Assembly (NCBI GenBank): GCA_035464095.1
Contig: DATHSO010000150.1
Coordinates: 56,593 to 120,592, forward strand
Reading direction: 5' to 3'
Length of the DNA stretch: 64,000 nt
From: Candidatus Methylomirabilota bacterium
GTDB taxonomy: Bacteria; Acidobacteriota; Thermoanaerobaculia; Thermoanaerobaculales; Sulfomarinibacteraceae
Shown: positions 1 through 64,000 of the stretch, in pieces
How the letters are laid out: each line of letters starts with the position of its first letter
Position numbering within the stretch: the stretch's first letter is position 1
Notes under the pieces: generated by a model
Told to the model about the DNA's origin: nothing
The model's input: only the letters and a program-made list of their open reading frames with translations
Database searches by the model: none
Program-made: the position numbers and the translations under genes

Positions 1-881
1 TCGGTCACCAGGCGGTGCTGCGGCACGTGGTCGAGCGCGGCGAGACCCTGGCGACCGTGGCCGCCGCGATGACCCTCGACCCCCACCCGGTGAAGCTGCT
101 GCGGCCCCGGCAGGCGCCCCAGCTGGTCACCACCCTGGAGCAGCGCCTCGAGCTGATCGCCCGCACCGGGATCCAGGCGACCCTGGTCCTGCCCTTCACC
201 CACCGCCTGTCGCGGATGCCGGCCGAGGCCTTCGTGCGCGAGGTCCTGGTGGAGCGCCTCGCGATCCGCGAGGTCTACATCGGGGCCAACTTCCGCTTCG
301 GGGCCGACCGCGGGGGCGACGTGGCCCTGCTCGAGCGGATGGGCGCCGAGCTCGGCTTCGCCGCCGCGGCGTCGCCCATCGTCGAGATCCCGAGCGGGGT
401 GGTGTCGTCGAGCCGGGTCCGCGAGGCGGTGGCGGCCGGCGACGTGACGGAGGCGGCGGCCATGCTCGGCCGCTTCGTTTTCATCGACGGTCGCGTGCTC
501 GAGGGCAAGCGCCTCGGCCGCAAGCTCGGTTTCCCGACCCTCAACGTCGAGGTCGACAACGAGCTCCACCCGGCCCGGGGCGTCTACGTCACGGCGGTCC
601 ACATCCCGTCCTTCGGGCGCACCTTCGCCTCGGTCACCAACGTCGGGACCCGGCCCACGGTCTACGAGAACTCGATCCTGACGGTGGAGACCCACCTCCT
701 CGACTTCTCGGCCGATGTCTACCGCGAGCCGGTCCGCCTGTTCTTCCTGCGGCGGCTGCGCGACGAGATGAGCTTCCCGTCCACGGTCCAGCTCATGGCC
801 CAGATCCAGAAGGACGTGGAGGCGAGCCGGCTTCACTTCCTGCAGCACCCGGTCGAGAGCCTGGAGCTGATCATCCCGTGA
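1..881 (+). CDS. ribF: bifunctional riboflavin kinase/FMN adenylyltransferase, 5' end outside window
   Basis: Frame of ORF 15..881 stays open to base 3 (GHQAVLRHV, FAD-synthetase GHxxV motif). C-terminal riboflavin-kinase motifs GRKLGFPTLN and ETHLLDF. Confidence 0.9.
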   Translation, partial: GHQAVLRHVVERGETLATVAAAMTLDPHPVKLLRPRQAPQLVTTLEQRLELIARTGIQATLVLPFTHRLSRMPAEAFVREVLVERLAIREVYIGANFRFGADRGGDVALLERMGAELGFAAAASPIVEIPSGVVSSSRVREAVAAGDVTEAAAMLGRFVFIDGRVLEGKRLGRKLGFPTLNVEVDNELHPARGVYVTAVHIPSFGRTFASVTNVGTRPTVYENSILTVETHLLDFSADVYREPVRLFFLRRLRDEMSFPSTVQLMAQIQKDVEASRLHFLQHPVESLELIIP

Positions 882-1897
882 CCGGCCTCGACGTCGTCGC
901 GGTGCTGTCGGCGTTGATCCTCTCGACGGGGCTCCTGGTGGCGGTGGTGACTGCCGTGTGGTGGTTCGACCGCTACGACCGCGAGCCCCTCCACCTGGTG
1001 GCGGGCGTCTTCCTGTGGGGCGCTCTGGTCGCGCCGGTCCTGTCGGTGGCGGTCAGCTCCTTCCTGGCGGCGGCGTTGCACGTGACGCCGGCAGTCACCC
1101 TCGGTTGGCTCGGGCCGGTGGTGGAGGAGGTGATGAAGGCGGCGGGCCTCGGCCTGGTGGTGCTGCTGTCGCGGGAGTTCGACAACCCCACCGACGGGCT
1201 GGTCTACGGCACCGCCGTCGGGCTCGGCTTCGGCGCCACCGAGAACGTGATCTACGCCGCTGCGGGGCTCGGGGCGGTCGGCGTTGCCGAGACCGCGTCC
1301 CTGGTGCTGGTCCGGACGGCCATGTGCGCCGGGATCCATGCCCTGTCGTCGGCGGCCCTCGGCGGCTGCCTGGGCTTCGCGACCCTTTCCGGCAGCCGCC
1401 GGCGCCGGGTGGGTTGGGCCGCGGGCGGGTTGGCGGCTGCCGTCGCCCTCCACGCGACCTGGAACCTCACGGTGCTGGGCGCGGCTGCGGCGGCCGGGCC
1501 CCGAGTCCCCGAGCTCTGGCTCGCCGCCCTTCCCGTCCTCTACGCCCTGTACCTGGGCATCCTGGCCCTCTTCCTGCGCTCGGAGCAGCGGATCCTGCGC
1601 GAGCTGCTGAGCGAGGAGGTGGCACTCGAGATGGTCCCGGCCTGGGTCTCGGAGGTCATCCCCTCCTATCGACGGCGGATCCGGTCCGACTGGTGGCCGT
1701 CGCGGCGGGAGCGCACCGTCCTGGCGCGGCTGTTGACCCGGCTCGCCTTCCGCAAGTACGCCGTGCGCCGCCTCGGCCGACCCGAATCGGACCTTGCCGG
1801 CCTCGAGGTGGTCCGACTGCGGCAACGGATCCGGGCCATGTTGGCAACCTCCGACGAATGTCAAAGCTCTGTGGAAGGCGAAGCCGCGAGCTCCTGA
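878..1897 (+). CDS. PrsW-family intramembrane protease
   Basis: Multi-TM ORF with PrsW-like motifs FDRYDREP, EEVMKAAG and GLGFGATENVIY. 4-nt overlap with the ribF stop. Confidence 0.7.
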   Translation: MTGLDVVAVLSALILSTGLLVAVVTAVWWFDRYDREPLHLVAGVFLWGALVAPVLSVAVSSFLAAALHVTPAVTLGWLGPVVEEVMKAAGLGLVVLLSREFDNPTDGLVYGTAVGLGFGATENVIYAAAGLGAVGVAETASLVLVRTAMCAGIHALSSAALGGCLGFATLSGSRRRRVGWAAGGLAAAVALHATWNLTVLGAAAAAGPRVPELWLAALPVLYALYLGILALFLRSEQRILRELLSEEVALEMVPAWVSEVIPSYRRRIRSDWWPSRRERTVLARLLTRLAFRKYAVRRLGRPESDLAGLEVVRLRQRIRAMLATSDECQSSVEGEAASS

Positions 1898-1919
1898 TTT
1901 CCGGCCGGCGACCTACCAT

Positions 1920-2681
1920 GTGAGTGTGACCAGCCGAGTCGCCGACCTTTCGTCGCCGGAGCTGCTGGCCCTGGTCCGCGGCGGCAGCCTGGACGACCTC
2001 GAGGTGCTGGAGGTCCTGCGCAGCCCCTTCTGCACCGCCCAGATCGCCGAGCTGGTGGCGTCGGACCGGGAGCACCTCGGGACCCAGTCGGTGCGGGAGC
2101 TGCTGGCGGGGTTCCCCGGCTTGAGCAACGCGCGGGCCATGAACCTCCTGTCATCGCTGCCCTGGACCTCGCTGCTGGCGGTGGCCCAGGCGCCCCGGAC
2201 CCCGCCGCTGGTGCGGCGACAGGCCGAGCGCAAGCTCATTCTCCAGGTCCACTCCATGGCTCTGGGCGAGAAGGTCGCCATGGCGAGGCGGGCGCATCGG
2301 GCCCTGTTTACGGCCCTCGTGCGCGAGGGCGACCCGATGATCCTGAGCGCGCTGCTCGACAACCCGCGCCTGGTGGAGAATGACATCGTGGTGCTCGTCA
2401 ACACCCGGGAGCCGCCTCCCGAGCTGCTGGGAGAGATCGTTCGGCACCACCGCTGGGGTCAGTGCTTCGGGGTTCGGCGGGCCGTCGTCGAGTGCCCGAC
2501 CAGCCCGCTTCCCTTGGCGCTGAGCGTCCTGGTCCAGCTGCCGCCCGTCGAGCTCCAGCGCATTGCCGCCAAGGAGCGGCTGCCGGAGCGCCTGCGGGAC
2601 GCAGCCTCGGCGCTGCTTTGCCGTCGCGAACGGGGCGAGGGGCCGGGGGCGGGGATCGGGAACGGGATCGGGGTCGGTTGA
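1920..2681 (+). CDS. hypothetical helical-repeat protein; start uncertain, C-terminus runs into a repeat block
   Basis: ORF 1794..2681; the first GTG after the prsW-like stop is at 1920. C-terminal ~100 aa are paralogous to ORF 3764..4840. The last 11 codons (GAGIGNGIGVG) are encoded by the GGGATC/GGGAAC repeat. Confidence 0.55.
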   Translation: MSVTSRVADLSSPELLALVRGGSLDDLEVLEVLRSPFCTAQIAELVASDREHLGTQSVRELLAGFPGLSNARAMNLLSSLPWTSLLAVAQAPRTPPLVRRQAERKLILQVHSMALGEKVAMARRAHRALFTALVREGDPMILSALLDNPRLVENDIVVLVNTREPPPELLGEIVRHHRWGQCFGVRRAVVECPTSPLPLALSVLVQLPPVELQRIAAKERLPERLRDAASALLCRRERGEGPGAGIGNGIGVG

Positions 2682-2885
2682 CTCCCGCGGGGGCGCGAGC
2701 GACTGTTCGCTGCCACTGCCACTGCCACTGCCACTGCCACTGCCACTGCCACTGCCACTGTTCCTGATCACTGCCGCTGGTCGCTGTCCCTTGTCACCGG
2801 CGCTGGTCGCCGCCGATGGAACTCCCTCGGGCACGGGCACGGGCACGGGCACGGGGCCGGGAAGGAGGGGAGAAAAAGGGGAATC
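2650..2885. repeat. mosaic block of five different short-tandem-repeat modules (element E1)
   Basis: Modules in order: GGGATC/GGGAAC units 2650..2677; 19-mer junction 2692..2710; (CTGCCA)x8.5 2710..2760; GCTGGTCGCYG words 2761..2820; (GCACGG)x4 2831..2854; purine run GGGAAGGAGGGGAGAAAAAGGGGAA 2859..2883. Confidence 0.9.
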
Positions 2886-2918
2886 GACGGGCGCGCCGCG
2901 AACCCTGCGCAGCAGTGG

Positions 2919-2924
2919 TAAGAT
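2919..2924 (+). promoter_or_regulatory. -10-like hexamer 6 nt before the rodZ-like GTG
   Basis: TAAGAT at 2919..2924; GTG at 2931. Confidence 0.35.
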
Positions 2925-2930
2925 CCTGGG

Positions 2931-3764
2931 GTGGTGACGGTTGACGAACCGACCCGGACCGACCCCAGAGCCTTCGGCGAGCAGCTGCGGAGGGTGCGCG
3001 AGAGCGCCGGACTGGAGATCGAGGACATCAGCGCCGAGACCAAGGTCTCGCGGCGGGTCCTCGAGGCTCTCGAGGGGGGGAATTTCGGCACCCTGCCGGA
3101 GCGGGTGTTCTGCCGGAGCTTCGTCGCCCAGTACGCGGGCACCATCGGGATCGACCCCGATCCCCTGGTGGCCGCCTTCGACCGGGCCTGGCAGGACCAC
3201 ACCGAAAGCTCGGGGATCCATGCACGCCCGGTGCCGGAGGTGGCCGACCTGAGCCCGTCCATCCGCTGGCGCTTCTGGATCCCCATCGCCGCCGGCGCTC
3301 TCATCCTGTTGGTGGCCGGAGGCGTGATCCTGAGCGGCTCGTCGTCGGGCCCCCAGGGCCTCAAGCCGGACCCGAGGCGTTCGGGGTCGCGGCAGACAGT
3401 CTCTCAACCGACCCAGCCACCGACGATTCCGGTCCCTCCGGTGGGCACGGCCACGGCGACGGTGCCCGAGCCTGCCGAAGACGCTGTGGTCCGGATGACG
3501 GTCGAGGTGGACGAGGGCGAGGAGTGCTGGATCCACTACCGGGACAGTGAGGGCATGACCGGTCAGCAGCTCCTCACCGGGGGTGAGCGGGTCGCCCTGG
3601 ACCTCCCGGTCCCGGTGAAGCTGACGGTGGGCAATGCCGGCGCCGTCCGGGTGAGCGTGGACGGCCGGACCTTCGGCGATCTCGGTCTGCCCGGCCAGGT
3701 GATCCACACCGAGATCACCGACGACGGCATTCGTCCTCTGGAGTCGGGTGGGTTCGGGGGCTGA
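2931..3764 (+). CDS. rodZ: RodZ-like cytoskeleton-associated protein (N-terminal HTH, TM segment, C-terminal beta domain)
   Basis: N-terminus FGEQLRRVRESAGLEIEDISAETKVSRRVLEALE is XRE-type HTH. Single TM WRFWIPIAAGALILLVAGGVIL. C-terminus LTVGNAGAVRVSVDG is DUF4115-like. Confidence 0.65.
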   Translation: MVTVDEPTRTDPRAFGEQLRRVRESAGLEIEDISAETKVSRRVLEALEGGNFGTLPERVFCRSFVAQYAGTIGIDPDPLVAAFDRAWQDHTESSGIHARPVPEVADLSPSIRWRFWIPIAAGALILLVAGGVILSGSSSGPQGLKPDPRRSGSRQTVSQPTQPPTIPVPPVGTATATVPEPAEDAVVRMTVEVDEGEECWIHYRDSEGMTGQQLLTGGERVALDLPVPVKLTVGNAGAVRVSVDGRTFGDLGLPGQVIHTEITDDGIRPLESGGFGG

Positions 3765-4840
3765 TGAGCCGCTTCGAGACCACCGACGACCTTCTCAACG
3801 GGATCCTCGAGGGCAAGGTTCCGCGCCAGGTGCGGCTGTTCGCCGCCCAGGGCCTGCTGCCGATCTCGCGCGAGGACCTGTTGCGCCTCCAGGTGCTGCT
3901 CTCCACGGACCCCGACACCGAGCTCGCGAAGGTCGCCGAGGCGTCGGTGGCGGAGGTCGAGGAGGCGACCCTGGTCGACTGGGTCAAGAGCTACACGCAC
4001 CAGCCGGTGGAGCTCGACCTCCTGGTGAGGCTTCGGGACGAGGACTCGATCTGGGCGGCGGTGGCGACCAGCCCCGAGGTCTCCGACGAGACCCTGCGGG
4101 TGCTGGCCAAGAACGGCGGCAACGTCGTCCAGGACATCATCATCACCAACCAGGTGCGGATCTTCAACTGCCTCGAGATCCTCGAGGACCTGAGGGCCAA
4201 CCGGCACATCGCCGACACCATCCTGCGCCGGGTTCGAGAGTTCGAGGAGGAGTTCCTCGAGAAGGCACTGGCAGCGGAGGGGGCCCTCGGCGGGACCGAC
4301 GCACCGAACATCGAGGAGGCCCTGGCGGCGCTGCGCCTGATCGGGGCCCACATCCCGGCCCTCGACCGCCTTCCCTACCAGCGGCCGCACGAGGATGCGG
4401 GCCTGCAGGAAGCGGTGGGGCTGCTCGGCGGTGGCGACACGGCGTTCAGCCGGCTGCTCAAGATGAACATCAAGGAGAAGGTGATCTGCGCGCTGAAGAG
4501 CAGCCGTGAGGAGCGCGCGATCCTCATCAACTCCCGCAACCGGCTCGTGGTGCGGGCGGTGCTGGCGTGCCCGCGGCTGTCCGACGGCGAGGTCGAGGTC
4601 TTCGCCGGCTCGCGCACCGTCGACACCGAGGTGCTCCGGATCATCAACCGCAACCCGCGCTGGACCAGGCGCTACCAGGTCGCCCTCCAGCTGTGCCTCA
4701 ACCCGAAGACCCCGGTGGAGATCTCCATGCGCCTGGTTCCCAGGCTCAACACCCGCGACCTCAAGCGCCTCGCCATCAACCGGAACGTCAACCCGGTGGT
4801 GCGGCGGTCGGCCCAGAACATCGCCCAACGGCGCCGCTGA
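3764..4840 (+). CDS. hypothetical helical-repeat protein, paralogous tail to ORF 1920..2681
   Basis: 358-aa ORF start-coupled to the rodZ-like stop. No recognisable catalytic motif. Confidence 0.6.
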   Translation: MSRFETTDDLLNGILEGKVPRQVRLFAAQGLLPISREDLLRLQVLLSTDPDTELAKVAEASVAEVEEATLVDWVKSYTHQPVELDLLVRLRDEDSIWAAVATSPEVSDETLRVLAKNGGNVVQDIIITNQVRIFNCLEILEDLRANRHIADTILRRVREFEEEFLEKALAAEGALGGTDAPNIEEALAALRLIGAHIPALDRLPYQRPHEDAGLQEAVGLLGGGDTAFSRLLKMNIKEKVICALKSSREERAILINSRNRLVVRAVLACPRLSDGEVEVFAGSRTVDTEVLRIINRNPRWTRRYQVALQLCLNPKTPVEISMRLVPRLNTRDLKRLAINRNVNPVVRRSAQNIAQRRR

Positions 4841-4969
4841 CGGCTGTCGGGCGGCACACGAACCTCATTGCCAGAGAAGACCTTGCGGTCCGGGCGGCGT
4901 TGCTTTGCCGGTGTGGATATGGTAATCAATTGACTGCAGGCCAACCTGCGGAACCACCGCGAGAAATCG

Positions 4970-5638
4970 ATGGCGAAGTCATACAACCTCTACGAGATCC
5001 TCGGGGTCGAGCCGGATGCGAGCGAGGCGCAGATCCGCACCGCCTTCCGAAAGCTCAGCTTCCAGCACCACCCCGACCGTTTCAGGGGGCCGGAACGGGC
5101 CCGGGCCGAGGAGCGCTTCCAGGGCATCACCGAGGCCTTCAACGTCCTCAGCCGGCCCGAGAGCCGGGCCAAGTACGACAACAACCTGGCCCAGGGCCAG
5201 GCAGACAGCGCCGCCATGGAGCCGGCCGAGATCGCCCGCAGGCTGGCGTCAAGGGGCGCACAGACCCTCCGCGAGGGACGGGTCTCCGACGCGGTGGCGG
5301 AGCTCAAGTCCGCCCTCGACCACGACGAGGCGTGCTCACGAGCGCACTACTTCATGGGCCTCGCCCTGTCACGGATCAGCGATCGCGACAAGGAGGCGCT
5401 CCGCCACATGGAGCGCGCCGCCACCCTCGAGCCGCGCAACGCCGTGATGCTCGCCGAGGCCGCCGTGCTCGCGCTCAAGGTGGGCATGCGGGCCAAGGCG
5501 CAGCGCCTGGCCGACCAGGCCCTGACCTTCGACCCGACCAACGACAAGGCGGCCAAGGTCCTCCAGACATCGAACGAAGAGGACCCGTCCGCGAGCGGCG
5601 AAGGCGGTCTGCTCGGACGTCTGCGGCGGAGGGGCTGA
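4970..5638 (+). CDS. J-domain (DnaJ-like) protein with TPR repeats
   Basis: N-terminus YEILGVEPDASEAQIRTAFRKLSFQHHPDR is a J-domain with the HPD motif. TPR-like helices follow. Confidence 0.8.
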   Translation: MAKSYNLYEILGVEPDASEAQIRTAFRKLSFQHHPDRFRGPERARAEERFQGITEAFNVLSRPESRAKYDNNLAQGQADSAAMEPAEIARRLASRGAQTLREGRVSDAVAELKSALDHDEACSRAHYFMGLALSRISDRDKEALRHMERAATLEPRNAVMLAEAAVLALKVGMRAKAQRLADQALTFDPTNDKAAKVLQTSNEEDPSASGEGGLLGRLRRRG

Positions 5639-5644
5639 GGGATC

Positions 5645-6457
5645 GTGGCCATCAACCCCAACCGCGTCATCGGCTATCGGCTCGAGTCCGCAGGCGCGAC
5701 CGACGTCGGCCGCAAGCGCCAGCTCAACGAGGACGTCTTCCTGACCGACGAGTCGCTGGGCCTCTACCTGGTGGCCGACGGCATGGGCGGCCACGCCGCC
5801 GGCGAGGTCGCCTCCCGCCTGGCGGCCGACGAGATCTTCCGCACCCTCGGCGGGCGCGGCGGGAGCGTGGAGGAGACCTGGCCGGAGCACTGGGACCGCG
5901 ACCGCAGCGTCACCGCCAACCTGCTGGTGGACGCGATCCTGTCCGGACACGAGCGGGTCACCAACGCCGTCAACCGCGACGCCAACCTCAAGGGGATGGG
6001 CACAACCGTGGTGGTCGCGGTGCACCCGCCGGCGAGTCGGCACCTGGTGGTGTGCCACGTCGGCGACAGCCGGGCCTACCGCTGGCGCCGCAGCCAGCTC
6101 GAGATCCTGACCGAGGACCACTCCTGGGTCCACGAGCAGGTGGCTGCGGGCTTCCTGTCCGAGGAGGCCGCCCGCAACCACCCCCTCAAGAACGTGGTGA
6201 CCCAGGCCCTGGGAGGCAGCGCCGAGCCCAAGGTGGACATCCTCGAGACCGAGATGATGCACGGCGACCTCTACATGCTGTGCTCGGACGGGCTCAACTC
6301 GATGCTCACCGACGAGGAGATCGCCGACTTCCTCGCCCGGGCGGACAACCTCGACGAGTGCACCGGCCGGCTCATCGACGCCGCCAACGAGCGGGGCGGC
6401 AACGACAACGTCACCGTCGTCCTGCTCCGGGCCTGCCAGATCACCCCGAAAGCCTGA
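5645..6457 (+). CDS. PP2C-family Ser/Thr protein phosphatase
   Basis: Motifs DVGRKRQLNEDVF, LVADGMGGHAAGEVAS, GDSRAY and GGNDNVTVVL. Confidence 0.9.
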   Translation: MAINPNRVIGYRLESAGATDVGRKRQLNEDVFLTDESLGLYLVADGMGGHAAGEVASRLAADEIFRTLGGRGGSVEETWPEHWDRDRSVTANLLVDAILSGHERVTNAVNRDANLKGMGTTVVVAVHPPASRHLVVCHVGDSRAYRWRRSQLEILTEDHSWVHEQVAAGFLSEEAARNHPLKNVVTQALGGSAEPKVDILETEMMHGDLYMLCSDGLNSMLTDEEIADFLARADNLDECTGRLIDAANERGGNDNVTVVLLRACQITPKA

Positions 6458-6607
6458 AGCTCCAGGCCCGACCGCCCAGGCCACCGTCGTCCGAGCCCGG
6501 CGATCGAGCGTCCACCACCCGGCAGGGCAGGGGAATGGTCGGGCCGGGTCCGAGGTTGCCGCAGTCGAGCAGGCGCCGCCGGAGCGCCGCCAACGAGGTG
6601 CACGCCC

Positions 6608-8293
6608 ATGGCCGACTTCCATCTGCCGCCATCACCGCAGTTCTCCGGCGTGCCCGGGCCGCTGCTGCTCGTCATCCTCGACGGGGTCGGGCTGTATCGC
6701 GGAGCCGCCGAGGGCTACCCGGCCAACGCCTTCGACCTGGCCGCCACGCCGAAGCTCGACCGCCTTCTCGCCGCCGCGCCCGTGCGGCTCGAGCTCAAGG
6801 CCCACGGCACCGCGGTCGGGATGCCGTCGGACGCCGACATGGGCAACTCGGAGGTCGGGCACAACGCCATGGGGGCGGGCCGGATCTTCGCCCAGGGGGC
6901 GAAGCTGGTCAGCGACGCCATCGCGGCGGGCACCATCTTCGCCGGCCCGGTGTGGCGCGAGCTGGTCGAACGGGTGCGCGACGGCGGCGGCACCTTCCAC
7001 CTGATCGGGCTGGTCTCGGACGGCAACGTCCACAGCCACATCGACCACCTCGAGGCCCTGATCCGCCGCCTCGCCGGGGAGGGCGTGCCCAGGGTCCGCC
7101 TCCACGCCCTCGCCGACGGCCGGGACGTGGACCCGGTCACCTACCACCTCTACCTGGAGAGGCTGGAAGCCGTGTTCGACGAGCTTCGGGCGGGTGGCTG
7201 CGACGTGGCGGTGGCGTCGGGCGGCGGCCGGATGGCGATCACCATGGACCGTTACAACGCCAACTGGGAGATGGTCCGGGTGGGCTGGCAGACCCACGTT
7301 CTCGGGCGCGGCCGGAGCTTCCGGTCGGCGGCGGAAGCGGTGGCGACCCTGCGCGCCGAGCGCCCAGGGGTCATCGACCAGGACCTTCCCCCGTTCGTGA
7401 TCGAGGACGGCGGCGGCCGGCCGCTCGGGGAGATCGTGGACGGCGACTCGGTGGTGTTCTTCAACTTCCGCGGCGACCGCGCGATCGAGATCTCCCGGGC
7501 CTTCACCGAGGACGACTTCCGATTCTTCGACCGGGAGCGACGCCCGGAGGTGGCCTACGCCGGCATGATGCAGTACGACGGCGACCTCCAGATCCCGCCC
7601 CGGTACCTGGTGGAGCCGCCCGCCATCGCCCGGACCGTCTCGGAGTACCTGGTCCACAACGGCGTCGCCCAGCTGGCCACGGCCGAGACCCAGAAGTACG
7701 GGCACGTGACCTACTTCTGGAACGGCAACAACTCCGAGAAGTTCGACCCGGCGCTGGAGGACTGGGTCGAGGTGCCGAGCGACGTGATCCCTTTCGAGCA
7801 GGCGCCGGAGATGCAGGCCGACAAGGTGTGCGGGGTGGTGGTGGATGCCCTCGCGAGCGGCCGCTACCGATTCCTGCGGGTCAACTTCGCCAACGGCGAC
7901 ATGGTCGGCCACACCGGCGTCCTCGAGGCCGCGGTGACGGCCATGGAGGCGCTGGACCGGTGCGTGGGGCGGCTCGAGGAAGCGGTCGCCGAGGCCGGTG
8001 GCACCATGATCGTCACCGCGGACCACGGCAACCTCGAGATGATGTGGGAGGTGGACCGGGCCACCGGCCACGTCAAGCTCGACGGCGACGGCAAGCCGGT
8101 GGTCAAGACCAGCCACACCCTGTCGCCGGTGCCGTGGCTGCTGGTCGGCGAGCGCGCCGACGAGCTCGTTCCCAACCCCGAGGTGAAGGCACCGGGGCTC
8201 GGCAACCTGGCCGCCACCATCCTCCTGCTCCTCGGCTTCTCCGCCCCGGCCGACTACCTGCCGCCCCTGGTCGTCCCCAAGGCTGCCGGGTGA
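6608..8293 (+). CDS. gpmI: 2,3-bisphosphoglycerate-independent phosphoglycerate mutase
   Basis: Motifs MGNSEVGHNAMGAGR, SDGNVHSH, NGDMVGHTG and ADHGN. Confidence 0.9.
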   Translation: MADFHLPPSPQFSGVPGPLLLVILDGVGLYRGAAEGYPANAFDLAATPKLDRLLAAAPVRLELKAHGTAVGMPSDADMGNSEVGHNAMGAGRIFAQGAKLVSDAIAAGTIFAGPVWRELVERVRDGGGTFHLIGLVSDGNVHSHIDHLEALIRRLAGEGVPRVRLHALADGRDVDPVTYHLYLERLEAVFDELRAGGCDVAVASGGGRMAITMDRYNANWEMVRVGWQTHVLGRGRSFRSAAEAVATLRAERPGVIDQDLPPFVIEDGGGRPLGEIVDGDSVVFFNFRGDRAIEISRAFTEDDFRFFDRERRPEVAYAGMMQYDGDLQIPPRYLVEPPAIARTVSEYLVHNGVAQLATAETQKYGHVTYFWNGNNSEKFDPALEDWVEVPSDVIPFEQAPEMQADKVCGVVVDALASGRYRFLRVNFANGDMVGHTGVLEAAVTAMEALDRCVGRLEEAVAEAGGTMIVTADHGNLEMMWEVDRATGHVKLDGDGKPVVKTSHTLSPVPWLLVGERADELVPNPEVKAPGLGNLAATILLLLGFSAPADYLPPLVVPKAAG

Positions 8294-8300
8294 GCGTAAA

Positions 8301-8330
8301 TTGACCCGTTCTTCGGCGCTCTGGTAGAGT
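8301..8330 (+). promoter_or_regulatory. sigma-70-like promoter directly abutting the accA start (leaderless candidate)
   Basis: TTGACC - 18 nt - TAGAGT, then 6 nt to ATG 8337. No SD. Confidence 0.5.
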
Positions 8331-8336
8331 CCGTCG

Positions 8337-9290
8337 ATGGCTTCCCCGACCCTGCCCTTTCTGGAGCCCATCGAGTCCCTGCGCGCCGAGGTGCGGGAGC
8401 TCGAGGCCGCGTCGGCGGGCTCCAAGCCGAGCGCCGCCCTGGTCAAGAAGCGCCGCGCCCTGGCCGCCGCCATCGACACCGTGTTCTCGTCGCTGACCCC
8501 TTACCAACGCTGCCAGGTGGCCCGACATCCCGACCGTCCGTACACCCTCGACTACATCTCGGCCCTGTTCACCGACTTCACCGAGCTCCACGGCGACCGC
8601 CGCTACGCCGACGACCCGGCCATTGTGGCGGGCTTCGCGCTCTTCGACGGCGATCCCGTGGCGGTGGTCGGCCACCAGAAAGGCCGGGACACCGGGGGCA
8701 AGCTCCACCGGAACTTCGGCATGCCGCGGCCCGAGGGCTACCGCAAGGCCCTGCGCATCATGCAGCTCGCGGCCCGCTTCCGGCGACCCGTGATCTCCTT
8801 CGTCGACACCCCCGGCGCCTACCCGGGGATCGACGCCGAGGAGCGCGGCCAGGCCGAGGCGATCGCCAACAACCTCCTCGAGATGGCCCGGCTGCCGGTT
8901 CCCGTGATCGTGGTGGTCACCGGCGAAGGCGGCTCCGGCGGGGCCCTGGGCATCGGGGTCGGGGACCGCATCCTGATGCTCGAGCACGCCGTCTACTCGG
9001 TGATCTCGCCCGAGGGGTGCGCGGCGATTCTCTGGAAGGACCAGGCGCGGGCCGAGGACGCCGCGCGGGCGCTCCGGCTCACCGCCCGCGACCTCAAGGA
9101 GCTCGGCGTGATCGACGAGATCCTGCCCGAGCCCCAGGGCGGCGCCCACATGGACGCTCCGGCCATGGCCAAGACGGTGGTGACGGGGATCCGCCGCCAC
9201 CTGCGGCAGATCCGGAAGGTCCGGCCCGACGCCCTCGTCGCCCGCCGCTACAAGAAGTTCCGAAGTATGGGGTTCGTGACCGATCGCTGA
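8337..9290 (+). CDS. accA: acetyl-CoA carboxylase carboxyltransferase alpha subunit
   Basis: Motifs [36 protein letters not shown] and [13 protein letters not shown]. Confidence 0.92.
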
Positions 9291-9367
9291 GGGGAGGCCC
9301 GCCCCGTGAGTGATCTCGTCCCGCCGCCGTCGTCGGCGCCGCGGTATCCGTCGGCCCGAGGTTCGGC

Positions 9368-11320
9368 GTGAGCCGCGCCGGACGGCGCTGGATCCGGCGC
9401 CTGACCGGGGTGCTCATCGTCGCCTTCCTGGCGGTGGTGGCGTTCATCGGCTGGGACCGGACCCGAGGCAACGGCAGGGGGGGGGCGCTGTTGGGCCCCG
9501 ACGCGGCGGATCTCGACGTGGCGGAGGTGGCGGTGGGGCTGTACCGGGGCTTCCGCCACACCGAGACGTTGAAGGGCGAGCCCCTGTTCATCCTCGACTC
9601 TCTGAAGACCCTGAGCCTGGCCTCCGGTTGGCAGGAGATCGAGGGGGTGCGGCTCCAGCTTTACCGGGACGGCGAGGAGGGTCCGGTGCTCACCGCCGAG
9701 CGGGCCTCGTTCAACATCGAGAGCCGGGACGCCCGCCTGGAGGGCGGGATCCACGTGGAGTTTCCCAGCGGCGCCTTCCTCAACACCGAGGCTGGCCACT
9801 TCCGAGCCAAGACCCAGGTCTTCGACTCGGAGGCGCCGGTGCTGTACGTGGACGGCCCCACCTTCGGCCAGGCGAGGCGGGCGAGCTACGACCTGGCCGA
9901 GAACCGGATTCTGCTCGAGGGCAACGCCGCCTTCAGGGCCGATGACGGCACCCTGCTGACGGCCCCCGAGATGGTCTACCGGCGGGACGAGAACCGGGTC
10001 CTGATGGCGGGCGGAGTGACCCTGACCCGGGGGCCTTCCAAGGTCGTGGCGCCGCGGGCGGTGGTCGAGCTGGCGCCGGACGACGGCCCCCCCAGGGCCA
10101 TCCAGCTGCTCGACGGGGTCAGCGCGACCACGATCGAGGAGGGGGGCGGCGCGCTGGTGACGATGCAGGCCGAGCGGGTCGTCGCCGAGATCGACGCCGG
10201 AGGCAACTGGCAGGTGGACGCCCGGTCCAGCGGGCCGTGGGTGGAGATCCGCTTCCTGGGCGGTCCGGGCTACTACGAGCGGGTCATCCAGACCATGGTC
10301 CTGGGGGCCGTGGTGGGGGAGACCGGACTGCTGAGCCTGCAGGCGGAGCGCGGGATCTGCCTCTTCGAGGTGCCGGAGGAGGGCCCGGCGCGGCGAGGCG
10401 AGGCGCAGACCGCCCGAGCGTGGTTCCGCGACGGGCTCATGACCGACGTCGAGCTCGACGGCGAGGTCGAGCTGGTCGCCGGGCCGCACACGGTCCACGC
10501 GGCCCGCGCGCGCCTCGTCCAGGCCACCGGCCTGGTGATGGTTCAGGGCGACCCCACCGGCGCCACCCGGGTCCGAGTGAGCTCCGAGCGCGGACAGATG
10601 ACCTGCGACCAGGCCAACCTCTTCGATCGGGAGGGCCGGGTCGAGGCCCGCGGCCAGGTCAACGGGGAGCTCCACGAAGCACGCCTCTTCGGCTCGGCCG
10701 GGGCTCCGGCCGACGACGAGCCGGTGCGCTTCGCCGGCAACGTCGTCGAGCTCACCGACGGCGGCGCCACGACGGTCCTGCGCGACAATGCCCGCGTCTG
10801 GCAGGGCCAGCGGCTGCTGCTGGCGGACAGCGTCATCTACCGGCAGGACGCCGAGGCGGTGGCCGCCCGCGGCCACGTCCGTGCCACCTTCCCCGCCGAC
10901 CAGATGGACCCGGAGGCCGATGCCGGGCAGGACGTGGTGGTGGTCTCGCGGGCCCTCGACTACGAGGCCGCCCAGCGGCGGGCGGAGTTCCGGGGCTCGG
11001 TCCGCTACGCCGACCCCAAGCACTCCCTGTCCGCCAACCGGATGACGGTGACCTTCGACGACAACGACGAGATCTCGGACGTCGAGGCCGAGGGCGCGGT
11101 GGAGATCAACGACCTGGTCGGCGGCCGCCGGCTCACCGGCCAGCACGCCCACCGCGAGCTGGCGACCCAGGTGATCACCGTCACCGGCTCGCCGGCCCAG
11201 CTCATCGACGAGCGGGGCAACGTGGCCTCCGGCGACTCGTTGACCTGGAACCAGGCCGATGGTACGGTCTCCATCGGCGGCGGCAGCGAGCTCATCTACT
11301 ATCCGGAGGAGACACCCTGA
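9368..11320 (+). CDS. membrane-anchored LptC/LptA-like (OstA-type) LPS-transport protein, apparent fusion or expansion
   Basis: N-terminal TM anchor followed by repeated OstA-like beta-jellyroll signatures. Lies directly upstream of lptB-rpoN, the position of lptC-lptA in the canonical locus. Confidence 0.65.
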
Positions 11321-12051
11321 GCCCGAAAGCGCTGGACCTCGTCGCCCGTGAACTGAGGAAGTCGTACCGCGGTCGCTCCGTGGTCGACGGCATCACGCTC
11401 GCCATCGCCCCGGGCGAGATCGTCGGCCTGCTCGGACCGAACGGGGCCGGCAAGACCACCACCTTCTACATGATGGTCGGGCTCATCGAGCCGGACGGCG
11501 GCCGGGTGGTTCTCGGGGAGCGGGACATCACCTCGGAGCCGATGTTCCGGCGCGCGCGGATGGGGGTCGCCTACCTGGCCCAGGAGCCGAGCGCCTTTCG
11601 CCACCTGAGCGTGGAGGACAACATCTGGCTCCTCCTCGAGGCCCTCGGGGTCGACTCGGGCACCTCCCGTCACCGGATCGGCCGGCTGCTCCAGGATTTC
11701 GGCCTCGCGGCCCTCAAGGACCAGCGGGCCGAGACCCTGTCGGGCGGGGAGCGCCGACGCCTGGAGATCGCCCGCGCCCTCGCCACCGAGCCCACCTTCA
11801 TTCTCCTCGACGAGCCCTTCGCCGGCATCGACCCGATCGCGGTGCTCGACCTCCAACGCATCATCGCGCATCTCAAGTCGTTGGGAATAGGTGTTTTAAT
11901 GACAGACCACAACGTCCGCGAGACATTGAAGATCACCGACCGCGCCTATATAATCAAGGACGGCAAGATTTTTGCTACAGGGCACCCTGTCGAGCTGGCC
12001 GAGAACGAAGACGTTCGTAGGATCTACCTGGGTGAAGGATTTCGACTGTGA
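11317..12051 (+). CDS. lptB: LPS export ABC transporter ATP-binding protein (start codon uncertain)
   Basis: Walker [10 protein letters not shown], signature LSGGERRR, Walker B ILLDEP, and the typical C-terminus [10 protein letters not shown]. There is no ATG/GTG near the N-terminus; CTG at 11317 overlaps the upstream stop. Confidence 0.88.
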
Positions 12052-12131
12052 TCTCGATCGGCCGGCGCCACCCGGCGGCGCGAATGCCGACGGCGGGGCC
12101 GCCGGGTCGCGCGTGAGGTGTTGACGGTTTC

Positions 12132-13619
12132 ATGGCTCTCGAGCAAAAGCTCCGGTTGAAGCTCGCCCAGCGGCTGGTGATGACGCCGTCGCTGCAGCAG
12201 GCGATCAAGCTGCTCCAGCTGTCCAGGCTCGAGCTCGAGGAGACTCTCGCCCAGGAGATTCTCGAGAACCCCGTGCTCGACGTGGAGGAGGCCGAGGATC
12301 AGGTGGTGGCCGAGGCCGGCGAGGCGCCGGCGGAGGGCGAGGCCAGAGCCGAGAGCGCGGCGGCCGAGGAGGACGGGCTGCCTTCGGAGGAGGAGGCGTA
12401 CGGCGACATCGACGTCGAGGCCTTCTTCGCCGACTACCTGGCCGACAGCCGACCCGAGGGGCCCTCGATGTCGGCGCCGGCGGCGGGCGACGGCGTACCG
12501 CTCGAGAACGTGCTGACGTCGTCGGGCGGGCTGTCCGATCACTTGGTGTGGCAGCTCCACCTGCTCGACTGCAGCGCCCGCAGCGTGGATATCGGCGAGT
12601 ACATCATCGGCAACCTGGACGAGGGTGGCTTCCTGCACGTGTCCGACGAGGAGATCGCCGCCGACACGGACGCCGACCCGGACGAGGTCGCCGAGGCGCT
12701 CGCGACCGTGCGCTCCCTGGACCCGCCGGGAATCGCCGCCCGCAGCCTCCAGGAGTGCCTGGCGATGCAGATCGACCGGCTCATCCAGGCCGCCGACGAG
12801 GAGGCCGACATCGAGGCTCTGGATCGGGCACGCACCGTCATCACCGACCACTGGGACGACTTCCTCCACCAGCGGTGGGAGCGCCTGGCGGCGGCCTGCG
12901 GCTGCGAGATCGCCGAGCTCAAGGTCCTGGTGGAGATCATCCAGCGCCTCGAGCTCAAGCCGGGTCGGATCTTCCACCAGGACCGCAACCAGTACATCGA
13001 GCCGGATGTCCACATCCGCAAGGTCGACGACGAGTACACGATCCACCTCAACGACGACGGGCTGCCACGGCTGCGCCTCAATGCGGGCTACACGCGGATG
13101 CTCGAGGGTGCGTCGGTCGATCCCCAGGTGGCGAGCTACCTGCGGGAGAAGATGCGCAGCGCGGTCTGGCTGATGAAGAGCATCGACCAGCGCCAGCGCA
13201 CGATCTACAAGGTGGCCAGGAGTATCGTGAACTTCCAGCGCGACTTTCTCGACCACGGCCTCGAGCACCTCAAGCCGATGGTGCTGCGCCAAGTGGCCGA
13301 GGACATCGGGATGCACGAGTCCACCATCTCGCGGGTGGTGAGCAACAAGTACATGTACACGCCCCGTGGGCTGTTCCCGATGAAGTACTTCTTCCACTCC
13401 GGGGTCGACTCGGCGCGGGGCGAGAACGTGTCGTCCCTGGTGGTCAAGGAGAGGATCCGCAAGCTGGTGGAGGCCGAGGACCCGTCGCGACCGCTGTCGG
13501 ACTCCAAGATCATGCGCATGTTGCAGCGCGAGGGCATCCGCCTCGCTCGGCGAACCGTGGCGAAGTACCGAGAGGAGATGTCGATCCCGTCATCCGACAA
13601 GAGGAAGAAGGTGTTCTGA
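12132..13619 (+). CDS. rpoN: RNA polymerase sigma-54 factor
   Basis: N-terminus LKLAQRLVMTPSLQQAIKLLQLSRLEL and C-terminal RpoN box ARRTVAKYREEM. Confidence 0.95.
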   Translation: MALEQKLRLKLAQRLVMTPSLQQAIKLLQLSRLELEETLAQEILENPVLDVEEAEDQVVAEAGEAPAEGEARAESAAAEEDGLPSEEEAYGDIDVEAFFADYLADSRPEGPSMSAPAAGDGVPLENVLTSSGGLSDHLVWQLHLLDCSARSVDIGEYIIGNLDEGGFLHVSDEEIAADTDADPDEVAEALATVRSLDPPGIAARSLQECLAMQIDRLIQAADEEADIEALDRARTVITDHWDDFLHQRWERLAAACGCEIAELKVLVEIIQRLELKPGRIFHQDRNQYIEPDVHIRKVDDEYTIHLNDDGLPRLRLNAGYTRMLEGASVDPQVASYLREKMRSAVWLMKSIDQRQRTIYKVARSIVNFQRDFLDHGLEHLKPMVLRQVAEDIGMHESTISRVVSNKYMYTPRGLFPMKYFFHSGVDSARGENVSSLVVKERIRKLVEAEDPSRPLSDSKIMRMLQREGIRLARRTVAKYREEMSIPSSDKRKKVF

Positions 13620-13638
13620 CACCTTGTTTGGAGTTAGC

Positions 13639-14184
13639 ATGAAGGTCGATTACATCGCGCGCAAGGTCACCCTGGACGATTCCTTCCGCCAGCTCACCGA
13701 GAAGAAGCTGGCCAAGATCACCAAGTACTTCAACGACATCCTCGACATGCGGGTGGAGGTCAGCCAGGAGCGGCACCTGCACGTGGTCGACCTGTTCGTC
13801 AAGGGCAAGGACTTCGACATCCACTCCACCACCCAACACAAGGAGCTCAACGCGGCGATCCAGGAGGGGATCGACAAGCTCGAGATCCAGGCTCGGCGGG
13901 CCAAGGCGCGGCTCAAGGACCACAAGGCCCGAGGCGGCGAAGCCCGGGCGGCGCAGAGCCTCGGGGACCAGGCGGCCGAGCCCGAGGCGACGGTGTCGGG
14001 CCCCCCGCAGATCGTCGAGCGCTCGACCATCGCCATCAAGCCCATGTCGGTGGAGGACGCGGTACTCGAGCTCGAGCGCGGGAGCGACCAGTTCCTGGTC
14101 TTCCGCAACGCCACCTCCGACCAGATCAACGTGCTCTACCGGCGCAGCGACAACAACCTGGGTCTGATCACCCCCGAGATCTGA
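13639..14184 (+). CDS. hpf: ribosome hibernation promoting factor, long form
   Basis: Lies after rpoN. N-terminal S30AE-like region plus C-terminal dimerisation region (IVERSTIAIKPMSVEDAVLELE, FLVFRN). Confidence 0.85.
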   Translation: MKVDYIARKVTLDDSFRQLTEKKLAKITKYFNDILDMRVEVSQERHLHVVDLFVKGKDFDIHSTTQHKELNAAIQEGIDKLEIQARRAKARLKDHKARGGEARAAQSLGDQAAEPEATVSGPPQIVERSTIAIKPMSVEDAVLELERGSDQFLVFRNATSDQINVLYRRSDNNLGLITPEI

Positions 14185-14651
14185 TGAAGATCCGAGAGGC
14201 GGTCAACCGCGATCTCGTCTTCCTGGGCCTGCGCGCGGCGGACGCCGCCCAGGCGATCGCGGAGATGTCCCGGCAGCTCGCCGACCATGCCGGTCTCGAC
14301 GCGACGAAGGTCGCGGCGTCCCTCGGCGAGCGCGAGCGGCTGGGCTCGACCTCGGTGGGCAACGGCTTCGCCATCCCGCACTGCAAGCTCGGCGACCTCG
14401 AGGACATCGTGGTGGCGCTGGCCCGATTCGAGGCGGGCGTCGACTTCGGCGGCAACCGGCACCACGAGCCGGTGTCCTTCTTCTTCGTGGTCCTGTCCCC
14501 GCCCGACCGTCCCGCCGAGCACCTCCAGGTGCTGTCCCAGATCGCGAGGATCCTCAAGAGCCGGGAGCTCAGGGACGAGCTCCTCGACGCCGCCGACAGC
14601 GACACGGTGGTGGAGGCCGTCGAGCGCGCGGCCGACCGGGAAGGGCTGTGA
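14184..14651 (+). CDS. ptsN: PTS EIIA-Ntr
   Basis: Motif STSVGNGFAIPHCK with the active-site His; conserved position after hpf. Confidence 0.85.
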   Translation: MKIREAVNRDLVFLGLRAADAAQAIAEMSRQLADHAGLDATKVAASLGERERLGSTSVGNGFAIPHCKLGDLEDIVVALARFEAGVDFGGNRHHEPVSFFFVVLSPPDRPAEHLQVLSQIARILKSRELRDELLDAADSDTVVEAVERAADREGL

Positions 14652-15634
14652 AGCTGCCGCCCCCGATCCCGGTGTCGCGCCTGGTCCGCGAGCCCCGACT
14701 CGCCCCGCTGCGCCTCCGGGTGGTGGCGGGGGAGGGCGGTCTCGACAGCCGCGAGATCTCCAACCCGCGGATCCAGAAGCCCGGTCTCGCCCTCGCCGGC
14801 TACCTGCCCTACGTCAAGGGCGGCCGCGCCCAGATCCTCGGCGAGTCGGAGTACGCCTACCTCGAGACCCTGGGCGAGGCGGTCGCCACCGAGCGCCTGC
14901 TCAGGATCGTCGACCTCGAGGTGCCGTGCCTGATCTCGACCAAGGGCAACCGGCCCCCCGACCAGGTGATCGATGCCTGCGACGAGCGCCGGGTGCCGCT
15001 GCTGCTGACCTCCCTGCAGACCTCCGAGACCATCGAGATCATCTCGGCCTTTCTCGAGGACGAGCTGGCGCCCCGGGTGCAGCTGCACGGGGTCCTGCTC
15101 GACGTCTTCTCCCTCGGCACCCTGATCGTGGGCGACGCCGGAATCGGCAAGAGCGAGTGCGCCCTCGAGCTGATCTACCGCGGCCACCGGCTGGTGGCCG
15201 ACGACATCGTCATGGTCCGCCGGACCCACAACCGCGGCCTCACCGGCAGCCCCCACGAGCTGCTGCAGAACTACCTCGAGCTCCGGGGCGTGGGCATCAT
15301 CGACATCCGCAAGCACTTCGGGATGACGGCGACCCAACCGTCGGTGGCGATCTCGCTGGTGATCCAGCTCATCAAGCTGAGCGCCGACGCCAAGGCCATG
15401 GAGCAGCGCTGGCGCGAGCAGATGATGGAGCGGCCGCGGGCGTGGACCTCCACCGAGACGATCCTCGGCATGGAGATCCCCAAGTACACCATGGTGGTGG
15501 CGCCCGGGCGCGACGTGGCGATCATGGTCGAGACCGCGGTCCGCAAGTGCCTGCTCGCCCAGCGGGGGATCCAGGACGAGCGCGACTTCCTCGAGGCGGT
15601 CAACCGGATCGCCCAGGGGGAGCCGGATGACTGA
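14648..15634 (+). CDS. hprK: HPr kinase/phosphorylase
   Basis: Motifs HGVLLDVFSLGTLIVGDAGIGKSECALELI and LELRGVGIIDI. Confidence 0.9.
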   Translation: MKLPPPIPVSRLVREPRLAPLRLRVVAGEGGLDSREISNPRIQKPGLALAGYLPYVKGGRAQILGESEYAYLETLGEAVATERLLRIVDLEVPCLISTKGNRPPDQVIDACDERRVPLLLTSLQTSETIEIISAFLEDELAPRVQLHGVLLDVFSLGTLIVGDAGIGKSECALELIYRGHRLVADDIVMVRRTHNRGLTGSPHELLQNYLELRGVGIIDIRKHFGMTATQPSVAISLVIQLIKLSADAKAMEQRWREQMMERPRAWTSTETILGMEIPKYTMVVAPGRDVAIMVETAVRKCLLAQRGIQDERDFLEAVNRIAQGEPDD

Positions 15635-16502
15635 GTCGCGCTTCGGGGGACCGTTCGTCATCACCGGTCTCTCGGGCTCGGGCAAGACGGTCCTCTCGCG
15701 CTCGCTGGAGGACATCGGCTACCTGTGCGTCGACAACATTCCCCTGGAGCTCGTCAGCGCCCTGTTCGAGGCCACCCAGCGGGAGATCGAGCGCCTGGTG
15801 GTCGGGATCGACGTCCGGGCCAAGGGCTTGGCCCACGATTTCCCGAGCATCTTCCGGGGGCTCAAGGAGCGCTACCCGAACCTGCGGCTGGTCTTCGTCG
15901 AGGCGTCCACCGAGGTGCTGCTCCGCCGCTACTCGGTGGTCCGCAGGCCCCACCCCCTGAGGGACGGGGGGATCGCCGACTCGATCGCCGCCGAGCGCAG
16001 CTCGTTGGGGGCGATCCGAAGCCTGGCGGACCTCATCGTCGACACCACCAACCTGTCGCCCCACGACCTGCGCCGGCAGGTTCTGGCCCTCGGCGGGGGC
16101 GACCCGGACCCCCAGGGGGCGCTCACCCTGGAGGTGGAGAGCTTCTCCTACCTTCAGGGGGTGCCGTCCACCGCGAGCCTGGTCTTCGACGTCCGGTTCC
16201 TGCCCAACCCGTACTTCAAGCAGGAGCTGCGCCAGCTCGCCGGTGACGACGAGCCGGTGAAGAGCTGGCTGGGCGGCCAGGAGGAGGTGGAGGAGGCGAT
16301 CCGGAAGGTCGTCGAGCTGGTGCTCTACCTCCTGCCGCGGTACGGCAACGAGCTCAAGAGCCAGCTCACCATCGCCGTCGGCTGCACCGGCGGGCGCCAC
16401 CGCTCGGTGTACGTGGCCGACCGCCTCGCCGAGGCCCTGGCCGAGGCCGGCCAGAAGGTCGTGCTGCGGCACCGCGACAAGGAGCAGTGGAGGTTCACAT
16501 GA
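15627..16502 (+). CDS. rapZ: RNase adapter protein RapZ (P-loop ATPase)
   Basis: Motifs ITGLSGSGKT, FDVRFLPNPY and AVGCTGGRHRSV. Confidence 0.9.
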   Translation: MTESRFGGPFVITGLSGSGKTVLSRSLEDIGYLCVDNIPLELVSALFEATQREIERLVVGIDVRAKGLAHDFPSIFRGLKERYPNLRLVFVEASTEVLLRRYSVVRRPHPLRDGGIADSIAAERSSLGAIRSLADLIVDTTNLSPHDLRRQVLALGGGDPDPQGALTLEVESFSYLQGVPSTASLVFDVRFLPNPYFKQELRQLAGDDEPVKSWLGGQEEVEEAIRKVVELVLYLLPRYGNELKSQLTIAVGCTGGRHRSVYVADRLAEALAEAGQKVVLRHRDKEQWRFT

Positions 16503-16915
16503 TCCCGGTTCTGGTTCTCACCCACGGCGAGCTCGCCAACGCCCTGCTCGAGTCGGCGCGCAAGATCGACCCGCATCTGGACGACGAGACCGACGCGATC
16601 ACCCTGCCGTGGGACGTGGACACCGACACCGCGACCGCCGAGCTCCGGGAGCGGCTCAAGGCCATGGACAACGGGTCCGGTGTGCTCGTGCTCACCGACA
16701 TGTTCGGCGGCACCGCCACCAACCTGGCGCTGCCGTTTCTGGTTCCCGACCGGATCGAGATCGTGACCGGGGCCAACCTCCCCATGCTCGTCAAGCTCGG
16801 ATCGCTCCGCGGCCGGGACATCCCCCTCGGCGACCTGGCGGCGCGGCTGGCCGAGTCCGGTCAGAAGAGCATCCGACTGGCCAGCGAGTTCCTGCGCAAC
16901 CGCAGCGGAGGCTGA
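16499..16915 (+). CDS. PTS EIIA component, mannose/fructose family
   Basis: N-terminus MIPVLVLTHGELA with the phosphorylatable His. The ATGA overlaps the rapZ stop. Confidence 0.8.
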   Translation: MIPVLVLTHGELANALLESARKIDPHLDDETDAITLPWDVDTDTATAELRERLKAMDNGSGVLVLTDMFGGTATNLALPFLVPDRIEIVTGANLPMLVKLGSLRGRDIPLGDLAARLAESGQKSIRLASEFLRNRSGG

Positions 16916-17026
16916 ACGAGGGCCGGGACCGCGTCCAGGTACAATGGAGGCCGGCGGGACCGGCGGCTGCCGACCGCACGTCGCCGGGGGCCGGGTTTCC
17001 CCACCGACATCAGGAGCGCGAAGGGC

Positions 17027-17296
17027 ATGACGCAGCAGAAGGTGATGATCACGAACCGGCTCGGGCTCCACGCCCGGGCGGCCGCCAAGCTCGTGCACAC
17101 GGCCAACACCTTCGAGTCGGACGTCTTCATCGGCGGCGACCACGAGGAGGTGAACGCCAAGTCCATCCTCGGCCTGCTGACCCTGGCGGCGTCCAAGGGG
17201 ACCCCGCTGACGGTCCGTGCCGAGGGCCCGGACGAGGCCGAGGCGGTGCGCGCCCTGGTCGAGCTGTTCGAGGACAAGTTCGGGGAGGGCGAGTGA
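17027..17296 (+). CDS. ptsH: phosphocarrier protein HPr
   Basis: Motif ITNRLGLHARAAAKLV contains the His15 region; the Ser46 region is NAKSILGLL. Confidence 0.92.
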   Translation: MTQQKVMITNRLGLHARAAAKLVHTANTFESDVFIGGDHEEVNAKSILGLLTLAASKGTPLTVRAEGPDEAEAVRALVELFEDKFGEGE

Positions 17297-19056
17297 GCCG
17301 CACCCTGACCGGCCTCGGGGTGAGCCCGGGCATCGCCATCGGCGAGCCGGTGGTGCACGAGACCCGACCGATCTCGACCCTGCGGATCACCATCCCGTCG
17401 GACCAGGTGGAGTCCGAGGTCCGGCGCTTCTCGGCCGCGGTCACGGCCACCGTCGACAACATCTGGGAGAACCGGGAGCGCGCCCGGACCCAGATGGGCG
17501 ACGAGTACGCCGGGATCTTCGAGGCCCACCAGCTGATCGCCACCGACCCGTCCTTCGTCGATCCGGTCAAGAAGATCATCCGCGAGGAACGGGTCAACGC
17601 CGAGTGGGCCACCGACCAGGTCGTGGCGCGGCTGGTGGCTCGCTTCGAAGCCCTGCCCCACGCCCACTTGGCCGACCGCAAGCTCGACGTCCTCGACGTG
17701 GCGACCCAGATCCTCAACGCCCTCCACGGCCTCGACCTCGGCCAGCTCGACCACCTGGACCGGCCGTCGATCCTGGTCGCCGACGACGTGCCGCCGTCCA
17801 AAGCGGTGCAGCTGCCCATGGACAAGATCCTCGGCTTCGCCCTGGAGACCGGCGGGCCCACCGCCCACACCACCATCATCGCGCGCTCCTTCGGGATCCC
17901 GGTGATCGTGGGCGCCCAGGGCCTGTGCGAGGCGGCGCGGCAGTCGCGCCAGGTCGCCCTCGACGCCTTCGAGGGCAAGATCGTCTTCGACCCCAACCCG
18001 GCCGAGCTCGCCGAGTACCGCAACCGGCAGCTGGAGTACCGGGAGCAGCAGCAGCAGCTGCTGGCCATGCGGAGCGAGCCGTCGGTGACCCGGGACGGGC
18101 GCGAGATCACCATCCTCGCCAACATCGACCTGCCCAACGAGGTCGAGCTCGCGAGGCAGTGGAACACCGCCGGCATCGGGCTCTACCGCTCCGAGTTCCT
18201 GTACATGAAGATGAGCCCGAACCTGCCGTCGGAGAAGGACCACCTGGAGGTCTACCGGCAGATCACCGAGCGGATGGCCCCGTACCCGGTCACGATCCGC
18301 ACCTTCGACCTCGGCGGCAAGAAGCTCGCCCGGGAGGTGATCGGCACGTCGGAGGCCAACCCGGTGCTCGGCCTGCGGGGCATCCGGCTGTGCTTCTCGC
18401 AGCCGGACTTCTTCAAGACCCAGCTGCGGGCGCTGGTGCGCCTGGCGGGGGAGTACGAGCCCGGTCGGGTGCGGATCATGTTTCCCCTGATCAGCGGCAT
18501 CGAGGAGTTCCGGATCGCGCGGCTGCTGGTGCGCAAGATGGTGGAGGAGGTCCGGGCGGCCGGCCACCGGGTCCCGGACACCATCCCCCTGGGGGCCATG
18601 GTCGAGGTGCCGTCGTCGGCGATCATGGCCCGCGAGCTCGCCCGGGAGGTGGACTTCATCTCCATCGGCACCAACGACCTGATCCAGTACTCCCTGGCGG
18701 TCGACCGCTCCAACGAGCTCGTCGCCAACCTCTACCGGCCCACCAGCCCGGCGATTCTGCGCCTCATCGCCCGGGTCGTCGAAGCGGGTCGAGCCGAGGG
18801 GATCCCGGTCTCCATGTGCGGCGAGATGGCCTCGGACCCGCTCATGGTGCCGGTGCTGCTCGGGATCGGGCTCGAGCGCTTCAGCATGAATCCCCAGGCC
18901 GCGCCGGTGGTCCGGGCTCTGGTCCGCCAGCTGTCCTACCGGGAGTCGGTCAACCTGGCGACCCGGGCCTGCGCCATGGTCACCGCCCGTGACGTCGAGG
19001 AGTTTCTCCTCGAGCAGCTTGCGCTTTCGCTCGCCAAGATCAAGATTCGGGTGTAG
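17293..19056 (+). CDS. ptsI: phosphoenolpyruvate-protein phosphotransferase (Enzyme I)
   Basis: GTG start overlaps the ptsH stop. Motifs GGPTAHTTIIARS, GLYRSEFLY and SIGTNDLIQY. Confidence 0.92.
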   Translation: MSRTLTGLGVSPGIAIGEPVVHETRPISTLRITIPSDQVESEVRRFSAAVTATVDNIWENRERARTQMGDEYAGIFEAHQLIATDPSFVDPVKKIIREERVNAEWATDQVVARLVARFEALPHAHLADRKLDVLDVATQILNALHGLDLGQLDHLDRPSILVADDVPPSKAVQLPMDKILGFALETGGPTAHTTIIARSFGIPVIVGAQGLCEAARQSRQVALDAFEGKIVFDPNPAELAEYRNRQLEYREQQQQLLAMRSEPSVTRDGREITILANIDLPNEVELARQWNTAGIGLYRSEFLYMKMSPNLPSEKDHLEVYRQITERMAPYPVTIRTFDLGGKKLAREVIGTSEANPVLGLRGIRLCFSQPDFFKTQLRALVRLAGEYEPGRVRIMFPLISGIEEFRIARLLVRKMVEEVRAAGHRVPDTIPLGAMVEVPSSAIMARELAREVDFISIGTNDLIQYSLAVDRSNELVANLYRPTSPAILRLIARVVEAGRAEGIPVSMCGEMASDPLMVPVLLGIGLERFSMNPQAAPVVRALVRQLSYRESVNLATRACAMVTARDVEEFLLEQLALSLAKIKIRV

Positions 19057-19065
19057 GGAGGCCGC

Positions 19066-19440
19066 GTGATGGTCCCGGCGCCGGTGCGCATCGTCGACAA
19101 GCCGTGGGGGCACGAGGAGATTTTCGCCGAGACCCCCAGCTACGTCGGCAAGATCCTCTTCATCCGCAGCGGCGAGGCGCTGAGCCTGCAGTACCACGAG
19201 ATCAAGGAGGAGACCCTCAGGGTCCTCGACGGCAGCCTCGACCTGGTGCTCGGCCCCGACCTCGAGTCCCTCAGGACCCACCACCTGACCGTCGGAGCGG
19301 TCTTCCACGTCGCCCCCGGCACCCTGCACCGGATGGCCGCGACCTCCGACTGCACCCTGCTCGAAGTGTCCACCAACCACCTCGACGACGTGGTCCGTCT
19401 CGAGGACCGTTACGGTCGCCAGGGGACCAGCGACCCCTGA
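19066..19440 (+). CDS. cupin-domain protein (type II mannose-6-phosphate isomerase C-terminal-like)
   Basis: Motifs KPWGHEEIF and LSLQYHEIKEETLRVLDG. Confidence 0.7.
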   Translation: MMVPAPVRIVDKPWGHEEIFAETPSYVGKILFIRSGEALSLQYHEIKEETLRVLDGSLDLVLGPDLESLRTHHLTVGAVFHVAPGTLHRMAATSDCTLLEVSTNHLDDVVRLEDRYGRQGTSDP

Positions 19441-19459
19441 GCCGCTCCGGAGGTGAGCC

Positions 19460-20140
19460 GTGACTAGGTCAATGACGACAGCAGCCCTCGCGGTGGCCCT
19501 GGCCTGGACCCTCTCGGCCGCCGCCGGCGAGGAGCCCACCGCGACCCCGACCCCCAGCCCGACTCCGCTCGTCGGCGAGCGCACCCTGTCCGAGGTCGCC
19601 GGTTCCATCACGCTCGACCCCAAGGCGGTCGGCGCCCAAGGCGGGATCGTGATCAGCGACGAGAACCTGTCGGAGCTCGCCGGCAAGGGCGCCATCACCG
19701 AGGTGACCCGCCGGGGCCCGGCCCAGGGCCAGAGGAACCTGGCCGACGTCACCGGCACCGGTGCGGAGGTCGAAGGGCAGGGACCGGGCTTCGCCGAGGG
19801 TCAGGAGCGCAAGCAGTACTGGCAGGGTCTGTATCGGCAGCAGGTCGATCTGGTGACGTCGCTGCGTGGGCAGATCGACCAGCTCGACCGGGAGATTCCG
19901 GGTCTGTGGCGCGACTACTACGCCTGGGACGACCCCGCCTACCGTGACGGCGTCATCAAGCCCAAGCTCGACGAGGCCATGGCCCGGCGCCAGAAGCTCG
20001 AGGCCGACCTCCAACAGGCCGAGGCCCGGCTCGATCAGATCGAGCAGGATGCCCGTCGCGACGGGGCCCAGCCGGGCTGGTTCAGAGGCATCGAGAAGCC
20101 GCCGACGCCGGTGCCGACCCGCGGCGTGATGCCCCCCTGA
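19460..20140 (+). CDS. hypothetical secreted coiled-coil protein
   Basis: Signal-peptide-like N-terminus MTTAALAVALAWTLSAAAG, a Pro/Thr linker and a coiled-coil C-terminus. Confidence 0.55.
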   Translation: MTRSMTTAALAVALAWTLSAAAGEEPTATPTPSPTPLVGERTLSEVAGSITLDPKAVGAQGGIVISDENLSELAGKGAITEVTRRGPAQGQRNLADVTGTGAEVEGQGPGFAEGQERKQYWQGLYRQQVDLVTSLRGQIDQLDREIPGLWRDYYAWDDPAYRDGVIKPKLDEAMARRQKLEADLQQAEARLDQIEQDARRDGAQPGWFRGIEKPPTPVPTRGVMPP

Positions 20141-20251
20141 GCGCGGCCGGGACGCCGCCGGCGGCTCCCCCTGGAAAAGACCTGAGAACGGAATCGCCGG
20201 CCGGCGACGTCGACGCGCCTGTCAGTCGCATGACCTCGCCGTGAGGTGACT

Positions 20252-20450
20252 TGCAGTGGCAGTTCCAGCGGCCGTGAACGATCGCCCGCGCCGGAGCGGG
20301 CGTCTCACCTCGATCCCGATCCCGGTCCCGATCCCGGTCCCGAACGGCCCGGGTCCGGGTTCGAGTCCGGTTGCTGCCGCTACCCCTGCCGATGCCACTG
20401 AATCTGATACTGCCACTGAGTCTGCCACTGTCACTGCCGCTGTCTCCTGC
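20252..20450. repeat. left repeat complex of the four-helix-bundle cassette (element E2)
   Basis: GCAGTGGCAGT fragment 20252..20262; 19-mer GTGAACGATCGCCCGCGCC 20274..20292; (GATCCC/GGTCCC)x5 20312..20342; degenerate CTGCCR units 20373..20450. Confidence 0.85.
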
Positions 20451-20586
20451 TACGGCCCCGCCGGCATGATCACCTCCGGGCCGTTCCTGGCGGCGGTGGT
20501 AGTCGCCGGGACGTTCCGCGTCATGGGCGCCCGACCACCCGACCTCCCTTGACCCGGAACGCCCCGGCGACTCGGGGGAGAGGGCC

Positions 20587-20955
20587 ATGAACGACCCGGA
20601 GGTGACCATGCACGACAACCGATCCGGCAACGAGCTCACCGCCCACCGCAAGGCCGTCGAGGCCGCGGGTATCGCCATCAGCCTCGTCCCACGGCTACCC
20701 GCCCATCTCAGGAGCCTCGCCGACCAGGTTGTCCGGTCCGCCTCGTCGGTGGCCGCCAACCTCGCCGAGGGCCAGGGCCGATTCGGGAAGGACCGCGCTT
20801 ACCATTGGCGCATCGCGTACGGCTCCGCTCGAGAGGTCGACACCCATCTCAGGCTCCTGATCGGTGCGGGTGCCGCCGATCGAGCCCTGACCGCGATCAG
20901 CCTCTTCGACGAAGTGCGAGCCATGACCTGGCGGTTGCTCCATCCCCAGCTCTGA
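20587..20955 (+). CDS. four-helix-bundle protein (23S rRNA intervening-sequence protein family; Avd-like)
   Basis: Motifs QVVRSASSVAANLAEGQGR and RIAYGSAREVDTHLRLL match the family signature (R.A.S...NIAEG..R; A.GS..E..T.L). SD GGGGAGAGG lies upstream. Confidence 0.8.
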   Translation: MNDPEVTMHDNRSGNELTAHRKAVEAAGIAISLVPRLPAHLRSLADQVVRSASSVAANLAEGQGRFGKDRAYHWRIAYGSAREVDTHLRLLIGAGAADRALTAISLFDEVRAMTWRLLHPQL

Positions 20956-20978
20956 CGCGGCCTGGTCGGCGTGCCGCA

Positions 20979-21003
20979 TTGTGGGGCCGGCGGCTCGCCG
21001 GCC
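20979..21003 (+). other. conserved 25-nt motif with 8-bp GC stem-loop downstream of the four-helix-bundle ORF
   Basis: TTGTGGGGCCGGCGGCTCGCCGGCC is identical to 45424..45448. Stem GGCCGGCG / CGCCGGCC with a 3-nt loop and no U-tract. Confidence 0.85.
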
Positions 21004-21025
21004 TCGCCCGGGCGTTCCGGACCTT

Positions 21026-21136
21026 AGTGACAGTCACAGTGGCAGTGCCAGTGGCAGTGGCAGTGGCAGTGGCAGTGAACAGTCGCCCGCGCCGCTGCCG
21101 CCGTCCACCTCTCCCACTCCTTCTCGCTCTCCCTCG
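21026..21136. repeat. right repeat complex of the four-helix-bundle cassette (element E2)
   Basis: (AGTGAC/AGTGGC)x~9 at 21026..21077 is the reverse complement of the CTGCCA unit. It is followed by the 19-mer GTGAACAGTCGCCCGCGCC 21075..21093 and a CT-rich run 21103..21136. Confidence 0.9.
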
Positions 21137-21297
21137 CGATGGCGTTCAGCGCGCTGGGAAGGAGGAGCCGCCAGCGACGTGGCCGGGCTCGGGGAGGTGC
21201 TGGAGGTCGAACGTATCGGCTTGTCCTTGCACAGCGATCGGCTCACGGGGTAGACTCCCCCGGTGAGCGTGTTTTGGGAGTGAAACGCAATCTCACC

Positions 21298-22626
21298 ATG
21301 AGGACCTTCTTCGTCGAGACCTGGGGCTGCCAGATGAATCAGCACGACAGCGAGCTGATCGAGGGGCAGCTGCGGCGCCACGGCCTCGAGCCGGCCCCGT
21401 CGGCCAACGGCGCCGATCTGGTCGTCCTCAACACCTGCTCGGTCCGGGACAAGCCGGTCCAGAAGATCATCAGCCGGATCGGCGCCCTCGCGAAGTCCAG
21501 CCCGCGCACCACCATCGGGGTGTGCGGTTGCGTTGCCGAGCAGGAGGGTGGGGCCCTGCTCGACCGGTCGCACTCGGTGGGCTTCGTGCTCGGGCCGGGT
21601 CAGGCCGGCCGGATCGGCGAGGCGGTCCGCGCGCTGACCCAGGGCGAGCGACCTGTCTTCACGGGCTTCGACGCCGAGACCGAGCACAACCACCGGACGA
21701 TCTTCCGCAAGAGCTCGACCCGGGGCATGGTCACGGTGATCGAGGGCTGCAACGAGTTCTGCACCTTCTGCATCGTGCCCTACACCCGGGGCCGGGAGGT
21801 CAGCCGGCCCCTGGACGGCATCCTCGACGAGGTCCGTAGACTCGCCGCCGACGGGGTGCGCGAGGTGGAGCTCCTCGGCCAGACGATCAACGCCTACCGC
21901 TGCCCCCGGACCGGGGCCGACCTGGCCGGCCTGCTGGAGCGGGTGGCGGGGGTCGATGGTCTCCTCAGGGTGCGCTTCATCACCTCGCACCCGCGCCACT
22001 TCGACCAGGGTCTGATCGATGTTATTGCAGCGAAAGCCACTGTTTTCAGTTATTTACATCTTCCAATCCAGTCCGGTTCGGACCCGGTCCTGAAACGGAT
22101 GCACCGCCGGTACACCCGCGGGGAGTACCTCGACCTGGTGGCCCGGATCCGAGCCGCCTCCCCGGAGATCAACCTGTCGACGGACATCATCGTCGGCTTT
22201 CCGGGGGAGAGCGAGGCCGACTTCGAAGCCACCCTGGCGGTGCTCGACGAGGTCCGATTCGGCCAGGTCTTCGCCTTCGGGTTCTCGCCGAGACCGCGAA
22301 CCCCGGCTGCCCGCTACCGCCCCCGGGTGCCCGACGAGGTCGTCAGCGAGAGGCTCCAACGCCTGTTCGCCATGACCGACCGGATCTCCCTGGAGCTCAA
22401 CCAGGAGCTCGTGGGCCGTCGGGTGCAGGTCCTCATCGATGGGCCGAGCCGGCGCGACCCGTCGCACTGGCAGGGCAGGGGAGAGGACAACCGGGTGGTC
22501 AACTTCCCGGCCCTCGGCCGCGAGGGCGTGGGCGACCTGGTCGAGGTGGAGATCCTTCGGGCGGGTCCCCACGCCCTCGCGGGGGAGATCGTCGCCGGCG
22601 CCGTGCGGCTTCCGGTCCTTCCTTGA
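21298..22626 (+). CDS. miaB: tRNA-i6A37 methylthiotransferase
   Basis: N-terminus FVETWGCQMNQHDSE and radical SAM motif CNEFCTFCIVPYTRG, with a TRAM-like C-terminus. Confidence 0.9.
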   Translation: MRTFFVETWGCQMNQHDSELIEGQLRRHGLEPAPSANGADLVVLNTCSVRDKPVQKIISRIGALAKSSPRTTIGVCGCVAEQEGGALLDRSHSVGFVLGPGQAGRIGEAVRALTQGERPVFTGFDAETEHNHRTIFRKSSTRGMVTVIEGCNEFCTFCIVPYTRGREVSRPLDGILDEVRRLAADGVREVELLGQTINAYRCPRTGADLAGLLERVAGVDGLLRVRFITSHPRHFDQGLIDVIAAKATVFSYLHLPIQSGSDPVLKRMHRRYTRGEYLDLVARIRAASPEINLSTDIIVGFPGESEADFEATLAVLDEVRFGQVFAFGFSPRPRTPAARYRPRVPDEVVSERLQRLFAMTDRISLELNQELVGRRVQVLIDGPSRRDPSHWQGRGEDNRVVNFPALGREGVGDLVEVEILRAGPHALAGEIVAGAVRLPVLP

Positions 22627-22657
22627 CATCCGCCCCCGGTTCGGGGGACAGTGGGGT

Positions 22658-23158
22658 ATGACCGACACGAGCCCGTCGCCCCCGGTGAAGATGACGGTCC
22701 GAGCCCTGGTGGTCGACCCCTCCACCAACTCGCCGGTCGTCATCCTGGCGCGGCCCGAGAAGAACGCCTACCTGCCGATCTGGATCGGGGTCTGCGAGGC
22801 CAACGCCATCGCCGTCACCCTCGAGGGCGTCACAACCCCCAGGCCCATGACCCACGACCTGATGGTGTCCCTGATCTCGAGCCTCGGCTTCACCCTCGAC
22901 CACATCCTCATCCACAGCCTCGCCGAGAGCGTCTTCCACGCCTCCCTCCACCTGGTCGGGAGCGACGGCACGAGCACCCGCGAGGTCGACGCCCGCCCGT
23001 CGGATGCCATCGCCATCGCCCTGCGCGCCAAGGCCGACGTGCTCGTCGACCCGTCGGTGCTCGAGCAGGCCGTGGTCACCGAGGCGACCCAGGAAGAGGC
23101 CGTCAAGGCGGTGCTGGAACGGCTCCGCCCCGAGGACCTGGGCGATTACGAGATGTGA
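22658..23158 (+). CDS. bifunctional nuclease (BFN/DUF151) domain protein
   Basis: Motifs PVVILARPEKNAYLPIWIGVCEANAIA, PRPMTHDLM and DARPSDAIAIALR. Confidence 0.75.
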   Translation: MTDTSPSPPVKMTVRALVVDPSTNSPVVILARPEKNAYLPIWIGVCEANAIAVTLEGVTTPRPMTHDLMVSLISSLGFTLDHILIHSLAESVFHASLHLVGSDGTSTREVDARPSDAIAIALRAKADVLVDPSVLEQAVVTEATQEEAVKAVLERLRPEDLGDYEM

Positions 23159-23187
23159 CCGGGGCCCCGGAAGGCCGTCGCCCTCGA

Positions 23188-23217
23188 TTGACACCCTCCG
23201 CGACGCGCCCCTATCAT
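23188..23217 (+). promoter_or_regulatory. sigma-70-like promoter for parAB
   Basis: TTGACA - 18 nt - TATCAT, about 35 nt upstream of ATG 23253, with SD GGGAGG. Confidence 0.5.
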
Positions 23218-23252
23218 GGACGGCGCACGTCGCCGGGAGGCGCCAACCACCG

Positions 23253-24017
23253 ATGATCATCGCCATCACCAACCAGAAGGGCGGGGTGGGGAAGACCACG
23301 ACCGCGGTCAACCTCGCCGCCGGACTCGCCCAGAAGGGCATCTCCACCCTCCTGGTGGACATCGATCCCCAGGCCAACTCGACCATGTCCAACGTCGACC
23401 TCGCAGGGGTCGACGGCAACATGTTCGACGTCCTCACCGGCCGGCTGGCCCTTGCGGACGTGATCGTCCCCGGCCACCAGCCCAACCTCTGGGTGGCGCC
23501 CTCCCGGATCGCCATGGCCAAGCTCGAGGTCTCCATGGTCGGGGAGCTCGACGCGCCCTACCGCCTCAAGGACCGGCTCGACGAGATCGACGGCACCTAC
23601 GAGGCGGTGATCATCGACACCCCGCCGACTCTGGGGCTGACCACGGTCAACGCGCTGGTGGCCGCTTCGGCCGTGATCATCCCCATCCAGTCCTCCTACT
23701 TCGCCCTCGAGGGCACCGACGACCTGCTGGACACCATCGACAAGATCAAGGCCCGACCCAACACGGGCCTGCGCATCCTGGGCGTCCTGGTGACCATGTT
23801 CGACCGCCGCACGCTCCTCGCCCAGCAGGTGGCGGACGAGATCCGGGGCGTCTTCGGAGACCTGGTCTTCGAAACCGTCATCACCAAGTCCGTGCGGCTC
23901 GAGGAGTCGCCGGCCCACCAGTGCAGCATCTTCGAGCACGCACCGAGCTCGAGCGGTGCGTACGAGTACTACCGTCTCTGCGAGGAGGTCCTCGAGCGTG
24001 TCCGACGCCAGCCGTAA
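23253..24017 (+). CDS. parA: chromosome partitioning ATPase ParA/Soj
   Basis: Deviant Walker A NQKGGVGKTTT and IIDTPPTLG. SD GGGAGG lies upstream. Confidence 0.92.
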   Translation: MIIAITNQKGGVGKTTTAVNLAAGLAQKGISTLLVDIDPQANSTMSNVDLAGVDGNMFDVLTGRLALADVIVPGHQPNLWVAPSRIAMAKLEVSMVGELDAPYRLKDRLDEIDGTYEAVIIDTPPTLGLTTVNALVAASAVIIPIQSSYFALEGTDDLLDTIDKIKARPNTGLRILGVLVTMFDRRTLLAQQVADEIRGVFGDLVFETVITKSVRLEESPAHQCSIFEHAPSSSGAYEYYRLCEEVLERVRRQP

Positions 24018-24888
24018 GAACATCGGTCTGCCCAACCGCCGGCGGATGCGCCACGACCGCCACTATGTGGACGAGCTGATCGCGCCCCGCACCGCCGACG
24101 GGATCGGCTTCATGCTGCGGGTCAGCCAGATCGCGTCGAACCGCGACCAGCCGCGCAGCAGCCTCGGCAAGCTCGAGGACCTGGTGGACAGCATCCGCCG
24201 ACACGGCATTCTCGAGCCTCTCCTGGTGCGCCGTCGGGACAGTGACGGCTTCGAGCTCATCTCCGGCGAGCGGCGCTTCCACGCCGCGATGATGGCGGGC
24301 CTCGAGGAGGTCCCCTGCATCGAGCTCGAGCTCGACGACCGGCAGGCCCTGGAGATCGCCCTGATCGAGAACCTCCAGCGCAAGGACCTGACGTCCTTCG
24401 AGGAGGGGGAGGGCTTCCGCACCCTCATCGAAAGCTACGGCTACACCCACGAGGAGGTTGCCAAGGCGGTGGGACGGTCCCGGGTGACGGTCACCGAGTC
24501 CCTGAAGCTCCTGGTGATCCCGGGCGAGGTCAGGTCGGCATGTCGGCATGCCGACATCACGGCCAAGAGCACGCTGCTCGAGATCGCCCGCGCTCCCGAC
24601 GCCGAGGCCATGCTCGAGCTGGTGCGCGAGATCGTCGAGGAGCGCCTGGACCGTGCGGAGCTGCGCCGTCGTCGCCGGGGCGAGGAGGCCGTCGGCGCCG
24701 AGGGTGGCAAGCCCCCCGAGTCGGTGCGACCGTACGTCGTGCGGTTCAAGCCGTCCGCCGAGCGCCCCTTCGGCGTGTCGCTGTCGTTCCGGACCGAGAC
24801 CGAGCCGGAGCCGCGACAGGTCATCGAGGCCCTCCGGACCCTGATCCGAGAGATCGAGGCGAGCCTGGAAGGCGACCAGGCCGACTGA
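23998..24888 (+). CDS. parB: chromosome partitioning protein ParB/Spo0J
   Basis: Motifs GILEPLLVRR, ISGERRFHAA and ALIENLQRKDL, plus the HTH EEVAKAVGRSRVTVTESL. Confidence 0.9.
   Translation: MSDASRKNIGLPNRRRMRHDRHYVDELIAPRTADGIGFMLRVSQIASNRDQPRSSLGKLEDLVDSIRRHGILEPLLVRRRDSDGFELISGERRFHAAMMAGLEEVPCIELELDDRQALEIALIENLQRKDLTSFEEGEGFRTLIESYGYTHEEVAKAVGRSRVTVTESLKLLVIPGEVRSACRHADITAKSTLLEIARAPDAEAMLELVREIVEERLDRAELRRRRRGEEAVGAEGGKPPESVRPYVVRFKPSAERPFGVSLSFRTETEPEPRQVIEALRTLIREIEASLEGDQAD
24540..24557. promoter_or_regulatory. 18-bp perfect palindrome inside parB (parS-like candidate)
   Basis: ATGTCGGCATGCCGACAT. The 20-nt string ATGTCGGCATGCCGACATCA recurs at 27723..27742. Confidence 0.4.
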
Positions 24889-25112
24889 CGACCGAGAAGG
24901 AAACGAAGCCGGGGGAGCGTCGATTGACAGGTTTCTCCGCCCTCGTCGGCTTCAGGTTTACATAATATAACTTATCGGACGCTGCATCCGGGGCAGGGAT
25001 CTGCGGAAAACGGGGCCCTGTGGAAAAGGCTGAGGAAAACTCCCCCGGCCCGGCCGAGGGCGATCGCCGGAGCGGCCGCTCGTGTAGACTGTGCCGCGAT
25101 GAGGCTCGCACC

Positions 25113-27578
25113 ATGAGGACCTTCGGCCGGCTCGACCGCTTCGTCATCCGCGAGGTGATTCCGCCCGCCTTCCTGGGCTTCGTGGTCTACACCTTTCTGC
25201 TCATGATGCGGCCCATCTTCTCCCTGGTCGAGCAGGTCCTGGTGCGCGGCGTGCCGTGGTCGGACGCCTTGGTGGTGCTCGCGAACACCATCCCTCACGT
25301 CATGGTCCTGACGGTTCCCATGAGCTTCCTGTTCGGGGTGCTCATCGGCGTCGGACGCATGAACGCCGACAACGAGATCATCGCGCTCCAGGCGAGCGGG
25401 ATCTCCACCTCACGGCTGCTGCGGCCGATCGCGCTGCTCGGGATCCTGCTCACCGTTGTCAACGCCTGGATGTACCTGAGGGTCATCCCGGAGGCCAACC
25501 GGACCCTGCGCGAGATGCGGGTGGCCCTGTTCGCCAGCGCCAAGAACATCGGTCGCATCGAGCCCGGGGTCTTCTACGAGGAGTTCCCGAACCTGCTGCT
25601 GTACGTGCGCGAGGTCGCCGACCGGGGCGGCCGGTGGCGGGGCGTCATGATCTTCGACACCAGCCATCCCGAGGAGCAGCGGCTGACTCTCGCCCGTCGC
25701 GGTCGGATCGTCACCACCGGCGACGGCAGCGACTCCCATCTCGAGGCTCCGGAGCTCGGCAGAGCGACCGGCCCGTCGGATCGGTGGATTCTCCTGGAGG
25801 ACGTGGTCAACCACCAGTTCAACCGAAACGACCCGGAGTCGTACCGGTACTCCCACAGCTTCCAGCAGGTGGTGCGACCGGACCCCACCCGCAACGGCCA
25901 GGGCGTGTCCCGGTACCGGCTCGACATGCGCGAGCGCGAGACGGCGGAGCTCCTGCGCTACCTGGACAAGGGCGCCTTCGCCGACGAGGAGACCGGGATC
26001 ACGGCAGCCGATTCTCAGGACCGCACCCTGGAACGACGCCTCGCGGTCATCGAGCTCAACCGGCGCCTCGCCATTCCCTTCGCGTGCATCGTCTTCGCCA
26101 TCCTCGCCGTGCCCCTGGGCGTGGGCTCGCGGTCCGGCGGCCGCGGCCGGGGCTTCATCGTGTCGGTGGCGGTGATCCTGGCCTACTACGTCATCAACAA
26201 CAACGGCGAGCTACTGGCCGCGGAGGGCCGGGTTCCGCCGTGGCTCGGCGTATGGATCGCGAACATCGTCCTCACCGCCTTCGGCCTGCTCCTGATCTCG
26301 CGCATGGGGCGTTGGATGGGCGAGCGGCAGCGGCCGGAAGGGCCCCTGGCGCGACTGCTCCGGCGATGGAAGGCGGCTCGCCACGCCCGTGCGTCGAGCC
26401 ACGGGCGGATCGACCCCGACGCCGAGCCGCTGGTGGCGGGGGGCTACCCTGTGAGCCTCCCGCGCGGGCGGGCCGCCTCGCGCTTTCCGACCCTCCTCGA
26501 CCGGTACGTCATCCGAAGCCTGATCGCGCCCCTGGCCCTGGTCCTGGTCAGCACCTCCCTGCTCTACGTGGTCATCGACCTCACGGACAACGTCGACCAC
26601 ATGGCGAAGAACCGGGTGCCCCTCGACGTCATCATCGGCTACTACGTCAACCTGGTGCCGCAGCTGGTCATGGACATCATGCCCCTGGCCCTGATGATCG
26701 CCGTCCTGATCCTGCTGACCGTGCTCGAGCGCCGACAGGAGCTCACCGCCATCAAGGCCGGCGGTATCTCCCTGTACAGGGTCGTCGTGCCGATCCTCCT
26801 CATCGCCTCGGCGATGGCGGTTGCCATGTGGCTGCTGAGCGAGTCGGTGGTCCCGGACGCGAACCGCGAGGCCAAGCGCCTCCTCGACCGCATCAAGGGC
26901 CGGGAGTCGGTGCGCTCCACCATGGCTGGCGGACGGCAGTGGCTACTGTCCCGCGACGACGAGAGCTTCTACTGCTTCCTGCAGTTCGACGAGACCACCA
27001 CGTCCATGGTCCGCTTCACCCAGTTCACGGTCGACGAGGCCATGGAGCTGCGCTTCCACCTCTTCGCCCAGCGCGTCAGCTACGACAACGGCTCGTGGTT
27101 CGCCGAGTCGGGGTGGTTCCGCCGGGTGAACCCCGACGGCAGCGTGGACTTCCAGATGATCTCGGGACGAGCCGAGATCGGCGTTCCAGAGGGGCCGGAG
27201 TACTTCGCCCGCGAGCGGCGGTTGCCGGCCGAGATGACGGTGGGAGAGCTCAGGGCCCACATCGACGAGCTCATCGAGTCCGGGCACCAGCCGGCCCGAC
27301 TGCTGGTGCGCTGGCACCAGAAGTTCGCCTACCCCCTGTCGGCCTTCCTGATGGTCTTCCTCGCCCTGCCCTTCGGGCTCAACCGGGGCGGCCGGCGCGT
27401 CACCACCATGCAGGGCATCGCCCTCGCCTTGGTGCTCGGCATCGCCTACCACGTGTCCGTGGCCTTCTTCGGCAAGCTCGGCGAGGCCGAGGTGCTGCCG
27501 GCGGTCATCGGCGCCTGGGCGCCGGTGATCCTCGCCGCCCTGGTCGCCGTCAACCGGCTGACCACCCTGCGCACCTGA
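25113..27578 (+). CDS. fused LptF/LptG-type LPS export permease (two YjgP/YjgQ modules)
   Basis: Two permease modules each begin with the family N-terminus (LDRFVIREV... and LDRYVIRSL...) within one 821-aa ORF. Confidence 0.75.
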   Translation: MRTFGRLDRFVIREVIPPAFLGFVVYTFLLMMRPIFSLVEQVLVRGVPWSDALVVLANTIPHVMVLTVPMSFLFGVLIGVGRMNADNEIIALQASGISTSRLLRPIALLGILLTVVNAWMYLRVIPEANRTLREMRVALFASAKNIGRIEPGVFYEEFPNLLLYVREVADRGGRWRGVMIFDTSHPEEQRLTLARRGRIVTTGDGSDSHLEAPELGRATGPSDRWILLEDVVNHQFNRNDPESYRYSHSFQQVVRPDPTRNGQGVSRYRLDMRERETAELLRYLDKGAFADEETGITAADSQDRTLERRLAVIELNRRLAIPFACIVFAILAVPLGVGSRSGGRGRGFIVSVAVILAYYVINNNGELLAAEGRVPPWLGVWIANIVLTAFGLLLISRMGRWMGERQRPEGPLARLLRRWKAARHARASSHGRIDPDAEPLVAGGYPVSLPRGRAASRFPTLLDRYVIRSLIAPLALVLVSTSLLYVVIDLTDNVDHMAKNRVPLDVIIGYYVNLVPQLVMDIMPLALMIAVLILLTVLERRQELTAIKAGGISLYRVVVPILLIASAMAVAMWLLSESVVPDANREAKRLLDRIKGRESVRSTMAGGRQWLLSRDDESFYCFLQFDETTTSMVRFTQFTVDEAMELRFHLFAQRVSYDNGSWFAESGWFRRVNPDGSVDFQMISGRAEIGVPEGPEYFARERRLPAEMTVGELRAHIDELIESGHQPARLLVRWHQKFAYPLSAFLMVFLALPFGLNRGGRRVTTMQGIALALVLGIAYHVSVAFFGKLGEAEVLPAVIGAWAPVILAALVAVNRLTTLRT

Positions 27579-27721
27579 TCTCACCGCGACGACGCCAAGG
27601 TCGCCAAGCACCGCAGGATCGTCTGATCAGGGCACTTGGGGTTCGGCGCTTGGGGAATCGAGGCAACAAATCGCTGCGCCGGAAGGTCCGAACTTCAGAT
27701 CGCGGAGATCACGGTGCCGAC

Positions 27722-27741
27722 GATGTCGGCATGCCGACATC
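27722..27741. promoter_or_regulatory. 20-bp perfect palindrome, second copy (parS-like candidate)
   Basis: GATGTCGGCATGCCGACATC, overlapping the stop codon of the minus-strand serine hydrolase gene. No U-tract on either strand. Confidence 0.4.
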
Positions 27742-28822
27742 AGGGCTGGGCGAGCAGGTCGTGGAAGCGGCGGCGCAGGGGGTGGAGGTCGACCTCGCCG
27801 TGGCCCGGGTGGGTGCGGTTGGTGAGAAGGACCGCGATCAGGCGCCGGTGCGGGTCGACCCACAGCGAGGTGCCCGTGAAGCCGGTGTGGCCGAAGGCCT
27901 CCGGCGCCAGGGACGCCCCGGCCGAGCAGCCCGGCGAGGACGCCAGCTGCCAGCCGAGCCCCCGCGCCTGGCCGAGACCGGGGGTGTGGTTCCCGGTTGC
28001 CAGGGCACGCTCCTCGTCGGTGAGGAGGCCACCCCCCGGAAGGTAGACCGAGGCCAGGGCCAGGACATCGAGGGCCCTCCCGAAGAGGCCGGCGTTGCCG
28101 GCGGCCCCGCCCAGGAAACGGGCGTTGCCGTCGTCGGGCAGGCCGGGACCGGTGGCCGGGATCCAGCTCTCGTCGAGGCCGCGCTCGGCGATCAGCCGAT
28201 GCTCCGCCGCCGGGACCCCCGCTCCGGCCGCGACCCGGTCGCCGGGCCGCGGCCCGAAGCCGATGCCGAGGCCGAGGGGGGCGGCGACCGCCTCCGCGAA
28301 CAGGCGGTCGAGGGGTCGGCCGTGAAGCGATTCGAGCGCGAGCCCGAGGGTGATGAAGCCGGGGCACGAGTACACCACCTGCCGCCCGGCCGCTTCCAGG
28401 GGCAGCTCGCCGAGCACCGCCGCGAGCCGCTCCCGCCGACCCCGGCAGAGGGCGTACAGGGGCGCCCAGGCCGGCAGCCCGGAGCTGTGGGTCAGCAGCT
28501 CGAGGACCGAGCGCTCGCCCAGGGGTCGAGCGGCAAGCTCCGGCAGGAGCTGTCCGACCCGGGTGTCCAGGTCGAGACGTCCCCCGCGGCGGGCCAGGAG
28601 CACGAGCGTCGCCGTCGCGAGCGGCTTGGTGAGGGAGGCCAGGTCGAAGACGGTGTCCGCCGTCGCGGGAGCTGGCGGCGGGCCCAGGTCGGCCGTGCCC
28701 GTGGCCACCGTGGACGGCGCCGACTGCCCCAACCCGACCCAGGCCGCGACCGCTCCGGGCGCAAGCCCGGCACGGACGGCGGCGGCGAGCAGCTGGGCGA
28801 CGGCGGTTCGGACCCCGCTCAT
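27740..28822 (-). CDS. serine hydrolase, beta-lactamase/PBP4* family
   Basis: SxxK motif in FDLASLTKPLAT, with family-typical GHTGFTGTSLWVDP. Confidence 0.8.
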   Translation of the reverse strand: MSGVRTAVAQLLAAAVRAGLAPGAVAAWVGLGQSAPSTVATGTADLGPPPAPATADTVFDLASLTKPLATATLVLLARRGGRLDLDTRVGQLLPELAARPLGERSVLELLTHSSGLPAWAPLYALCRGRRERLAAVLGELPLEAAGRQVVYSCPGFITLGLALESLHGRPLDRLFAEAVAAPLGLGIGFGPRPGDRVAAGAGVPAAEHRLIAERGLDESWIPATGPGLPDDGNARFLGGAAGNAGLFGRALDVLALASVYLPGGGLLTDEERALATGNHTPGLGQARGLGWQLASSPGCSAGASLAPEAFGHTGFTGTSLWVDPHRRLIAVLLTNRTHPGHGEVDLHPLRRRFHDLLAQP

Positions 28823-29217
28823 CAGACCTCGACGCCGCGGGCTGGGCGGATCGGGGTCGGGCGCCCGTCCCCGTCCACGTTGACGTAGGTGATCTCGGCC
28901 TCGGTGACGTCGACGATCCTCTGGCGGTCGAAGCGGCGGGCGGCCCGGACGCGAACCCTGACGGTGACCGAGGTGCGCCCGGTGCGCACGTGCTCGGTGT
29001 AGAAGGAGACCAGGTCGCCGACGAGGACCGGCTCGTGGAAGACCACCCGGTTCATGGCCACGGTGACCACCCGGAGGGCGCCCTGGCAGATGGCCTCCTC
29101 GGAGCCCGCCTGATCGATGTACGACAGGATCACGCCGCCGAAGATGGTGCCCGAGGCGTTGGTGTCCCTGGGCATCATGAGCGCCCGGATCTTGGGCTGG
29201 AGTTCATGACCGTCCAC
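28822..29217 (-). CDS. acyl-CoA thioesterase (hotdog fold)
   Basis: Motifs MPRDTNASGTIFGGVILSYIDQAG and VTVAMNRVVFHEPV. Confidence 0.8.
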   Translation of the reverse strand: MDGHELQPKIRALMMPRDTNASGTIFGGVILSYIDQAGSEEAICQGALRVVTVAMNRVVFHEPVLVGDLVSFYTEHVRTGRTSVTVRVRVRAARRFDRQRIVDVTEAEITYVNVDGDGRPTPIRPARGVEV

Positions 29218-29239
29218 CTTGGCCTCCTCCGCGCCGCGG

Positions 29240-31465
29240 CTATTCCAGATAGCCGAGGGCCTTCAATTGCTCTCGCGTCTCGGAATCGATCCTGGTTCGC
29301 TCTCCCAACCGATCCGTCAGGAGGGCGTGGTCCAGCTGGGCCAGCAGCCACCCCGTTCGCACCGGAGCCGAGGACGCCAGGTTCCGGGACTCGCCGGGAT
29401 CGTCGGGCAGCCGGTAGAGCTCGGTCCCGGTCCCGAAGGCGCCCGAAAGGGGCTCGATCAGCTTCCAGCCGTCCCGGATGGCGGCGGCTCCGGTGCGGCC
29501 CCAGTAGTCCAGGTAGGCGAGCACGGCGCGCGACGGCACGTCCCGGGGATGGCCGTCGCCGCCGAGCAGGACCGCGCCCGGAAGCTCGGCGGCGCCCTCG
29601 ACCCCGGCCAGGCTGAGCAGGGTCGGCAGCAGGTCGATGTGCTGGACGGTGGCATCCACGCGCCGGCCCCCTCCGACGCCGCCGGGCAGCCGCACGACCA
29701 GGGGCACCGCCAGCACCTCGTGGTAGAGGTCGAGCCCGTGGGTGAAGGTGCCGTGCTCCCCGAAGGCCTCGCCGTGGTCCGAGGTGAAGACGACCACGCT
29801 GCGGTCGAGCTCGCCCCGGCCTGCCAGCTCGTCGAGGAGCCGACCGAAGCTGGCGTCGTTTGCCGCCACCTCGCCGTCGTAGAGGGCGCGCAGGTCCCGG
29901 GTGAGGTCCGGGCTCGGGTCCACGGTGCCCAGCACCAGGCCGCGAACGGTCTCCACCTCCCCCACCGAGGGGTCGGCCACCTCCCCGGCGAAGCGCTCGA
30001 GGTACGGCGGCGGCGGCGCGTAGGGGGCGTGGGGGTCGATGGTGTGAACATAAAGGAAGAACGGCCGGCCGTCGTCCGGCAGCCCGTCGAGCCAGGCGGT
30101 GACGCGCTCGTGCAGGACCTCCGAGCGGCCCCGGCTGTGCTCGATGAACTCGAAGTGGTCGAAGCCGCGGGCGAAGCCGAAGGGCCGGCCCACGTAGGCG
30201 TTGGCGACGATGGCGGCGGTGCGGTAACCCGCGTCGTGCAGGCGCTCCGGCAGGGTCTGAAGGTCCTCGGGGAGCCGGTCGTCGGGGCCGTTGACGCCGT
30301 GCTCGCGCGGCCACAGGCCGGTGAAGATCGAGGCCACCGCGGCCTTGGTCCACGACGACTGGGCGATGGCGTCGGTGAAGACGACGCTGTCGACGGCCAT
30401 GGCGTCGAGGTGGGGCGACAGGGGGCGCTCGCAGCCGTACACCCCGAGATGGTCGGCCCGCAACGCGTCCACGAGGTAGACCACGAGGTTCGGCCGTGGC
30501 TCGACCGGCGCCGGAGGGCTCGTCGCGGCGGTTTCGGCCACCGCCTCCCCCACCCCCGGGGCCCGGACCAGGGGGGCCACGAGCCGGACGCCGGTAGCGC
30601 TGCCGCCATCGCCGGGAACGACGTGCAAACGTATTTTTTTCAATGACTTGATGTCACCGAGCGGAACCTCGAACGGCGCGCCGTCGCAGCGCCCCACGAC
30701 GGTCGGGGCGTCACCGGCGCCGTCGTCCAGAACGGACACTGCAACCGCCGCTGACCCCGATCCGAGGAGCTCACAGCGTCCGACCTCGAGCACGGATCGC
30801 GGCGGCGGCTCGACGAAGTGGTCGGCCCAGGCTCCTGCCGGCAGCTCGACGGCGCCGTCGGCGACCCGGACCGGCGTCGGGTCGACGCCGGCCAGCCGGA
30901 TCCGATCCCAGGCCACCGCCAGCTGCCGCCGGTCGTCCGAGCCCGGTACCACCGCCGCCGGAGCATCGAACCGGCGATAGCGGGCCACCAGGGTGTTCCG
31001 CCCCTCGACCTGGGCCGAGGCCGGCAGCACGACCCGGTACTCGGCAGGTCCGGTCGCCAGGGTCAGCTCCGCCACCGGGTGGGAGTTGAGCTCGAGGGAC
31101 ACGACCTGGGGCTTTGCGCCGGGAAACAGGAACGGACGGCAGCGGATCTCGAGCTCGAGATCGCGCCGCCAGCCCAGGTGGAAGCTCAGCTCGGAGAGCG
31201 GCCCGTCGCTCCAGACGAAGGTCTCGCCGCTGTCCCGAGCGCGCTCGTCGTGGAACCACCCGCGGCCCAGGTGGCGCCGCGCCGACGGCGTGCCCAGGTC
31301 GATCCCGGTCGGCTCCACCGCGATCAGGACCGCTGACGGATCGGCCGTGAGATCAGCCAGGACCGACCGCGGCTCGCTGCCGCAGCCGACCCCGACGGCG
31401 GCAGCGAGGGCGAGCAGGGCGATGGGGCCCGGCGCCGGTCGGCGGCGAGCGCGCCCCGGGCTCAT
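29240..31465 (-). CDS. sulfatase-like hydrolase/transferase lipoprotein (alkaline-phosphatase superfamily) with a large unknown N-terminal domain
   Basis: Lipobox LAAAVGVGC at the N-terminus. Motifs NLVVYLVDALRADHLG, and SSWTKAAVASIFTG where the canonical C/SxPxR would be expected. ATG 31465 overlaps the scpB stop. Confidence 0.7.
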   Translation of the reverse strand: MSPGRARRRPAPGPIALLALAAAVGVGCGSEPRSVLADLTADPSAVLIAVEPTGIDLGTPSARRHLGRGWFHDERARDSGETFVWSDGPLSELSFHLGWRRDLELEIRCRPFLFPGAKPQVVSLELNSHPVAELTLATGPAEYRVVLPASAQVEGRNTLVARYRRFDAPAAVVPGSDDRRQLAVAWDRIRLAGVDPTPVRVADGAVELPAGAWADHFVEPPPRSVLEVGRCELLGSGSAAVAVSVLDDGAGDAPTVVGRCDGAPFEVPLGDIKSLKKIRLHVVPGDGGSATGVRLVAPLVRAPGVGEAVAETAATSPPAPVEPRPNLVVYLVDALRADHLGVYGCERPLSPHLDAMAVDSVVFTDAIAQSSWTKAAVASIFTGLWPREHGVNGPDDRLPEDLQTLPERLHDAGYRTAAIVANAYVGRPFGFARGFDHFEFIEHSRGRSEVLHERVTAWLDGLPDDGRPFFLYVHTIDPHAPYAPPPPYLERFAGEVADPSVGEVETVRGLVLGTVDPSPDLTRDLRALYDGEVAANDASFGRLLDELAGRGELDRSVVVFTSDHGEAFGEHGTFTHGLDLYHEVLAVPLVVRLPGGVGGGRRVDATVQHIDLLPTLLSLAGVEGAAELPGAVLLGGDGHPRDVPSRAVLAYLDYWGRTGAAAIRDGWKLIEPLSGAFGTGTELYRLPDDPGESRNLASSAPVRTGWLLAQLDHALLTDRLGERTRIDSETREQLKALGYLE

Positions 31466-32025
31466 GCCTCGGCCGCCACCTCGGCCTCGGCCGCCACGCC
31501 GACCTCGACCAGCTCCTCGGGGTCGGGCAGGTCCTCGGCCCTGTCGAGGCCGAAGTGGAGCAGAAACTCCTGGGTCGTGCGGTAGAGGAAGGGCTTGCCC
31601 ACGACCTTCTTGCGGCCGGCGAGGCGGATCAGTCGGCGCTCGAGGAGGGTCCTGGTGACCGTCGACGAGTTGGCGCCGCGGATGAAGTTGATCTCGGGCA
31701 GGGTCACCGGCTGGCGGTGGGCGACGATGGCGAGCACCTCGAGGGCGGCCTGGGACAGGCGCTGGCGGCTCGCGATGCCGTGGAAGGCGCGCAGGACGTG
31801 GTCGAGCTGGGGCGGAGTGACGCACCGCCAGCCGCCCGCGGTGCGCTCGACACGGATCCCCCGGCCGTCGGCGTCGCAGGCCGAGGCGAAGGCGGCGATG
31901 GCCTCCTCGACCTCCGCCTCCCCGGCCTCGCGATCCACGGCCAAGGAGACGGCACCCGCGGTCACCGGTCCCCTGGAGGTGAGCAGCACCGCCTCGACCA
32001 CCGCGGCGAGGGTGTCACGATCCAC
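31462..32025 (-). CDS. scpB: segregation and condensation protein B
   Basis: Motifs LAAVVEAVLLTSRGPV, LEVLAIVAHRQPVT and GRKKVVGKPFLYRTT. The GTG start lies just after the scpA stop. Confidence 0.88.
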   Translation of the reverse strand: MDRDTLAAVVEAVLLTSRGPVTAGAVSLAVDREAGEAEVEEAIAAFASACDADGRGIRVERTAGGWRCVTPPQLDHVLRAFHGIASRQRLSQAALEVLAIVAHRQPVTLPEINFIRGANSSTVTRTLLERRLIRLAGRKKVVGKPFLYRTTQEFLLHFGLDRAEDLPDPEELVEVGVAAEAEVAAEA

Positions 32026-32812
32026 CGTCGGCCTCCTCGTCGGCCCTTCGCAGGGCCTCGACATCCAGGGCTCGGTCGCCCCGCCGCAGGTAGATCTCGG
32101 CGAAGGCCAGGCGCTGCTCGGCTCGGGCCGCACCCAGGCGCACCAGCTCGAGGGCGGCGACGAACAGCACGACCACCTCCTCGGGGTCGGGTCGGGCGTG
32201 GAGGTGGCGCAGCAGCGGCACCAGGTCGTCGTGGACGATGCGGTCGTAGATCTCGCGCATGGTGTCCCGCACGTTGTAGCGCAGGGGCAGGACCTTCAAC
32301 GGCGGCGGGTGGCTCGCGGCGAAGCGCTGCATCACCCGCAGGTAGGTCTCGGCGAGGAGGCGCAGGTCCACCTCCTCCCAGTCCAGCTCCACCTCGTCGT
32401 CGCCGAGCTCGGGCCGGACCCCCGCCGGCCACACGCAGCGACGGACCAGGTCCTTGTCGTGGAGGATCGAGGCCAGCTCCTTGACCCGGCGGTAGGCGAG
32501 CAGTCGCTCCACCAGCTCCTCGCGGGGGTCGCCCTCCTCCTCCACCGCCCGCGGCAGGAGCATGCGCGACTTGAGCTGGAGCAGCCAGGCCGCCATCCAC
32601 AGGAAGTCGCCGGCGATCTCCAGGTCGAGGTCGGCCATCGCCCGCAGGTGGGCGTGGTACTGCTCGCAGATGCTGACGATCGGGATGTCGTAGATCGAGA
32701 CCTCGTTGGCGCGGATCAGGTGCAGCAGGAGGTCCAGGGGGCCGGTGAAGACCGGCAGCTCCACGGGCGGCCCGAGGAGCGCCTCTTCGACGAGATCGGG
32801 ATTCACTTCCAC
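32015..32812 (-). CDS. scpA: segregation and condensation protein A
   Basis: Motif FTGPLDLLLHLIRANEVSIYDIPI. Confidence 0.88.
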   Translation of the reverse strand: MEVNPDLVEEALLGPPVELPVFTGPLDLLLHLIRANEVSIYDIPIVSICEQYHAHLRAMADLDLEIAGDFLWMAAWLLQLKSRMLLPRAVEEEGDPREELVERLLAYRRVKELASILHDKDLVRRCVWPAGVRPELGDDEVELDWEEVDLRLLAETYLRVMQRFAASHPPPLKVLPLRYNVRDTMREIYDRIVHDDLVPLLRHLHARPDPEEVVVLFVAALELVRLGAARAEQRLAFAEIYLRRGDRALDVEALRRADEEADGGS

Positions 32813-32866
32813 GGCGGGAGTATACCCGGGCCGGCTGCGCCCCCGAATGCCACCTGCACTCTTCCA

Positions 32867-32971
32867 CCCCTCTCCTTCTCTCTCTCCCTCTCCCTTTCCG
32901 TCTCCCTTCGCGGGCGGGCTGGTTATCGCAAGGGAGAGGGAGAGAGAGAAGGAGAAGGAGCGGGAGAGGGG
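32867..32971. repeat. CT-rich / GA-rich inverted-repeat hairpin (element E3)
   Basis: Left arm CCCCTCTCCTTCTCTCTCTCCCTCTCCCTTTCCGTCTCCCT 32867..32907 and right arm AGGGAGAGGGAGAGAGAGAAGGAGAAGGAGCGGGAGAGGGG 32931..32971. The 23-nt loop contains TTATCGCAAGG. Confidence 0.9.
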
Positions 32972-32986
32972 AACGGGCGGAGCCCG

Positions 32987-33583
32987 TTACCACTCGACCG
33001 GGACGGTGCGGGGCTTGCCGCCGAAGCGCGAGACCATGACGCAGCGGTTGCGCTTGCCGAAGTCGTAGAGGTCGCGGGTGACCCTGACGTCCTCGCGGCA
33101 GTACTCGACGATCTTGTCGATCTCGCCGAGCCGCCACCAGTCGAGGGCCTGGAGCCCGTCCGCGGTCTTGCCGCAGCCGAGGCTCGGCAACGCCACGCTT
33201 TCCAGCTTGGGCCGGAAGCCGAGGCGATCCTCGAGGTCCGCCATCAGGTCGAAGGTCGGCAGCAGCTGCAGGTCGACGTCGGTGTAACCCCGCAGCACCT
33301 GGTAGTCGAAGCCCCGGATGTTGTAGCCGACCACGAGGTCGGCGCGCCGCAGCAGCTCGACGAGCTCGCCGACGGTGTCCTCGGTGTAGACCAGGAACTC
33401 GTCGGTGTCGTAGCGGTAGGCGACGCCCACCGACACCCCGAGGCGGTGCAGCTGGCTGCGCCCTCCGACCTCGTCGAAGGAGCGCTGGGTCTCGAGGTCG
33501 AAGACCACCACCAGACGGTCGGCGCCGACCTCGCGCTGCGGGTTGTCGTCGAAGAGGCCCATCTGGCCGTCCCAGATCTCCAC
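32987..33583 (-). CDS. RNase H-like / DEDD-type 3'-5' exonuclease domain protein
   Basis: Motifs VVVFDLETQ, GYNIRGFDYQVL and EYCREDVRVTRDLY. Confidence 0.65.
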   Translation of the reverse strand: MEIWDGQMGLFDDNPQREVGADRLVVVFDLETQRSFDEVGGRSQLHRLGVSVGVAYRYDTDEFLVYTEDTVGELVELLRRADLVVGYNIRGFDYQVLRGYTDVDLQLLPTFDLMADLEDRLGFRPKLESVALPSLGCGKTADGLQALDWWRLGEIDKIVEYCREDVRVTRDLYDFGKRNRCVMVSRFGGKPRTVPVEW

Positions 33584-33650
33584 GCTGCCTTCCCTCCCGG
33601 GCGCTGCCCGGGGGAGCTTAGCACGGGCCGCCGGAGTTCCCCCGGCGTCG

Positions 33651-35654
33651 TCAGGGAAGGCCGCTGAGCCTGCGGACCGTGGCGAGGAGGTCGTCGGCGT
33701 CGAGCTGGGACTTGACGAACCAGGCGTCCGCGCCCGCCGACAGCCCGGACAGGCGCGCAGCCGGGCCGCTGCCGGTGGAGACCACCACCACCGGCAGCTC
33801 CGACCAGCGCCCGTTCCCGCGGATCCGCCGGATCAGCGCGAGGCCGTCCTGGTCGGGCATCTCCACGTCGGTGACGACACAGTCGAAGGCCTCCTCACCG
33901 AGGCGGGACAGTGCTCCCGGCACCGAGGCCTCGGCCGCCACCTGGAAGCCCCCGTCCTCCAGGAGCCGGCGCAGCATCTCGCGGCTCGCCCGGGTGTCCT
34001 CGACGAGCAGCACCCTCGGAACCCTTCGGAGCTCCTCGCTCTGGGTGCCATCGTCCAGGTTCAGGGGTCCGAGGCGCTGGAGCTCGAGCACGGCCACCGG
34101 GCGGCCGCTGGCCAGCAGCGCCACCCCCTCGACCTGGACCGGCGCCCCGGCCGCCGCCGGAATCGGCCGGACGAAGACCTCCTCCTCGCCGACGACCGCG
34201 TCGACCACCACGGCGAGGGACGCGCCGCCGATGTTGGTCTCGACGACGACCGGGCTTCGGACCGGCTCGGTGCCGGCGAAGCCGGCCAGAAAGACGGCGT
34301 TGACCGCGCCGCCGCCGCGGCGGATCCTGACCCGGCCGTCCTCACGCACGACCTGCTCGGGCCGCAGGCGGCCGAAGGTGCGCACCGCCGCCGCCGGCAG
34401 GGCCAGCTCCAGGTCGCCGACCCGGACCACGAGCAGCCGCTCGCCGCGACGAGTGACCGGCAGCTCGACGGTGACGGTGGTGCCCCGGCCCGGCTCGGAG
34501 CGGATCCAGAGGTCGCCGCCGACGCTGCGGATGGCCGTCGCGACGGCGTCCATCCCCACGCCGCGTCCGGACAGCTCGGTGGCCCGGTCGCGGGTGGTGA
34601 AGCCGGGCAGCTCGAGCAGCTGGTAGGCCTCGTCGGCGGTGAGCCGCGCGGCCGTCGCCGGCTCGACCAGACCCCTCTCAACCGCCAGCTCGACGATCCG
34701 GGCGGGGTCGATGCCCCGGCCGTCGTCGGCCACCGTCAGCCGGACCCGGTCGCCCCGGGCCGCCGCCTCGATTCGAATCCTGCCCACCGGCTCCTTACCG
34801 GCCCGCTCGCGCTCCCCGGTGCTCTCCAGGCCGTGGTCGACGGCGTTGCGGACCAGGTGCAGGGAGGCCTCCCGGATCGCCTCGAGGATCCGCCGGTCAA
34901 GTTGGACGTCGCCGCCCGAGGTGCCGATCACCACCTCCTTGTCGAGGGATCGGGCAAGATCACGGGTGTGGCGCGCCAGGGTTCTGAGGAAGGGGCGCAG
35001 CGGCTGGACCTGGAGGCGCAGCAGCGCGTCGAGCTGCTGCTCGCTGAGCTTCCCGGCACTCCGGCCGAGGCGCTCCAGCTCGAGGGCGGCCTGCTGCAAC
35101 GAGGTCGCGAGCTCGGTCAGGGCGCGCCGGCTCTCACCCTCGCCCACCGCCCGGCCGGCGCCCCGCGCCAGCTCGAACAACCGGTCGGCGAGGGCTCCGG
35201 TGGCCGACGCCGACAGCCGCAGCCTCGTGCTGCGCTCGGCCAGGCCGTCCACGATCCGGTTCGCCACCCGCATCTCGCCCGAACCGCCGCGAATCTCCGA
35301 GCCCCGGCGGCGGCCCCGCGGCCTCGGCGCTCCCGGGGGGGCCGGCCCGGCCGCACCTACCTCATCCCGGAGGTCGTCGACGACCTCGGCCAGGCGCTCG
35401 CCGAGCTCCCGCGCCGCCTCGAGGTCGGCGCCCTCCTCCCCCACCAGGCAGTCCTCGGTCCGGTGGCAGAGCTCGGCGACCTCGTCGAGCCCCATCATCC
35501 GGGCGGCGCCCTTGACGGCGTGGAGCTCCCGACGCGCCTGGACCGCCGCACCGGGATCGTCGCCGGCGCGGACCAGGAGCCCCGAGAGCCGCTCGAGCCG
35601 GGCCCCGGCCTCCTCGAGGAACATGGGCAGCAGGTCCCCGAGCTCGTCGGTCAC
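33651..35654 (-). CDS. cheA: chemotaxis histidine kinase CheA with C-terminal receiver domain
   Basis: HPt motif ELHAVKGAARMMG, HATPase motifs HLVRNAVDHG, DDGRGID and GRGVGMD, a CheW-like P5 domain, then REC (VLLVEDT...DVEMPDQDG). GTG at 35654 follows the MCP stop; the long N-terminal extension in the ORF track is rejected. Confidence 0.85.
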   Translation of the reverse strand: MTDELGDLLPMFLEEAGARLERLSGLLVRAGDDPGAAVQARRELHAVKGAARMMGLDEVAELCHRTEDCLVGEEGADLEAARELGERLAEVVDDLRDEVGAAGPAPPGAPRPRGRRRGSEIRGGSGEMRVANRIVDGLAERSTRLRLSASATGALADRLFELARGAGRAVGEGESRRALTELATSLQQAALELERLGRSAGKLSEQQLDALLRLQVQPLRPFLRTLARHTRDLARSLDKEVVIGTSGGDVQLDRRILEAIREASLHLVRNAVDHGLESTGERERAGKEPVGRIRIEAAARGDRVRLTVADDGRGIDPARIVELAVERGLVEPATAARLTADEAYQLLELPGFTTRDRATELSGRGVGMDAVATAIRSVGGDLWIRSEPGRGTTVTVELPVTRRGERLLVVRVGDLELALPAAAVRTFGRLRPEQVVREDGRVRIRRGGGAVNAVFLAGFAGTEPVRSPVVVETNIGGASLAVVVDAVVGEEEVFVRPIPAAAGAPVQVEGVALLASGRPVAVLELQRLGPLNLDDGTQSEELRRVPRVLLVEDTRASREMLRRLLEDGGFQVAAEASVPGALSRLGEEAFDCVVTDVEMPDQDGLALIRRIRGNGRWSELPVVVVSTGSGPAARLSGLSAGADAWFVKSQLDADDLLATVRRLSGLP

Positions 35655-35674
35655 CGGCCGCCCGCCCCCACCCT

Positions 35675-37318
35675 TCAGATCCTCGTCCACGAGCGCACGT
35701 TGACGTCGACCCCGAGGGTGCCGAGCGTGGCGCCCTCGCGGTCGTGGACCGCGGCGGCGACCGTGAAGCAGCGCTCGCCGGTGAGCAGGGAGCCGTAGGG
35801 CGACGTGACCGCGGGCCGCTCGTCCCGCTTGACGGCCAGGAACCACGGGCGGTCGGCGTAGGCCTGGCCCACTGCCAGCGTCCCGGTGAGCCGCTGCTCG
35901 TCGACGACCTGCGGGTTGACCTCGAAGGCGACCATCGTGCCCGACGGGTCGACCAGGTAGGCCAGCTCGATGTACGGGAAGTCGCGGACGATGGTGGCGA
36001 GCACGCCCTCCACTGCCTCCAGGTTGGACGTGGCGTCCCGCAGCCGGTCGCTCCAGCCGAGCACCTGGTGCTTGAGAGAGTGCACCGAGTCGATGCGGAA
36101 GCTCTGGGTCAGCAGCTGGATGGACAGGGCGAGGTCGTCGAGGCGCTCGGCCGAGGCGCTGAACTGGCGGAAGCCGTCCGCGGTGCGCTGGACGAGCTCG
36201 GCCACCTGTCGCAGGGTGAGCACCACCTGGTCGGAGGCGGTGCGCTGCTCGTCGGTTGCCAGGGAGATGTCGCTGGCGGTGCGGGCGGTGTCGTCGAGGG
36301 CGGTGCGCAGCTGCTCGATGGCGCTCTGGGTGGAGCGGCTCAGCTCGAGGACCTGGTCGGCCGCCTTGCTGCCCTGCTCGGTGGCCACCACCACCGACCG
36401 GATGCCGCCCGAGAACTCGTCCAGGAGCTTGCGCACCGAGTCCACCGACTCCCTGGAGCGCTCGGCGAGGCGCCTCACCTCCTCCGCCACCACCCCGAAG
36501 CGCGCGCCGTGCTCGCCCGCCGCCGACGCCTCGATGGCGGCGTTGAGGGCCAGGATGTGGGTCTCCTGGGCGATCTCGGTGATCAGGTCGAGGACCCGGT
36601 AGATCTCCCGCGACCGCTCGCCCAGGACGTCGGCTCGGTCGGCGATCACCTCGATGCCCTGCCGGAGGGCTCCGGCGCTCTCCACCGCCCGTTCCAGAGC
36701 CCGGGCCCCGGCGTTGCCGGCCTCCCGAGCCCGATCCGCCAGGTCGGCCTGGGCGACGGCGTTGGTGGCGATCTGCCCGGCGGTGCGCGCGAGCTCCTCG
36801 GTGGTGGCCGTGATCTCCACCACCGCCGCAGCCTGGTGCGAGGCCCCGTCCACGAGCTCGGCGGAGGTGCTGTGGACCGTGCCCGCCGACGTGGCCACGT
36901 CCACCGAGGCGTTCTGGATCTGCTTGAGCAGGGTCGCCATGGCGTGGGCCGCCGCGTCGACCGCGGCCTGCATGGCCTCGGGCAGCTTCGCGGCGGGCTC
37001 CAGACAGCCCACCAGGTCGCCGAAGCGGATCTCGTCGAGGGAGTTCCGCAGGGCCGAGCACTGCTCGTCGTGGCGCCGGAGCAGCTCGTCGTGGGCGCGC
37101 TCGAGGCGGACCCGCGGCAGGGACGACAGGAGCAGGTGCGCGATGACCGCAGTCAGCCCGATCACGGCCCAGGCGCGGAAAGGCCAGGGGTTCGCGCCGT
37201 CGTCGGACACGAGCTCGATGACCACGGCTCCGGCGAGGACGACTGCCACCAGGACGACCATGCCGAGCCAACGGCGGAGGGTCGAGGGGCGTGGGACAGG
37301 CTCCATCGTGCGCTCCAT
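35675..37318 (-). CDS. methyl-accepting chemotaxis protein with cytoplasmic C-terminal Cache-like domain
   Basis: Two N-terminal TM helices with almost no loop between them. MA-domain hairpin core EIAQETHILALNAAIEASAAGEHGARFGVVAEEVRRLAERS. C-terminal YADRPWF...VTSPY...LGTLGVDVNV is Cache_1-like. Confidence 0.8.
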   Translation of the reverse strand: MERTMEPVPRPSTLRRWLGMVVLVAVVLAGAVVIELVSDDGANPWPFRAWAVIGLTAVIAHLLLSSLPRVRLERAHDELLRRHDEQCSALRNSLDEIRFGDLVGCLEPAAKLPEAMQAAVDAAAHAMATLLKQIQNASVDVATSAGTVHSTSAELVDGASHQAAAVVEITATTEELARTAGQIATNAVAQADLADRAREAGNAGARALERAVESAGALRQGIEVIADRADVLGERSREIYRVLDLITEIAQETHILALNAAIEASAAGEHGARFGVVAEEVRRLAERSRESVDSVRKLLDEFSGGIRSVVVATEQGSKAADQVLELSRSTQSAIEQLRTALDDTARTASDISLATDEQRTASDQVVLTLRQVAELVQRTADGFRQFSASAERLDDLALSIQLLTQSFRIDSVHSLKHQVLGWSDRLRDATSNLEAVEGVLATIVRDFPYIELAYLVDPSGTMVAFEVNPQVVDEQRLTGTLAVGQAYADRPWFLAVKRDERPAVTSPYGSLLTGERCFTVAAAVHDREGATLGTLGVDVNVRSWTRI

Positions 37319-37320
37319 TC

Positions 37321-37779
37321 TCAGGGTACGGGCTCGAACAGTCGGGCGGGGTCGAGCAGCACGGCGGGCTGCCCGGCGGCGCGGCCGCGTCCCGCCACCC
37401 ACGGCGGGTCGTCGGGTCGCCGGTCCTCGTCCCGCTCCACCGCGACCATGCCGAGGGCGTCGTCGACGGCCAGGCCCAGGGGCGCCGCCCCGTGGCGATG
37501 GCGGAGGATCACGGTCAGCCGGTAGCCGCCTCCCGCCAGGCCCGCGGGGTCGAGGAGGCCGTGCAGGTCGACCACCGCCACCGGCTCGCCCGCGAACTGC
37601 GCCAGCCCGAGGAGCCGGGGGGCCGACCTCGGCAGCGGAACGGTCGGCAGCACGCCGGTCACCTGCGGGGCGGCGTCCAGGGGGATCGCGCAGCGCTGCC
37701 CGCCGCTGCGGACGAGCAGGTGTTCCGGGTGCCGGTCAGGGCTGGTCTGGCTGGTGCCCATGCCCGCCCAGGATAGCAC
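37321..37779 (-). CDS. cheW: CheW-like coupling protein (alternative ATG start at 37761)
   Basis: Motifs LLVRSGGQRCAIPLD, LGLAQFAGEPVAVVDLHGLL and LAVDDALGMV. Confidence 0.75.
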   Translation of the reverse strand: MLSWAGMGTSQTSPDRHPEHLLVRSGGQRCAIPLDAAPQVTGVLPTVPLPRSAPRLLGLAQFAGEPVAVVDLHGLLDPAGLAGGGYRLTVILRHRHGAAPLGLAVDDALGMVAVERDEDRRPDDPPWVAGRGRAAGQPAVLLDPARLFEPVP

Positions 37780-37789
37780 CCGGGGCCGC

Positions 37790-38659
37790 TCAGGCCGCCC
37801 GCGGACCGACCCCGGTCACGACCGCGGCGCCGGTCTTGATCTCACCTGCCTCCCAGTCCCTCTCGGAGCCGCGCAGGCTGTGTGGGATCAGGAAGATCCC
37901 CATCATCACCACCCAGCCGATCACCACCGCGGCACGCAGCCGGCGCCCGGTGAGGGCGAGGATCGTGGCCGGCAGCCACGCCAGGAAAGCGACCAGGGTC
38001 TTGTTGTCGGTCAGGTCGTGGCCCAGGGGCCAGCCGGTCCAGTAGGCGTCGAAGGCGTGCTTCTGGACCACGGGGCCCAGGAACAGCCCGCCGACCACCA
38101 GCAGCCCCATGGCGAGGACCACCGTGCGGCGGGGGTCCGGGGTCGACGACCGAAGGGCCTCGAGCAGCGCCCCGGTCGCCAGCAGCATGCTCGAGAACAT
38201 GGCGAGGATGTGGGGAATGAGCACCCCGGCAGGAACGTCGGCGCGGAACCTGGCGACCGGCGGCTCGCCGGCCGGGACCGCCAGCGTCGCGCCGTCGCCG
38301 GCGGCGAGCAGGAGTCGATACTCCACCTTGCCGGCCGGCGGCTGGTGGGGCACCTCGGCGCGGAGCCGGCCGTCGGCGCCCCGGCTCATGACCTCCGCCG
38401 TCCACGGGTCGTCGGTGGGGTAACGGCGCCACTCCAGGACCCCTCCGGCGACGCCGGCCGGCACCTCGAGATCGACCTCGAGGCCCCCGGGACCGCCGTG
38501 GCTCCGCGGCAGGGCGTAGCGGAAGGGCTCGACCCCCGCGCCGGAGGCCTCGCCGCGAAGGGGGTAGCTGGGGCCGGTCGTGCGCTGGAAGACCGCGAGC
38601 AGGACGGTCAGGAGAAAGGCCGCGATCCAGAGGGCGACGGTGACGAGCTTCGTGTTCAT
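37790..38659 (-). CDS. hypothetical integral membrane protein
   Basis: N-terminal TM helix, a ~110-aa extracytoplasmic-looking domain, then 4-5 TM helices. No recognised motif. Confidence 0.55.
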   Translation of the reverse strand: MNTKLVTVALWIAAFLLTVLLAVFQRTTGPSYPLRGEASGAGVEPFRYALPRSHGGPGGLEVDLEVPAGVAGGVLEWRRYPTDDPWTAEVMSRGADGRLRAEVPHQPPAGKVEYRLLLAAGDGATLAVPAGEPPVARFRADVPAGVLIPHILAMFSSMLLATGALLEALRSSTPDPRRTVVLAMGLLVVGGLFLGPVVQKHAFDAYWTGWPLGHDLTDNKTLVAFLAWLPATILALTGRRLRAAVVIGWVVMMGIFLIPHSLRGSERDWEAGEIKTGAAVVTGVGPRAA

Positions 38660-38758
38660 CCGCGGGATTCTACGACAGAATCTCGATTGGTCCCTTCCGG
38701 TGGACGAAAAACGCCCGCGCCGGGCGGCGCGGGCGTCGACGTCCGCGACCGAAGCGGG

Positions 38759-40075
38759 TCAGTCGAGCACGGCCTTGACCATCTCCTCGATGACGCCGGG
38801 CTCCACCTCCTCGAGCTCGTAGGTGACGTTCGCCACCGGCTTGTTGACGGTGATGATCCGCTTGAGCTCGATCGGCGTGCCCTCCACGACCACGTCCGCC
38901 GGGGTCGCGTTGATGGTCTCCTGGAGGTCCTTGATCTGCTGCTCGCCGTAGCCCATGGCGGGCAGGATCCTGGCCGCGTTGGGGTACTTGTCGTAGGTCT
39001 CCTTCAGAGTCCCCACCGCGTACGGGCGGGCGTCGACGATCTCGGAGGCGCCGGCCTGCTTGGCCGCGAACCAGCCCGCGCCGTAGGTCATGCCGCCGTG
39101 GGTCAGGGTCGGGCCGTCCTCGACCACGAGGGCCCGCTTGCCGGCGATCAGCTCGGGTTGCTCGGCGGTGATCTTGGAGCGGCACTTGATGACCCGGGCC
39201 GACGGGTTGGCCCGGTGGCAGTTGTCGACCACCTCCTCGACCTTGACCGGATCGGCGGTGTCGACCTTGTTGACGATGAGCAGGTTGGAGATCCTGAGGT
39301 TGGTCTCGCCCGGGTAGTAGCTGAGCTCGTGGCCGGCCCGGTGTGGGTCGACCAGGGTGATGTGGAGGTCCGGCTTGTAGAAGGGGGTGTCGTTGTTGCC
39401 GCCGTCCCACAGGATGACGTCGGCCTCCTTCTCGGCCTCACGGACGATCTTCTCGTAGTCGACGCCGGCGTAGACCACGAAGCCGTTGTCGATGTGGGGC
39501 TCGTACTCCTCCCGCTCCTCGATGGTGCACTGGTGCCGGTCGAGGTCCTCGTAGGTCTCGAAGCGCTGGCAGATCTGCTTGGTGAGGTCGCCGTAGGGCA
39601 TGGGGTGGCGGATCGCCACCACCCGCTTACCGAGCTTCTTGAGGATCCGCGACACGTAGCGGGTGGTCTGGGACTTGCCGACGCCGGTGCGCACGGCGGT
39701 GATGGCGATGATCGGCTTTGACGACGAGATCATCGTCCGGGTCGCCGAGCAGACCCCGAAGTGGGGGCCCCAGCCGATGACCTGGCTCGCCTTGTTCATG
39801 ACGTAGGTGTGGGCGACGTCGGAGTACGAGAACCAGACCTCGTCGACCCCGTGCTCGCGGACGACCTCCTCGAGGTCGTCCTCGGGCACGATGGGAATGC
39901 CGTCCGGGTAGAGCGAGCCCGCCAACCCGGCCGGGTAGGTCCGGCCCTCGATGTCGGGGATCTGGGTGGCGGTGAAGGCCACCACCAGGTAGCGCTCGTC
40001 GTCCCGGAACAGGGTGTTGAAGTTGTGGAAGTCCCGACCGGCCGCGCCCATGATGACGACCTTGGTCCTGTCCAT
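38759..40075 (-). CDS. COG2403-type P-loop protein (family often annotated cyclic 2,3-diphosphoglycerate synthetase-like)
   Basis: N-terminus KVVIMGAAGRDFHNFN, VVAFTATQIPDIEGR and P-loop ITAVRTGVGKSQTT. Function is not established in bacteria. Confidence 0.6.
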   Translation of the reverse strand: MDRTKVVIMGAAGRDFHNFNTLFRDDERYLVVAFTATQIPDIEGRTYPAGLAGSLYPDGIPIVPEDDLEEVVREHGVDEVWFSYSDVAHTYVMNKASQVIGWGPHFGVCSATRTMISSSKPIIAITAVRTGVGKSQTTRYVSRILKKLGKRVVAIRHPMPYGDLTKQICQRFETYEDLDRHQCTIEEREEYEPHIDNGFVVYAGVDYEKIVREAEKEADVILWDGGNNDTPFYKPDLHITLVDPHRAGHELSYYPGETNLRISNLLIVNKVDTADPVKVEEVVDNCHRANPSARVIKCRSKITAEQPELIAGKRALVVEDGPTLTHGGMTYGAGWFAAKQAGASEIVDARPYAVGTLKETYDKYPNAARILPAMGYGEQQIKDLQETINATPADVVVEGTPIELKRIITVNKPVANVTYELEEVEPGVIEEMVKAVLD

Positions 40076-40157
40076 GGATTGTCCTCCTCGGATCACCACG
40101 CCGGCGGTGTCTCCCTGCCGGCGACCCGCCGGGTAAGGCTGAACCGGCGGGGCGAGC

Positions 40158-40196
40158 GCATTCTACCACCAGCGCTTCGCGCGGGTGGTAGAATGC
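40158..40196. repeat. 12-bp perfect hairpin with 15-nt loop
   Basis: GCATTCTACCAC ... GTGGTAGAATGC. Each arm contains TAGAAT/ATTCTA, a possible -10 element for the minus-strand COG2403 gene. Confidence 0.8.
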
Positions 40197-40205
40197 TAAA
40201 TTCTC

Positions 40206-40318
40206 AATTATGAATTATGAATTATGAATTACATCGCAAGGGCGGCGACGTCTTCGAGAGCAGTTCACAGGATCAGTGCCCGCCATTCATAATTCATAAT
40301 TCAAAATTCATAATTCAC
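40206..40318. repeat. AT-rich heptamer foldback (element E4)
   Basis: (AATTATG)x3.9 at 40206..40232 and its complement (CATAATT-type)x~5 at 40285..40318 flank a 52-nt GC-rich core. Strong AT island in a GC-rich genome. Confidence 0.9.
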
Positions 40319-40321
40319 GGG

Positions 40322-41854
40322 TTACTCCCACTCGATGGTGCCGGGGGGCTTGGAGGTGACGTCGTAGACGACCCGGTTGATGCCGGCGACCTCGTTGACC
40401 ACCCGGCGGGCGATGCGGTCGAGGACCTCGGGCGGGAAGCGGAACCAGTCGGCGGTCATGAAGTCGCTGGTGGTCACGGCGCGCACCGCCAGCACCTGGT
40501 CGTAGGTGCGGGCATCGCCCATGACCCCCACCGAGCGCACCGGGAGCAGCACGCACAGGGCCTGGGCGATCGCGTCGTAGAGGCCGGCGCTCCGGATCTC
40601 GTCGATCACGATCGCGTCGGCCTGCTGCAGGGTCCGGACCTGGTCCCGGCTGACCTCGCCGAGGATCCGCACCGCGAGCCCCGGACCGGGGAAAGGGTGG
40701 CGCCAGACGAAGTCGTGGGGCAGGCCGAGCTCCTCCCCCACCCTGCGGACCTCGTCCTTGAACAGGTCCCTCAGCGGCTCCACCAGCTCGAGGCCGAGCC
40801 GCTCGGGCAGCCCGCCCACGTTGTGGTGGGTCTTGATCACCGCTGCCGTGCCGCGTACCCCCGACGACTCGATGACGTCCGGGTAGAGGGTGCCCTGGGC
40901 CAGGTAGGCGGCGTCGGGGAAGCGCCGGGCCTCGGCCTCGAAGACCTCGATGAACTCGCGGCCGATGATGCGCCGCTTCTGCTCGGGGTCGGCGACCCCG
41001 GCGAGGGCGTCGAAGAAGCGGTCGGCGGCGTCCACCAGGTCGAGCTCGATGCCGACCTCGGCGAAGCGGGCCATGACCGCCGCCGCCTCGTTCTGGCGGA
41101 GCACCCCGGTGTCGACGAAGATCGGCACCACCCGGCCGCCGATCGCCTCCCGCAGCAGCAGGGCGGTCACCGACGAGTCGACCCCGCCCGACACGGCGCA
41201 GATCACCCGGCCCGATGGAATCCGGCGCCGCAGGTCGGCCACCAGCTCGTGGCGGATGGCGGCCGGGTTCCAGTCCCGGCGGGCGCCGGCGAGGTGGATG
41301 AAGCGCTCGAGCATGGTGGTCCCGTGGGGGGTGTGGCGGACCTCGGGGTGGAACTGCAGGCCGATGAGCCCCCGCTCCCGGTGAACCATGGCCGCCACCG
41401 GCGAGTTGGAGGTCCGGCCCACCGCCTCGAATCCGTCGGGCAGCCGGATGACGTGGTCGCCGTGGCTCATCCACACGGTCTGCGATGCCGGCGTGCCCCT
41501 CAGGATCGAGCCGTCGTGGGTGACCTCGAGCTCGGCGAGGCCGTACTCCCGGCGGTTGGAGGCCGCCACCTCGCCGCCCAGGTCCCGGGCCATCAGCTGC
41601 ATGCCGTAGCAGATGCCGAGCACCGGCACCCCGAGCCCGAAGACCGCCGGGTCGACCTGGAGGGCGCCGGGCTCGGTGACGCTGGCGGGGCCGCCGGAGA
41701 GGACCACCGCGATCGGCTCGGCAGCACGCACCTCGTCGCCCGGAAGGTCGCCGCGCTCGATGACCGTCTTGACGCCGAGCTCCCGCAGCCGGCGAGCGAT
41801 GAGCTGGGTGTACTGGGAGCCGAAGTCGAGGATCAGGATGGTCTCGTGCCGCAT
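40322..41854 (-). CDS. guaA: GMP synthase (glutamine-hydrolysing)
   Basis: N-terminus ILILDFGSQYTQLIARRLRE, GICYGMQ, ATP-PPase SGGVDSSV, and C-terminus YDVTSKPPGTIEWE. Confidence 0.95.
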   Translation of the reverse strand: MRHETILILDFGSQYTQLIARRLRELGVKTVIERGDLPGDEVRAAEPIAVVLSGGPASVTEPGALQVDPAVFGLGVPVLGICYGMQLMARDLGGEVAASNRREYGLAELEVTHDGSILRGTPASQTVWMSHGDHVIRLPDGFEAVGRTSNSPVAAMVHRERGLIGLQFHPEVRHTPHGTTMLERFIHLAGARRDWNPAAIRHELVADLRRRIPSGRVICAVSGGVDSSVTALLLREAIGGRVVPIFVDTGVLRQNEAAAVMARFAEVGIELDLVDAADRFFDALAGVADPEQKRRIIGREFIEVFEAEARRFPDAAYLAQGTLYPDVIESSGVRGTAAVIKTHHNVGGLPERLGLELVEPLRDLFKDEVRRVGEELGLPHDFVWRHPFPGPGLAVRILGEVSRDQVRTLQQADAIVIDEIRSAGLYDAIAQALCVLLPVRSVGVMGDARTYDQVLAVRAVTTSDFMTADWFRFPPEVLDRIARRVVNEVAGINRVVYDVTSKPPGTIEWE

Positions 41855-41916
41855 GGGCGCTCCGTTTCGCGTGCTCCGGCGGAGCATAGCAGAGGCCCCC
41901 GGGACCGGAGCGTCGT

Positions 41917-42536
41917 GGGTTTTAACCGCGAAGACGCAAAGATCGCGAAGCCATCGCAGACATCGCATTGTTAACGCAGAGGCGCAGAGACATCGCAGAC
42001 ATCACAGCTCAACGCAAAGGCGCCAAGGCGCAAAGACGCAAAGACATCGCAGCCATCGCAGGGAGTGTGGGCGGCGGAGTCGGCGGCGGTTCGGAACCGC
42101 CGCCACCGCGACGGCGTGCGTCCGATCCGAACACGGGTGTTCGTCCCGGCCGCATGCCGTCCCGGCCCGCTGTGCTCGGAGCACAGCGGCTCCGCCTCGG
42201 TGACACGTTGCCTTCACGTCATGCCGAGTCGGGCGTCCCGGGCCTGTCGAATCCTCGGGGAGCCCTCGGAGATCGACCTTCGGGGAATGCCAACCCGGAC
42301 CTCAGTGCCGCACCGTCGGGCCTCACTCCGGACCGCGGGAGAGCGACGCACCGTCGACCGTCAGACCCGCACGCTCCCGAGCTGCGATGCCCTCGGCACC
42401 ACTGCGTAGGTCTGCGATGGGCCAGAAATGCGATGGTGCGATGGCTCTGCGGCTCTGAGCCTCTGCGTTGAAAATGCGATGTGCGCGATGACCTTGTGAT
42501 GTCTTCGCGTTCTCCGCGTCTTCGCGGTTCAACCCC
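41917..42536. repeat. ~620-bp foldback element with ~150-nt word-repeat inverted arms (element E6)
   Basis: Left arm 41917..42063 and right arm ~42382..42536 are imperfect reverse complements built from the words CGCGAAG, CCATCGCAG, GCGCAGAG and ACGCAAAG. Termini are GGGTTTTAACCGCGAAGACGC / GCGTCTTCGCGGTTCAACCCC. Confidence 0.85.
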
Positions 42537-42559
42537 GACACCGCCCCGCCGCCCCCAGA

Positions 42560-42588
42560 TTGCGCAATCCGGGGCAACGCGCTAAGAT
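42560..42588 (+). promoter_or_regulatory. sigma-70-like promoter for rex
   Basis: TTGCGC - 17 nt - TAAGAT, located just outside the right terminus of element E6. Confidence 0.45.
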
Positions 42589-42620
42589 CGCGCTTGTGAA
42601 ATCGGACACATGATCGGCCG

Positions 42621-43310
42621 ATGCAGGAACCGTCGGCCGCGGAGTGTCCTGGAGTGGCCATGACCGCATACAAACGGCACATCGACAACTCGGCGATCTC
42701 GGACCTCACGGTGGCCCGGCTCTCGGTCTACCTCCGGTGCATGGACCGGCTGCTGGAGCTCGGCGTCGACACCGTCTCGAGCCAGGCGCTGGCGGACCGC
42801 TTCGGCCTCAACTCGGCCCAGATCCGCAAGGACCTGGCCTACTTCGGCGAGTTCGGGGTGCGCGGGGTGGGCTACAACGTGCGCGAGCTCCGGCAGTACG
42901 TGGTCGAGATCCTGGGCCTCGACCGGGAGCGGCGGCTGATCATCGTCGGGGCCGGCAACCTCGGCACCGCCCTCTGCCACTACTCGGGCTTCTCGGGCGG
43001 CAACTTCCTGGTGGTGGCCATCCTGGACTCGGACCCGAGCCGGATCGGCGACCCGACCCCGGCCGGCCTCCTGGTCGAGGACGCGGCCCGCCTCGGCGAG
43101 ATCGTGGCCCAGCGCCAGGTGGAGATCGGCGTCATCACGACGCCGGCATCCGCGGCCCAGGTGGTGGCCGACTCCATGGTCGACGCCGGCCTCAAGGCGA
43201 TCCTCAACTTCGCGCCGATCAGGGTCCGCGCCCCCGGGGGCGTGCTGGTCAAGACCGTCGACCTGGGCGTCCACCTCGAGGAGCTCAGCTTCCACCTGAC
43301 CCACGCCTGA
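42621..43310 (+). CDS. rex: redox-sensing transcriptional repressor Rex
   Basis: Motifs RLSVYLRCM, IRKDLAYFGEFGVRGVGY and Rossmann IVGAGNLGTAL. Confidence 0.9.
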   Translation: MQEPSAAECPGVAMTAYKRHIDNSAISDLTVARLSVYLRCMDRLLELGVDTVSSQALADRFGLNSAQIRKDLAYFGEFGVRGVGYNVRELRQYVVEILGLDRERRLIIVGAGNLGTALCHYSGFSGGNFLVVAILDSDPSRIGDPTPAGLLVEDAARLGEIVAQRQVEIGVITTPASAAQVVADSMVDAGLKAILNFAPIRVRAPGGVLVKTVDLGVHLEELSFHLTHA

Positions 43311-43361
43311 GCCGCCGCGCGGAGATTGTCGAAGTCCCAGGGCTCGGTTAGAGTTGCCGGG

Positions 43362-45062
43362 ATGGAGACTCCAGAGCGGATTGGCAAGTACGAGGTCCGG
43401 TCGCAGATCGCGGCCGGCGGCTTCGGGGTCATCTTCAAGGGCTGGGACCCCTTCATCAAGCGCCCGGTCGCCATCAAGATGTGCGCCTCCCCCGACGAGG
43501 AGGTCCGCCAGCGCTTCCAGCAGGAGGCCCAGTTCGTCGGCAACCTGGTCCACCGCAACATCACCCTCGTCTTCGACTTCGGGGTCGAGGGCGGGATTCC
43601 CTACATCGTCCAGGAGTTTCTCACCGGCTACGACCTCGACCAGCTGGTCAAGGCCGGGGTCGTGGACGACACCAGGACCGTGACCTCGATCCTCCTCCAG
43701 GTCTGCGAGGGCCTCGACTTCGCCCACCAGCGGGGGATCGTCCACCGCGACATCAAGCCCTCCAACATCCGGGTCCTCGAGGATGGGACCGTCAAGATCA
43801 TGGACTTCGGCATCGCCAAGTCCCTGGAAGGCTCGACCAAGCTCACCCAGACCGGCATCGCCCTCGGCACCGCCGGCTACCTCGCGCCCGAGCAGATCCA
43901 GGGCGGGACGGTGGACCCCCGCACGGACATCTTCGCCCTCGGCGTGGTCGCCTACGAGCTGGTGACCGGGGAGCGCCCGTTTCACGGCACGTCCCTGTCC
44001 AACGTCCTCTACCAGATCCTCAACGACGAGCCGCGGAGGCCGTCCGAGGTCATGCCCGGGATTTCGCCGGAGCTCCAGGACGTGGTCGTGCGCTGCATGG
44101 CGAAGGCCCCCGCCAACCGCTACCAGAGCGCCCGCGAGGTCTTCCAGGCCCTGCGCGCCGTGCCCGGAGCCGGTCCGGACGACGGCGAGTCGACGGTCGA
44201 GGCCACCACCGGAGTGCTCCGGGTGGCGATGGCCAACATGGCGCCGGTCGTCAGCCACGAGGAGCCTCCGACCCGCGACCTCTCGGGCGCCGGGGTCGAC
44301 GCCGACGCCACCGTGCAGGTCGACTCGGGAAGCTCGGTGACCGAGCTCTCCCGCTCCCCGGACATCGAGGAGGAGAACAAGGACCGGCGCAATCCCGTGT
44401 TCGTGATCTTCCTGCTCCTGCTCGGGGTAGTGATCGCCGCCGGCGCGGCGCTGTACCTGTCCCGCGACGTGCAGGACCTGGTCTTCGGGCCGGAGGGTGC
44501 GCCCTGGCTGCCCACCGCCACCCCGACCCCCACCGCCACCGCCACCCCCACCGAGGTGCCGACCCGCACCCCCACCCCGACCGTCACCGAGACGCCGGCG
44601 CCCGAGCCCACGCCGACGCCGGCGCCGGTGACGGTCCGCCTGCACGTGGACCCGCCCGCCTCGGTGACCGTGGACGGCCGTCCCTTCAACGGCGGCGACA
44701 AGACCAACGGCGGCACCATCGCTCTGCTGCCCGGGCCCCACACCTTCACGGTGTCGGTCCCCGACTTCCCCGCCCGCACCTTCACCCGCACCGTCGACCC
44801 GGCGACCCGGACCATCGTGCTCAACCTGGATCTCGGACTGCTGACGGTGATGATCGACCCCGCGGTCCGCCTGCCGGGTGGCGAGGCCTTCCTGGACGGC
44901 GACTCCATCGGCGCCCTGCCCCTGATCCGTCGCAAGGTGGAGGCCGGGGAGCACGAGCTCGTGGTGAGGTGGCCGGGGGCGGACGCACCGTTCAGGCGGC
45001 GCATCACCGTACCGCCGGCGCCGGCGGAGCTGCGGCTCACAGTGGCGCCGGGGGGGGCGTGA
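43362..45062 (+). CDS. Ser/Thr protein kinase with TM segment and PEGA-like C-terminal domain
   Basis: Motifs IAAGGFGVIFKG, VAIK, HRDIKPSNI, DFGIAK and GTAGYLAPE. TM segment VFVIFLLLLGVVIAAGAALY. Confidence 0.88.
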   Translation: METPERIGKYEVRSQIAAGGFGVIFKGWDPFIKRPVAIKMCASPDEEVRQRFQQEAQFVGNLVHRNITLVFDFGVEGGIPYIVQEFLTGYDLDQLVKAGVVDDTRTVTSILLQVCEGLDFAHQRGIVHRDIKPSNIRVLEDGTVKIMDFGIAKSLEGSTKLTQTGIALGTAGYLAPEQIQGGTVDPRTDIFALGVVAYELVTGERPFHGTSLSNVLYQILNDEPRRPSEVMPGISPELQDVVVRCMAKAPANRYQSAREVFQALRAVPGAGPDDGESTVEATTGVLRVAMANMAPVVSHEEPPTRDLSGAGVDADATVQVDSGSSVTELSRSPDIEEENKDRRNPVFVIFLLLLGVVIAAGAALYLSRDVQDLVFGPEGAPWLPTATPTPTATATPTEVPTRTPTPTVTETPAPEPTPTPAPVTVRLHVDPPASVTVDGRPFNGGDKTNGGTIALLPGPHTFTVSVPDFPARTFTRTVDPATRTIVLNLDLGLLTVMIDPAVRLPGGEAFLDGDSIGALPLIRRKVEAGEHELVVRWPGADAPFRRRITVPPAPAELRLTVAPGGA

Positions 45063-45092
45063 GTCATCAGTAGTGAGTGGTGAGTGTCGGAC

Positions 45093-45182
45093 GGTGCCAG
45101 GTACGGCGACTTGACAAACACGCCAAGAACCACGCCACCGCTGCATCGATGACGAGTTTGTCAAGTCGCCGTACCTGGCACC
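45093..45182. repeat. perfect 27-bp inverted repeat with 36-nt loop
   Basis: GGTGCCAGGTACGGCGACTTGACAAAC (45093..45119) and GTTTGTCAAGTCGCCGTACCTGGCACC (45156..45182). The right arm lies within the decayed four-helix-bundle reading frame. Confidence 0.95.
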
Positions 45183-45405
45183 CTCGGAGATCGTCCGATC
45201 CACGGGACCGGGGCACGGGAGGGCCGGGAAGGATCGGGCGTACTACTTCCGCGTCGCCTTCGGCTCCGCGAAGGAGGCCGAGACCCACCTCGGGATTCTG
45301 CTCACTGCCGGTGTTATCGATCGCGGCCAAGCCATTCGCGCCCTCCGGCTCTTCGACGACGTCCGCGCCATGACTTGGAGGCTCCTTCCCCCTCACCCTG
45401 AACTT
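45115..45405 (+). pseudogene. decayed four-helix-bundle (IVS-protein family) gene remnant
   Basis: My frame-1 translation gives ...PSEIVRSTGPGHGRAGKDRAYYFRVAFGSAKEAETHLGILLTAGVIDRGQAIRALRLFDDVRAMTWRLLPPHPEL, colinear with ORF 20587..20955. It has no ATG/GTG/TTG start, a shortened NIAEG region, and an upstream in-frame stop at 45112. Confidence 0.7.
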
Positions 45406-45423
45406 GCGCACCCGGGACGCTCG

Positions 45424-45448
45424 TTGTGGGGCCGGCGGCTCGCCGGCC
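45424..45448 (+). other. second copy of the conserved 25-nt stem-loop motif
   Basis: TTGTGGGGCCGGCGGCTCGCCGGCC, identical to 20979..21003 and in the same position downstream of the four-helix-bundle homology. Confidence 0.85.
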
Positions 45449-45451
45449 AAC

Positions 45452-45665
45452 GGGTGAACGCACCCGGAGCCGGAGCCGGTGCTGGTCGCTGACGCCGGTC
45501 GCTGACGCTGGCGCTGGTTGCTGCCCCTGATCGCTGGCGCTGATCGCTGATGCTGATCGCTGATGCTGATCGCTGACAGCTGGTCGCTGTCATCGGGTGC
45601 GGGCACCCGGCTCCGCCTTCGGCTTCGCCGTGCCAAGCGGACGCGGACGCGGACGGGGGAAGGCC
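45452..45665. repeat. right repeat complex of the decayed cassette (element E5)
   Basis: GGTGAACGCACCCGG; (GGAGCC)x2; GCTGGTCGCTGAC/GCTGATCGCTGAT units 45481..45592; GCACCCGGCTCC; (GGACGC)x3 45638..45657; GGGGGAAGGCCGGG. Confidence 0.85.
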
Positions 45666-45708
45666 GGGCACTTGCGGGGATGGCGTGGTCGTCGGTACAG
45701 TGGTCCGG

Positions 45709-47340
45709 ATGTTGAAAAACAGCCTTCTCGTCCTGTGCCTGTTGTGTGTGTTCGCAGTGGCGGCGCCGGTCTCCGCCCAGGAGAGCGCAGCGACCCCGAG
45801 CGAGGAGGCGGCGATTCAGGCCTTCCGCGAGGGCTCCTTCTCCAGGGCGGTGGAGCTGTATCGCCAGGCCCTTCAGGAGACCGACGACGCCAGCCACCGG
45901 GCCAGGCTCCACATCAACATCGCCTGGACGCTGTTCGCCCTGGGACGGGAGGCGGAGGTCCAGACCCACCTCCGCGCGGCCCTGGTCGAGGACCCGAACC
46001 TGACCCTGCTGCCCGACTACTACACCCAGGAGTTCATGGACCTCTTCGACCAGGCCCGCCGGCGCGGGCTCGAGCCCGGTCCGGCGGTGCCGCCGCCCGA
46101 CCTGGAGTCGACCCTGGCCAGCATCGACGCGCGCATGGCCGCCGGCGAGGACCTGGAGGGCGCCCTCGGCGATCTCGACCGGCTGCTCGAGGCCTACCCC
46201 GCTGACGGACGGCTCATCCCCATGCGATCTGATCTCCTGCGCCGGCTGGGCCGCGACCAGGAGGCCGACGAGCTGCTGCGCACCTACGGCGGCGGGGTCG
46301 GTGCCGGGGCCTACGCCGAGCGGATGTCGATCCCGGACCTGATCCTGCGCGCCAACCGCCTGCTCGACGAGGGAGACAGCACGACCAGCCTCGAGCTGCT
46401 GCGCGAGGCCGTGGCCAGGCAGCCCAGCAACGTCGCGGCCCTCGAGCTCATGGCCGAGGCCGCCCAGCGGGGCGGCCACTGGCAGGAAGCGGAGTTCGCC
46501 CTCAAGTCCGCCCTCGGCATGCAGCCCGGCAACGTCGGCCTGCAGCTGAGGTTGGGCGAGGTCTACCTCGCCGAGAACGAGCTCTCCGCCGCCCGCGATG
46601 TCTTCCGGGAGATCACCGAGGCCTCCCCGCACTCCGACCGCGGCTGGGCGTCCCTCGGCCTGCTCGAGGCCCGCCTCGGCAACCTCGAGCGCGCCCTGGC
46701 CCACCTCGACCGCGCCATCCAGGAGAACCCCCTCCTGCCCGAGGTGCAGCTGGCGCGGGGCGAGCTCCTGCTGCTCGAGGGCAGGGCCGCCGAGGCGGTG
46801 GCGGCCCTCCAGGCGGCCGGCAGCCTGCTCCACGACGACGCCCAGCTCGAGGCCCGGTTGGGTCAGGCCCTCCTCGCAGCCGGGCGGCCCGACGAGGCCC
46901 TGCCGCTGCTCCGGGGCGGCGTGGAGGGGGGATTCGCCAACGACGACGTCAAGCGCGCCCTGGCCCTGGCCCTGGCCCTCAACGGCCTCCACGCCGAGAG
47001 CGAGCGGGTGCTCGCGCGGACCGATGTGGCCGACAACCTGGACTCCGACATCGTTCGCGGCCTGCTGATGCTCGAGCGCTCCAGCCACGCCGCCGCCGAG
47101 GACGTGCTGACGCCGGTGGTCCAGAGCCGCTCCAACGAGGCGCGGGTTCTCAACCTGTTCGCGGCGGTCCTGTACCGGCAGGGCCGCTTCGACGAGGCCG
47201 TGTCGTTCCTGGAGCGGGCCCGGGGCCTCGACCCCGCCGACCCCGCCATCGAGGCCAACCTGGTGGTCGCCCGGGCGGCCCGGGCCGCCGAGGTCCTCGC
47301 TGCCAACGCCGCCACCGTCAAGGCCGCCCCCGACAGCTGA
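45709..47340 (+). CDS. secreted TPR-repeat protein
   Basis: Signal peptide MLKNSLLVLCLLCVFAVAAPVSAQ followed by many TPR-like helical pairs. Confidence 0.75.
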   Translation: MLKNSLLVLCLLCVFAVAAPVSAQESAATPSEEAAIQAFREGSFSRAVELYRQALQETDDASHRARLHINIAWTLFALGREAEVQTHLRAALVEDPNLTLLPDYYTQEFMDLFDQARRRGLEPGPAVPPPDLESTLASIDARMAAGEDLEGALGDLDRLLEAYPADGRLIPMRSDLLRRLGRDQEADELLRTYGGGVGAGAYAERMSIPDLILRANRLLDEGDSTTSLELLREAVARQPSNVAALELMAEAAQRGGHWQEAEFALKSALGMQPGNVGLQLRLGEVYLAENELSAARDVFREITEASPHSDRGWASLGLLEARLGNLERALAHLDRAIQENPLLPEVQLARGELLLLEGRAAEAVAALQAAGSLLHDDAQLEARLGQALLAAGRPDEALPLLRGGVEGGFANDDVKRALALALALNGLHAESERVLARTDVADNLDSDIVRGLLMLERSSHAAAEDVLTPVVQSRSNEARVLNLFAAVLYRQGRFDEAVSFLERARGLDPADPAIEANLVVARAARAAEVLAANAATVKAAPDS

Positions 47341-47376
47341 CCCGACGCTCGGTCCGCCTGTGCCGAGCTCCCGCCT

Positions 47377-48606
47377 TCACCGACTCTCGAGGGAGACCAG
47401 GAACGCCGCCAGCGAGCGCGCCGCGTCGGCCGGCCGGTGCTGCCCCTCGTAGGCCGCGCGGGCGGCCCGACGGCGCTCGCCCCAGCCATCGCCCCCGATC
47501 GTCCCCAGCAGCCGAGCCAGGTCGGCGGCCGCCGACGGTCCGGGGGTGAGCCGGGGCGCAGCCGGTTCCGGCCACTCGAGGAACTGGCGGGCGCCGCCCA
47601 CCGCCACCGGCGTCCCGCAGGCCAGGAAGCGCACGGCTGCGGCCGAGGTCTCGCCGGCAGACGGCGTGCGCAGCACCACGCCCAGGTCGGCCGCGGCCGG
47701 GACCGCGCGCAGCCGGTCCTCGTCGATCCATCCCGTTGCGAGCATCCGGTCGGCGACGCCGGCAGCGTCCGCGGCGTGCTCGAGGGCCCGAAGGGCCGAG
47801 CCCTCCCCCACCACGACCAATCGCACCGGCAACCCGCAGCCCGCCGCCGCCGCGAGCGCGCCGAGGATCTCGTGCAGTCCCTTTTCGCGGGTGAGGAAGC
47901 CGAGGTGCATGACAACCGCCTCGTCGGGGCCGATGCCGAGGCGGGCGCGCTCGCCCCGACGGTCGACCGGGCCCGGGTCGGCCACCGCGAGCCCGATCCG
48001 CGCCGTCCGGAGATCCGGGCGCTCGCCGCGTACCCGGGTTTCGGCCCACCGGGAATGGACCACCACCGCGGTCGCCCTGTCCAGGAAAGACTGCCGCGCC
48101 GGGAACAGGAAGGGGTCGAGGCGGCCGCTGACGCCCACGGCCCGGGCCGAAGCCAGCGCGACCCCGGCGTCGCCGTGGGCGGCGGCGAGCCGGCGGGCGT
48201 AGCCGGCGCGGTCGCCGGCGGCCACGGTGCCGGCCACCAGCAGGTGGTGGAGGACCGCGTCGTGGAGAACCACCACCGTCCTCGCCCTCGGGCGGAGCTC
48301 GGCGAGGCGGTCGGCCAGCCACAGGTGGTGGGGGTTGTTGCCGAGGTGAATCAGCTCGATCTCGTCCCCAGCGGCGACCGTGTCGGTCGGCACCGGCTCG
48401 AGGCGGCGCGGCCAGTCGCCCGGCGGCGTCCAGCCCGGCGGGCGCAGGACCCGCACCGAGGCGAGCCGGGCGAGCTCGGGGAGCAGCTCGACGGCGTAGT
48501 CGGCGACGCCCGACCGCGTCGGCGGCAGCGGCGATCCCCAGAGGATGCGGAGGTTGGAGGCCACGGTGGGAGTGTACCCCGGAGACAGCGGCGAGTCGCG
48601 GACCAT
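47377..48606 (-). CDS. glycosyltransferase, GT4/GT1 family
   Basis: C-terminal GT-B motifs (GFLTREKG, ...PSAGETSAAAVRFLACGTPV). Confidence 0.75.
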   Translation of the reverse strand: MVRDSPLSPGYTPTVASNLRILWGSPLPPTRSGVADYAVELLPELARLASVRVLRPPGWTPPGDWPRRLEPVPTDTVAAGDEIELIHLGNNPHHLWLADRLAELRPRARTVVVLHDAVLHHLLVAGTVAAGDRAGYARRLAAAHGDAGVALASARAVGVSGRLDPFLFPARQSFLDRATAVVVHSRWAETRVRGERPDLRTARIGLAVADPGPVDRRGERARLGIGPDEAVVMHLGFLTREKGLHEILGALAAAAGCGLPVRLVVVGEGSALRALEHAADAAGVADRMLATGWIDEDRLRAVPAAADLGVVLRTPSAGETSAAAVRFLACGTPVAVGGARQFLEWPEPAAPRLTPGPSAAADLARLLGTIGGDGWGERRRAARAAYEGQHRPADAARSLAAFLVSLESR

Positions 48607-48619
48607 GAAGCTCGCTCGT

Positions 48620-48738
48620 CCTACTTTTTCCCCTCCTTCTTCCTCTCCCCCGGGCGATCCGGAACGCTCGACTGATGACAGTCCGCTGTGAATCCGGGTC
48701 GTGTCTGGGAGAGGAAGAAGGAGAGGAAAAAGGAGAGG
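48620..48738. repeat. CT-rich / GA-rich inverted-repeat hairpin (element E8)
   Basis: Left arm CCTACTTTTTCCCCTCCTTCTTCCTCTCCCCC 48620..48651 and right arm GGGAGAGGAAGAAGGAGAGGAAAAAGGAGAGG 48707..48738. The 55-nt core has its own imperfect IR. Confidence 0.9.
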
Positions 48739-48784
48739 TCCGCCCGCGGCCGCTCAGGCGGCCGGGGACGGACTAGAATGAGGC

Positions 48785-49045
48785 GTGCACGCTCTCCGGG
48801 TCATCCTGACGATCCTCTACGCCTCGTACCTTGTGAACATGGGCATACTGCTCATCATGCTGCCGTGGTCCGAGGTCTGGGCCCACGCGCTGCTGCTCAT
48901 GCCCATGCGCCTCGCGGTGGTCGTTGACATGCCCGCGGTTCGGGGCGCGATCAGCGCCTTCGGCGTGCTCCACCTGCTCCTGCTCGCCGCCGAGTTCTTC
49001 CACCCGACGCTGGTGAGCCCGTCCCGGGATCAGCGTCTGATGTGA
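48785..49045 (+). CDS. small hypothetical membrane protein
   Basis: 86-aa ORF with 2-3 hydrophobic helices. GTG start lies 5 nt after a TAGAAT hexamer. Confidence 0.45.
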   Translation: MHALRVILTILYASYLVNMGILLIMLPWSEVWAHALLLMPMRLAVVVDMPAVRGAISAFGVLHLLLLAAEFFHPTLVSPSRDQRLM

Positions 49046-49055
49046 CCCGGCTGCC

Positions 49056-49085
49056 TTGCGAGCCTCTCTGTCGTAGGGGTACACT
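49056..49085 (+). promoter_or_regulatory. sigma-70-like promoter abutting the response-regulator start (leaderless candidate)
   Basis: TTGCGA - 18 nt - TACACT, then 6 nt to ATG 49092. Confidence 0.45.
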
Positions 49086-49091
49086 CGAGGC

Positions 49092-49463
49092 ATGGAGGGC
49101 GCGGTTCTCATCGTCGACGACGAGGACTACATCCGTCGCATCCTCTGCTTCAAGCTGGAGCGGGCCGGTTACCACACCCTGGAGGCCGCGTCCGCCGAGG
49201 CCGCGGAGGCGATCCTCGAGAGTCACGACGTCCAGCTCCTCCTCCTGGACGTCGCCCTCGCCACCACCACCAACGGTTTCGACCTGGCGGCACGGCTGCG
49301 GCGCAACGCCCGCACCGAGCGCCTGCCCATCATCCTGGTGACCGCCCGCGGCTTCGCGGCCGACGTGCTGCGGGGTCGCGAGGTCGGCGCCGACGGCTAC
49401 ATCACCAAGCCCTTCTCCGCCGACGAGGTGGTCGACCGGGTGCGCGCCATCCTCGGCGGCTGA
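49092..49463 (+). CDS. single-domain response regulator (REC)
   Basis: Motifs VLIVDDE, LLLLDVAL and a conserved Lys region (ITKPF). Confidence 0.85.
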   Translation: MEGAVLIVDDEDYIRRILCFKLERAGYHTLEAASAEAAEAILESHDVQLLLLDVALATTTNGFDLAARLRRNARTERLPIILVTARGFAADVLRGREVGADGYITKPFSADEVVDRVRAILGG

Positions 49464-49490
49464 ACGCCGGTCCTCGGAAGGCCTCCGATT

Positions 49491-49519
49491 TGACCTCGGA
49501 CCCCGTGCCGCGTAGGCTC
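49491..49519 (+). promoter_or_regulatory. sigma-70-like promoter for lspA-lgt-rluD
   Basis: TTGACC - 17 nt - TAGGCT. Confidence 0.5.
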
Positions 49520-49583
49520 TGCGCCGGAGAACGGCGACGGTGACACCACATAAGACGACGGATTCCCCGGGACGGGCGGACTG

Positions 49584-50087
49584 ATGCGGGCCTTCATCCC
49601 CTGGCTGACCGCCCTGGTCATCCTGGTCGCCGACCGCCTCACCAAGATGGCGGTCCTCGAGCACCTTCCCCACGGCTCGCGGACGCCGGTGTTCCCGGGC
49701 TTCACCCTGACCCACGTCCACAACCCGGGCATCGCCTTCAGCCTGTTCGCCGACGGCGGTCCGGTCTCCCGCGCGCTCCTCCACCTGGTGATCTTCACGG
49801 CGGTGGTGGTGATCGCCTGGATGGTGGTGCGCCACGGCCACCGCAGCGCCTTCGCTGGCTTCGCCTTCGGGCTCATCCTCGGCGGCGCGCTGGGAAATCT
49901 CGTCGACCGCGTGCTCTACAGCTGGGTGCTGGACTTCATCCACCTCTGGGTCCGGATCGGCGACCGCGCGGTCTCGTGGCCGGACTTCAACATCGCCGAC
50001 AGCGCGATCACCGTCGGCGCGGTGCTGCTCATCATCATCGAGCTGCGCCGTCCCGGGACCACCGACGATGCACCCGATTCTGATTGA
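49584..50087 (+). CDS. lspA: lipoprotein signal peptidase II
   Basis: Motifs VADRLTK, HNPGIAFS, GGALGNLVDR and FNIADSAI. Confidence 0.9.
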   Translation: MRAFIPWLTALVILVADRLTKMAVLEHLPHGSRTPVFPGFTLTHVHNPGIAFSLFADGGPVSRALLHLVIFTAVVVIAWMVVRHGHRSAFAGFAFGLILGGALGNLVDRVLYSWVLDFIHLWVRIGDRAVSWPDFNIADSAITVGAVLLIIIELRRPGTTDDAPDSD

Positions 50088-50847
50088 CCTCGGCTTCTAT
50101 CAGCTCCCCACCTACGGGGTGCTCGTGGCCGCCGCCGTGCTGGTGGCGCTGTGGACGATCTATGCCCGGGCCGAGGGCGCCGGCATGGACGCCCCCCGGG
50201 TGGTGGACTTCGCGCTCTGGCTGGTGGTGTGGGCGCTGCTCGGGGCGAAGATCCTGCTGGTCGTCGTCGAGTGGCGCCGTTACCTGTCGGACCCGGCCCA
50301 GCTGCTCGGGCTGGTGCGCGCCGGCGGAGTCTTCCTGGGCGGTTTCATCGCGGCCGTCGCCGCCGCCGTCATCCTGCTGCGCCGCTACCGTCTCGAGGCG
50401 CTTCCGACCTTCGACGTCATCGTGCCGTCCCTGGCTCTCGGCCAGGCCATCGGGAGGGTCGGCTGCCTCATGGCCGGCTGCTGCTGGGGCAGCGCGTGCG
50501 AGCTGCCCTGGGCGGTGACCTACAGCGACCCCGCGGCGGCGGCCAATGTCGGCACGCCGCTGCACGTGGCCCTCCATCCCTTCCCGGCCTATGCGGCCCT
50601 CTTCAACTTCAGCCTCTTCCTGGTTCTGAGCCTGCTCCACCGCAGTCGTCCGGCGCCCGGCCGGGTCTTCGCCACCTACCTGGTGCTCTACGGCGCCGGG
50701 CGCTTCCTGCTCGAGCTGACCCGCGGCGACGCCGCCCGCGGGCTCTACTTCGACGGGCTGCTCTCCACCAGCCAGCTCATCACCGCCGCCCTGGTGGTGG
50801 TCGGGATCGCCATGCACTGGTGGATCGGCCGCCGCGGGAGCGCATGA
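50068..50847 (+). CDS. lgt: prolipoprotein diacylglyceryl transferase
   Basis: Motifs YGVLVAAA, GRVGCLMAGCCWG and YGAGRFLLELTRGD. Confidence 0.9.
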   Translation: MHPILIDLGFYQLPTYGVLVAAAVLVALWTIYARAEGAGMDAPRVVDFALWLVVWALLGAKILLVVVEWRRYLSDPAQLLGLVRAGGVFLGGFIAAVAAAVILLRRYRLEALPTFDVIVPSLALGQAIGRVGCLMAGCCWGSACELPWAVTYSDPAAAANVGTPLHVALHPFPAYAALFNFSLFLVLSLLHRSRPAPGRVFATYLVLYGAGRFLLELTRGDAARGLYFDGLLSTSQLITAALVVVGIAMHWWIGRRGSA

Positions 50848-51797
50848 GCCGGCTGCTGCGCTTCACCGTCCCCGACAGCCTGGCCGGGAGCCGGCTCGAC
50901 CGCTGCCTCGCCGCCCTCGAGGAGCCCTGGTCGCGGTCGCGGGTGCGGCGGCTCGTCGACGACGGCCGGGTCACCCACAACGGCCGGCCGGCAAAGCCGG
51001 CGACCACGGTCGCCGCCGGGGACGAGCTGGTGGTGGACGAACCCGACGTCGAGCCCCTGGACGTGGTGGCTGAGGCCATCCCCCTGACGGTGGTCTTCGA
51101 GGACGACGAGATCCTGGTGATCGACAAGCCCGCCGACCTGGTGATCCACCCCGCCGCCGGCAACCCCTCCGGGACCCTGGTCAACGCCCTCCTCCACCAC
51201 TGCCGGGACCTGTCGGGGATCGGCGGGGTCGCCCGTCCCGGCATCGTCCACCGCCTCGACAAGGACACCACGGGCCTCATGGTGGTGGCCAAGACCGACC
51301 GCGCCCACCAGGCCCTGGCCCTGGCCTTCCGCTGGCGCAAGGTGACCAAGACCTACCTGGCGGTGTGCTACGGCTCGCCGGCCGACGACGAGGGCGTCGT
51401 CGACGCACCCATCGACCGGCACCCCCGGGAGCGCCGGCAGATGGCGGTGGTCGCCGACGGCCGCCCGGCGCGGACCCTGTACTCCGTGGCGGAACGCTGG
51501 CAGGGGGTCTCGCTGCTGCACTGCCGGCTGGTTACGGGCCGCACCCACCAGATCCGGGTCCACATGGCCCACGTCGGCCACGCCCTGGTGGGCGACCCCC
51601 TCTACGCCGGGCGGCAGTGGCGGAACGTGCCCGATCCTCGGGCGCGGGCGGCCTGCCGGGAGTTCCCGAGGCAGGCGCTGCACGCCATGCGGCTCGCGTT
51701 CGCGCACCCCGTCAGCGGCGAGGTCCTCGAGCTCGAGGCGCCGCCGCCGGCCGACCTGCAGGGCCTCATCGACCTCCTGCGGCGCGCGGGGGGTTGA
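50844..51797 (+). CDS. rluD: 23S rRNA pseudouridine synthase, RluD family
   Basis: S4-like N-terminus, then GIVHRLDKDTTGLMVVAK and TGRTHQIRVH. The ATGA overlaps the lgt stop. The stop codon lies inside the terminus of the foldback element at 51790. Confidence 0.9.
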   Translation: MSRLLRFTVPDSLAGSRLDRCLAALEEPWSRSRVRRLVDDGRVTHNGRPAKPATTVAAGDELVVDEPDVEPLDVVAEAIPLTVVFEDDEILVIDKPADLVIHPAAGNPSGTLVNALLHHCRDLSGIGGVARPGIVHRLDKDTTGLMVVAKTDRAHQALALAFRWRKVTKTYLAVCYGSPADDEGVVDAPIDRHPRERRQMAVVADGRPARTLYSVAERWQGVSLLHCRLVTGRTHQIRVHMAHVGHALVGDPLYAGRQWRNVPDPRARAACREFPRQALHAMRLAFAHPVSGEVLELEAPPPADLQGLIDLLRRAGG

Positions 51798-52389
51798 ACC
51801 GCGAAGGCGCGAAGGACGCGAAGCCATCGCAGTCATCGCAGAGCCATCGCAGGCATCGCAGGTTGAACCGCAAAGACCGCGAAGAGCGCAACGCAGGGCA
51901 CGCGAAGACATCGCATTTCTGAGCCATCGCAGGCATCGCAGGCGTCGCAATCACGAAGACACCGAGACACGAAGAAATTTGATCGTGGCGGCGGCGGCTC
52001 GCCGGTGGTCGCCGGCGATGCCGATCACGTAACCGTATCCTCCGTAGGCGGGTCGTTGACGACCCGCGACCACCGACGTGGAGGGGGCCGGTGGCGTCGG
52101 TCGAGACCGCGGGCGTCGTGGCCGCGGGGCCTGAAGACCCCGCCTACGGGGAGGGGCTGCCGGGTTCGTGGTGTGGTTGCCGGATCGGCCTTGAGGGGTC
52201 GGGATCGGGACCCTCCTACTTCGTGTGCGACGTCTTCGTGATTTCGTGTTTCAAACTGCGATGGTTGCGATGGCTCATTCCTGCGATGGTGCGATGGACT
52301 CTGCGCCTCTGCGCCTCTGCGCCTCTGCGCTGAATGCGATGGCTGCGATGGCTGCGATGGCTTCGCGTTCTTCGCGTCTTCGCGGTGAC
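51790..52389. repeat. ~600-bp foldback element, same family as 41917..42536 (element E7)
   Basis: Left arm 51790..~51978 starts GGGGTTGAACCGCGAAGGCGCGAAGG. Right arm ~52219..52389 includes (CTCTGCGC)x4 and (GCGATGGCT)x3 and ends GCGTCTTCGCGGTGAC. The arms are imperfect reverse complements. Confidence 0.85.
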
Positions 52390-52413
52390 TGGGCGGGCGG
52401 GGGCGCCGGCGGC

Positions 52414-53511
52414 TCAGAACCGGCCCTCGAGGGTGCCGGCGTAGCCGGTGAGCTCGGCGTAGCCCTCGCCGCCGGTGGTGCCGGAGGCCTCGACGGGCCC
52501 CTCCCAGTAGACGACGCCGGTGGTGGCGCGGCCGTCGAGCTCGGCCGACGGGAGCAGGGCCTTCACCTCGAGGTCGATGGCGTGGGCCGGGACCCGAAGG
52601 CGCCACCGGATCGGGTAGCGGCCGCCGGTGGCCGGGCTGGTCCACCACTCGAGTGGCGCGAGGTCGACGTCGTCGCGGTCGAGGCGGGTCGTGCCGCCGT
52701 CGGGCCCGACCAGGGTTCCCGAGGAGTAGGGGTCGGCCGACCCGTCGGCCCGCCGCAGGCGATAGACCATGAGGTCGCGGCCGTCGGCCAGGCGCAGGCT
52801 GAACCAGTCCCAACCGACCACGCCGGCGCCGAGCTGGGAGGTTCCCCACTCGTGGTCGAACCAGGCCGTGCCGGTGACCGTGACGCTGGCGCCCGCAACC
52901 TCGATCCGGCCGCCGACGGCGAGCCGGGTCCAGCTCAGGTAGGCCGAGGCGTTGCCGGGGTCGGCGCCCTTCCGGGAGTAGCCGTCGAGGCCGTGGAGCA
53001 CCAGGGGCCGCGTCGGTCGGAGCTCGAGGTCGAGGCCGATGGCGGCGGCCGGGTCCCGGGCGTCGACGGTGATCCTGCCGTCCGGTCGGCGGCGCATGCT
53101 CCAGTCCTCGAGCCAGACCTTGAGGTCGTCCGTCGCCGCGCCGGCGAGGCCGCCGGCCCACCGGCGCAGGCGCTCGGCGTGGTGGAAGCGGCCGGCGTCG
53201 ATCTCGGCCACCGCGATGTGGGCGGCGGCGATCTGCCGGGCGCGCAGCTTCGACTCGCCCGCCGGGGCGTCGCCGGGAGCCATGCCCTGGCGGAAGAAGG
53301 TGACCTGGAAGCCGTAGCGCTTGCCGTCGTCGCCGTCGAGCAGCCCGGTGACGTACCACCACTCGGTGCGGTGGGCGGGGTGGGCGCCGTGGTCGCGGGG
53401 GAAGACCAGCTCGGGCGGGCCGGTGACCTCGAGCCAGGCGGGTCCCTCGGCCGCCGCGGAGGCGCCGACCAGCGCCGCGAGGAGAAGCCACGAAACGGTG
53501 AAGCGAGCCAC
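52414..53511 (-). CDS. AttH/CrtC-like lipocalin-domain protein (ABC-transporter associated)
   Basis: Motifs FPRDHGAHPAHRTEWWYVTG, GFQVTFFR and AWFDHEWG. Signal peptide present; the GTG start abuts the permease stop. Confidence 0.75.
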   Translation of the reverse strand: MARFTVSWLLLAALVGASAAAEGPAWLEVTGPPELVFPRDHGAHPAHRTEWWYVTGLLDGDDGKRYGFQVTFFRQGMAPGDAPAGESKLRARQIAAAHIAVAEIDAGRFHHAERLRRWAGGLAGAATDDLKVWLEDWSMRRRPDGRITVDARDPAAAIGLDLELRPTRPLVLHGLDGYSRKGADPGNASAYLSWTRLAVGGRIEVAGASVTVTGTAWFDHEWGTSQLGAGVVGWDWFSLRLADGRDLMVYRLRRADGSADPYSSGTLVGPDGGTTRLDRDDVDLAPLEWWTSPATGGRYPIRWRLRVPAHAIDLEVKALLPSAELDGRATTGVVYWEGPVEASGTTGGEGYAELTGYAGTLEGRF

Positions 53512-53512
53512 C

Positions 53513-56065
53513 TCAGCCCTCCTCGCGCAGGGCCGCGGCGGGCTGCATCCGGGCAGCCAACAGCGCCGGTGGCAGGCCGGCGACCAGGCAGGCCGCCACA
53601 ACCCAGGCGGCCATCTCGGCCAGGGAGGCCCAGGGCAGCACCAGCTCGAGGGACCACCCGAAGGACTGCAGGTTGACCACCTTCACCAGTACCACGCCGA
53701 CCACCAGCCCGACAGCGGACCCGGCCCCGGCGGCGGCGACGCCGAGCAGGCCCGCCTCGGCCACCACCATGGCCGCGAGCTGGCGCCGGGAGCCGCCGAT
53801 CGCGCGCACCGTGGCGAGCTCCCCTCGCCGCTCCACGACCAGGGTCAGGAGCACCGTCAGAACCGCCACCACCGCCACCACCGCCGCCACGAGGTACATG
53901 GCGGTGGTGATGGCGAAGGTGCGCTCGAAGGCGGCGAGGACCGCGCCTCGGAGCTCCCCAGCGACCAGGGCCTCGACCAGGAATCGCCCCCGCGCCGCCT
54001 CCATCAGCTCTGATCGGGCGGCCTCGGCGTCGCTTCCGGGGGCTAGGAAGAGGGCGATGTCGTCGGGCCCGAGCTCGGGGAAGAAGCGCAGGAAGTCGGG
54101 GCGGTCCACCACCACCAGGCCGTGGGACCTGGAGTAATCGCGGAAAACGCCCACCACCTCGCGCTCGAGCGCCCCGCCCGGCAGCTCGAGGCGAACGGTG
54201 TCCCCGACCCCGATGCCGAAGCGGGTCGAGAAGGGCTCGTTGACCACCGCTCCCCGCCGCTCCCAGGCCTCCTGGAAGACCTCGGCGGACTCCCGGCCCG
54301 GAAAGGGCACGCTGCCGTGGTGCCGGACCACGTCGAAGGCGGCGCCGGCGAAGCTCACCGGCCGGCCCCGGTAGGGGACGGTCACCTCGTGGAAGGGGTC
54401 GACGGCCTCGGCCCCGAACATCCCCTCGAGGAACGGGACGAGCTCGGGGTCGAGGCGACCGACCCAGGCCCCGGTGTCCGCCGCCATCGGCCGGACCCAG
54501 ACGTCGGCCCGCATCCCGGCTTCGGTCCAGTCTTTCACCGTCGCCCGGAACGAGCTCACCATGGTGGCGATGGCGACCGCGAGGGCCACCGCCACGGCCA
54601 CCGAGCCCGCCGCCCACGCGGCCCGCCGCCGCCCCGCCGACAGCGCCGCCGCGGCGAGTTGGAGCGCAGCCGAGTGGAGCCGGGCCAGGGGCAGGTGGCC
54701 GAGGCGGGCGAGGGTGTCGAGGAGCAGGCCCGAGCCCACCAGCAGGGTCGCCATGAGCACCAGCGCCGCCACCAGAGCCGCCACCGGCAGTCCCCACAGC
54801 ACCGGCAGCCGCACCAGGACTGCCGCCGCGGCCGCCATGGCCAGCAGGGCGGCGAGGGTGATCAGCCGGGTGCGGTTACCAAGCTGCTGTGGCGTCGTGG
54901 AGCGCAGGCCCTGAAGTGGCGGGATGCGCATCACCTCGGCCAGCGGCAGCACGGCGGCGGCCAGGGCCGTGACCACGGCGACGGCGAGGCCGGCGGCGGC
55001 GAGGCCCGGGTCGAAGCGGATCTCCGAGGCCGGGATGCCGCGCACCACCGAAGCGACGGTGAAGCGGACGCTGGTCAGGGCGAGGCGAGCGCCGCCGAAG
55101 CCGGCGGCAACACCCAGGGCGCCGCCGATCAGGCCGAGGGCGAGGGCCTCGCCCAGGACGGCGCCGGCGATCCCGCGACGGGACGCGCCGAGGGAGCGCA
55201 GCAGGGACACCACGTAGCGCCTCTGGACCACCGAGGTCGCCAGGGTCGTGGCCACCAGGACCCCCCCGACCAGGAGCGAGATCGACGACAGCGCCACGAG
55301 GTTGAAACGCAGGGACGCCAGGATCTGCTCGGCGAAGCGGCGGCGCTCGCCGGGCTCGGCGACCGTCACGCCGCCGGGCAGCATGGCGGCGGCGCGCTCG
55401 CGGAGATCCTCGAGCTCGGCGCCGGCGCGCGGCACCAGCTCGATGCGGTCGAGCCGGCCGACCCGGCCGAGCAGCTCCTGGGCGGCGGCGACGTCCACGA
55501 GGAGCACCCGCTCCCAGACCGCCGACAGGCCCTCGGCGGGGAAGGTGCCGGCGACCTCCACCGTCGCCGGCCGGCCGTCGGCCGACAGGGCCAGGGCATC
55601 GCCCCGGGCGACCCCGAGCTCGCGGGCCAGCGGCTCGGACAGCAGGGCGCCGGAGCCGAGCAGGATCGCTTCCAGGTCGGGCACCTCGGCGTCGCCGGCG
55701 AGCACCGGCCGTACCTGGTCGTCGAGGAGCAGGTCGACGCCGAGGAGACGGACCCCGTCGCCCAGGTCCAGCAGGAGCACTGAATCCTCGACCACGGGCA
55801 CGACGAGGGCGTCGCCGGACAGCGGCCGCAGGGCCTCGAGGAGCTCCTCGGGGAGGCCGCCGGGGCGGGTGACCTCGAGCCGGGCGGCGCCGGCCACCTC
55901 CACGATCCCCTCGGCGAAGGAGGCGACGGCGGCGCGGCTCGCAGCCACGGTGGAGATCACCGCCGCAACCCCCGCAGCAATGCCGACCACGGTGACCAGG
56001 AACCGCCACGGCCGGCGGGCCAGGGGGCGCAGGAGCAGGGCCTTCAGGATCATCGCCGCCGCCAA
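53513..56065 (-). CDS. ABC transporter permease, double FtsX/MacB-type
   Basis: 850 aa with two FtsX-like 4-TM modules separated by large periplasmic regions. Confidence 0.8.
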   Translation of the reverse strand: MAAAMILKALLLRPLARRPWRFLVTVVGIAAGVAAVISTVAASRAAVASFAEGIVEVAGAARLEVTRPGGLPEELLEALRPLSGDALVVPVVEDSVLLLDLGDGVRLLGVDLLLDDQVRPVLAGDAEVPDLEAILLGSGALLSEPLARELGVARGDALALSADGRPATVEVAGTFPAEGLSAVWERVLLVDVAAAQELLGRVGRLDRIELVPRAGAELEDLRERAAAMLPGGVTVAEPGERRRFAEQILASLRFNLVALSSISLLVGGVLVATTLATSVVQRRYVVSLLRSLGASRRGIAGAVLGEALALGLIGGALGVAAGFGGARLALTSVRFTVASVVRGIPASEIRFDPGLAAAGLAVAVVTALAAAVLPLAEVMRIPPLQGLRSTTPQQLGNRTRLITLAALLAMAAAAAVLVRLPVLWGLPVAALVAALVLMATLLVGSGLLLDTLARLGHLPLARLHSAALQLAAAALSAGRRRAAWAAGSVAVAVALAVAIATMVSSFRATVKDWTEAGMRADVWVRPMAADTGAWVGRLDPELVPFLEGMFGAEAVDPFHEVTVPYRGRPVSFAGAAFDVVRHHGSVPFPGRESAEVFQEAWERRGAVVNEPFSTRFGIGVGDTVRLELPGGALEREVVGVFRDYSRSHGLVVVDRPDFLRFFPELGPDDIALFLAPGSDAEAARSELMEAARGRFLVEALVAGELRGAVLAAFERTFAITTAMYLVAAVVAVVAVLTVLLTLVVERRGELATVRAIGGSRRQLAAMVVAEAGLLGVAAAGAGSAVGLVVGVVLVKVVNLQSFGWSLELVLPWASLAEMAAWVVAACLVAGLPPALLAARMQPAAALREEG

Positions 56066-56068
56066 CCG

Positions 56069-56773
56069 TCAGCCGGCGAGCCGGCCGTCGGCGAGCTCGA
56101 GGACGCGGTCGGCGGCGGCGGCGACCCGGGCGTCGTGGGTCGCCAGCAGCAGTGCCACGCCGGCCTCTCGCCGGAGCTCGTCGAGGAGCTCGAGGACCGC
56201 CGCGCCGGTGCGGCTGTCGAGGTTGCCGGTGGGCTCGTCGGCGACCACCACCCGCGGCCGGTGGACCAGGGCCCGGGCGACGGCGGTGCGCTGCTGCTCG
56301 CCGCCCGACAGCTCCGACGGGTAGTGCCGGCGCCGGTGCTCGAGGCCGACACGGCGGATCAGCTCGGCGACCCGGGCGGGGTCGCGGCGGCGGTCGAGGG
56401 CGAGCGGCAGGGCGACGTTCTCCTCCACCGTGAGGTGCGGCACCAGGTGGAAGGCCTGAAAGACCATGCCGATGCGGCGCCGGCGAAGGGTCACCAGCTC
56501 GGCTTCGGAGGCGGCGGCCACGTCGATGCCGCAGACCCGGACACGACCGCGGTCCGGGCGGTCGACCGCCGCCACCAGGTTGAGGGCGGTGGACTTGCCG
56601 CATCCCGACGGCCCGACCAGGGCGACAAGCTCGCCAGGCGCTATGGTGAGGGAGAGCTCGTCGAGGGCGCGCACCTCCTCCGAGCCACGCAGGTAGCTGC
56701 GGCCGGCCCGGTCGAGCTCGACGACGTGCTCCATCACTTCCGGCGAACCGCGGTCGTCGCCCGGAGCTTCCAT
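56069..56773 (-). CDS. ABC transporter ATP-binding protein (LolD/MacB type)
   Basis: Walker A GPSGCGKST, signature LSGGEQQR and Walker B VVADEPTGNLD. Confidence 0.9.
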   Translation of the reverse strand: MEAPGDDRGSPEVMEHVVELDRAGRSYLRGSEEVRALDELSLTIAPGELVALVGPSGCGKSTALNLVAAVDRPDRGRVRVCGIDVAAASEAELVTLRRRRIGMVFQAFHLVPHLTVEENVALPLALDRRRDPARVAELIRRVGLEHRRRHYPSELSGGEQQRTAVARALVHRPRVVVADEPTGNLDSRTGAAVLELLDELRREAGVALLLATHDARVAAAADRVLELADGRLAG

Positions 56774-57075
56774 CAGTCGTCGGCGTACTCGCCGATGGGT
56801 CGGTAGCAAAAGACGAAGGCGCCACCGTTGACGACCACCTTGAGGGTCGCCCCGCGAGTGACGGCGTACTCGACGTAGCCCGGCACCTCGCAGTCGCCGT
56901 GGCACTCGCTGGCGTGGGCCGGCGACTCGCGGTCGGCGCCGCGGTCGTGCCAGGCCAGGCAGATCGGCCCGTCGAGGGCCTGTGCCGCCAGCTCGTCGGC
57001 GAGCCGCTTGGCGGCGGCGAAGTCGAGGTCGGCGGCATCGGTGGTGATGTCTCGGGTCTCGAGCGGATCGATCAT
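56773..57075 (-). CDS. small hypothetical protein (tentatively AF1514/DUF5619-like)
   Basis: 100-aa ORF translationally coupled (ATGA) to the ABC ATPase gene. Motifs PICLAWHDR...SP..SEC and GGAFVFCY. Family assignment is from memory only. Confidence 0.45.
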   Translation of the reverse strand: MIDPLETRDITTDAADLDFAAAKRLADELAAQALDGPICLAWHDRGADRESPAHASECHGDCEVPGYVEYAVTRGATLKVVVNGGAFVFCYRPIGEYADD

Positions 57076-57251
57076 GGTCGACCTCCGGTCGGCTGGTCGT
57101 CGGGCACATCCGGCAAACGCCGGTTGTCGGGGGCGGTGTTCCTGTCCCTCGAGTGCCGCACGCGGAGGCTCATCCGCGCCTCGCCCGCCGGGTCGTGGAA
57201 TGGGACGGCTCGGCCGAACCCTTGACTGGAGCGGGGGTCAGAGGCAGCAAC

Positions 57252-57332
57252 ATGGAGGACATTATGGATCGTAAGCCAGTCTACGTCATTCTCGGAGCGA
57301 CCGGCGGCATCGGCTCGGCCTGGCACGATTGA
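57252..57332 (+). pseudogene. 26-codon N-terminal fragment of a short-chain dehydrogenase/reductase
   Basis: MEDIMDRKPVYVILGATGGIGSAWHD* carries the SDR Rossmann motif TGxxxGIG and then stops. Locally lower GC. Confidence 0.5.
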
Positions 57333-57336
57333 TGCA
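57321..57336 (+). promoter_or_regulatory. sigma-54 (-24/-12) promoter candidate upstream of the cNMP-binding gene
   Basis: TGGCACGATTGATGCA versus consensus TGGCACG-N4-TTGCW: correct GG/GC spacing with one mismatch. About 40 nt of leader with an SD before ATG 57387. Confidence 0.6.
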
Positions 57337-57386
57337 CAGGTCATCGGGAGAACCACGACCCACTGACGGGCGGAAAGGAGTCCCAG

Positions 57387-57887
57387 ATGATCCACGATCG
57401 ACTGGACAAGAACGAGGTCTTCCAGTTCCTCGGTCCCGACCAGATCCGGGCCATCAGCGACGCGGCTGAGGTGTTGGAGGTCCCGGCGGGCGAGACCATC
57501 TACCACCAGGGAAGGCCGGCGGACCACTTCTTCGTGGTCCTCAAGGGGCAGGTCTCGCTGCGCCTGCCGGGACGGTCCGGGGTCAGCATCCAGATCGACG
57601 AGCTCAGCGAGGGTGCGGTCTTCGGCTCCTGCGTCTGCTTCCAGCTGGCCACCTACTCGCTCAACGCCCAGTGCACCCGCGACTCCAGCCTGCTCAAGAT
57701 CGACTCGAGGACCCTCAAGGAGATGATGGACGACGACCTCCTGATGGGCTACACGATCCAGACCCAGATCTCGCGGATCTACTTCAAGCGCTACATCGAC
57801 TCCATGAAGAAGCTGCAGTCCCTGGTCATGAACCTCCCCTTGGAGGTCGAGCAGGGCGAGCCCGCGCAGGTGTCCGTCCCCGTCTGA
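57387..57887 (+). CDS. stand-alone cyclic-nucleotide-binding domain protein
   Basis: cNMP-binding beta-roll pattern (FQFLGPDQIRAISDAAEVLEVPAGETIYHQGRPADHFFVVLKG...GAVFG) with no HTH. SD AAAGGAG lies upstream. Confidence 0.75.
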   Translation: MIHDRLDKNEVFQFLGPDQIRAISDAAEVLEVPAGETIYHQGRPADHFFVVLKGQVSLRLPGRSGVSIQIDELSEGAVFGSCVCFQLATYSLNAQCTRDSSLLKIDSRTLKEMMDDDLLMGYTIQTQISRIYFKRYIDSMKKLQSLVMNLPLEVEQGEPAQVSVPV

Positions 57888-58068
57888 CCGCCGGGACGAC
57901 CCGAGACCGGAGTGCAGAAGACGGTCGGGTCGAGCCGGCCGCCGGGTGCCGGTGCGTGCCCTGAGTCGACGAAAGCCCCGTGGCGACCGATAATGAGGGT
58001 ACGCCGAGGACCGGACGGGTCCATCGGCGTCCCCCCGGGAATCCGGGGAGGATCGGCGTCGATGGGCG

Positions 58069-59439
<1,371 letters not shown>

Positions 59440-59571
59440 GAACGCGAGCGATTCGCACTCCTGGCCCGAGCCGGGTCGGTGCGAAACGCGTGCCTCCGCG
59501 AACCCGCCAGCAGCGATCACAGGGTGCTGCGGCACCTCCCGATCGGGCTCGGAGCACGGGGCCCGCACCGC

Positions 59572-59587
59572 TGGCACTGCTGTTGCA
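59572..59587 (+). promoter_or_regulatory. sigma-54 (-24/-12) promoter candidate upstream of the NifX-like/radical SAM/CGGC genes
   Basis: TGGCACTGCTGTTGCA is a full match to TGGCAC-N5-TTGCA. It lies immediately after the sigma-54 activator gene, and the predicted +1 near 59598 is just before ATG 59600. Confidence 0.7.
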
Positions 59588-59599
59588 GGTCTGGTGAGC

Positions 59600-59998
59600 A
59601 TGAGAGTAGCGATCCCAGCCTGGGACGGACGGGTTTCCCCGGTCTTTGACGTCGCGCGGGTGGTGCAGATCTTCGACCTCGACCTCGGGCGGGGCGTGGC
59701 CCGTGCGGTCGGGAGCCGCCGCCTCCCCGACGGCCGCGCCGCCTCGACGGTGGCGGACCTCGGCGTCGACCGCCTGATCTGCTCCGCCGTGTCGCCGCAG
59801 CTCGAGGCCGTGCTGCTGATGGCCGGCGTCGAGGTCGTCACCGACGTCTGCGGCGATCTCGAGGAGATCGTGGCGGCGGTCGCGAGCGGCGACACGGAGC
59901 TGTCCCGGTTCCGGATGCCCGGGGCGTCCCGCGGGCAGAGGCGGCGGGCCGCCGACGGCGCGGGTCGCGATGGCCGCGAACCGCGACCGGCGCACTGA
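59600..59998 (+). CDS. NifX/NifB-C-terminal-like (dinitrogenase FeMo-cofactor-binding fold) domain protein
   Basis: N-terminus MRVAIPAWDGRVSPVFDVA and ...ICSAVSPQLEAVLLMAGVEVV. ATG 59600 is preferred over GTG 59594 because of the sigma-54 promoter position. Confidence 0.65.
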   Translation: MRVAIPAWDGRVSPVFDVARVVQIFDLDLGRGVARAVGSRRLPDGRAASTVADLGVDRLICSAVSPQLEAVLLMAGVEVVTDVCGDLEEIVAAVASGDTELSRFRMPGASRGQRRRAADGAGRDGREPRPAH

Positions 59999-60034
59999 GT
60001 CGGGGGCCGAGCCGGCCCCGAGGGGAGGTCAACC

Positions 60035-61060
60035 ATGAGCACGCCGACCCCGCATCACGTCTTCGGCCCGGTGCCGTCGCGGCGGCTGGGGCGCTCCCTC
60101 GGGGTCGACCCGCTGCCGCTGAAGACCTGCAACTTCAGCTGCGTCTACTGCCAGCTCGGCCGGACCCGCCGGCGCCAGCTCCGGCGCCACTCCTTCGTCA
60201 ACATCTCGGACATCGTGTCGGAGATCGCCACGACCCTGGCGCACCACGACCGGGGGACCGTGGACTGGATCACGTTTGTCGGCTCGGGGGAGACCACCTT
60301 GTACTCCCGGCTCGGAACCCTGATCCGCTTCGTCAAGACGATGAGCGAGATCCCCGTGGCCGTGATCACCAACGGGTCGCTGCTTCACCTGCCCCGGGTG
60401 CGGCGCGAGCTGGAGGCGGCGGATGCGGTCCTGACCGGCCTCGATGCGGGCACGAGCTCGCTCTTCCGGGCGGTCAACCGGCCCCATCCGGAGCTTGACT
60501 TCGAGACCCACATCGGGGGCCTCGTCGACTTCGGCCGGGAGCACGCCGGCCGCCTCTGGGTGGAGGTGATGCTCGTCGAGGGTCTCAACGACAGCGACGA
60601 TGCCCTGGCGGCGATCGCCGAGGTCCTCCGCCGGGTGGGGCCGGACGAGATCCACGTCACGACGCCGACCCGGCCGCCCGCAGAACCTTGGGTGCGCTGC
60701 CCCGGCGACGAGGCGGTCGCCCGGGCCGCTGCGATCCTCGGTCAGGTGGCTCCGGTTTCGAAGCCCGATGCCGTCGACGCGGCGCTCGATCTCGACGACG
60801 ACCTGGTCGACGCCGTCTTCAACATCATCTCGCGCCACCCCCTGGGAGACGCGGAGCTCGAGCGCCTGCTCTGCGACTGGGCCGCCGGGAAGGTCTCGGG
60901 CGCCCTCGCCAGCCTCCGCTCGAGCGGCAGGGTCCAGGCCGTCGAGCGCTCGGGCCGGCGATTCTGGTGCGCGGCGGGCCTCGACTTCCCCGAGGCGGAC
61001 GACCGTTCGGCCGTGCAGGTGCCGAAAATGCGGTCCGACGTGGTTCCGGCACTGGTGTGA
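60035..61060 (+). CDS. radical SAM protein (COG0731-like, function unknown)
   Basis: N-terminus FGPVPSRRLGRSLGVD, CxxxCxxC motif CNFSCVYC, and GSGETTLY. Confidence 0.85.
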   Translation: MSTPTPHHVFGPVPSRRLGRSLGVDPLPLKTCNFSCVYCQLGRTRRRQLRRHSFVNISDIVSEIATTLAHHDRGTVDWITFVGSGETTLYSRLGTLIRFVKTMSEIPVAVITNGSLLHLPRVRRELEAADAVLTGLDAGTSSLFRAVNRPHPELDFETHIGGLVDFGREHAGRLWVEVMLVEGLNDSDDALAAIAEVLRRVGPDEIHVTTPTRPPAEPWVRCPGDEAVARAAAILGQVAPVSKPDAVDAALDLDDDLVDAVFNIISRHPLGDAELERLLCDWAAGKVSGALASLRSSGRVQAVERSGRRFWCAAGLDFPEADDRSAVQVPKMRSDVVPALV

Positions 61061-61144
61061 CCGGGAGAGCCCGGCGATGGCGCCGGTCGAAGCTGCGCCT
61101 CGCCGTCCGGCGATGAGGCGGAAGCGAGAGGAAGGAAGGGGCCA

Positions 61145-61582
61145 GTGAAGAAGATCGGGATCATTATCTGCGATCGCTGGCGCCGGTGCGCGGGGGGCAA
61201 GTGCCTGCGTGCCCTCGAGCACCGCGAGGGGGCGTTTGCGCGCTACCGGGACGAGGAGGTCGCCCTGGTGGGCTACACGACCTGCGACGGCTGTCCGGGC
61301 GGCAACGTCGAGTACGCGCCCGAGGAGATGCTGCGCAACGGCGTCGAGGTCATCCACCTGGCCACCGGGTTGCTCGTCGGCTACCCGCCGTGCCCGTACC
61401 TCGACGACTTCAGCGAGTACATCCGGACGCGCTTCGGCATCGAGGTGGTGCTCGGCACCCACCCGATCCCGCAGAAGTACTGGGAGACCCACCAGTCGCT
61501 CGGGACCTGGGAGCCTCCCCGCTGGCGCGAGCGCATCCGGCTGACGGTGGCCGACGAGGCGACCCGGCGCGCCTACGACTGA
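61145..61582 (+). CDS. CGGC-domain protein
   Basis: Motifs MKKIGIIICDRWRRCAGGKC, TTCDGCPG and HLATGLLVGYPPCPY. Confidence 0.7.
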   Translation: MKKIGIIICDRWRRCAGGKCLRALEHREGAFARYRDEEVALVGYTTCDGCPGGNVEYAPEEMLRNGVEVIHLATGLLVGYPPCPYLDDFSEYIRTRFGIEVVLGTHPIPQKYWETHQSLGTWEPPRWRERIRLTVADEATRRAYD

Positions 61583-61591
61583 CCGGGCGCC

Positions 61592-61924
61592 TCAGTCGTC
61601 GCTCGGCGCCGGCCGGTCGAGGCGGTCGAGCCGACGCTTGATCTCGGCGAGCTCGGCCTCGAGTGCCTCGGCGTCCCGCGACAGCAGCTCCCGCTCATCG
61701 ACGCTGGTGAGGGGGTCGTCCCCCCAGAAGCGCGCGTGAAGCCGGCCCGGCCGGCCGGTCGCCCAGAAGCGGTGGCGCCAGCCGTGGCCGCCAAAGCCGC
61801 CGGGCGCGCCGGCCCAACGGCGGCCGGCCCAGCCTGACCAGCCGCGACCCTGGCCGCACGGGCCCCATCCGCCTCCGGTTCCGGCGCCGTACCCCGTGGG
61901 TCCAGTTCCGTCGTGTCCTGGCAT
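61592..61924 (-). CDS. DUF5320-like protein (Gly-rich N-terminus, coiled-coil C-terminus)
   Basis: N-terminus MPGHDGTGPTGYGAGTGGGWGPCG and C-terminus EALEAELAEIKRRLDRL. Confidence 0.6.
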   Translation of the reverse strand: MPGHDGTGPTGYGAGTGGGWGPCGQGRGWSGWAGRRWAGAPGGFGGHGWRHRFWATGRPGRLHARFWGDDPLTSVDERELLSRDAEALEAELAEIKRRLDRLDRPAPSDD

Positions 61925-61957
61925 GGTGATGCCTCCAATCCGACCCCGTGGCGCCGA

Positions 61958-62287
61958 TCAGGCGTCCTTGGAGCCTCGGCGTTCGGTGATCTTCTGGTGC
62001 GTCGGTGAGCCCTCGCGGACCAGCGCCGAGCCGCACTCGGGGCAGCGCTGGTCGAGGCATGGGTTACCGGGCAGGTGGGGTGCGCGGTGACCGCACTTCG
62101 GGCACAGACAGACGCCGCCGCTGCCGAGGCCTCCACCCTGTCCGCGGCCGCCGCCGCCGCGGCCGCCGCCCATGCCGCCGCCGCGGCCGCCTCCGCCGCC
62201 GCGGCCCATGCCGCCGCCGCCTCCGCCGCCGCCCCCGGGGGCGGCCATCATCCGGGACCTTCTCGGTCCGAGCGTGTCGTCAATCAT
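61958..62287 (-). CDS. Gly/Arg-rich protein with C-terminal zinc ribbon
   Basis: About 45 aa of GGGGMGRGGGGGRGGG repeats followed by CPKCG...CPECG. Confidence 0.55.
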   Translation of the reverse strand: MIDDTLGPRRSRMMAAPGGGGGGGGGMGRGGGGGRGGGMGGGRGGGGRGQGGGLGSGGVCLCPKCGHRAPHLPGNPCLDQRCPECGSALVREGSPTHQKITERRGSKDA

Positions 62288-62319
62288 GTCGATCCTCCGT
62301 AGAGCCGGCGCCGGCCGGC

Positions 62320-62736
62320 TCAGCTGTTGTGGCCGCCGCCGCGGCCGCCGTGGCCTTGGCCGTGGCCGTCATGGTTGTGGCCGCAGTCGTGGAAACTGTG
62401 GTCGTGGCAGACCTCACCCGTCGCCTGGAGCGTGCCGGAGACGTACTGCCGGACCACGGTGTCGGGGTCGGTTCCCTGCACTCCCAGGACGACGTCGATG
62501 CCGTGCTGGGCGAGAATGTCGATGGCGCGGGGCCCCATGCCGCCGGCCAGGATCACCTCCGCGCCCTGGCTCCGCAGCCACATGGGGTAGATGCCCCGAC
62601 CGTGCTCGGGGGGGGAGCCGACCACCCGCTCGGCCACAGTCTGGCTCGCCAGGTCCACGGTGTAGAAGGCGAACGCGTCGGCGCCGCCGAAGTGCTCCGA
62701 GAATCGGCCCTGTTGCAACGGAATCACCACTCGCAT
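62320..62736 (-). CDS. NifX/NifB-C-terminal-like domain protein with His-rich tail
   Basis: N-terminus MRVVIPLQQGRFSEHFGGADAFAFY, then ILAGGMGPRAIDILAQHGIDVV, and tail CHDHSFHDCGHNHDGHGQGHGG. Confidence 0.7.
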   Translation of the reverse strand: MRVVIPLQQGRFSEHFGGADAFAFYTVDLASQTVAERVVGSPPEHGRGIYPMWLRSQGAEVILAGGMGPRAIDILAQHGIDVVLGVQGTDPDTVVRQYVSGTLQATGEVCHDHSFHDCGHNHDGHGQGHGGRGGGHNS

Positions 62737-62775
62737 GTCGTCATTCCTCCTTTGTCTGTCCTGTGTCTGTCCTGC

Positions 62776-63180
62776 TCACCGCGGGCCGTGCCCGCGACCG
62801 TGTCCGTTGCCCGCGCCGCGGCAACGGCAGCCACGCCCCCGCCGACCCCCGCCGTCGTGCACCGGGCAGGGGAGCGGGCGCTCTGGGCCGGCCGCCACCA
62901 CCGGGCCTTCGCTGACGACGAGGAGGCGCTCCTCGACGATCGCTCGGGCGACCGCAACCCGGGCGCGGGCGAGGATGCGGGCGAAGGTGGGCCGCGAGAC
63001 CCCCATCCGCTCGGCGGCGACCTCCTGGTAGAGACCCTCGAGATCGGCCAGCCGCAGCGCCTCGAGCTCGTCGAGGCGGAGCGCCTCGACCTCGAGCTCG
63101 CCGGCCGGGCGGCCGATGGGCTTGAAGGCCCTGCCGCCAGCCACGCATCCGACCTGTCTGAGCTTCTCGGGCCGTGCCAT
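62776..63180 (-). CDS. DUF134 (UPF0251) putative DNA-binding protein
   Basis: Motifs FKPIGRPAGELEVEALRLDELEALRLADLEGLYQEVAAERMGVSRPTFARIL, with a Cys/His/Gly-rich tail. Confidence 0.7.
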   Translation of the reverse strand: MARPEKLRQVGCVAGGRAFKPIGRPAGELEVEALRLDELEALRLADLEGLYQEVAAERMGVSRPTFARILARARVAVARAIVEERLLVVSEGPVVAAGPERPLPCPVHDGGGRRGRGCRCRGAGNGHGRGHGPR

Positions 63181-63197
63181 CGCGCCTCCCAGTTACG

Positions 63198-63226
63198 AAC
63201 ATATGCTCATTACGGGTCGATGTCAA
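63198..63226 (-). promoter_or_regulatory. sigma-70-like promoter for the DUF134 operon
   Basis: Minus strand reads TTGACA - 17 nt - TATGTT, followed by SD GGGAGG and ATG 63180. Confidence 0.55.
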
Positions 63227-63388
63227 GCGCCCGTCGACCAGCCATGACGGGTGCTAGACTCCGCCGCGGAGTCGCATGGCGGACCGCTTCGCACGACGGC
63301 AGGGCGCACGTTGCCGGCAGCTCCCCATAGCTGCCGCCGGCCGAGCTGCCGGCGCCGCTGCTCCGCGCCGCGCGCGGGGAGCGCCCTG

Positions 63389-64000
63389 ATGGACCTCGTG
63401 GTGCTCGCGGTCTTTGTCCTGGTCTACCTGGGCATGATCCTCGGTCGCATCCCGGGGCTGGCCATGGACCGCACCGGCATCGCGCTGCTCGGCGCCATCG
63501 TCCTGGTGGGTTCGGGGCGGGTGTCGCCCACCGAGGCCTGGCGGGCCATGGACGTGCCGACCATGGCCCTGCTGCTCGGCCTGATGGTGGTGTCCGCCCA
63601 GCTCCGGCTCGGCGGCTTCTACTCCGAGGTGACGCGTCGGGTGGCTGCGACCGGGACCGGGCCGGGCGGTCTGCTGGCGGCGGTCATCGCCGTTGCCGGC
63701 GGGCTGTCGGCCCTGCTCGCCAACGACATCGTCTGCCTCGCCATGGCGCCGTTGCTGGTGGTCGGCTGCCTGCGGCGGGGCTTCAGCCCGCAGCCGCACC
63801 TGCTCGGTCTCGCCTGCGGCGCCAACATCGGCTCCGCGGCGACTCTCATCGGCAACCCGCAGAACATGCTGATCGGCCAGCGCCTCGAGCTGTCCTTCGC
63901 CGGCTACCTCGTGCACGGTGTGCCCCCGGCGGTGATCGGCTGCGCCCTGGCGTGGGTGCTGATCGCCCTCGTCTACCGTGGGCGCTGGCGCTGCCCGCCG
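63389..64000 (+). CDS. ArsB/NhaD-superfamily anion permease, 3' end outside window
   Basis: My own translation from ATG 63389 is open to the window end (not in the ORF track, no stop): MDLVVLAVFVLVYLGMILGRIPGLAMDRTGIALLGA...SAATLIGNPQNMLIG. Confidence 0.7.
   Translation, partial: MDLVVLAVFVLVYLGMILGRIPGLAMDRTGIALLGAIVLVGSGRVSPTEAWRAMDVPTMALLLGLMVVSAQLRLGGFYSEVTRRVAATGTGPGGLLAAVIAVAGGLSALLANDIVCLAMAPLLVVGCLRRGFSPQPHLLGLACGANIGSAATLIGNPQNMLIGQRLELSFAGYLVHGVPPAVIGCALAWVLIALVYRGRWRCPP

Follow-up and report, generated by a model that had tools for sequence, protein, structure and literature searches.

The window analysed in this work is a stretch of 64,000 nucleotides from a Thermoanaerobaculales (Ca. 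Sulfomarinibacteraceae-like) acidobacterium, and it contains a 235 bp repeat block without an ORF, which is composed of a patchwork of short tandem repeats located between two genes. Upstream of the block is a conserved hypothetical gene (1920 to 2681, plus strand, 253 aa), identified by ORF calling and by a gene call on the public contig L033 which maps to the same window positions. The ORF is considered a real gene because its GC content at third codon positions stays at 0.83-1.0 as far as about position 2650. A previous reading of the letters alone (the sequence-only reading) had observed that this gene runs 11 codons into the first module of the block, and this is the case; the final 11 codons and the stop lie within module M1, with a tail reading GAGIGNGIGVG-stop and ending at 2681. 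The hexamer period of the repeats preserves the reading frame in this tail. Alignment of the protein with its orthologues showed that homology stops near ...ALLCRRE and that the tail beyond is variable; in one relative the tail of the gene contains GGGGAACGCTCGGGAAC. Downstream of the block is a rodZ-like gene (2931 to 3764, plus strand) with Pfam matches to the HTH_25 and RodZ_C domains, the exact protein of which is also present on contigs L031 and L032. The promoter-proximal rodZ spacer (2892 to 2930, plus strand; CAGTGGTAAGATCCTGGGG) is outside the insert and is conserved in L028, L030 and L001, as well as in all alleles of the block. Between the end of the block's arrays and the conserved TAAGAT element downstream of them there are 55 nt or more.

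Six modules were distinguished, all of them on the plus strand except the second. M1 (2632 to 2677) is composed of a G-rich lead-in and 4.3 units of GGGATC/GGGAAC/GGGGTC, and M2 (2678 to 2709, minus strand) is a non-repetitive junction consisting of the reverse complement of GGCAGYGAACRRTCGCYCGCGCC and about 15 further nucleotides, as defined by pattern counts and shuffle tests. M3 (2710 to 2760) contains 8.5 units of CTGCCA with 100% identity between units, while M4 (2761 to 2826) is a segment of GCTGGTCGCYG words, recognised by word count and by its match to 45475-45600. M5 (2827 to 2856) is an array of 4.7 units of GGGCAC (which is the same as CGGGCA), and M6 (2857 to 2891) is a G-rich polypurine run which extends as far as the breakpoint at the right of the segment that varies between strains, the alignment with L031 starting at 2892. 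The tandem repeat scan placed the arrays of M1, M3 and M5 at 2652-2677, 2710-2760 and 2828-2855, respectively, in agreement with the positions read from the sequence. Three of the 16 G-quadruplex motifs of the window are in the block, including one in M1 and one in M5, and all three are on the sense strand. The block and its surroundings gave no Rfam match and no tRNA or tmRNA, and a scan for promoter and terminator consensus sequences was empty there as well.

The sequence-only reading had proposed five modules, each matching an arm used elsewhere in the window. Three of these correspondences are far above chance and the other two are not. The stretch 2650..2760 was said to be equivalent, in reverse complement, to 20252..20342, and 2652-2731 is indeed the reverse complement of 20253-20335 in collinear order (78% over 83 nt, E 5e-7), with a local alignment score of 42.5 versus 9.0+/-1.5 in dinucleotide shuffles, none of 500 of which reached it. 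The non-repetitive junction by itself scored 15 and 17 versus approximately 7.4+/-1.5 (0/500 shuffles); the GGCAGYGAACRRTCGCYCGCGCC pattern was matched three times in the window versus 0.01 expected, and the copies of the junction are at 2692-2714 (minus strand), 20270-20292 and 21071-21093. The claim that the CTGCCA array is the complement of the array at 21026 was well founded, M3 being the reverse complement of the (AGTGGC)x8.7 array at 21026-21077, and 2692-2759 that of 21026-21093 (91% over 68 nt, E 1e-22). The GCTGGTCGCYG words, thought to recur at 45481..45592, gave a score of 25 against 45475-45600 versus 8.9+/-1.7 (0/500 shuffles), and all six matches to GCTGGTYGCTGWC, versus 0.7 expected, fall within the M4 locus and the 45481-45592 locus. 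The two likenesses which did not hold are compositional only: the (GCACGG)n array with its G-run, compared with the (GGACGC) locus at 45638, gave a score of 11 against 45625-45675 versus 9.8+/-1.8, a value reached by 146/500 shuffles, and the scores of the purine run against the GA arms at 32931 (32925-32980) and 48707 (48700-48745) were reached by 427/500 and 47/500 shuffles. The M5 array does have true counterparts, at places other than those given in the sequence-only reading: one is in this genome directly to the left of the window (L033:251-280, 93% over 30 nt), and others are in L077, where a four-helix-bundle gene follows, and in L109. M4 matches the proximal arm of the four-helix-bundle cassette of L090 with 96% identity over 28 nt and also resembles L075 and L099. 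The M2 junction was found in none of 116 other loci examined and, being absent from the loci of other genomes, is species-specific; scanning the JGI metagenome contigs for exact occurrences of TGGCAGYGAACAGTCGCYCGCGCC was also without result.

The repeat scan, alignment and shuffles identified an inverted paralogue of M3-M2-M1 at 20254..20343 (plus strand), composed of (AGTGGC)-like units, the junction and (CGATCC)x5.5. On the same strand, at 20373..21093, is a complete fold-back cassette, defined by its inverted repeats and by Pfam and NCBIfam matches. It consists of a left arm (20373-20444), a leader (20445-20586), a gene (20587-20955), a hairpin (20979-21003), the right arm formed by the (AGTGGC)x8.7 array, and the copy of the junction at its end. 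The gene matches PF05635 (Pfam E 1.9e-13), a family described as Avd-like (PMC10053308), and TIGR02436 (55 bits), and the encoded four-helix-bundle protein has a weak match to PDB entry 2gsc. PDB matches to designer PPR proteins were rejected as repeat artefacts, with no significant stretches. The arms of the cassette pair in the predicted fold (z -3.4), and the leader contains an anti-Shine-Dalgarno helix and a TTGACA palindrome, both conserved. This cassette, in the region from 20.2 to 21.3 kb, is likewise an insertion, the site being empty in the relative L118 with a spacer of 95 nt. In diversity-generating retroelements an Avd-like gene lies beside a reverse transcriptase and a pair of template and variable repeats; the neighbours of the gene in this cassette, an ORF at 19460-20140 with no Pfam match and a MiaB-like ORF at 21139-22626, have no match to reverse-transcriptase families. 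No exact protein match was obtained for the four-helix-bundle protein, for a 358-aa gene or for the long MiaB-like ORF, in the last case because the real start of that ORF is at about 21298.

A further locus (45130..45592, plus strand) is composed of a truncated four-helix-bundle pseudogene (45130-45405), a 25-nt hairpin (45424-45448) with a motif in common with the hairpin at 20979-21003, and the M4-type word array at 45481-45592. A short fold-back has its right arm, an (AGGGAG)n module, at 32926..32978 (plus strand), and a collinear copy of this module is present in one allele of the block (allele B, see below). Two long fold-backs, located at 42 kb and at 52 kb, have loops with no mutual homology outside the arms, and four ORFs picked from these loops had no NCBIfam match. 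Relatives of the four-helix-bundle gene of the window were identified at 80 metagenome loci with similar arrays flanking them; among the loci having enough flank, arrays were present upstream in 39/56 and downstream in 35/67. Array density was 0.89/kb near the four-helix-bundle gene versus 0.21/kb elsewhere on the same contigs, and 0.23/kb in the window versus 0.017/kb in syntenic relatives. Sixty flanks of these metagenome loci fell into 55 unrelated contexts. Inverted arms were significant within 520 nt in about 10 of 32 metagenome cassettes, which means that the term fold-back does not apply universally in the family. Array-built arms around PF05635 genes were not found described in the literature.

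It should be noted that the label "arms", as used in the sequence-only reading for the modules of the block, is misleading, since these modules do not pair together. The z-scores of the predicted fold were +1.24 and +1.52 for the whole block and -0.91 and +1.70 for its halves, compared with -5.4, -8.1 and -4.9 for the true fold-backs at 32.9, 40.2 and 48.6 kb. By these scores the block is not self-complementary, having neither terminal inverted repeats nor a long stem, and the nearest complementary partners of its modules are 17.5 kb distant. The block is not a hairpin and codes for nothing of its own, the absence of a loop ORF having been correctly noted before. With a profile of the conserved leader the intact cassette (20431-20615) was the sole match. 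In the block itself neither this profile nor a protein-level search using the four-helix-bundle protein of the window detected a remnant, and a profile of the trailer region gave weak array matches only. Set against L028 and L030, where the site is empty, the block showed no target-site duplication; among the proteins of the 64-kb window that were scanned there was no identifiable transposase, integrase or reverse transcriptase, and no defined ends of the element were found. The block has modules and junctions in common with complete members in the same genome and is an ORF-less derivative or relative of the array-flanked PF05635 cassettes, not being a complete member itself.

Comparison of the orthologous region in relatives, as proposed in the sequence-only reading, showed that the spacer between the hypothetical gene and rodZ measures 0-159 nt in 26 relatives, mostly 26-55 nt, and that a relative with approximately 82% protein identity has a 64-nt spacer without arrays. 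The block was absent in every relative outside the species-level group. These short spacers indicate that the block is a lineage-specific insertion of about 190-250 nt. M1 could be the product of in-place growth, starting from a G-rich tail native to the gene, such as that with GGGGAACGCTCGGGAAC in the relative.

The block is present in the species as at least four alleles, which differ in unit numbers, in unit sequence and in modules. Allele A is that of the window and of public contigs from two to three other samples, in which the length of the block is unchanged and the number of SNPs inside it is 0-5: L033 spans the whole block with five SNPs, while of two contigs from a further sample L032 covers the right end with one SNP and L034 the left end with none. 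Of the 13 SNPs between L033 and the window, 11 are clustered around the block, within 2816-3068. Allele B, seen solely in one 188-nt contig end (L031, a contig 99.87% identical to the window over 10.9 kb from 2892 on), has a degenerate M5 preceded by (AGGGAG)n, this being part of a 55-60-nt collinear copy of the arm module at 32926-32978 (L031:94-152, 87-89% identity, E 3e-11, non-array flanks included). Allele C (L122, 95% DNA identity) has kept the architecture, with an M1 shorter by two units, an M5 of (GGGCAC)3 versus 4.7 units, and a shorter degenerate (CTGCCG)-type array instead of the (CTGCCA)8.5 of M3. Allele D (L123), again distinct from A to C, also has an M1 shorter by two units. 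M3 is replaced by degenerate CTGYCA/GCTGCCG words in alleles B and D, and the M2 junction is kept in alleles A, C and D. The M1 shorter by two units recurs in P0246 and P0247, and tail variants within the 90% protein cluster confirm it. Unit numbers thus differ among close strains for M1, M5 and M3, a variation which the sequence-only reading had suggested measuring. General instability of the arrays is not seen; the arrays at 20254-20444 are identical in a contig bearing a divergent allele of the block. Public assemblies frequently break at the arrays, and L031, L032, L034 and L117 all end there. An inversion mediated by the block together with its inverted counterpart at 20.25 kb was looked for and found no support, as contig k141_931181 spans approximately 2704-20650 in the orientation of the window, with its other end inside the four-helix-bundle gene and away from the repeat.

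The reading which we favour, and which is probably though by no means certainly correct, is that the block is an ORF-less mosaic of a dispersed repeat family, evolving by slippage and inter-locus recombination, and most likely a selfish or neutral passenger. Complete members of this family would be fold-back cassettes in which arrays of complementary units surround a conserved leader and a PF05635 gene (S23p/Avd-like four-helix-bundle). The mosaic would have been gained in the ancestor of the species-level group, by insertion into the short stretch that separates the stop codon of this conserved hypothetical gene from the rodZ promoter. Slipped-strand mispairing may then have altered unit numbers, homogenisation inside arrays could have generated pure arrays such as (CTGCCA)8.5, and non-allelic recombination or gene conversion with arrays of the family would have swapped or added modules. 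As side effects the upstream gene would owe its final 11 codons and stop to the mosaic, and the sense strand immediately ahead of the rodZ promoter would gain a polypurine tract and three G-quadruplex motifs. The allele data are best explained by exchange among family members, which had been suspected from the modular shuffling, and the 32926-32978 module in allele B points to it. The anatomy of the block, the paralogy of its modules, its insertion by comparison with relatives, the diversity of its alleles and the association of arrays of this kind with four-helix-bundle genes are demonstrated. We infer the mechanism of recombination and the derivation from cassette arms; the neutrality of the block is our assumption, and the conserved M2 and the sense-strand G-quadruplex motifs may signal some function.

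Among the alternatives, the block could be the scar of a once complete four-helix-bundle fold-back cassette, in which the leader, gene and trailer have been deleted and a piece of the left arm has been joined to a piece of the right arm. The resemblance of M4 to the leader-adjacent arm segment of L090, L075 and L099 is consistent with this, as are the presence of another decaying cassette in the window, with the pseudogene at 45130-45405, and the known insertion of cassettes just upstream of a promoter (the 20.2-21.3 kb case). We nevertheless consider such a scar unlikely, as the leader profile found nothing in the block and the two halves of the block are not complementary, unlike the two arms of one element. 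Arrays without a four-helix-bundle gene are, moreover, common (the 0.21/kb given above), and the block need therefore never have held a gene.

Somewhat less credible still is a functional regulatory region, i.e., a simple-sequence-repeat (SSR) contingency locus or a G-quadruplex/triplex element which through array length tunes rodZ transcription, or termination or mRNA stability of the upstream gene. The block is directly upstream of the conserved promoter-proximal sequence of rodZ, carries its G-quadruplex motifs on the sense strand only, differs in unit numbers between strains, and has been retained across divergence to approximately 95% DNA identity. It is, however, missing from all relatives outside the species-level group and is thus not needed for rodZ control; its arrays are upstream of, and not within, the conserved promoter-proximal sequence, the hexamer period keeps the frame of M1, and no promoter or terminator consensus was found. 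The same module types occur at many unrelated loci, as is more to be expected of a repeat family than of a switch specific to one locus.

That the arrays each arose independently by local replication slippage, their likeness between loci being a low-complexity coincidence, is strongly disfavoured. Pure arrays such as (CTGCCA)8.5 do have the signature of recent slippage, and two of the five claimed matches were no better than shuffles, but the junction is common to three loci with none of 500 shuffles reaching its score, the order of modules is collinear over 83 nt, allele B matches 32926-32978 together with non-array flanks, and the unit classes recur near four-helix-bundle genes of other genomes. 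An assembly artefact from mis-joined repeats in a metagenome-assembled genome, as might be suspected where public assemblies so often end at arrays, is refuted by the independent contigs L033, L032 and L034, which reproduce the block or its ends, and by L122, which has the same architecture at 95% DNA identity.

The mosaic of the dispersed family has partial parallels among known repeat systems. The BIMEs and REP sequences of enterobacteria and the BOX elements of pneumococci consist of a small number of short modules combined into non-coding intergenic mosaics, present at many loci and variable between strains. The block is likewise an intergenic, strain-variable mosaic of a few recurrent modules which vary in order, orientation and copy number; however, it is built from tandem hexamer arrays and a short unique junction and not from imperfect palindromes of about 35 nt or boxA-B-C units, and differs from BIMEs and REP sequences in having no excess folding; nor has a RAYT-type transposase so far been linked to it. 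The STRR (short tandemly repeated repetitive) sequences of cyanobacteria are families of intergenic short-period tandem heptamer arrays at many loci, of unknown function. Phylum and unit sequences differ from those reported here, where the arrays are instead tied to PF05635 cassettes, come in complementary pairs and are concatenated. As in the SSR contingency loci of phase variation, short tandem repeats with strain-variable units are found beside a promoter and in the 3' end of a gene, but here the arrays are outside the promoter core and preserve the frame, the main differences between alleles are module replacements and not gains or losses of units, and the repeats of the block are not placed for on/off switching by frameshift or promoter spacing. 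The block resembles MITEs and fold-backs in being short, non-autonomous, multi-copy and intergenic, and differs from them, and from the true fold-backs at 32.9, 40.2 and 48.6 kb, in having no terminal inverted repeats; nor does it have a recognisable target-site duplication.

The intervening sequences (IVS) of 23S rRNA with an S23p/PF05635 ORF, which are known from Coxiella burnetii, Leptospira and Xanthomonas and which RNase III excises from the transcript, encode the same gene family as the complete members described here and, like them, carry the gene in the loop of a terminal-inverted-repeat stem. The Coxiella IVS, which has been described as selfish, ends in a terminal stem of 28 bp and has GACAGAT heptamer repeats upstream of its ORF, the copy number of which varies between strains; the origin and mobility of IVS/S23p elements have been called unclear (PMC4990558). 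Whereas these IVS are inside a helix of 23S rRNA, the cassettes and the block are located between protein-coding genes with no Rfam match in the window, the arms of the cassettes are instead concatenated tandem arrays of 6-9-nt units, and the block itself has neither a PF05635 ORF nor a stem. We tentatively propose, as a generalisation which may well not hold, that PF05635 genes outside rRNA operons constitute a class of dispersed, selfish, IVS-like cassettes not described before, the arms of which are concatenated 6-9-nt tandem arrays drawn from a small set of conserved unit classes (CAGNGN, GGGNNN, AATTNNN, AACGTTN), and which seed ORF-less "arm mosaics"; these would act as intergenic recombination hot spots which exchange modules between loci and differ even in strains more than 99.8% identical.

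The block is probably functionless, and its value is therefore as a window on the family and not as a device. The mosaics are hypervariable markers at the strain level, and contigs repeatedly break at them when Thermoanaerobaculia are assembled from metagenomes. In the window and the 80 metagenome loci the S23p gene family is found outside rRNA, with array-built arms, in unrelated contexts, with empty sites and with decaying or ORF-less derivatives. The cassette family thus offers a concrete system for asking how IVS/S23p elements spread and what their protein does.

The block at 2650-2885, situated between a conserved hypothetical gene (1920-2681) and a rodZ-like gene (from 2931), is best interpreted as a mosaic without any ORF, belonging to a repeat family linked to cassettes carrying a PF05635 four-helix-bundle gene. 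It is composed of six modules: a GGGATC-type tandem array of 4.3 units (M1, 2652-2677), a non-repetitive junction of 32 nt (M2, 2678-2709), the tandem array (CTGCCA)8.5 with 100% identity (M3, 2710-2760), a segment of GCTGGTCGCYG words (M4, 2761-2826), the tandem array (GGGCAC)4.7 (M5, 2828-2855), and, after this last array, a polypurine run (M6, 2857-2891). M1, M3 and M5 are the three clear tandem arrays of the block, and all are present where the sequence-only reading had placed them. The upstream ORF maintains a third-codon-position GC of 0.83-1.0 as far as about 2650 and is thus a real gene; as had been noted, it runs into the first module and stops at 2681, so that its C-terminal tail, GAGIGNGIGVG, is encoded by M1. 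An assembly artefact was ruled out because public contigs from two other samples (L033 covering the whole block, L032 its right end and L034 its left end) agree with the window with 0-5 SNPs and identical length.

The sequence-only reading had matched every module with an array elsewhere in the window, and this correspondence was recovered for M1 to M4. The segment 2692-2759 is the reverse complement of 21026-21093 (91% over 68 nt, E 1e-22), junction included, and 2652-2731 is collinear in reverse complement with 20253-20335 (78% over 83 nt). When significance was assessed with 500 dinucleotide shuffles, M1-M3 scored 42.5 against 9.0±1.5, the junction alone 15 and 17 against about 7.4, and M4 versus 45475-45600 scored 25 against 8.9, with no shuffle (0/500) scoring as high in any of these comparisons. 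The junction-plus-array pattern occurs three times (0.01 expected) and the M4 word six times (0.7 expected), the latter only in the block and at the 45475-45600 locus. The proposed matches of (GCACGG)n to (GGACGC)n and of the purine run to the GA arms were no better than shuffles. True counterparts of (GGGCAC)n were found upstream of a four-helix-bundle gene in another genome and, within the genome of the window, about 1.5-1.7 kb to the left of its first position (L033:126-325), the second one as an intergenic GCTGGTTGCTGAC-ATC-(GGGCAC/GGGTAC)4-GGGG. The latter locus lies upstream of a MiaB-like gene, immediately before a TGGTAAAAT element, and shares with the block both its M4-M5 pairing and its position relative to a promoter.

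The complete cassette of the window contains an ORF (20587-20955) for a PF05635/TIGR02436 four-helix-bundle protein, of the family of 23S rRNA intervening sequence (IVS) proteins (S23p), to which Avd of diversity-generating retroelements is homologous (PMC10053308). This ORF is flanked by inverted (CTGCCA)-like and (AGTGGC) arms, and the cassette with its arrays (20223-21275, about 1.05 kb) is an insertion into what is a 95-nt spacer in a relative (L118:5652-5746), upstream of a MiaB-like gene whose true start is at about 21298 and not 21139. Relatives of the gene were found at 80 metagenome loci (60-73% protein identity), with arrays within 450 nt upstream in 39 of the 56 loci with sufficient flank and, on the downstream side, in 35 of 67 within 350 nt. 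Typical upstream units are CAGCGA, CAGCGG and CAGTGG, the downstream ones being their complements; arrays occur at 0.89 per kb close to the gene versus 0.21 per kb on the rest of the same contigs, and 60 flanks gave 55 unrelated contexts. Significant inverted arms within 520 nt occur in only about one third of the loci, so fold-back is common without being universal. In the literature searched, no account of arms built from arrays around PF05635 genes was found; the genes themselves have been seen between cas genes (PMC3936711). In the window as at the metagenome loci (L035-L114), the 5' end of the leader, CATGGTCACCTCCGGGTCGTTC, about 130 nt upstream, complements the first eight codons (20465-20488 with 20587-20610), a stretch containing GGAGG and a second ATG, and a TTGACA-containing palindrome lies between the two halves of this helix. 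In 58 of 70 loci 20 or more of the 24 positions pair, compensatory changes being present, and this looks like a conserved anti-Shine-Dalgarno helix that would control translation; the leader profile had no match inside the block. A truncated second copy of the gene (45130-45405) is followed by a 25-nt hairpin motif, TTGTGGGGCCGGCGGCTCGCCGGCC, as at 20979, and then by the M4-type array. This pseudogene (in 45087-45448) comprises residues 38-122 and is 50% identical to the intact copy, and its 5' end lies inside a 39-nt inverted repeat (45087-45188) of 90% complementarity.

Folding of the block RNA gave z-scores of +1.24 and +1.52 for the two strands and of -0.91 and +1.70 for its halves, i.e., no self-folding, whereas genuine fold-backs in the window reach -5.4 (32.9 kb), -8.1 (48.6 kb) and -4.9 (40.2 kb), and the arms of the cassette (20373-21093) pair with a z-score of -3.4. 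The modules are therefore of the kind that forms arms elsewhere but are without a partner here. Scans for Rfam families, tRNAs and promoter or terminator consensus sequences gave nothing in or near the block. The closest known system is the 23S rRNA IVS with an S23p ORF, described as a selfish element with a terminal stem, which in Coxiella carries strain-variable heptamer repeats upstream of the ORF (PMC4990558). The block differs from it in every testable respect, being outside rRNA and having neither stem nor ORF; the neighbouring cassette has both stem and ORF but is not located in rRNA. BIME/REP and BOX elements resemble the block as intergenic mosaics of recurrent modules but differ in the kind of module.

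The gene order PrsW, hypothetical gene, rodZ and a 358-aa gene is kept in Thermoanaerobaculales and other Acidobacteriota, with a spacer between the hypothetical gene and rodZ of 0-159 nt, mostly 26-55 nt, in 26 relatives. In a relative at about 82% protein identity this spacer measures 64 nt and is free of arrays, conserved sequence restarting at CAGTGGTAAGATCCT (2913 in the window). By comparison with these short spacers, the block is an addition of about 190-250 nt specific to this lineage, placed where the hypothetical gene ends, ahead of the rodZ promoter. In its 64 kb the window holds 15 arrays of period 5-9, compared with five in about 290 kb of syntenic loci of relatives. One distant relative has GGTCCA-type repeated words in its 159-nt spacer (L016:5027-5185), perhaps repeats that were gained independently at this site. 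Among named genomes Ca. Sulfomarinibacteraceae is the nearest, and all of the synteny and similarity evidence places the sequence in Thermoanaerobaculales/Ca. Sulfomarinibacteraceae. The upstream-gene protein (P0245) is identical to HSL18664.1, from an NCBI MAG labelled Methylomirabilota, a label that is probably a binning or taxonomy error.

Closely related contigs carry different versions of the block. Allele A (window, L033, L032 and L034) shows no variation in length. In allele C (L122, GCA_035466355.1, 95% DNA identity) the block architecture, the junction and the purine run are kept; M1 is two units shorter, a short degenerate (CTGCCG)-type array replaces (CTGCCA)8.5, and GCTGATCGCTG words and (GGGCAC)3 come next. 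Allele D (L123) is again different beyond the junction. Protein tails in the 90% cluster (GAGIGNGIGVG, ...GAG, GAGTGIG and GAGIGIG) confirm the variation in M1 unit number. Allele B (L031) is the striking case. From 2892 onward its contig matches the window at 99.87% identity over 10.9 kb. Left of that point it has, in this order, degenerate CTGYCA units with an M4-like word, an (AGGGAG)n module that runs collinear with the 32926-32978 arm (87-89%, E 3e-11), and a degenerate M5. At the other end of this contig the arrays at 20254-20444 are unchanged, so that the arrays are not all equally unstable. Between L033 and the window there are two differences in the first 2800 nt and 11 in 2816-3068, a mosaic pattern pointing to recombination around the block.

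Recombination among family members, as proposed in the sequence-only reading, appears to fit the allele data best; the observation behind that reading was real and largely accurate, and its interpretation is supported in part. The block would have been acquired once, in the ancestor of the species, and later remodelled by slippage, by within-array homogenisation, and by exchange with the family's other arrays through recombination or gene conversion. No insertion enzyme was identified among the part of the window's proteins scanned, and neither a target-site duplication nor defined element ends were found for the block. Of the 16 G-quadruplex motifs in the window, three lie in the block, each on the sense strand. 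A regulatory role through these motifs or through the length of the repeats ahead of rodZ is disfavoured, since no relative outside the species has the block and the same modules are present at unrelated loci.

Other repeat loci were observed in the window. At 40199-40315 there is an AT-rich heptamer fold-back, (AATTATG)n with (ATTCATA)n (z-score -4.9), the genome having a GC content of about 70%. Many metagenome contigs with four-helix-bundle genes likewise carry AATTNNN and AACGTTN arrays, a recurrence that suggests conserved unit classes rather than local slippage. Two long fold-backs (41917-42536 and 51798-52386) have arms of CGCGAAG, CGCAAAGG, CATCGCAG and CTCTGCGC units, 44-60 nt long, 77-93% complementary and related between the loci; their loops of about 370-500 nt showed no homology to each other, and four ORFs picked from them had no NCBIfam match. 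A (CCGCCG)x16 array with 74% match (62142-62237) lies inside a 737-nt gene-free stretch of the rough gene map. It is very common for public metagenome contigs (L031, L032, L034, L117 and many of L035-L114) to stop at or inside arrays or cassettes, and the arrays are a systematic source of assembly breaks in the lineage. The block itself is probably junk, but it points to an apparently undescribed family of repeats and cassettes.

Follow-up and report, generated by a model that had tools for sequence, protein, structure and literature searches.

We analysed a window of 64,000 nucleotides, the whole stretch of contig DATHSO010000150.1 from position 56,593 to 120,592, numbered here from its first letter. 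At about 20250-21110 it carries a cassette with a four-helix-bundle protein gene, located between protein-coding genes, with two co-oriented neighbours. The upstream neighbour is a 226-aa ORF (up226) without a family match in a Pfam scan, and the downstream neighbour is miaB, as an earlier note made from the sequence alone had proposed and as a profile match now confirms. That note had also placed the cassette outside rRNA; an Rfam search of the window returned no rRNA or other RNA family, and there is no tRNA nearby. The features of the cassette are as follows.

20254..20276, + strand: far-left short CAGTGG-type array, CAGTGGCAGTTCCAGCGGCCGTG, the 5' arm of an upstream module termed M (from sequence)
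20274..20311, + strand: spacer S, GTGAACGATCGCCCGCGCCGGAGCGGGCGTCTCACCTC, a small hairpin in its own right (direct-repeat alignment; second copy at 21075-21111)
20311..20343, + strand: (GATCCC/GGTCCC) x5.5 hexamer array (TRF)
20349-20370, + strand: (CCGGGT)n run following that array
20373..20450, + strand: left arm, degenerate CTGCCR hexamers
20464..20491, + strand: 'anti-start' box, the reverse complement of the ORF's first 8 codons
20501..20572, + strand: inner hairpin of the palindrome, with arms 20501-20527 and 20546-20572 (27 nt, 89% complementary)
20574..20584, + strand: purine-rich Shine-Dalgarno-like stretch, GGGGGAGAGGG (sequence and alignment; putative function)
20587..20610, + strand: 'start box', ATGAACGACCCGGAGGTGACCATG, the first 8 codons, encoding a disordered N-terminal tail
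20587..20955, + strand: four-helix-bundle protein gene (PF05635/TIGR02436; Avd- and S23p-like), 122 aa, pI 9.5
20985-21003, + strand: post-gene GC hairpin, GGCCGGCGGCTCGCCGGCC, within a feature at 20985..21020
21026..21077, + strand: right arm, (CAGTGG/CAGTGA) x8.7, with more copies in the orthologous locus L080
21075..21111, + strand: S', the second direct copy of spacer S, marking roughly where the inserted DNA stops on its right side
21108-21135, + strand: CT-rich run beyond S', apparently ancestral

The outer repeat modules recorded earlier, the (GATCCC/GGTCCC) array and the CT-rich run, are thus both in place at 20311-20343 and 21108-21135. L080, the orthologue of this cassette, has GCTCCC/GTTCCC in the position of the former, so that both unit and copy number are unlike those of the window; its far-left array is longer than that at 20254-20276, which in the window can form a duplex with the left arm (-31 kcal/mol). 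Together with GGGAAGGAGGAG, the CT-rich run appears to be a hairpin of ancestral origin, since by eye the empty site L085 has a comparable one; the fold in the window is not significant (z 0.16). Behind the gene, the segment 20994-21020 is complementary to 20554-20580 just 5' of the gene (27 nt, 81%). The GC hairpin itself is common to L080, L082, L109 and a second copy of the element in the window (45430-45448), and it is no canonical terminator, since it is followed by no T-run. Promoter-like or terminator-like sites were sought in 20050-21350 and none was found. A TTGACA in the hairpin apex was considered as a sigma-70 -35 box and is unsupported, no conserved -10 being seen in the leader alignment.

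The assignment of the ORF at 20587-20955 to the family of IVS proteins and Avd, first made by eye, is borne out by both family models (PF05635, 51 bits against a cut-off of 33.8, E 1.9e-13; TIGR02436, 55.3 bits against a cut-off of 24). The AlphaFold (AF2) model of the 122-aa protein has a pLDDT of 88 and helices at residues 14-32, 39-63, 67-93 and 98-118, and a Foldseek search with it returned 2gsc (E 2.7e-4, TM 0.74), 2rld and 8ub7/4dwl (TM 0.70-0.74), the best PDB matches being 2gsc, 2rld and Avd. By sequence and modelled fold, the protein is Avd-like. We know of no catalytic motif in this helical bundle, and profile searches with PADLOC and PHROGs gave no matches to anti-phage defence or phage families. 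A PDB sequence search also gave matches to PPR proteins; no single stretch passed, and we put them down to the repeats in designer PPR chains. With a dN/dS of 0.16 among paralogues and an intact ORF in 81 of 89 copies, the four-helix-bundle ORFs are under purifying selection. The homologue search found PF05635-family relatives in metagenome-assembled genomes (MAGs) labelled as several phyla, and a near-identical protein in MAGs labelled as different phyla. We also note that PF05635-type genes often lie on metagenome contigs of less than 2 kb, a pattern which numerous near-identical palindromic copies may explain.

The gene is bracketed by inverted hexamer arrays, as had been claimed. The left and right arms are 76-83% complementary over 49-50 nt and, at about 70-80%, degenerate; their local alignment scores 27 against 10.2 ± 1.5 (maximum 17) in 500 dinucleotide shuffles, and their duplex energy is -75 kcal/mol against -51 ± 5 in shuffles; the fold of 20250-21140, which the earlier note had suggested as a check, gives z = -5.7 with the arms paired in the MFE structure. 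These arms are non-coding 6-7-nt repeats, and across the family CAG- or CTG-phased arrays of 6-7-nt units flank the core in mirror orientation. The suspicion that inverted repeat arms would recur at other genes of the family proved sound in relatives, where a CAG-rich arm lies upstream at 62 of 66 loci, with a CTG-rich arm downstream as well at 47 of the 66. The polarity of the window, CTG upstream and CAG downstream, is shared with L080, L082 and L109 and is opposite in all 66 other tested loci. For these arm tests we used motif asymmetry and softer scoring, harsh mismatch penalties being too weak for arms as degenerate as these.

Such arms invite the reading that the cassette is an RNA insert of the kind found in rRNA intervening sequences (IVSs): the arms would form a stem in a read-through transcript, RNase III would cut it, the loop with the ORF would be freed and the flanking mRNAs separated. 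The complementarity far above chance, the arm pairing in the MFE structure and the location between two co-oriented genes all speak for it, as do two precedents, namely that the same gene family occurs inside RNase III-excised rRNA IVSs (PMC4990558) and that Correia MITEs are cut by RNase III at their terminal inverted repeats (TIRs) in mRNA (PMC10969869). The rRNA context of these IVSs is, however, missing in the window, and the arms do not behave as partners: complementarity is 22.3 with a locus's own partner against 20.3 with the partners of other loci, G-U-type mismatches show no strand bias (151 vs 168), and transversions dominate (578). The arms as a co-evolving stem are rejected on these grounds; they appear to match at the level of vocabulary only, with no RNA-strand signal. 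The flanks moreover share a direct repeat that outscores the inverted one (37 in the window; 86, over about 180 nt, in L080), and local pairing of the left arm with the CAGTGG array at 20254-20276 is therefore possible too. In the subclade of the window, direct copies of the repeat-armed hairpin module M stand on both sides of the gene, and an ORF in a loop is hence one of two possible pairings. What was observed earlier is borne out; the interpretation given to it is supported in part.

What the earlier note missed is that the covarying structure lies at the centre. The core organising feature is a palindrome of about 150 nt that contains the start codon and the first 8 codons together with their inverted copy upstream. 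Its conserved inner hairpin has the foot RTAG-CCG and the apex GTCAAGG/CCTTGAC across the family (foot GTAG..., apex GTCATGG / CCTTGAC in the window), and is extended by the start box of 22-24 nt paired with its upstream inverted copy; in the window, the anti-start box at 20464-20491 is complementary to 20584-20611 (28 nt, 89%). All leader folds shown, from 75 leaders, contain the palindrome, with the anti-start box pairing with the start region. Over 41 pairs of the palindrome, pairing reaches 92.5% of cells (27-46% in slid controls), and 227 cells carry double changes against 16-32 in controls, a number reached by 0 of 500 shuffles. In 75 distinct sequences, the start/anti-start helix (helix 1) is paired in 90.5% of cells. 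The Shine-Dalgarno-like stretch lies between the helices counted for covariation and is mostly unpaired in the leader fold of the window. RTAG stands at the 5' foot of the hairpin in 69 of 77 sequences, its AG pairing with CT in a stem of about 25 bp within the 150-nt palindrome. At one locus, L112, a head-to-head pair of intact genes is arranged around the same palindrome. A minus-strand 'pseudo-start' was rejected by inspection as a conserved short ORF, its ATG often being TTG or AGG, and a regular expression for gene-less copies of the palindrome proved too permissive, returning mostly noise.

The start box is, to judge from codon comparisons, constrained at the nucleotide level, for synonymous pairs differ by 0.006 in the first 8 codons and by 0.431 in the remaining gene. 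In the protein model, pLDDT is below 50 at residues 1-3 and 5-11, and helix 1 of the bundle begins at residue 14. Compensatory changes are found in 15 of the 19 pairs of the inner hairpin with almost no G-U, inner pairs having 0-2 one-sided (G-U) changes each and as many as 35 double ones, and the fold energies of the leaders are equal for sense and antisense. This near-exclusive Watson-Crick covariation points to DNA hairpins rather than RNA. For a cassette excised from RNA by RNase III, this avoidance of G-U, the equal folding of both strands and the fact that a cut in the start/anti-start helix would destroy the 5' end of the ORF weigh on the negative side, next to L110, which has one arm only, and the competing local pairings; sense-strand G-U pairs in helix 1 (33 cells at two positions) weigh on the positive side. 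We regard the excised-RNA reading as unlikely, while the same G-U pairs leave room for an RNA role in start-codon sequestration, which the palindrome may have.

Comparison with relatives, which the earlier note had proposed, shows a presence/absence pattern upstream of miaB. At ten related loci the cassette is absent: the cupin–up226–miaB synteny is kept, the up226-miaB spacer measures 98-173 nt and there is no four-helix-bundle gene, as against spacers of 1157 nt in the window and 1381 nt in L080. The cassette is thus an insertion relative to its orthologous sites. A 93% identical copy (P0002) and L109 each lie in a different gene context. Among the best 80 matches, at least 21 loci belong to one MAG and at least 11 and at least 9 to two others; all loci come from metagenome-assembled genomes. 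Within CAVZOK01, cores are 96-99% identical at unrelated loci, with far flanks at ~0.60, the level of every pair compared. This pattern indicates an element that is multicopy and recently proliferating in related genomes, although gene conversion, and not transposition, could account for part of the similarity of copies within a genome. We conclude that the DNA at ~20250-21110 is a copy of a multicopy insertion element of the Thermoanaerobaculia/Holophagae (Acidobacteriota) that has been mobile. The reported lack of a transposase, integrase or reverse transcriptase (RT) holds for the window (43/53 coding-like ORFs scanned with Pfam; housekeeping families only), and none was seen adjoining any copy of the element.

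The resemblance to Avd, in fold as in family, raises the question of an orphan or degenerate diversity-generating retroelement (DGR), in which the gene would be Avd and the arms the template and variable repeats (TR and VR). Against this stand the Pfam scan of 43/53 coding-like window ORFs, with no reverse transcriptase or target gene, the dozens of copies per genome (at least 21 loci in one MAG) and the non-coding 6-7-nt repeats that make up the arms. Tried as a TR/VR pair, the arms were rejected, their mismatches not being adenine-specific. We consider a DGR origin highly improbable and already largely refuted.

The earlier note had listed seven further loci of the window as related in architecture or vocabulary. 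Two of these are indeed related to the cassette, one of them as a decayed copy and the other as a module without the gene.

2630..2870, - strand: gene-less module M, with (CAGTGG)x8.5, S and (GATCCC)n (alignment with the cassette flanks, TRF)
45067..45680, + strand: second, decayed copy of the element (tblastn, 50% identity, E 4e-23)
about 45097-45180, + strand: inner hairpin of the second copy
45130-45405, + strand: four-helix-bundle remnant of the second copy, residues 38-122 only, motif damaged
45430-45448, + strand: GC hairpin of the second copy
45464-45589, + strand: right arm of the second copy, GCTGAYC 6-7-mers

The intergenic region that holds the second copy spans 622 nt in the window (45063-45684) and 58, 185 and 487 nt in L116, L115 and L114. 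The other five loci (32867, 40206, 48620, 41917 and 51790) are repeat-armed foldbacks of differing vocabularies without a four-helix-bundle gene. A hidden gene of this kind in the loops at 41917 and 51790 was rejected, there being no credible ORF and no tblastn match below E 0.1, and in the 48620 hairpin no obvious compensatory change was seen by eye between the window and L114. Gene-less repeat-armed hairpins are common in the window and vary between relatives.

Ends are best defined in another subfamily, that of CAWCLO01/CAVZOK01, whose copies have terminal inverted repeats CACTGCTGTCC...GGACAAGAGTG and discrete ends at nucleotide resolution (the left end is also given as CACTGCTGTCCAAAACA..., with the right end ...GGACAAGAGTG). 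These copies usually sit inside tandem arrays of a heptamer (AT+5), in phase, the arrays continuing on both sides in direct orientation. The same heptamer is found on both sides directly in 10 of 20 loci and inverted in 2 of 20, against 9.5% across loci, and near-identical copies sit in different heptamers. An 'AT' stands next to each end and keeps the phase of the heptamer arrays, which fits either a 2-bp duplication or an AT that belongs to the element ends, with no duplication. This TIR was sought in the window copy and is absent there; direct module repeats flank that copy instead, and the window subfamily, with four loci only, has fuzzy ends.

These junctions bear on another account, by which the genes are a host-domesticated paralogous family, for example of a stress or RNA-binding factor, whose leader hairpin sequesters the start codon, spread by ordinary duplication and recombination among arrays that are a neutral, lineage-wide intergenic feature. 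Strong purifying selection on the copies (dN/dS 0.16) would be expected of such a family, a start codon inside a conserved helix with the Shine-Dalgarno-like stretch outside the counted helices would suit it, and the gene-less repeat-armed hairpins common in the window and variable between relatives would fit neutral arrays. It accommodates poorly the TIR-bounded discrete ends and phase-specific junctions of one subfamily, the 96-99% identical cores at unrelated loci, the presence or absence at orthologous sites, the near-identical protein in MAGs labelled as different phyla and a hairpin covariation that is Watson-Crick with almost no G-U. We therefore consider host domestication quite improbable.

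Our preferred reading, to which we would assign a probability of roughly 0.6, is that the cassette belongs to a DNA-level hairpin or foldback mobile element whose only gene encodes a basic four-helix bundle of the IVS-protein/Avd family. It is the combination of multiple copies, recent proliferation and, in one subfamily, TIRs that suggests a mobile element and not just an excisable RNA insert. On supercoiled or single-stranded DNA the palindromes would form extruded hairpins, to be recognised by the machinery that copies or moves the element, with short-tandem-repeat arrays as the preferred landing sites. The four-helix-bundle protein would be the element's own nucleic-acid-binding factor, required in cis, and may bind the start-box hairpin by analogy with Avd on the stem-loops in DGR RNA; for catalysis, the leading candidate would be a hairpin-specific transposase acting in trans, of the RAYT or IS200-IS605 type. 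The mirror-image arms could be a by-product of an inverted-duplication symmetry, of which the head-to-head gene pair in L112 would be the complete form. Owing to this symmetry a read-through transcript would have its start codon hidden, a probable consequence and not the raison d'être of the element, and would probably also contain double-stranded RNA that RNase III could cut, by analogy with rRNA intervening sequences and Correia elements.

A broader proposal, which we put forward tentatively and think doubtful as it stands, is that PF05635 proteins serve a new class of hairpin-based mobile elements as their dedicated factor for mobility or maintenance. The protein would recognise the start-box palindrome and CAG-phased arrays of its own element, and the cassette would be copied into tandem-repeat arrays and hairpin loops by a nuclease or polymerase that the protein recruits or whose place it takes. 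ORF-bearing rRNA IVSs would then be the same elements in the loops of rRNA helices, and the Avd of DGRs a domesticated relative.

The S23p/TIGR02436 proteins of 23S rRNA intervening sequences have no known function, and a suggestion made in 1993, that they serve IVS mobility, was never tested, there being no tractable system (PMC4990558). The family described here offers such a gene as the sole cargo of a discrete, multicopy and proliferating element, with defined ends in one subfamily and with target arrays, and its 24-nt cis box, extremely constrained at the nucleotide level, together with the junctions and empty sites, provides concrete handles on the role of IVS proteins. IVSs, orphan Avd-like genes and intergenic short tandem repeats are thereby joined in one testable framework. 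No account of such a class of elements came up in literature searches, in keeping with the earlier impression that it was undescribed.

Among known systems, the association with short tandem repeats recalls the microsatellite-targeting transposons (MuTAnT, Medicago). Intergenic heptamer arrays of no known function are common, as in the cyanobacterial STRR and the TAACTGA repeats of Beggiatoaceae, whose units differ from those of the element, and we found in the literature no described link between heptamer arrays and four-helix-bundle genes. The one example examined outside the Acidobacteriota, a four-helix-bundle gene on Nostoc plasmids, has a downstream heptamer array and no palindromic leader. 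Like Correia/NEMIS MITEs and the REP/BIME sequences of RAYTs, the element is a palindromic insertion, multicopy and intergenic, that has TIRs or hairpins; presence/absence polymorphism, mosaic clustering and hairpins that RNase III could cut if transcribed are shared too. MITEs and REPs are, however, non-coding and much shorter, whereas nearly every copy of the element keeps an intact, selected gene, and unlike a MITE or an IS it encodes a non-transposase protein, with no transposase, parent IS or RAYT seen in the window. Its GTAG-like foot tag recalls the GTAG-tagged REPs hypothesised to be mobilised by RAYTs (PMC3733652). A classical REP has an unpaired GTAG and a short palindrome of 20-40 bp, while the RTAG of the element is partly base-paired.

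The eukaryotic Foldback (FB) transposons have long inverted arms of variable-number short tandem sub-repeats and a central loop that is sometimes coding. The element resembles them in its sub-repeat inverted arms around a central loop, with no homology implied; FB transposons differ in being eukaryotic, in their sub-repeat lengths and in having a known transposase. With Avd, which binds RNA stem-loops (bioRxiv 10.1101/2023.10.23.563531), the protein shares a homologous four-helix-bundle fold (TM 0.70-0.74) and a basic character, and Avd is a factor that binds structured RNA and is required, in a cis-like manner, by a mobile genetic process. Unlike DGR Avd, the gene of the element is stand-alone and multicopy, and neither an RT nor a TR/VR pair nor a sign of adenine mutagenesis goes with it.

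A further comparison is with rRNA IVSs, such as those of Leptospira and the S23p-encoding one of Coxiella burnetii. Both have PF05635 as the sole ORF, range in length between a few hundred nt and 1 kb, and have at their sides inverted repeats that could pair into a stem; both occur sporadically and have the look of horizontal transfer; that the IVS ORF is a mobility factor is an old hypothesis (PMC4990558). The element lies outside rRNA, whereas IVSs occupy helix 9, 25 or 45 of 23S or 16S rRNA; its arms are degenerate tandem repeats in place of a unique 28-bp stem; and it adds the start-codon palindrome, a high copy number in each genome, targets made of tandem repeats and, in one subfamily, TIRs. 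The element is best read as a chromosomal counterpart of the ORF-bearing rRNA intervening sequences.

We class the four-helix-bundle cassette as a palindromic mobile element with unprecedented cargo and architecture. The cargo gene (ORF 20587-20955, plus strand) encodes a 122-aa protein that exceeds the curated cut-offs of PF05635 (51 vs 33.8 bits) and TIGR02436 (55.3 vs 24 bits), upholding the earlier note's assignment to the IVS-protein four-helix-bundle family. An AlphaFold model with 50 homologues as input (pLDDT 88) predicts four helices (residues 14-118) and a disordered N-terminus, and its top structural matches are Xcc0516 (2gsc), BT_0352 (2rld) and DGR Avd (8ub7, 4dwl), at TM 0.70-0.74. 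A PDB sequence search with 20587-20952 also returned designer pentatricopeptide-repeat proteins (5orq, 4pjq and others) at whole-sequence E values of 1e-8 to 1e-12; no single stretch passed, and we treat these as an artefact of weak matches summed over helix 3-4 residues 81-111. PADLOC, PHROGs and Rfam gave no match. The surroundings are core chromosome (ribF, rpoN, hpf, ptsN, hprK, rapZ, ptsI, miaB, parAB, lptFG, guaA, rluD and others) at a window G+C of 71%, and the 43 window ORFs scanned include no transposase, integrase or RT, as had been claimed.

The evidence for insertion comes from the orthologous sites. Among 24 metagenome loci with relatives of up226, the 226-aa ORF upstream of the cassette, up226 adjoins miaB in ten (L083, L085, L086, L088-L092, L094, L095), most of which also carry a cupin gene. 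The up226-miaB spacer in those ten is 98-173 nt without a four-helix-bundle gene, vs 1157 nt in the window and 1381 nt in L080, the orthologue in a close relative. By this comparison the window cassette is an insertion relative to the orthologous sites. Parts of the ~65 nt adjoining miaB recur in empty sites and look like host sequence; the CT-rich/GA-rich mini-hairpin at 21108-21170, whose fold is not significant (z 0.16), is probably host sequence too, since a similar one, compared by eye, occurs in the empty site L085. The inserted DNA hence spans about 20250-21110.

A near-perfect palindrome of ~150 nt lies immediately 5' of the gene and extends over its start codon (flanks printed; 75 leaders folded). 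Its inner helix of about 25 bp has a conserved foot (RTAG-CCG/CGG-CT, with RTAG in 69 of 77 sequences), a conserved apex (GTCAAGG/CCTTGAC) and a variable, covarying middle, where most pairs show compensatory double changes (AU 40, GC 23 and UA 9 at one pair) and one-sided G-U changes number only 0-2 per pair. In the outer helix, ATGAACGACCCGGAGGTGACCATG, the start codon and first eight codons, pairs with an inverted copy upstream. Over 41 palindrome pairs, 92.5% of cells are paired, vs 27-46% with the partner slid; double-change cells number 227, vs 16-32 in the slid controls, and none of 500 shuffles reached the observed values. The two strands fold equally well, and the sense strand gives the stabler fold in 35 of 75 leaders. 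Synonymous variation is 0.006 in the first eight codons vs 0.431 in the remaining gene, and the tail they encode is disordered in the AlphaFold model, which argues that the 24-nt start box is a cis element and not merely coding; the minus-strand mirror of the start codon is often no initiation codon, so the inverted copy is kept for complementarity and not for coding. What the aligned leaders document is a palindrome with Watson-Crick-only covariation that encloses a nucleotide-constrained start box. In L112 (192-1041, DATIUZ010000129.1), from the same MAG as L080, two intact four-helix-bundle genes stand head-to-head, 100 nt apart, with one palindrome between them; judged by this layout, L112 shows the element in its complete inverted-duplication form. 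L003, L004 and L068 have gene pairs that converge tail-to-tail.

The earlier note had placed the gene in the loop of a foldback of inverted hexamer arrays. The arrays are where it located them (20373-20450 and 21026-21077), and they are complementary over 49-50 nt at 76-83%, with a local-alignment score of 27 vs 10.2 ± 1.5 (maximum 17) in 500 dinucleotide shuffles and a duplex energy of -75 kcal/mol vs -51 ± 5; folding the 891 nt gives z = -5.7 and an MFE structure in which the arms pair. Of 66 loci, 62 are CAG-rich in the 300 nt upstream, 49 are CTG-rich in the 250 nt downstream, and 47 are both; CAG spacing is 6 nt in 36% of intervals and 7 nt in 30% (unit CAGCGR / CAGYGNN). It could be supposed that the arms co-evolve in register, but arms score nearly as well with other loci's partners (20.3) as with their own (22.3; direct orientation 13.3, shuffled 10.3), and their mismatches comprise 151 sense-strand G-U types vs 168 antisense, with transversions (578) dominant; we reject this reading. 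A DGR template/variable relationship is ruled out by mismatches that are not adenine-specific. Between L080 and the window the core is ~97% identical (estimated by eye from the alignment), and repeat units and copy numbers differ. The arms are best described as fast-evolving repeat arrays arranged in mirror image, complementary because the element is symmetric about its palindrome. L110 carries ~15 perfect (CAGGGG) hexamers (about 1780-1870) upstream of a 75%-identical four-helix-bundle gene and has no complementary downstream arm, so arms are not always paired.

In the window subclade (window, L080/L081, L082, L109) arm polarity is reversed, with CTG upstream and CAG downstream; the window was alone in this among 67 loci tested, and L109 confirms it for the subclade. 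Here the core has direct copies on both flanks of a ~180-nt module M, composed, in order, of (CAGTGG)n, a spacer hairpin S, (NNTCCC)n, CCGGGT repeats and (CTGCCA)n (direct-repeat score 86 in L080 and 37 in the window, where the right copy is truncated). The ORF in a foldback loop is thus one possible pairing, the alternative given by the direct M copies being two local hairpins that flank the gene; the earlier note's observation stands, and its interpretation is only partly supported.

The ends are clearest in the subfamily of the MAGs CAWCLO01 and CAVZOK01, where similarity of aligned copies stops at sharp points. This element is 840-977 bp long and bounded by CACTGCTGTCCAAAACA on the left and GGACAAGAGTG on the right, which form a terminal inverted repeat (TIR) with AT on each side; beyond it, one heptamer tandem array continues on both sides, direct and in phase, in AT+5 units (ATCCTGC, ATCCAGC, ATACTGG, ATTCTCG and others). 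At least three exact 7-mers are shared left and right in direct orientation in 10 of 20 loci, inverted in 2 of 20, and across loci in 9.5%. Copies 97-99% identical to one another have unlike flanking heptamers, and the arrays therefore belong to the target and not to the element, which on this evidence either favours heptamer arrays or is kept in them. The alignments support mirror-image repeat arms and, in this one subfamily, TIRs with tandem-repeat targets; a search found this TIR absent from the window subclade. The subfamily's TIR, CACTGCTGTCCAAAACAAATCCAC at the left ends of L062, L070, L075 and L078 (about 3566-3600), resembles the Tc1 terminal repeat, which we take to be CAGTGCTGGCCAAAAAGATATCCAC; the flanking dinucleotide is TA in Tc1/IS630 and AT in the CAWCLO01/CAVZOK01 element.

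Database relatives of the protein exceed 3000, many on contigs <2 kb, with at least 159 in GTDB representative genomes. The best 80 of these (79 distinct loci) come nearly all from Thermoanaerobaculia, Holophagae and Ca. Sulfomarinibacteraceae MAGs, with at least 21 loci in CAWCLO01 (long-read), 11 in CAWDGW01 and 9 in CAVZOK01. Intact copies number 81 of 89, with a median dN/dS of 0.16, indicating purifying selection on the ORF, and a median pI of 9.9. At the nucleotide level the cores of five CAVZOK01 copies are 96-99% identical, and those of about twenty CAWCLO01 copies 88-94%; sequence 0.9-1.5 kb away aligns at ~0.60, the same level in every pair compared. P0002, 93% identical to the window protein, is encoded beside glutamate-synthase and rubrerythrin genes, and L109, an 86% relative, has a third gene context. 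Near-identical cores in unlike contexts are, as read from these alignments, the mark of recent proliferation within genomes; part of the likeness of copies within a genome could come from gene conversion. Proteins 68-93% identical to the window's occur in MAGs labelled Methylomirabilota, Deinococcales, Holophagae and 'Chondromyces', either because the cassette has spread horizontally or because short repeat-bounded contigs were mis-binned.

Further repeat-armed loci lie within the window:

2630-2870, minus strand: gene-less module M, by alignment
32868-32970: small hairpin, arms (CCCTCT)n/(AGGGAG)n
40206-40317: small hairpin, arms (AATTATG)n/(ATTCATA)n, AT-rich heptamers in a 71% GC genome
41917-42530: giant foldback, ~600 nt
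45067-45680: decayed second cassette copy
48620-48738: small foldback, arms CCTCCTTCTTCC/GGAGAGGAAAAA
51790-52384: giant foldback, ~600 nt

The second copy retains the inner hairpin, a remnant of the C-terminal 85 residues with a damaged motif (50% identity, E 4e-23), the post-gene GC hairpin of the main cassette and a GCTGAYC array. The orthologous spacer between the kinase and TPR genes is 58 nt and empty in L116, 185 nt with repeat modules only in L115, and 487 nt in the 97%-related L114 (flanking TPR protein 97% identical), where a GTAG-tagged REP-like hairpin pair (gggcgggtgtaaaacccgcccctacg ... cgtaggggagggttttagaccctcccc) stands at the position of the window's decayed gene remnant (L114:2013-2501 vs window 45062-45685). 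This REP pair also adjoins the gene pair in L112. The 48620 foldback is shared by the window and L114; the orthologous spacers of L115 and L116, 47-48 nt long, lack it. This foldback and the 32868 and 40206 hairpins have inverted tandem repeats as arms (fold z from -3.8 to -6.8), the latter two each lying directly 3' of a minus-strand gene; the 198-aa ORF (32987-33583, minus strand) that adjoins the (CCCTCT)n/(AGGGAG)n hairpin weakly matches the RNase_H_2 superfamily (PF13482, E 1.6e-7). The giant foldbacks (DNA fold z -14.9 at 51790, -9.4 at 41917) have arms of 8-9-nt units (ACCGCGAAG, CATCGCAG, GCGCAGAG, CGCAAAG) and ~310-nt loops with no credible ORF, themselves palindromic with GTAG-type hairpins (ccgtaggcgggtc...). 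Their unit vocabulary recurs at the right end of the L080 cassette and is absent from the window's. Intergenic sites of this lineage are, to judge from these comparisons, repeatedly colonised by modular, repeat-armed palindromes, of which the four-helix-bundle cassette is the cargo-bearing kind.

We posit that the element operates through DNA hairpins, which strand symmetry and the lack of G-U intermediates support. In a multicopy selfish element the genes that stay intact are normally just those that its propagation requires, and for this reason the four-helix-bundle protein is most likely, by analogy with Avd, the element's cis-acting nucleic-acid-binding factor. Avd is a basic pentamer that binds stem-loops (bioRxiv 10.1101/2023.10.23.563531). 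Catalysis would probably come from a hairpin-recognising transposase acting in trans; with its RTAG tag the hairpin foot is reminiscent of GTAG REPs and RAYTs (PMC3733652), with the difference that AG is paired in the element. RNA-level side effects, start-codon sequestration and RNase III cleavage, are plausible by analogy, such cleavage having been seen for Correia elements (PMC10969869) and IVSs (PMC4990558). To this mechanism as a whole (DNA hairpins, binding factor, trans transposase and RNA side effects) we give a probability of about 0.6; that the four-helix-bundle protein is the centre of a new mobility mechanism seems to us rather unlikely.

In agreement with the earlier note, which knew of no description of the class, a full-text literature search found no description of a palindromic, repeat-armed, multicopy cassette; four-helix-bundle genes figure in a Coxiella IVS study (PMC4990558), DGR papers and passing genome annotations, and have been noted inside cas operons. 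Our one outside example, Nostoc PCC 7120 plasmids alpha and gamma (L107, L108), has a four-helix-bundle gene annotated with one shared protein accession, followed by a (TCTGCCC)n heptamer array (about 1770-1830) that is one unit longer on one plasmid than on the other; the neighbours are ISL3, ISAzo13 and IS200/IS605 transposase genes, and neither plasmid locus has a palindromic leader. Closest in concept are the rRNA IVSs that carry an ORF: they have the protein family and the inverted ends in common with the cassette but differ in location. Next come MITE/REP elements, likewise palindromic, multicopy and intergenic but, unlike the cassette, non-coding. Eukaryotic foldback transposons, like the cassette, have arms of tandem sub-repeats.

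Follow-up and report, generated by a model that had tools for sequence, protein, structure and literature searches.

What is the 620-bp inverted repeat that lies between guaA and rex in a genome labelled Candidatus Methylomirabilota bacterium, and is it peculiar to this place? We studied it in a window of 64,000 nucleotides (GCA_035464095.1 DATHSO010000150.1:56593-120592), by which we mean the whole stretch of DNA analysed; its GC content is about 70%. An original prediction had described the repeat, here called E1, as a foldback element whose arms consist of repeated short words, and had pointed to a second element, E2, about 10 kb away in the same window. We consider it probable, on balance, that E1 is one member of a foldback family of Acidobacteriota that is non-coding and non-autonomous and occurs mainly in Thermoanaerobaculia. 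The features of the window on which the argument depends are the following:

41917 to 42536, no strand assigned: E1, the whole foldback element, with its arms; fold z of -8.0 (plus strand) and -8.5 (minus strand); absent in five relatives.
41917 to 42063, plus strand: left arm of E1, made of three super-units, each with a TTGAAC-like string, then CGCRRAG words, then CATCGCAG words.
42073 to 42196, minus strand (the favoured folding strand): M1, a 124-nt four-way-junction (cloverleaf) module at the beginning of the E1 core.
42197 to 42381, no strand assigned: variable part of the E1 core, non-coding, without relatives and without a second cloverleaf according to covariance model R1.
42382 to 42536, minus strand: right arm of E1, whose word order equals that of the left arm when the minus strand is read.
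51790 to 52389, no strand assigned: E2, the second element, with the same arm vocabulary as E1 and an unrelated core without M1.
41883 to 41891, minus strand: candidate extended -10-like motif of guaA, TGCTATGCT (TGnTATnCT), read from the sequence and located outside E1.
42560 to 42588, plus strand: candidate rex promoter, TTGCGC-N17-TAAGAT, followed at 42594 to 42613 by a Rex-box-like TTGTGAAATCGGACACATGA; both read from the sequence.

The arms of E1 and E2 are inverted and about 150 nt long each, those of E2 lying at approximately 51790-51975 and 52219-52389. They showed a hierarchical organization: words of 8-9 nt (CGCGAAG, CGCAAAG, CGCAGAG and CATCGCAG) are assembled into super-units of about 50 nt, each opened by a TTGAAC-like string. 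In the left arm of E1 this produced three direct-repeat families (D1-D3) with spacings of 48/54 nt and 8-9 nt. The ordered words common to the arms of both elements were TTGAAC-CCGCGAAG, CGCRRAG and CATCGCAG, and one ordered module, ACCGCGAAG-N11-GCGAAG[AC]CATC[GA]CA, was present in all four arms. This vocabulary was far above chance: CATCGCAG occurred 17 times in the window against 3.3 expected, 16 of these occurrences being within E1 and E2, and the composite pattern ACCGCRAAG-N3-27-GCRAAGNCATCRCA matched six times against 0.00 expected, with all four arms among the matches (in E1, 41925-41958 in the left arm and 42495-42528, minus strand, in the right arm). The imperfect reverse complementarity claimed for the arms of E1 was confirmed, with blocks of 77% over 60 nt and 83% over 42 nt; the arms of E2 were 93% complementary over 44 nt. 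The strings quoted in the original prediction were also found where it had placed them (GGGTTTTAACCGCGAAGACGC at 41917, GGGGTTGAACCGCGAAGGCGC at 51790, GTGTGGGCGGCGG at 42065, and the opposite-strand terminus GGGGTTGAACCGCGAAGACGC, ending at 42536). Immediately outside, a degenerate version of an outer word could be recognized on both sides (CGTCGT, 41911-41916; GACACC, 42537-42542), through which E1 may extend to 41911-42542.

A BLASTn alignment of E1 with E2 showed that their arms are similar and their cores are without similarity. Both elements were predicted to fold far more stably than shuffled sequence on either strand (z from -8 to -11); the E2 core folded alone was unconvincing, with z of -0.96 on the plus strand and -2.85 on the minus strand. 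The E1 core had been said to lack a convincing ORF, and we agree: GC3 of the core frames of E1 and E2 was 0.67-0.79, against 0.97 in guaA, and no frame presented the coding signature of the genome. No BLASTn relatives of the E2 core or of the variable part of E1 were detected in about 1 Mb of related loci. We also considered ACCGCRAAG as an uptake-signal-like word and rejected this reading, because within the window the word is limited to E1 and E2. Other hairpins of the window have private vocabularies (AATTATG, CCCTCT, CTCCTTCTTCC).

Pfam searches located guaA at 40322-41854 on the minus strand and rex at 42660-43310 on the plus strand, with E1 between these divergent genes. E2 lies between convergent genes: that of an RluD-like pseudouridine synthase, with its end at 51797, and that of a CrtC-like lipocalin on the minus strand, with its end at 52414; the stop codon of the rluD-like gene (51795-51797) falls inside the E2 terminus GGTTGAACC. 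The Rex protein of the window was a 100% match to that of a MAG labelled Methylomirabilota, and the next relatives, at 90-93% identity, included proteins labelled Thermoanaerobaculales.

The candidate -10-like motif of guaA is 28 nt upstream of the start codon (41852-41854), and the guaA-proximal motif GGCGGAGnATAnCAGAGGC, which reads TGnTATnCT on the guaA strand, occupied the corresponding position in each of the five relatives compared (see below). On the other side of E1, the rex -10 region and the Rex-box-like TTGTGAA-N6-CACATGA could likewise be aligned with the relatives. E1 had been placed 24 bp before the rex promoter candidate, in good agreement with the 23 bp that separate it from the -35-like hexamer TTGCGC. 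We infer that the guaA and rex motifs are promoters; a simple sigma-70 consensus scan called no promoter at these sites, and a scan of E1 and E2 for U-tract terminators gave none. The claim that E1 separates guaA from its upstream region is probably not right: the conserved extended -10-like motif sits on guaA's side of E1, so guaA probably keeps its promoter and is probably not cut off from it by the element. The effect of E1 on guaA and rex is probably small, and most likely E1 would be a tolerated insertion between divergent promoters, of little consequence for either gene.

We compared the guaA-rex region with that of relatives in five contigs (L105-L109). In all of them guaA and rex were adjacent and divergent, with a spacer of 130-218 bp as compared with 805 bp in the window; subtraction of E1 leaves 185 bp (805 - 620). 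E1 was absent from the five contigs, i.e., from four related lineages, and sites without the element, for which the original prediction had suggested a search, thus exist in the spacers of these relatives. Since both sides of the spacer align with those of the relatives, E1 fills a short gap between back-to-back promoter-like regions, both of them intact. The nucleotide identities of guaA between the window and the four other lineages were star-like (0.77-0.80; 0.85 between L108 and L109), and for this reason a single gain of E1 in the window lineage appears more parsimonious than several losses. An exact empty-site junction was not found at guaA-rex in the five relatives, because they are only about 80% identical at the nucleotide level and their spacers have diverged. 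Short strings resembling the element ends were present at the homologous place in L106 (GGTTTTGAC...GCGATGGACAC), L109 (GGGTTGAGAG) and L105 (GGATTCACCGCACATCC...CGATGGACAC). They may reflect target preference, a relic or chance, and because the spacers of relatives hold them, loss of E1 from an occupied ancestral site or recombinational replacement would also be possible. As for E2, the site after rluD was occupied in L111 and L112 by elements with related vocabulary, a situation more in line with long-standing retention than with recent movement. A further hairpin, after guaA (40199-40316), kept its position in all the relatives; its 7-mer word differed in each of them, with both arms matching.

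The arm pattern was scanned as an exact pattern in one genome per species, and it occurred in at least 104 loci among the matches listed. Word-rich matches concentrated in a few MAGs of Acidobacteriota/Thermoanaerobaculia: among the matches listed there were at least 16 loci in MFD09964.bin.2.45, at least 9 in MFD03804.bin.1.249, at least 9 in Thermoanaerobaculales MAG_Ve_Sed_50 and at least 7 in MFD09779.bin.1.87. Many single matches in unrelated taxa look like chance. The proposal that the termini are common to several loci, in the manner of MITEs, was upheld, and further copies do exist: more than 100 arm loci and about 35 strong copies of M1 (see below). The family termini were usually one word further out than those given in the original prediction, with sharp ends at CATCGCAG...CTGCGATG. 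A family member is organized as follows:

Part 1: the outer word CATCGCAG.
Part 2: an arm of 50-270 nt, with super-units of TTGAAC-CCGCRAAG, several CGCRRAG words and several CATCGCA words.
Part 3: the core, with the 124-nt M1 at its start and often a second cloverleaf, M2, at its end on the other strand.
Part 4: the inverted arm, finishing in CTGCGATG.

In these loci we found 34 arm pairs enclosing cores of 4 to about 1250 nt, which are mosaics of shared modules, except that the longest (about 1250 nt) corresponded to an ordinary gene between separate hairpins. The long "cores" of L085 and L123 were considered as autonomous copies of the family and rejected, as they too were ordinary genes between separate hairpins. 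Two copies in L043 matched nearly throughout their 408-nt core (94% by BLASTn), with similarity ending exactly at CATCGCAG and CTGCGATG and unrelated flanks; from this pair, some family members look as though they were copied recently. The copies are related by descent, and their counts overstate the number of independent events. No target-site duplication was observed at E1, at the two L043 copies or at the other copies inspected. The outer units of the arms had diverged more than the core, through gain or loss of whole words. In the orthologous elements L043a and L115, CGCAAAG words in both arms of the former corresponded to CGCAAGG in both arms of the latter; since the switch shows in both arms, the arms change together. 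The family is thus dispersed, multi-copy, discrete, non-coding and sharp-ended. Plasmid, phage and IMG/VR collections gave no match to the element, and our search of the literature for these words or for such elements found nothing specific. The family is previously undescribed, and E1 is a real member of it.

Megablast and BLASTn searches recovered, from other genomes, sequences with 75-88% identity to the segment 42069-42200, located beside the same type of arm. This segment contains M1, whose consensus fold presented a 7-bp closing helix, GGCGGAG/CTCCGCC, around three hairpins. A metagenome scan anchored on the M1 ends added 18 loci, in which the ends of M1 are set by the search pattern. 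In an alignment of 22 distinct copies, 17 of the 41 pairs had compensatory changes, i.e., both sides were altered and the pair was kept. Overall, 96.9% of the alignment cells were paired (98.2% for the mirrored structure of the opposite strand), a level reached by none of 500 shuffles, and sliding the partners left 35-54% paired. To judge from this alignment, the M1 fold is maintained by compensatory changes. The covariance model R1 scored the window M1 with 118.5 bits (E = 2.8e-16), recovered the roughly 35 strong copies mentioned above in 640 kb of loci, and also detected a more distant M1 subfamily (L038, L041, L077). On the minus strand, the window M1 had a predicted folding energy of -95.2 kcal/mol (z of -7.0). 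A second cloverleaf family, M2, with the closing helix GGCCGGG/CCCGGCC, was picked up by the same model; in many elements it is inverted and lies beside the opposite arm. E1 has M1 only.

Searches against Rfam 15 at the gathering score revealed no match in the window or at the M1 copies of L026, L041 and L043, and nothing relevant in ten loci, where Acido-Lenti-1 in L063 was unrelated. With E up to 10, E1 gave only chance matches to microRNAs. M1 is a candidate for a new structured RNA or single-stranded DNA motif, modelled from its alignment and matching nothing in Rfam. M1 did not qualify as a tRNA or tRNA-like gene: ARAGORN called none in the window, nor in nine loci that bear elements, and the junction linkers and loops are unlike those of tRNA.

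The cloverleaf modules showed a marked strand preference. The favoured strand folded better in 25 of 25 M1 copies, by a mean of -13 kcal/mol, and in 10 of 11 M2 copies. G.U pairs numbered 102 on the favoured strand of M1 versus 24 on the other, and 43 versus 5 for M2, although the M2 bias is partly circular because the orientation of M2 was chosen by the model. Where the favoured strand has a G.U pair, the opposite strand has an A.C mismatch. M1 and M2 favoured opposite physical strands in all seven elements holding both, which, like the magnitude of the bias, speaks for a genuine strand preference of M2. E1's own M1 had a weak wobble bias (2 versus 1 G.U pairs), and its favoured strand is the minus strand of the window, that is, the direction of guaA; the better-folding strand of E2 is that of the upstream rluD-like gene. 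Folding energies of whole elements had no consistent strand bias (8 copies favoured one strand and 6 the other), in keeping with arms that must pair on both strands. A strand-specific fold implies that a single-stranded form matters, either RNA or DNA with G.T pairs tolerated.

Genes next to the M1 copies were predicted with a crude codon-position gene caller. In 12 of the 15 copies with a predicted gene beyond M1, this gene was read towards the element on the M1-sense strand, and 20-110 nt separated its stop codon from the arm. For several copies the genes on the two sides were convergent, the other gene ending 10 nt or less from the other arm. E2 fits this arrangement after stop codons and between convergent genes, and E1, between divergent genes, is the exception. 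The same positional pattern has been reported for REPs and many MITEs (PMC3733652). These positions would fit read-through transcription, selection for tolerated sites, or both. Judging by its gene neighbourhoods, the family usually sits directly after stop codons and is probably transcribed.

If E1 is, as we favour, a non-autonomous foldback element, its copying would proceed at the DNA level, by way of a folded single strand and with the enzyme provided in trans, and insertions would survive only at permissive intergenic places, typically directly after stop codons. The inserted element would then be transcribed through read-through from the neighbouring gene; its arms would form a long duplex, possibly terminator-like or a substrate for RNase III, and the sense cloverleaf would fold beside the 3' arm in the transcript. 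No transposase recurred beside the copies in about 1 Mb of loci, where none of the recurrent neighbour protein families was transposase-like. Neither a gene flanked by these arms nor a parent insertion sequence with the same ends was found in the window or in the same 1 Mb.

It is possible, though we would not expect it, that the word-arm foldbacks are RNA features selected by the host (terminators, 3'-end stabilisers or processing signals) and not mobile elements, with the cloverleaf as a functional non-coding RNA or processing signal and with spread by recombination or gene conversion between arms. The location of copies directly after stop codons and between convergent genes would suit such a role, as would the strand-specific folds, the co-evolving arms, the prediction of no U-tract terminators at E1 or E2, the occupation of the E2 site after rluD in relatives, and the hairpin after guaA, kept in position while the 7-mer word of both its arms changes. 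However, E1 is located between divergent promoters, where a terminator role is not obvious, and is absent from four related lineages; the close similarity of copies within one genome and their sharp ends also point to the copying of discrete units. Function and mobility are compatible, and both readings may be true at once. A tentative idea, to which we give rather less credit, is that these elements form a new foldback class whose cargo is a pair of strand-specific cloverleaf RNAs, one for either strand, expressed by read-through from the flanking gene that happens to be directed inward, and freed from the arm duplex. The cloverleaf could then be a 3'-end processing or priming signal, by analogy with the logic of tRNA-like 3' structures; alternatively, it could be a handle for an RNA-guided or single-strand-guided copying enzyme, possibly linked to the Avd-like four-helix-bundle genes carried by sister cassettes. 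It is unlikely that E1 depends, as a non-autonomous partner, on a Y1 (HUH) tyrosine transposase (RAYT, TIRYT or IS200 type) and moves as a folded single strand, as has been proposed for REPINs, PATEs and the TIR repeats of the acidobacterial "TIRtrons". The missing target-site duplication, the folded, strand-specific subterminal modules, different at either end, the GTRG-tagged REP-like hairpins, and an IS200-like Y1 gene inside a word hairpin in L106 are all consistent with such a partner. Moreover, Y1 transposase genes flanked by long inverted repeats have been described, with Acidobacteria having a group of their own, and so have repeat families that arose from such repeats (Di Nocera 2013, PMC3733652); by analogy these acidobacterial enzymes would be the most concrete lead to the mobilising enzyme. 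Against this, no Y1 gene was flanked by the arms; in the window and about 1 Mb of loci Y1 occurred only at L106/L112, where the gene has its own, different hairpin ends and lies in a different word hairpin. Besides, the arms are not palindromic REP units and are without a GTAG or CGTC tag. That E1 is a local palindrome made in place by slippage or template switching and unrelated to other loci seems to us scarcely credible: the window does have several hairpins with private vocabularies, but the ordered arm modules are common to E1, E2 and more than 100 other loci, and M1 shares its 75-88% identity with copies in other genomes.

The original prediction had regarded E1 as a cassette whose ORF has been lost, related to the four-helix-bundle genes of the window. 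One such PF05635 gene (20587-20955) is contained in a foldback at 20380-21077 with arms of CTGCCA hexamers, a cassette that has an 82% identical counterpart with the same words in another genome; GCTGATC-type words come after a second, truncated copy (45130-45405). Downstream of both genes there is a REP-like hairpin, ATTGTRG and then GCCGGCG-NCTC-GCCGGC, with covarying pairs; it is similar to the REPs with a GTAG tag described by Di Nocera et al. 2013 (PMC3733652). That the window holds one PF05635 gene in inverted word arms plus a truncated second, and that the same hairpin lies inside some M1-family cores (L060, L118, L126), would favour E1 as a decayed cassette of this protein of 23S rRNA intervening sequences, an origin that we nevertheless find very improbable. 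The string GTGTGGGCGGCGG, said to resemble the motif after the four-helix-bundle genes, consists of a variable lead-in, different in other copies, and the first helix strand of M1; the motif in question is a separate hairpin that is absent from E1. The tblastn search with the window PF05635 protein recovered only 20587-20952 and 45130-45405, and gave no similarity in any frame of E1, E2 or the 34 same-arm cores from other genomes. The arm vocabularies are also different (CTGCCA and GCTGATC versus the E1 words). The E1 core starts with M1, conserved in dozens of copies and never accompanied by the PF05635 ORF, and this conserved candidate RNA, unrelated to the other loci, counts against the cassette part of the original prediction. 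Because words, ORF and core are not shared, E1-type elements and PF05635 cassettes are better regarded as neighbours in a repeat-rich ecosystem than as parent and remnant. The 23S rRNA intervening sequences with a PF05635 ORF (PMC4990558) are, like E1, foldbacks with inverted ends around a cargo; E1 differs in having no ORF or remnant of one, in its arm words and in its location outside rRNA.

Among known systems, MITEs and REP/BIME-type repeats are the nearest to the family in kind, and eukaryotic foldback transposons in arm architecture; from each of these classes the family departs in defining features. MITEs such as Correia/NEMIS, ERIC, RUP and Nezha are, like E1, small, non-coding, multi-copy and gene-adjacent, with terminal inverted repeats, and fold into long hairpins when transcribed (in part after PMC3733652). 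The terminal inverted repeats of E1 and E2 are 77-93% complementary, and E1 is a 620-bp, non-coding, multi-copy element; however, its arms are at least 150 nt long and internally repetitive, as compared with 15-30 bp for MITE repeats, it has no target-site duplication, no matching insertion sequence was found in the window or in about 1 Mb of loci, and its core has conserved cloverleaf modules. REP, REPIN and BIME repeats and the TIR repeats of TIRYTs share with the family an extragenic location, mostly between convergent or same-direction genes, units that are single, head-to-head or tail-to-tail, a mosaic structure as in BIMEs, G.T pairing that suggests a single-stranded form, and no target-site duplication (PMC3733652). 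An extragenic position after genes was seen in 12 of 15 copies, with E1 itself as the exception. In contrast to the REP palindrome of 20-40 nt, the family unit is a directional and much larger word array, without a GTAG or CGTC tag and with no associated Y1 transposase found. The Foldback transposons of eukaryotes (Drosophila FB, Galileo, Tetris; PMC3573991 and PMC4079207) have very long inverted arms of tandem sub-repeats like those of E1, a sub-repeat number that varies between copies and a variable middle, as in the family. Those transposons, however, have target-site duplications and transposase-coding masters, so that the likeness is architectural only. IS200/IS605-derived PATEs are expected to have unlike subterminal hairpins at their ends, neither TIRs nor target-site duplications, and insertion 3' of a short fixed target. 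The missing duplication and the unlike modules at the two ends (M1 and M2) would suit a PATE, the long terminal inverted repeats would not, and no fixed target was seen among the copies inspected. The BOX elements of Streptococcus pneumoniae are modular, intergenic and folded, with a variable number of one module; the modules and size of E1 are different, and BOX elements have no long inverted word arms or cloverleaf.

Small dispersed repeats of bacteria are thought to be of few kinds, mainly REP/REPIN, BIME and a handful of MITEs. The family described here is unusual in combining arms like those of eukaryotic foldbacks, no target-site duplication, and conserved, strand-marked cloverleaf modules. 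To our knowledge, few non-coding RNAs have been described in Acidobacteriota, and the family offers this phylum a specific candidate motif, as RNA or single-stranded DNA; new structured RNAs are nominated on covariation support like that of M1. The family is also a tractable case for the question of how long hairpins whose arms are of low complexity arise, stay complementary and spread. With regard to annotation, numerous long "empty" stretches between genes, and spurious ORFs, are accounted for by the family in the high-GC MAGs concerned. Finally, a T-run was present on the core side of M1 in about half of the copies; its position relative to the hairpins was inconstant, and some copies had an A-run.

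The intergenic region between the divergent guaA (40322-41854, minus strand) and rex (42660-43310, plus strand) genes, which holds the 620-bp foldback element E1 (41917-42536), presented the following promoter-like sequences:

41883-41891, minus strand: extended -10-like TGnTATnCT upstream of guaA
within 42560-42613: TTGCGC-N17-TAAGAT of rex, then a Rex-box-like TTGTGAAATCGGACACATGA

The extended -10-like motif was conserved in the window and in all five relatives that have adjacent divergent guaA and rex genes without E1. The presence of a Rex-box-like sequence at the promoter-like region of rex suggests that this gene would be autoregulated. A Rex protein identical to that of the window (P0001) is labeled Methylomirabilota bacterium at NCBI; this label may be wrong, since both the closest relatives of P0001 and the repeat family suggest an affiliation with Thermoanaerobaculia (Acidobacteriota).

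Directly after guaA, a hairpin was found (40199-40316) in which both arms are made of tandem AATTATG words, i.e., short repeated units. Hairpins occupied the orthologous positions in relatives (L105, ~2055-2280; L108, ~2225-2335; L109, ~2230-2340; L106, 1040-2245), with GAGTTAT, AATGATG or other AT-rich words swapped in both arms together, and that of L106 encloses an IS200-like Y1 transposase gene plus another word element. Another hairpin, CATTCTACCACC...GGTGGTAGAATG (40130-40195), was located upstream of a CobW-like gene on the minus strand (38759-40099) and also has a counterpart in the relatives.

Two genes of the PF05635 family (23S rRNA intervening-sequence or four-helix-bundle) were located within the window, each next to word repeats:

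20587-20955: PF05635 gene inside the foldback 20380-21077
45130-45405: second PF05635 gene, truncated, within 45077-45600

The arms around the first gene are inverted and composed of CTGCCA hexamers; a Thermoanaerobaculia metagenome-assembled genome (MAG; locus L012) had a CTGCCA-armed cassette 82% identical to window 20380-21077, its words unchanged. The truncated gene is preceded by a 39-nt hairpin, 90% complementary (45087-45188), and followed by a GCTGATC/GCTGACG word array (45481-45589). After both genes (20977-21004 and 45421-45447) comes ATTGTRG and then the hairpin GCCGGCG-NCTC-GCCGGC, whose stem covaries. This tagged GC hairpin, similar to GTAG/GTGG-tagged REP units, was present elsewhere (L060, 4338-4361; L094, 3094-3122; L118, 1150-1177; L126, 881-908), in some cases inside cores of the family of M1, the 124-nt cloverleaf (four-way-junction) module that starts the E1 core (42073-42196) and recurs in E1-related elements.

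About half of the M1 copies (among them those of L026, L103, L118, L119, L124, L128, L130 and L041) had a run of 5-9 T on the core side, in the antisense strand and 15-35 nt away, often between CTCTC and GAGAG. In the L043/L115/L116/L117 subfamily an A-run takes its place, and E1 presented neither run on the core side of M1. The metagenomic locus L114 (1945-2068) shares the closing-helix ends GCGGAGT...GCACAGCGGCTCCGCCTGCG with M1 and has a completely different interior; this may represent a module whose interior was exchanged. Another family of cloverleaves, M2, has the closing helix GGCCGGG/CCCGGCC, a first hairpin with a CCGTAGG loop, a long and variable middle hairpin and a third one, GCCACGG...CCGTGGC; it is positioned beside the other arm, its favored strand being opposite to that of M1 (L116, 574-708; L117, 5673-5806; L077, 605-738; L035, 7073-7202; L118, 1454-1584; L120, 2030-2163; L060, 2845-2975).

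The words ACCGCAAAG, CGCAAAG and CATCGCAAAG also build small hairpins in the opposite arrangement, pyrimidine arm first, in Terriglobia, Pyrinomonadaceae, Saprospiraceae and Betaproteobacteria MAGs (L028, 2968-3056; L029, 5373-5448; L063, 2295-2414; L074, 3440-3960, as a tandem array of ~107-nt units; L067; L084). This cross-phylum vocabulary might be explained by horizontal transfer, by mis-binning or by a binding factor in common. Further word repeats were found in the window:

32868-32958 and 48621-48735: word hairpins with private vocabularies
2710-2760: solo array of 8.5 CTGCCA units without inverted partner

The private vocabularies were CCCTCT/AGGGAG and CTCCTTCTTCC, the latter in a divergent intergenic region.
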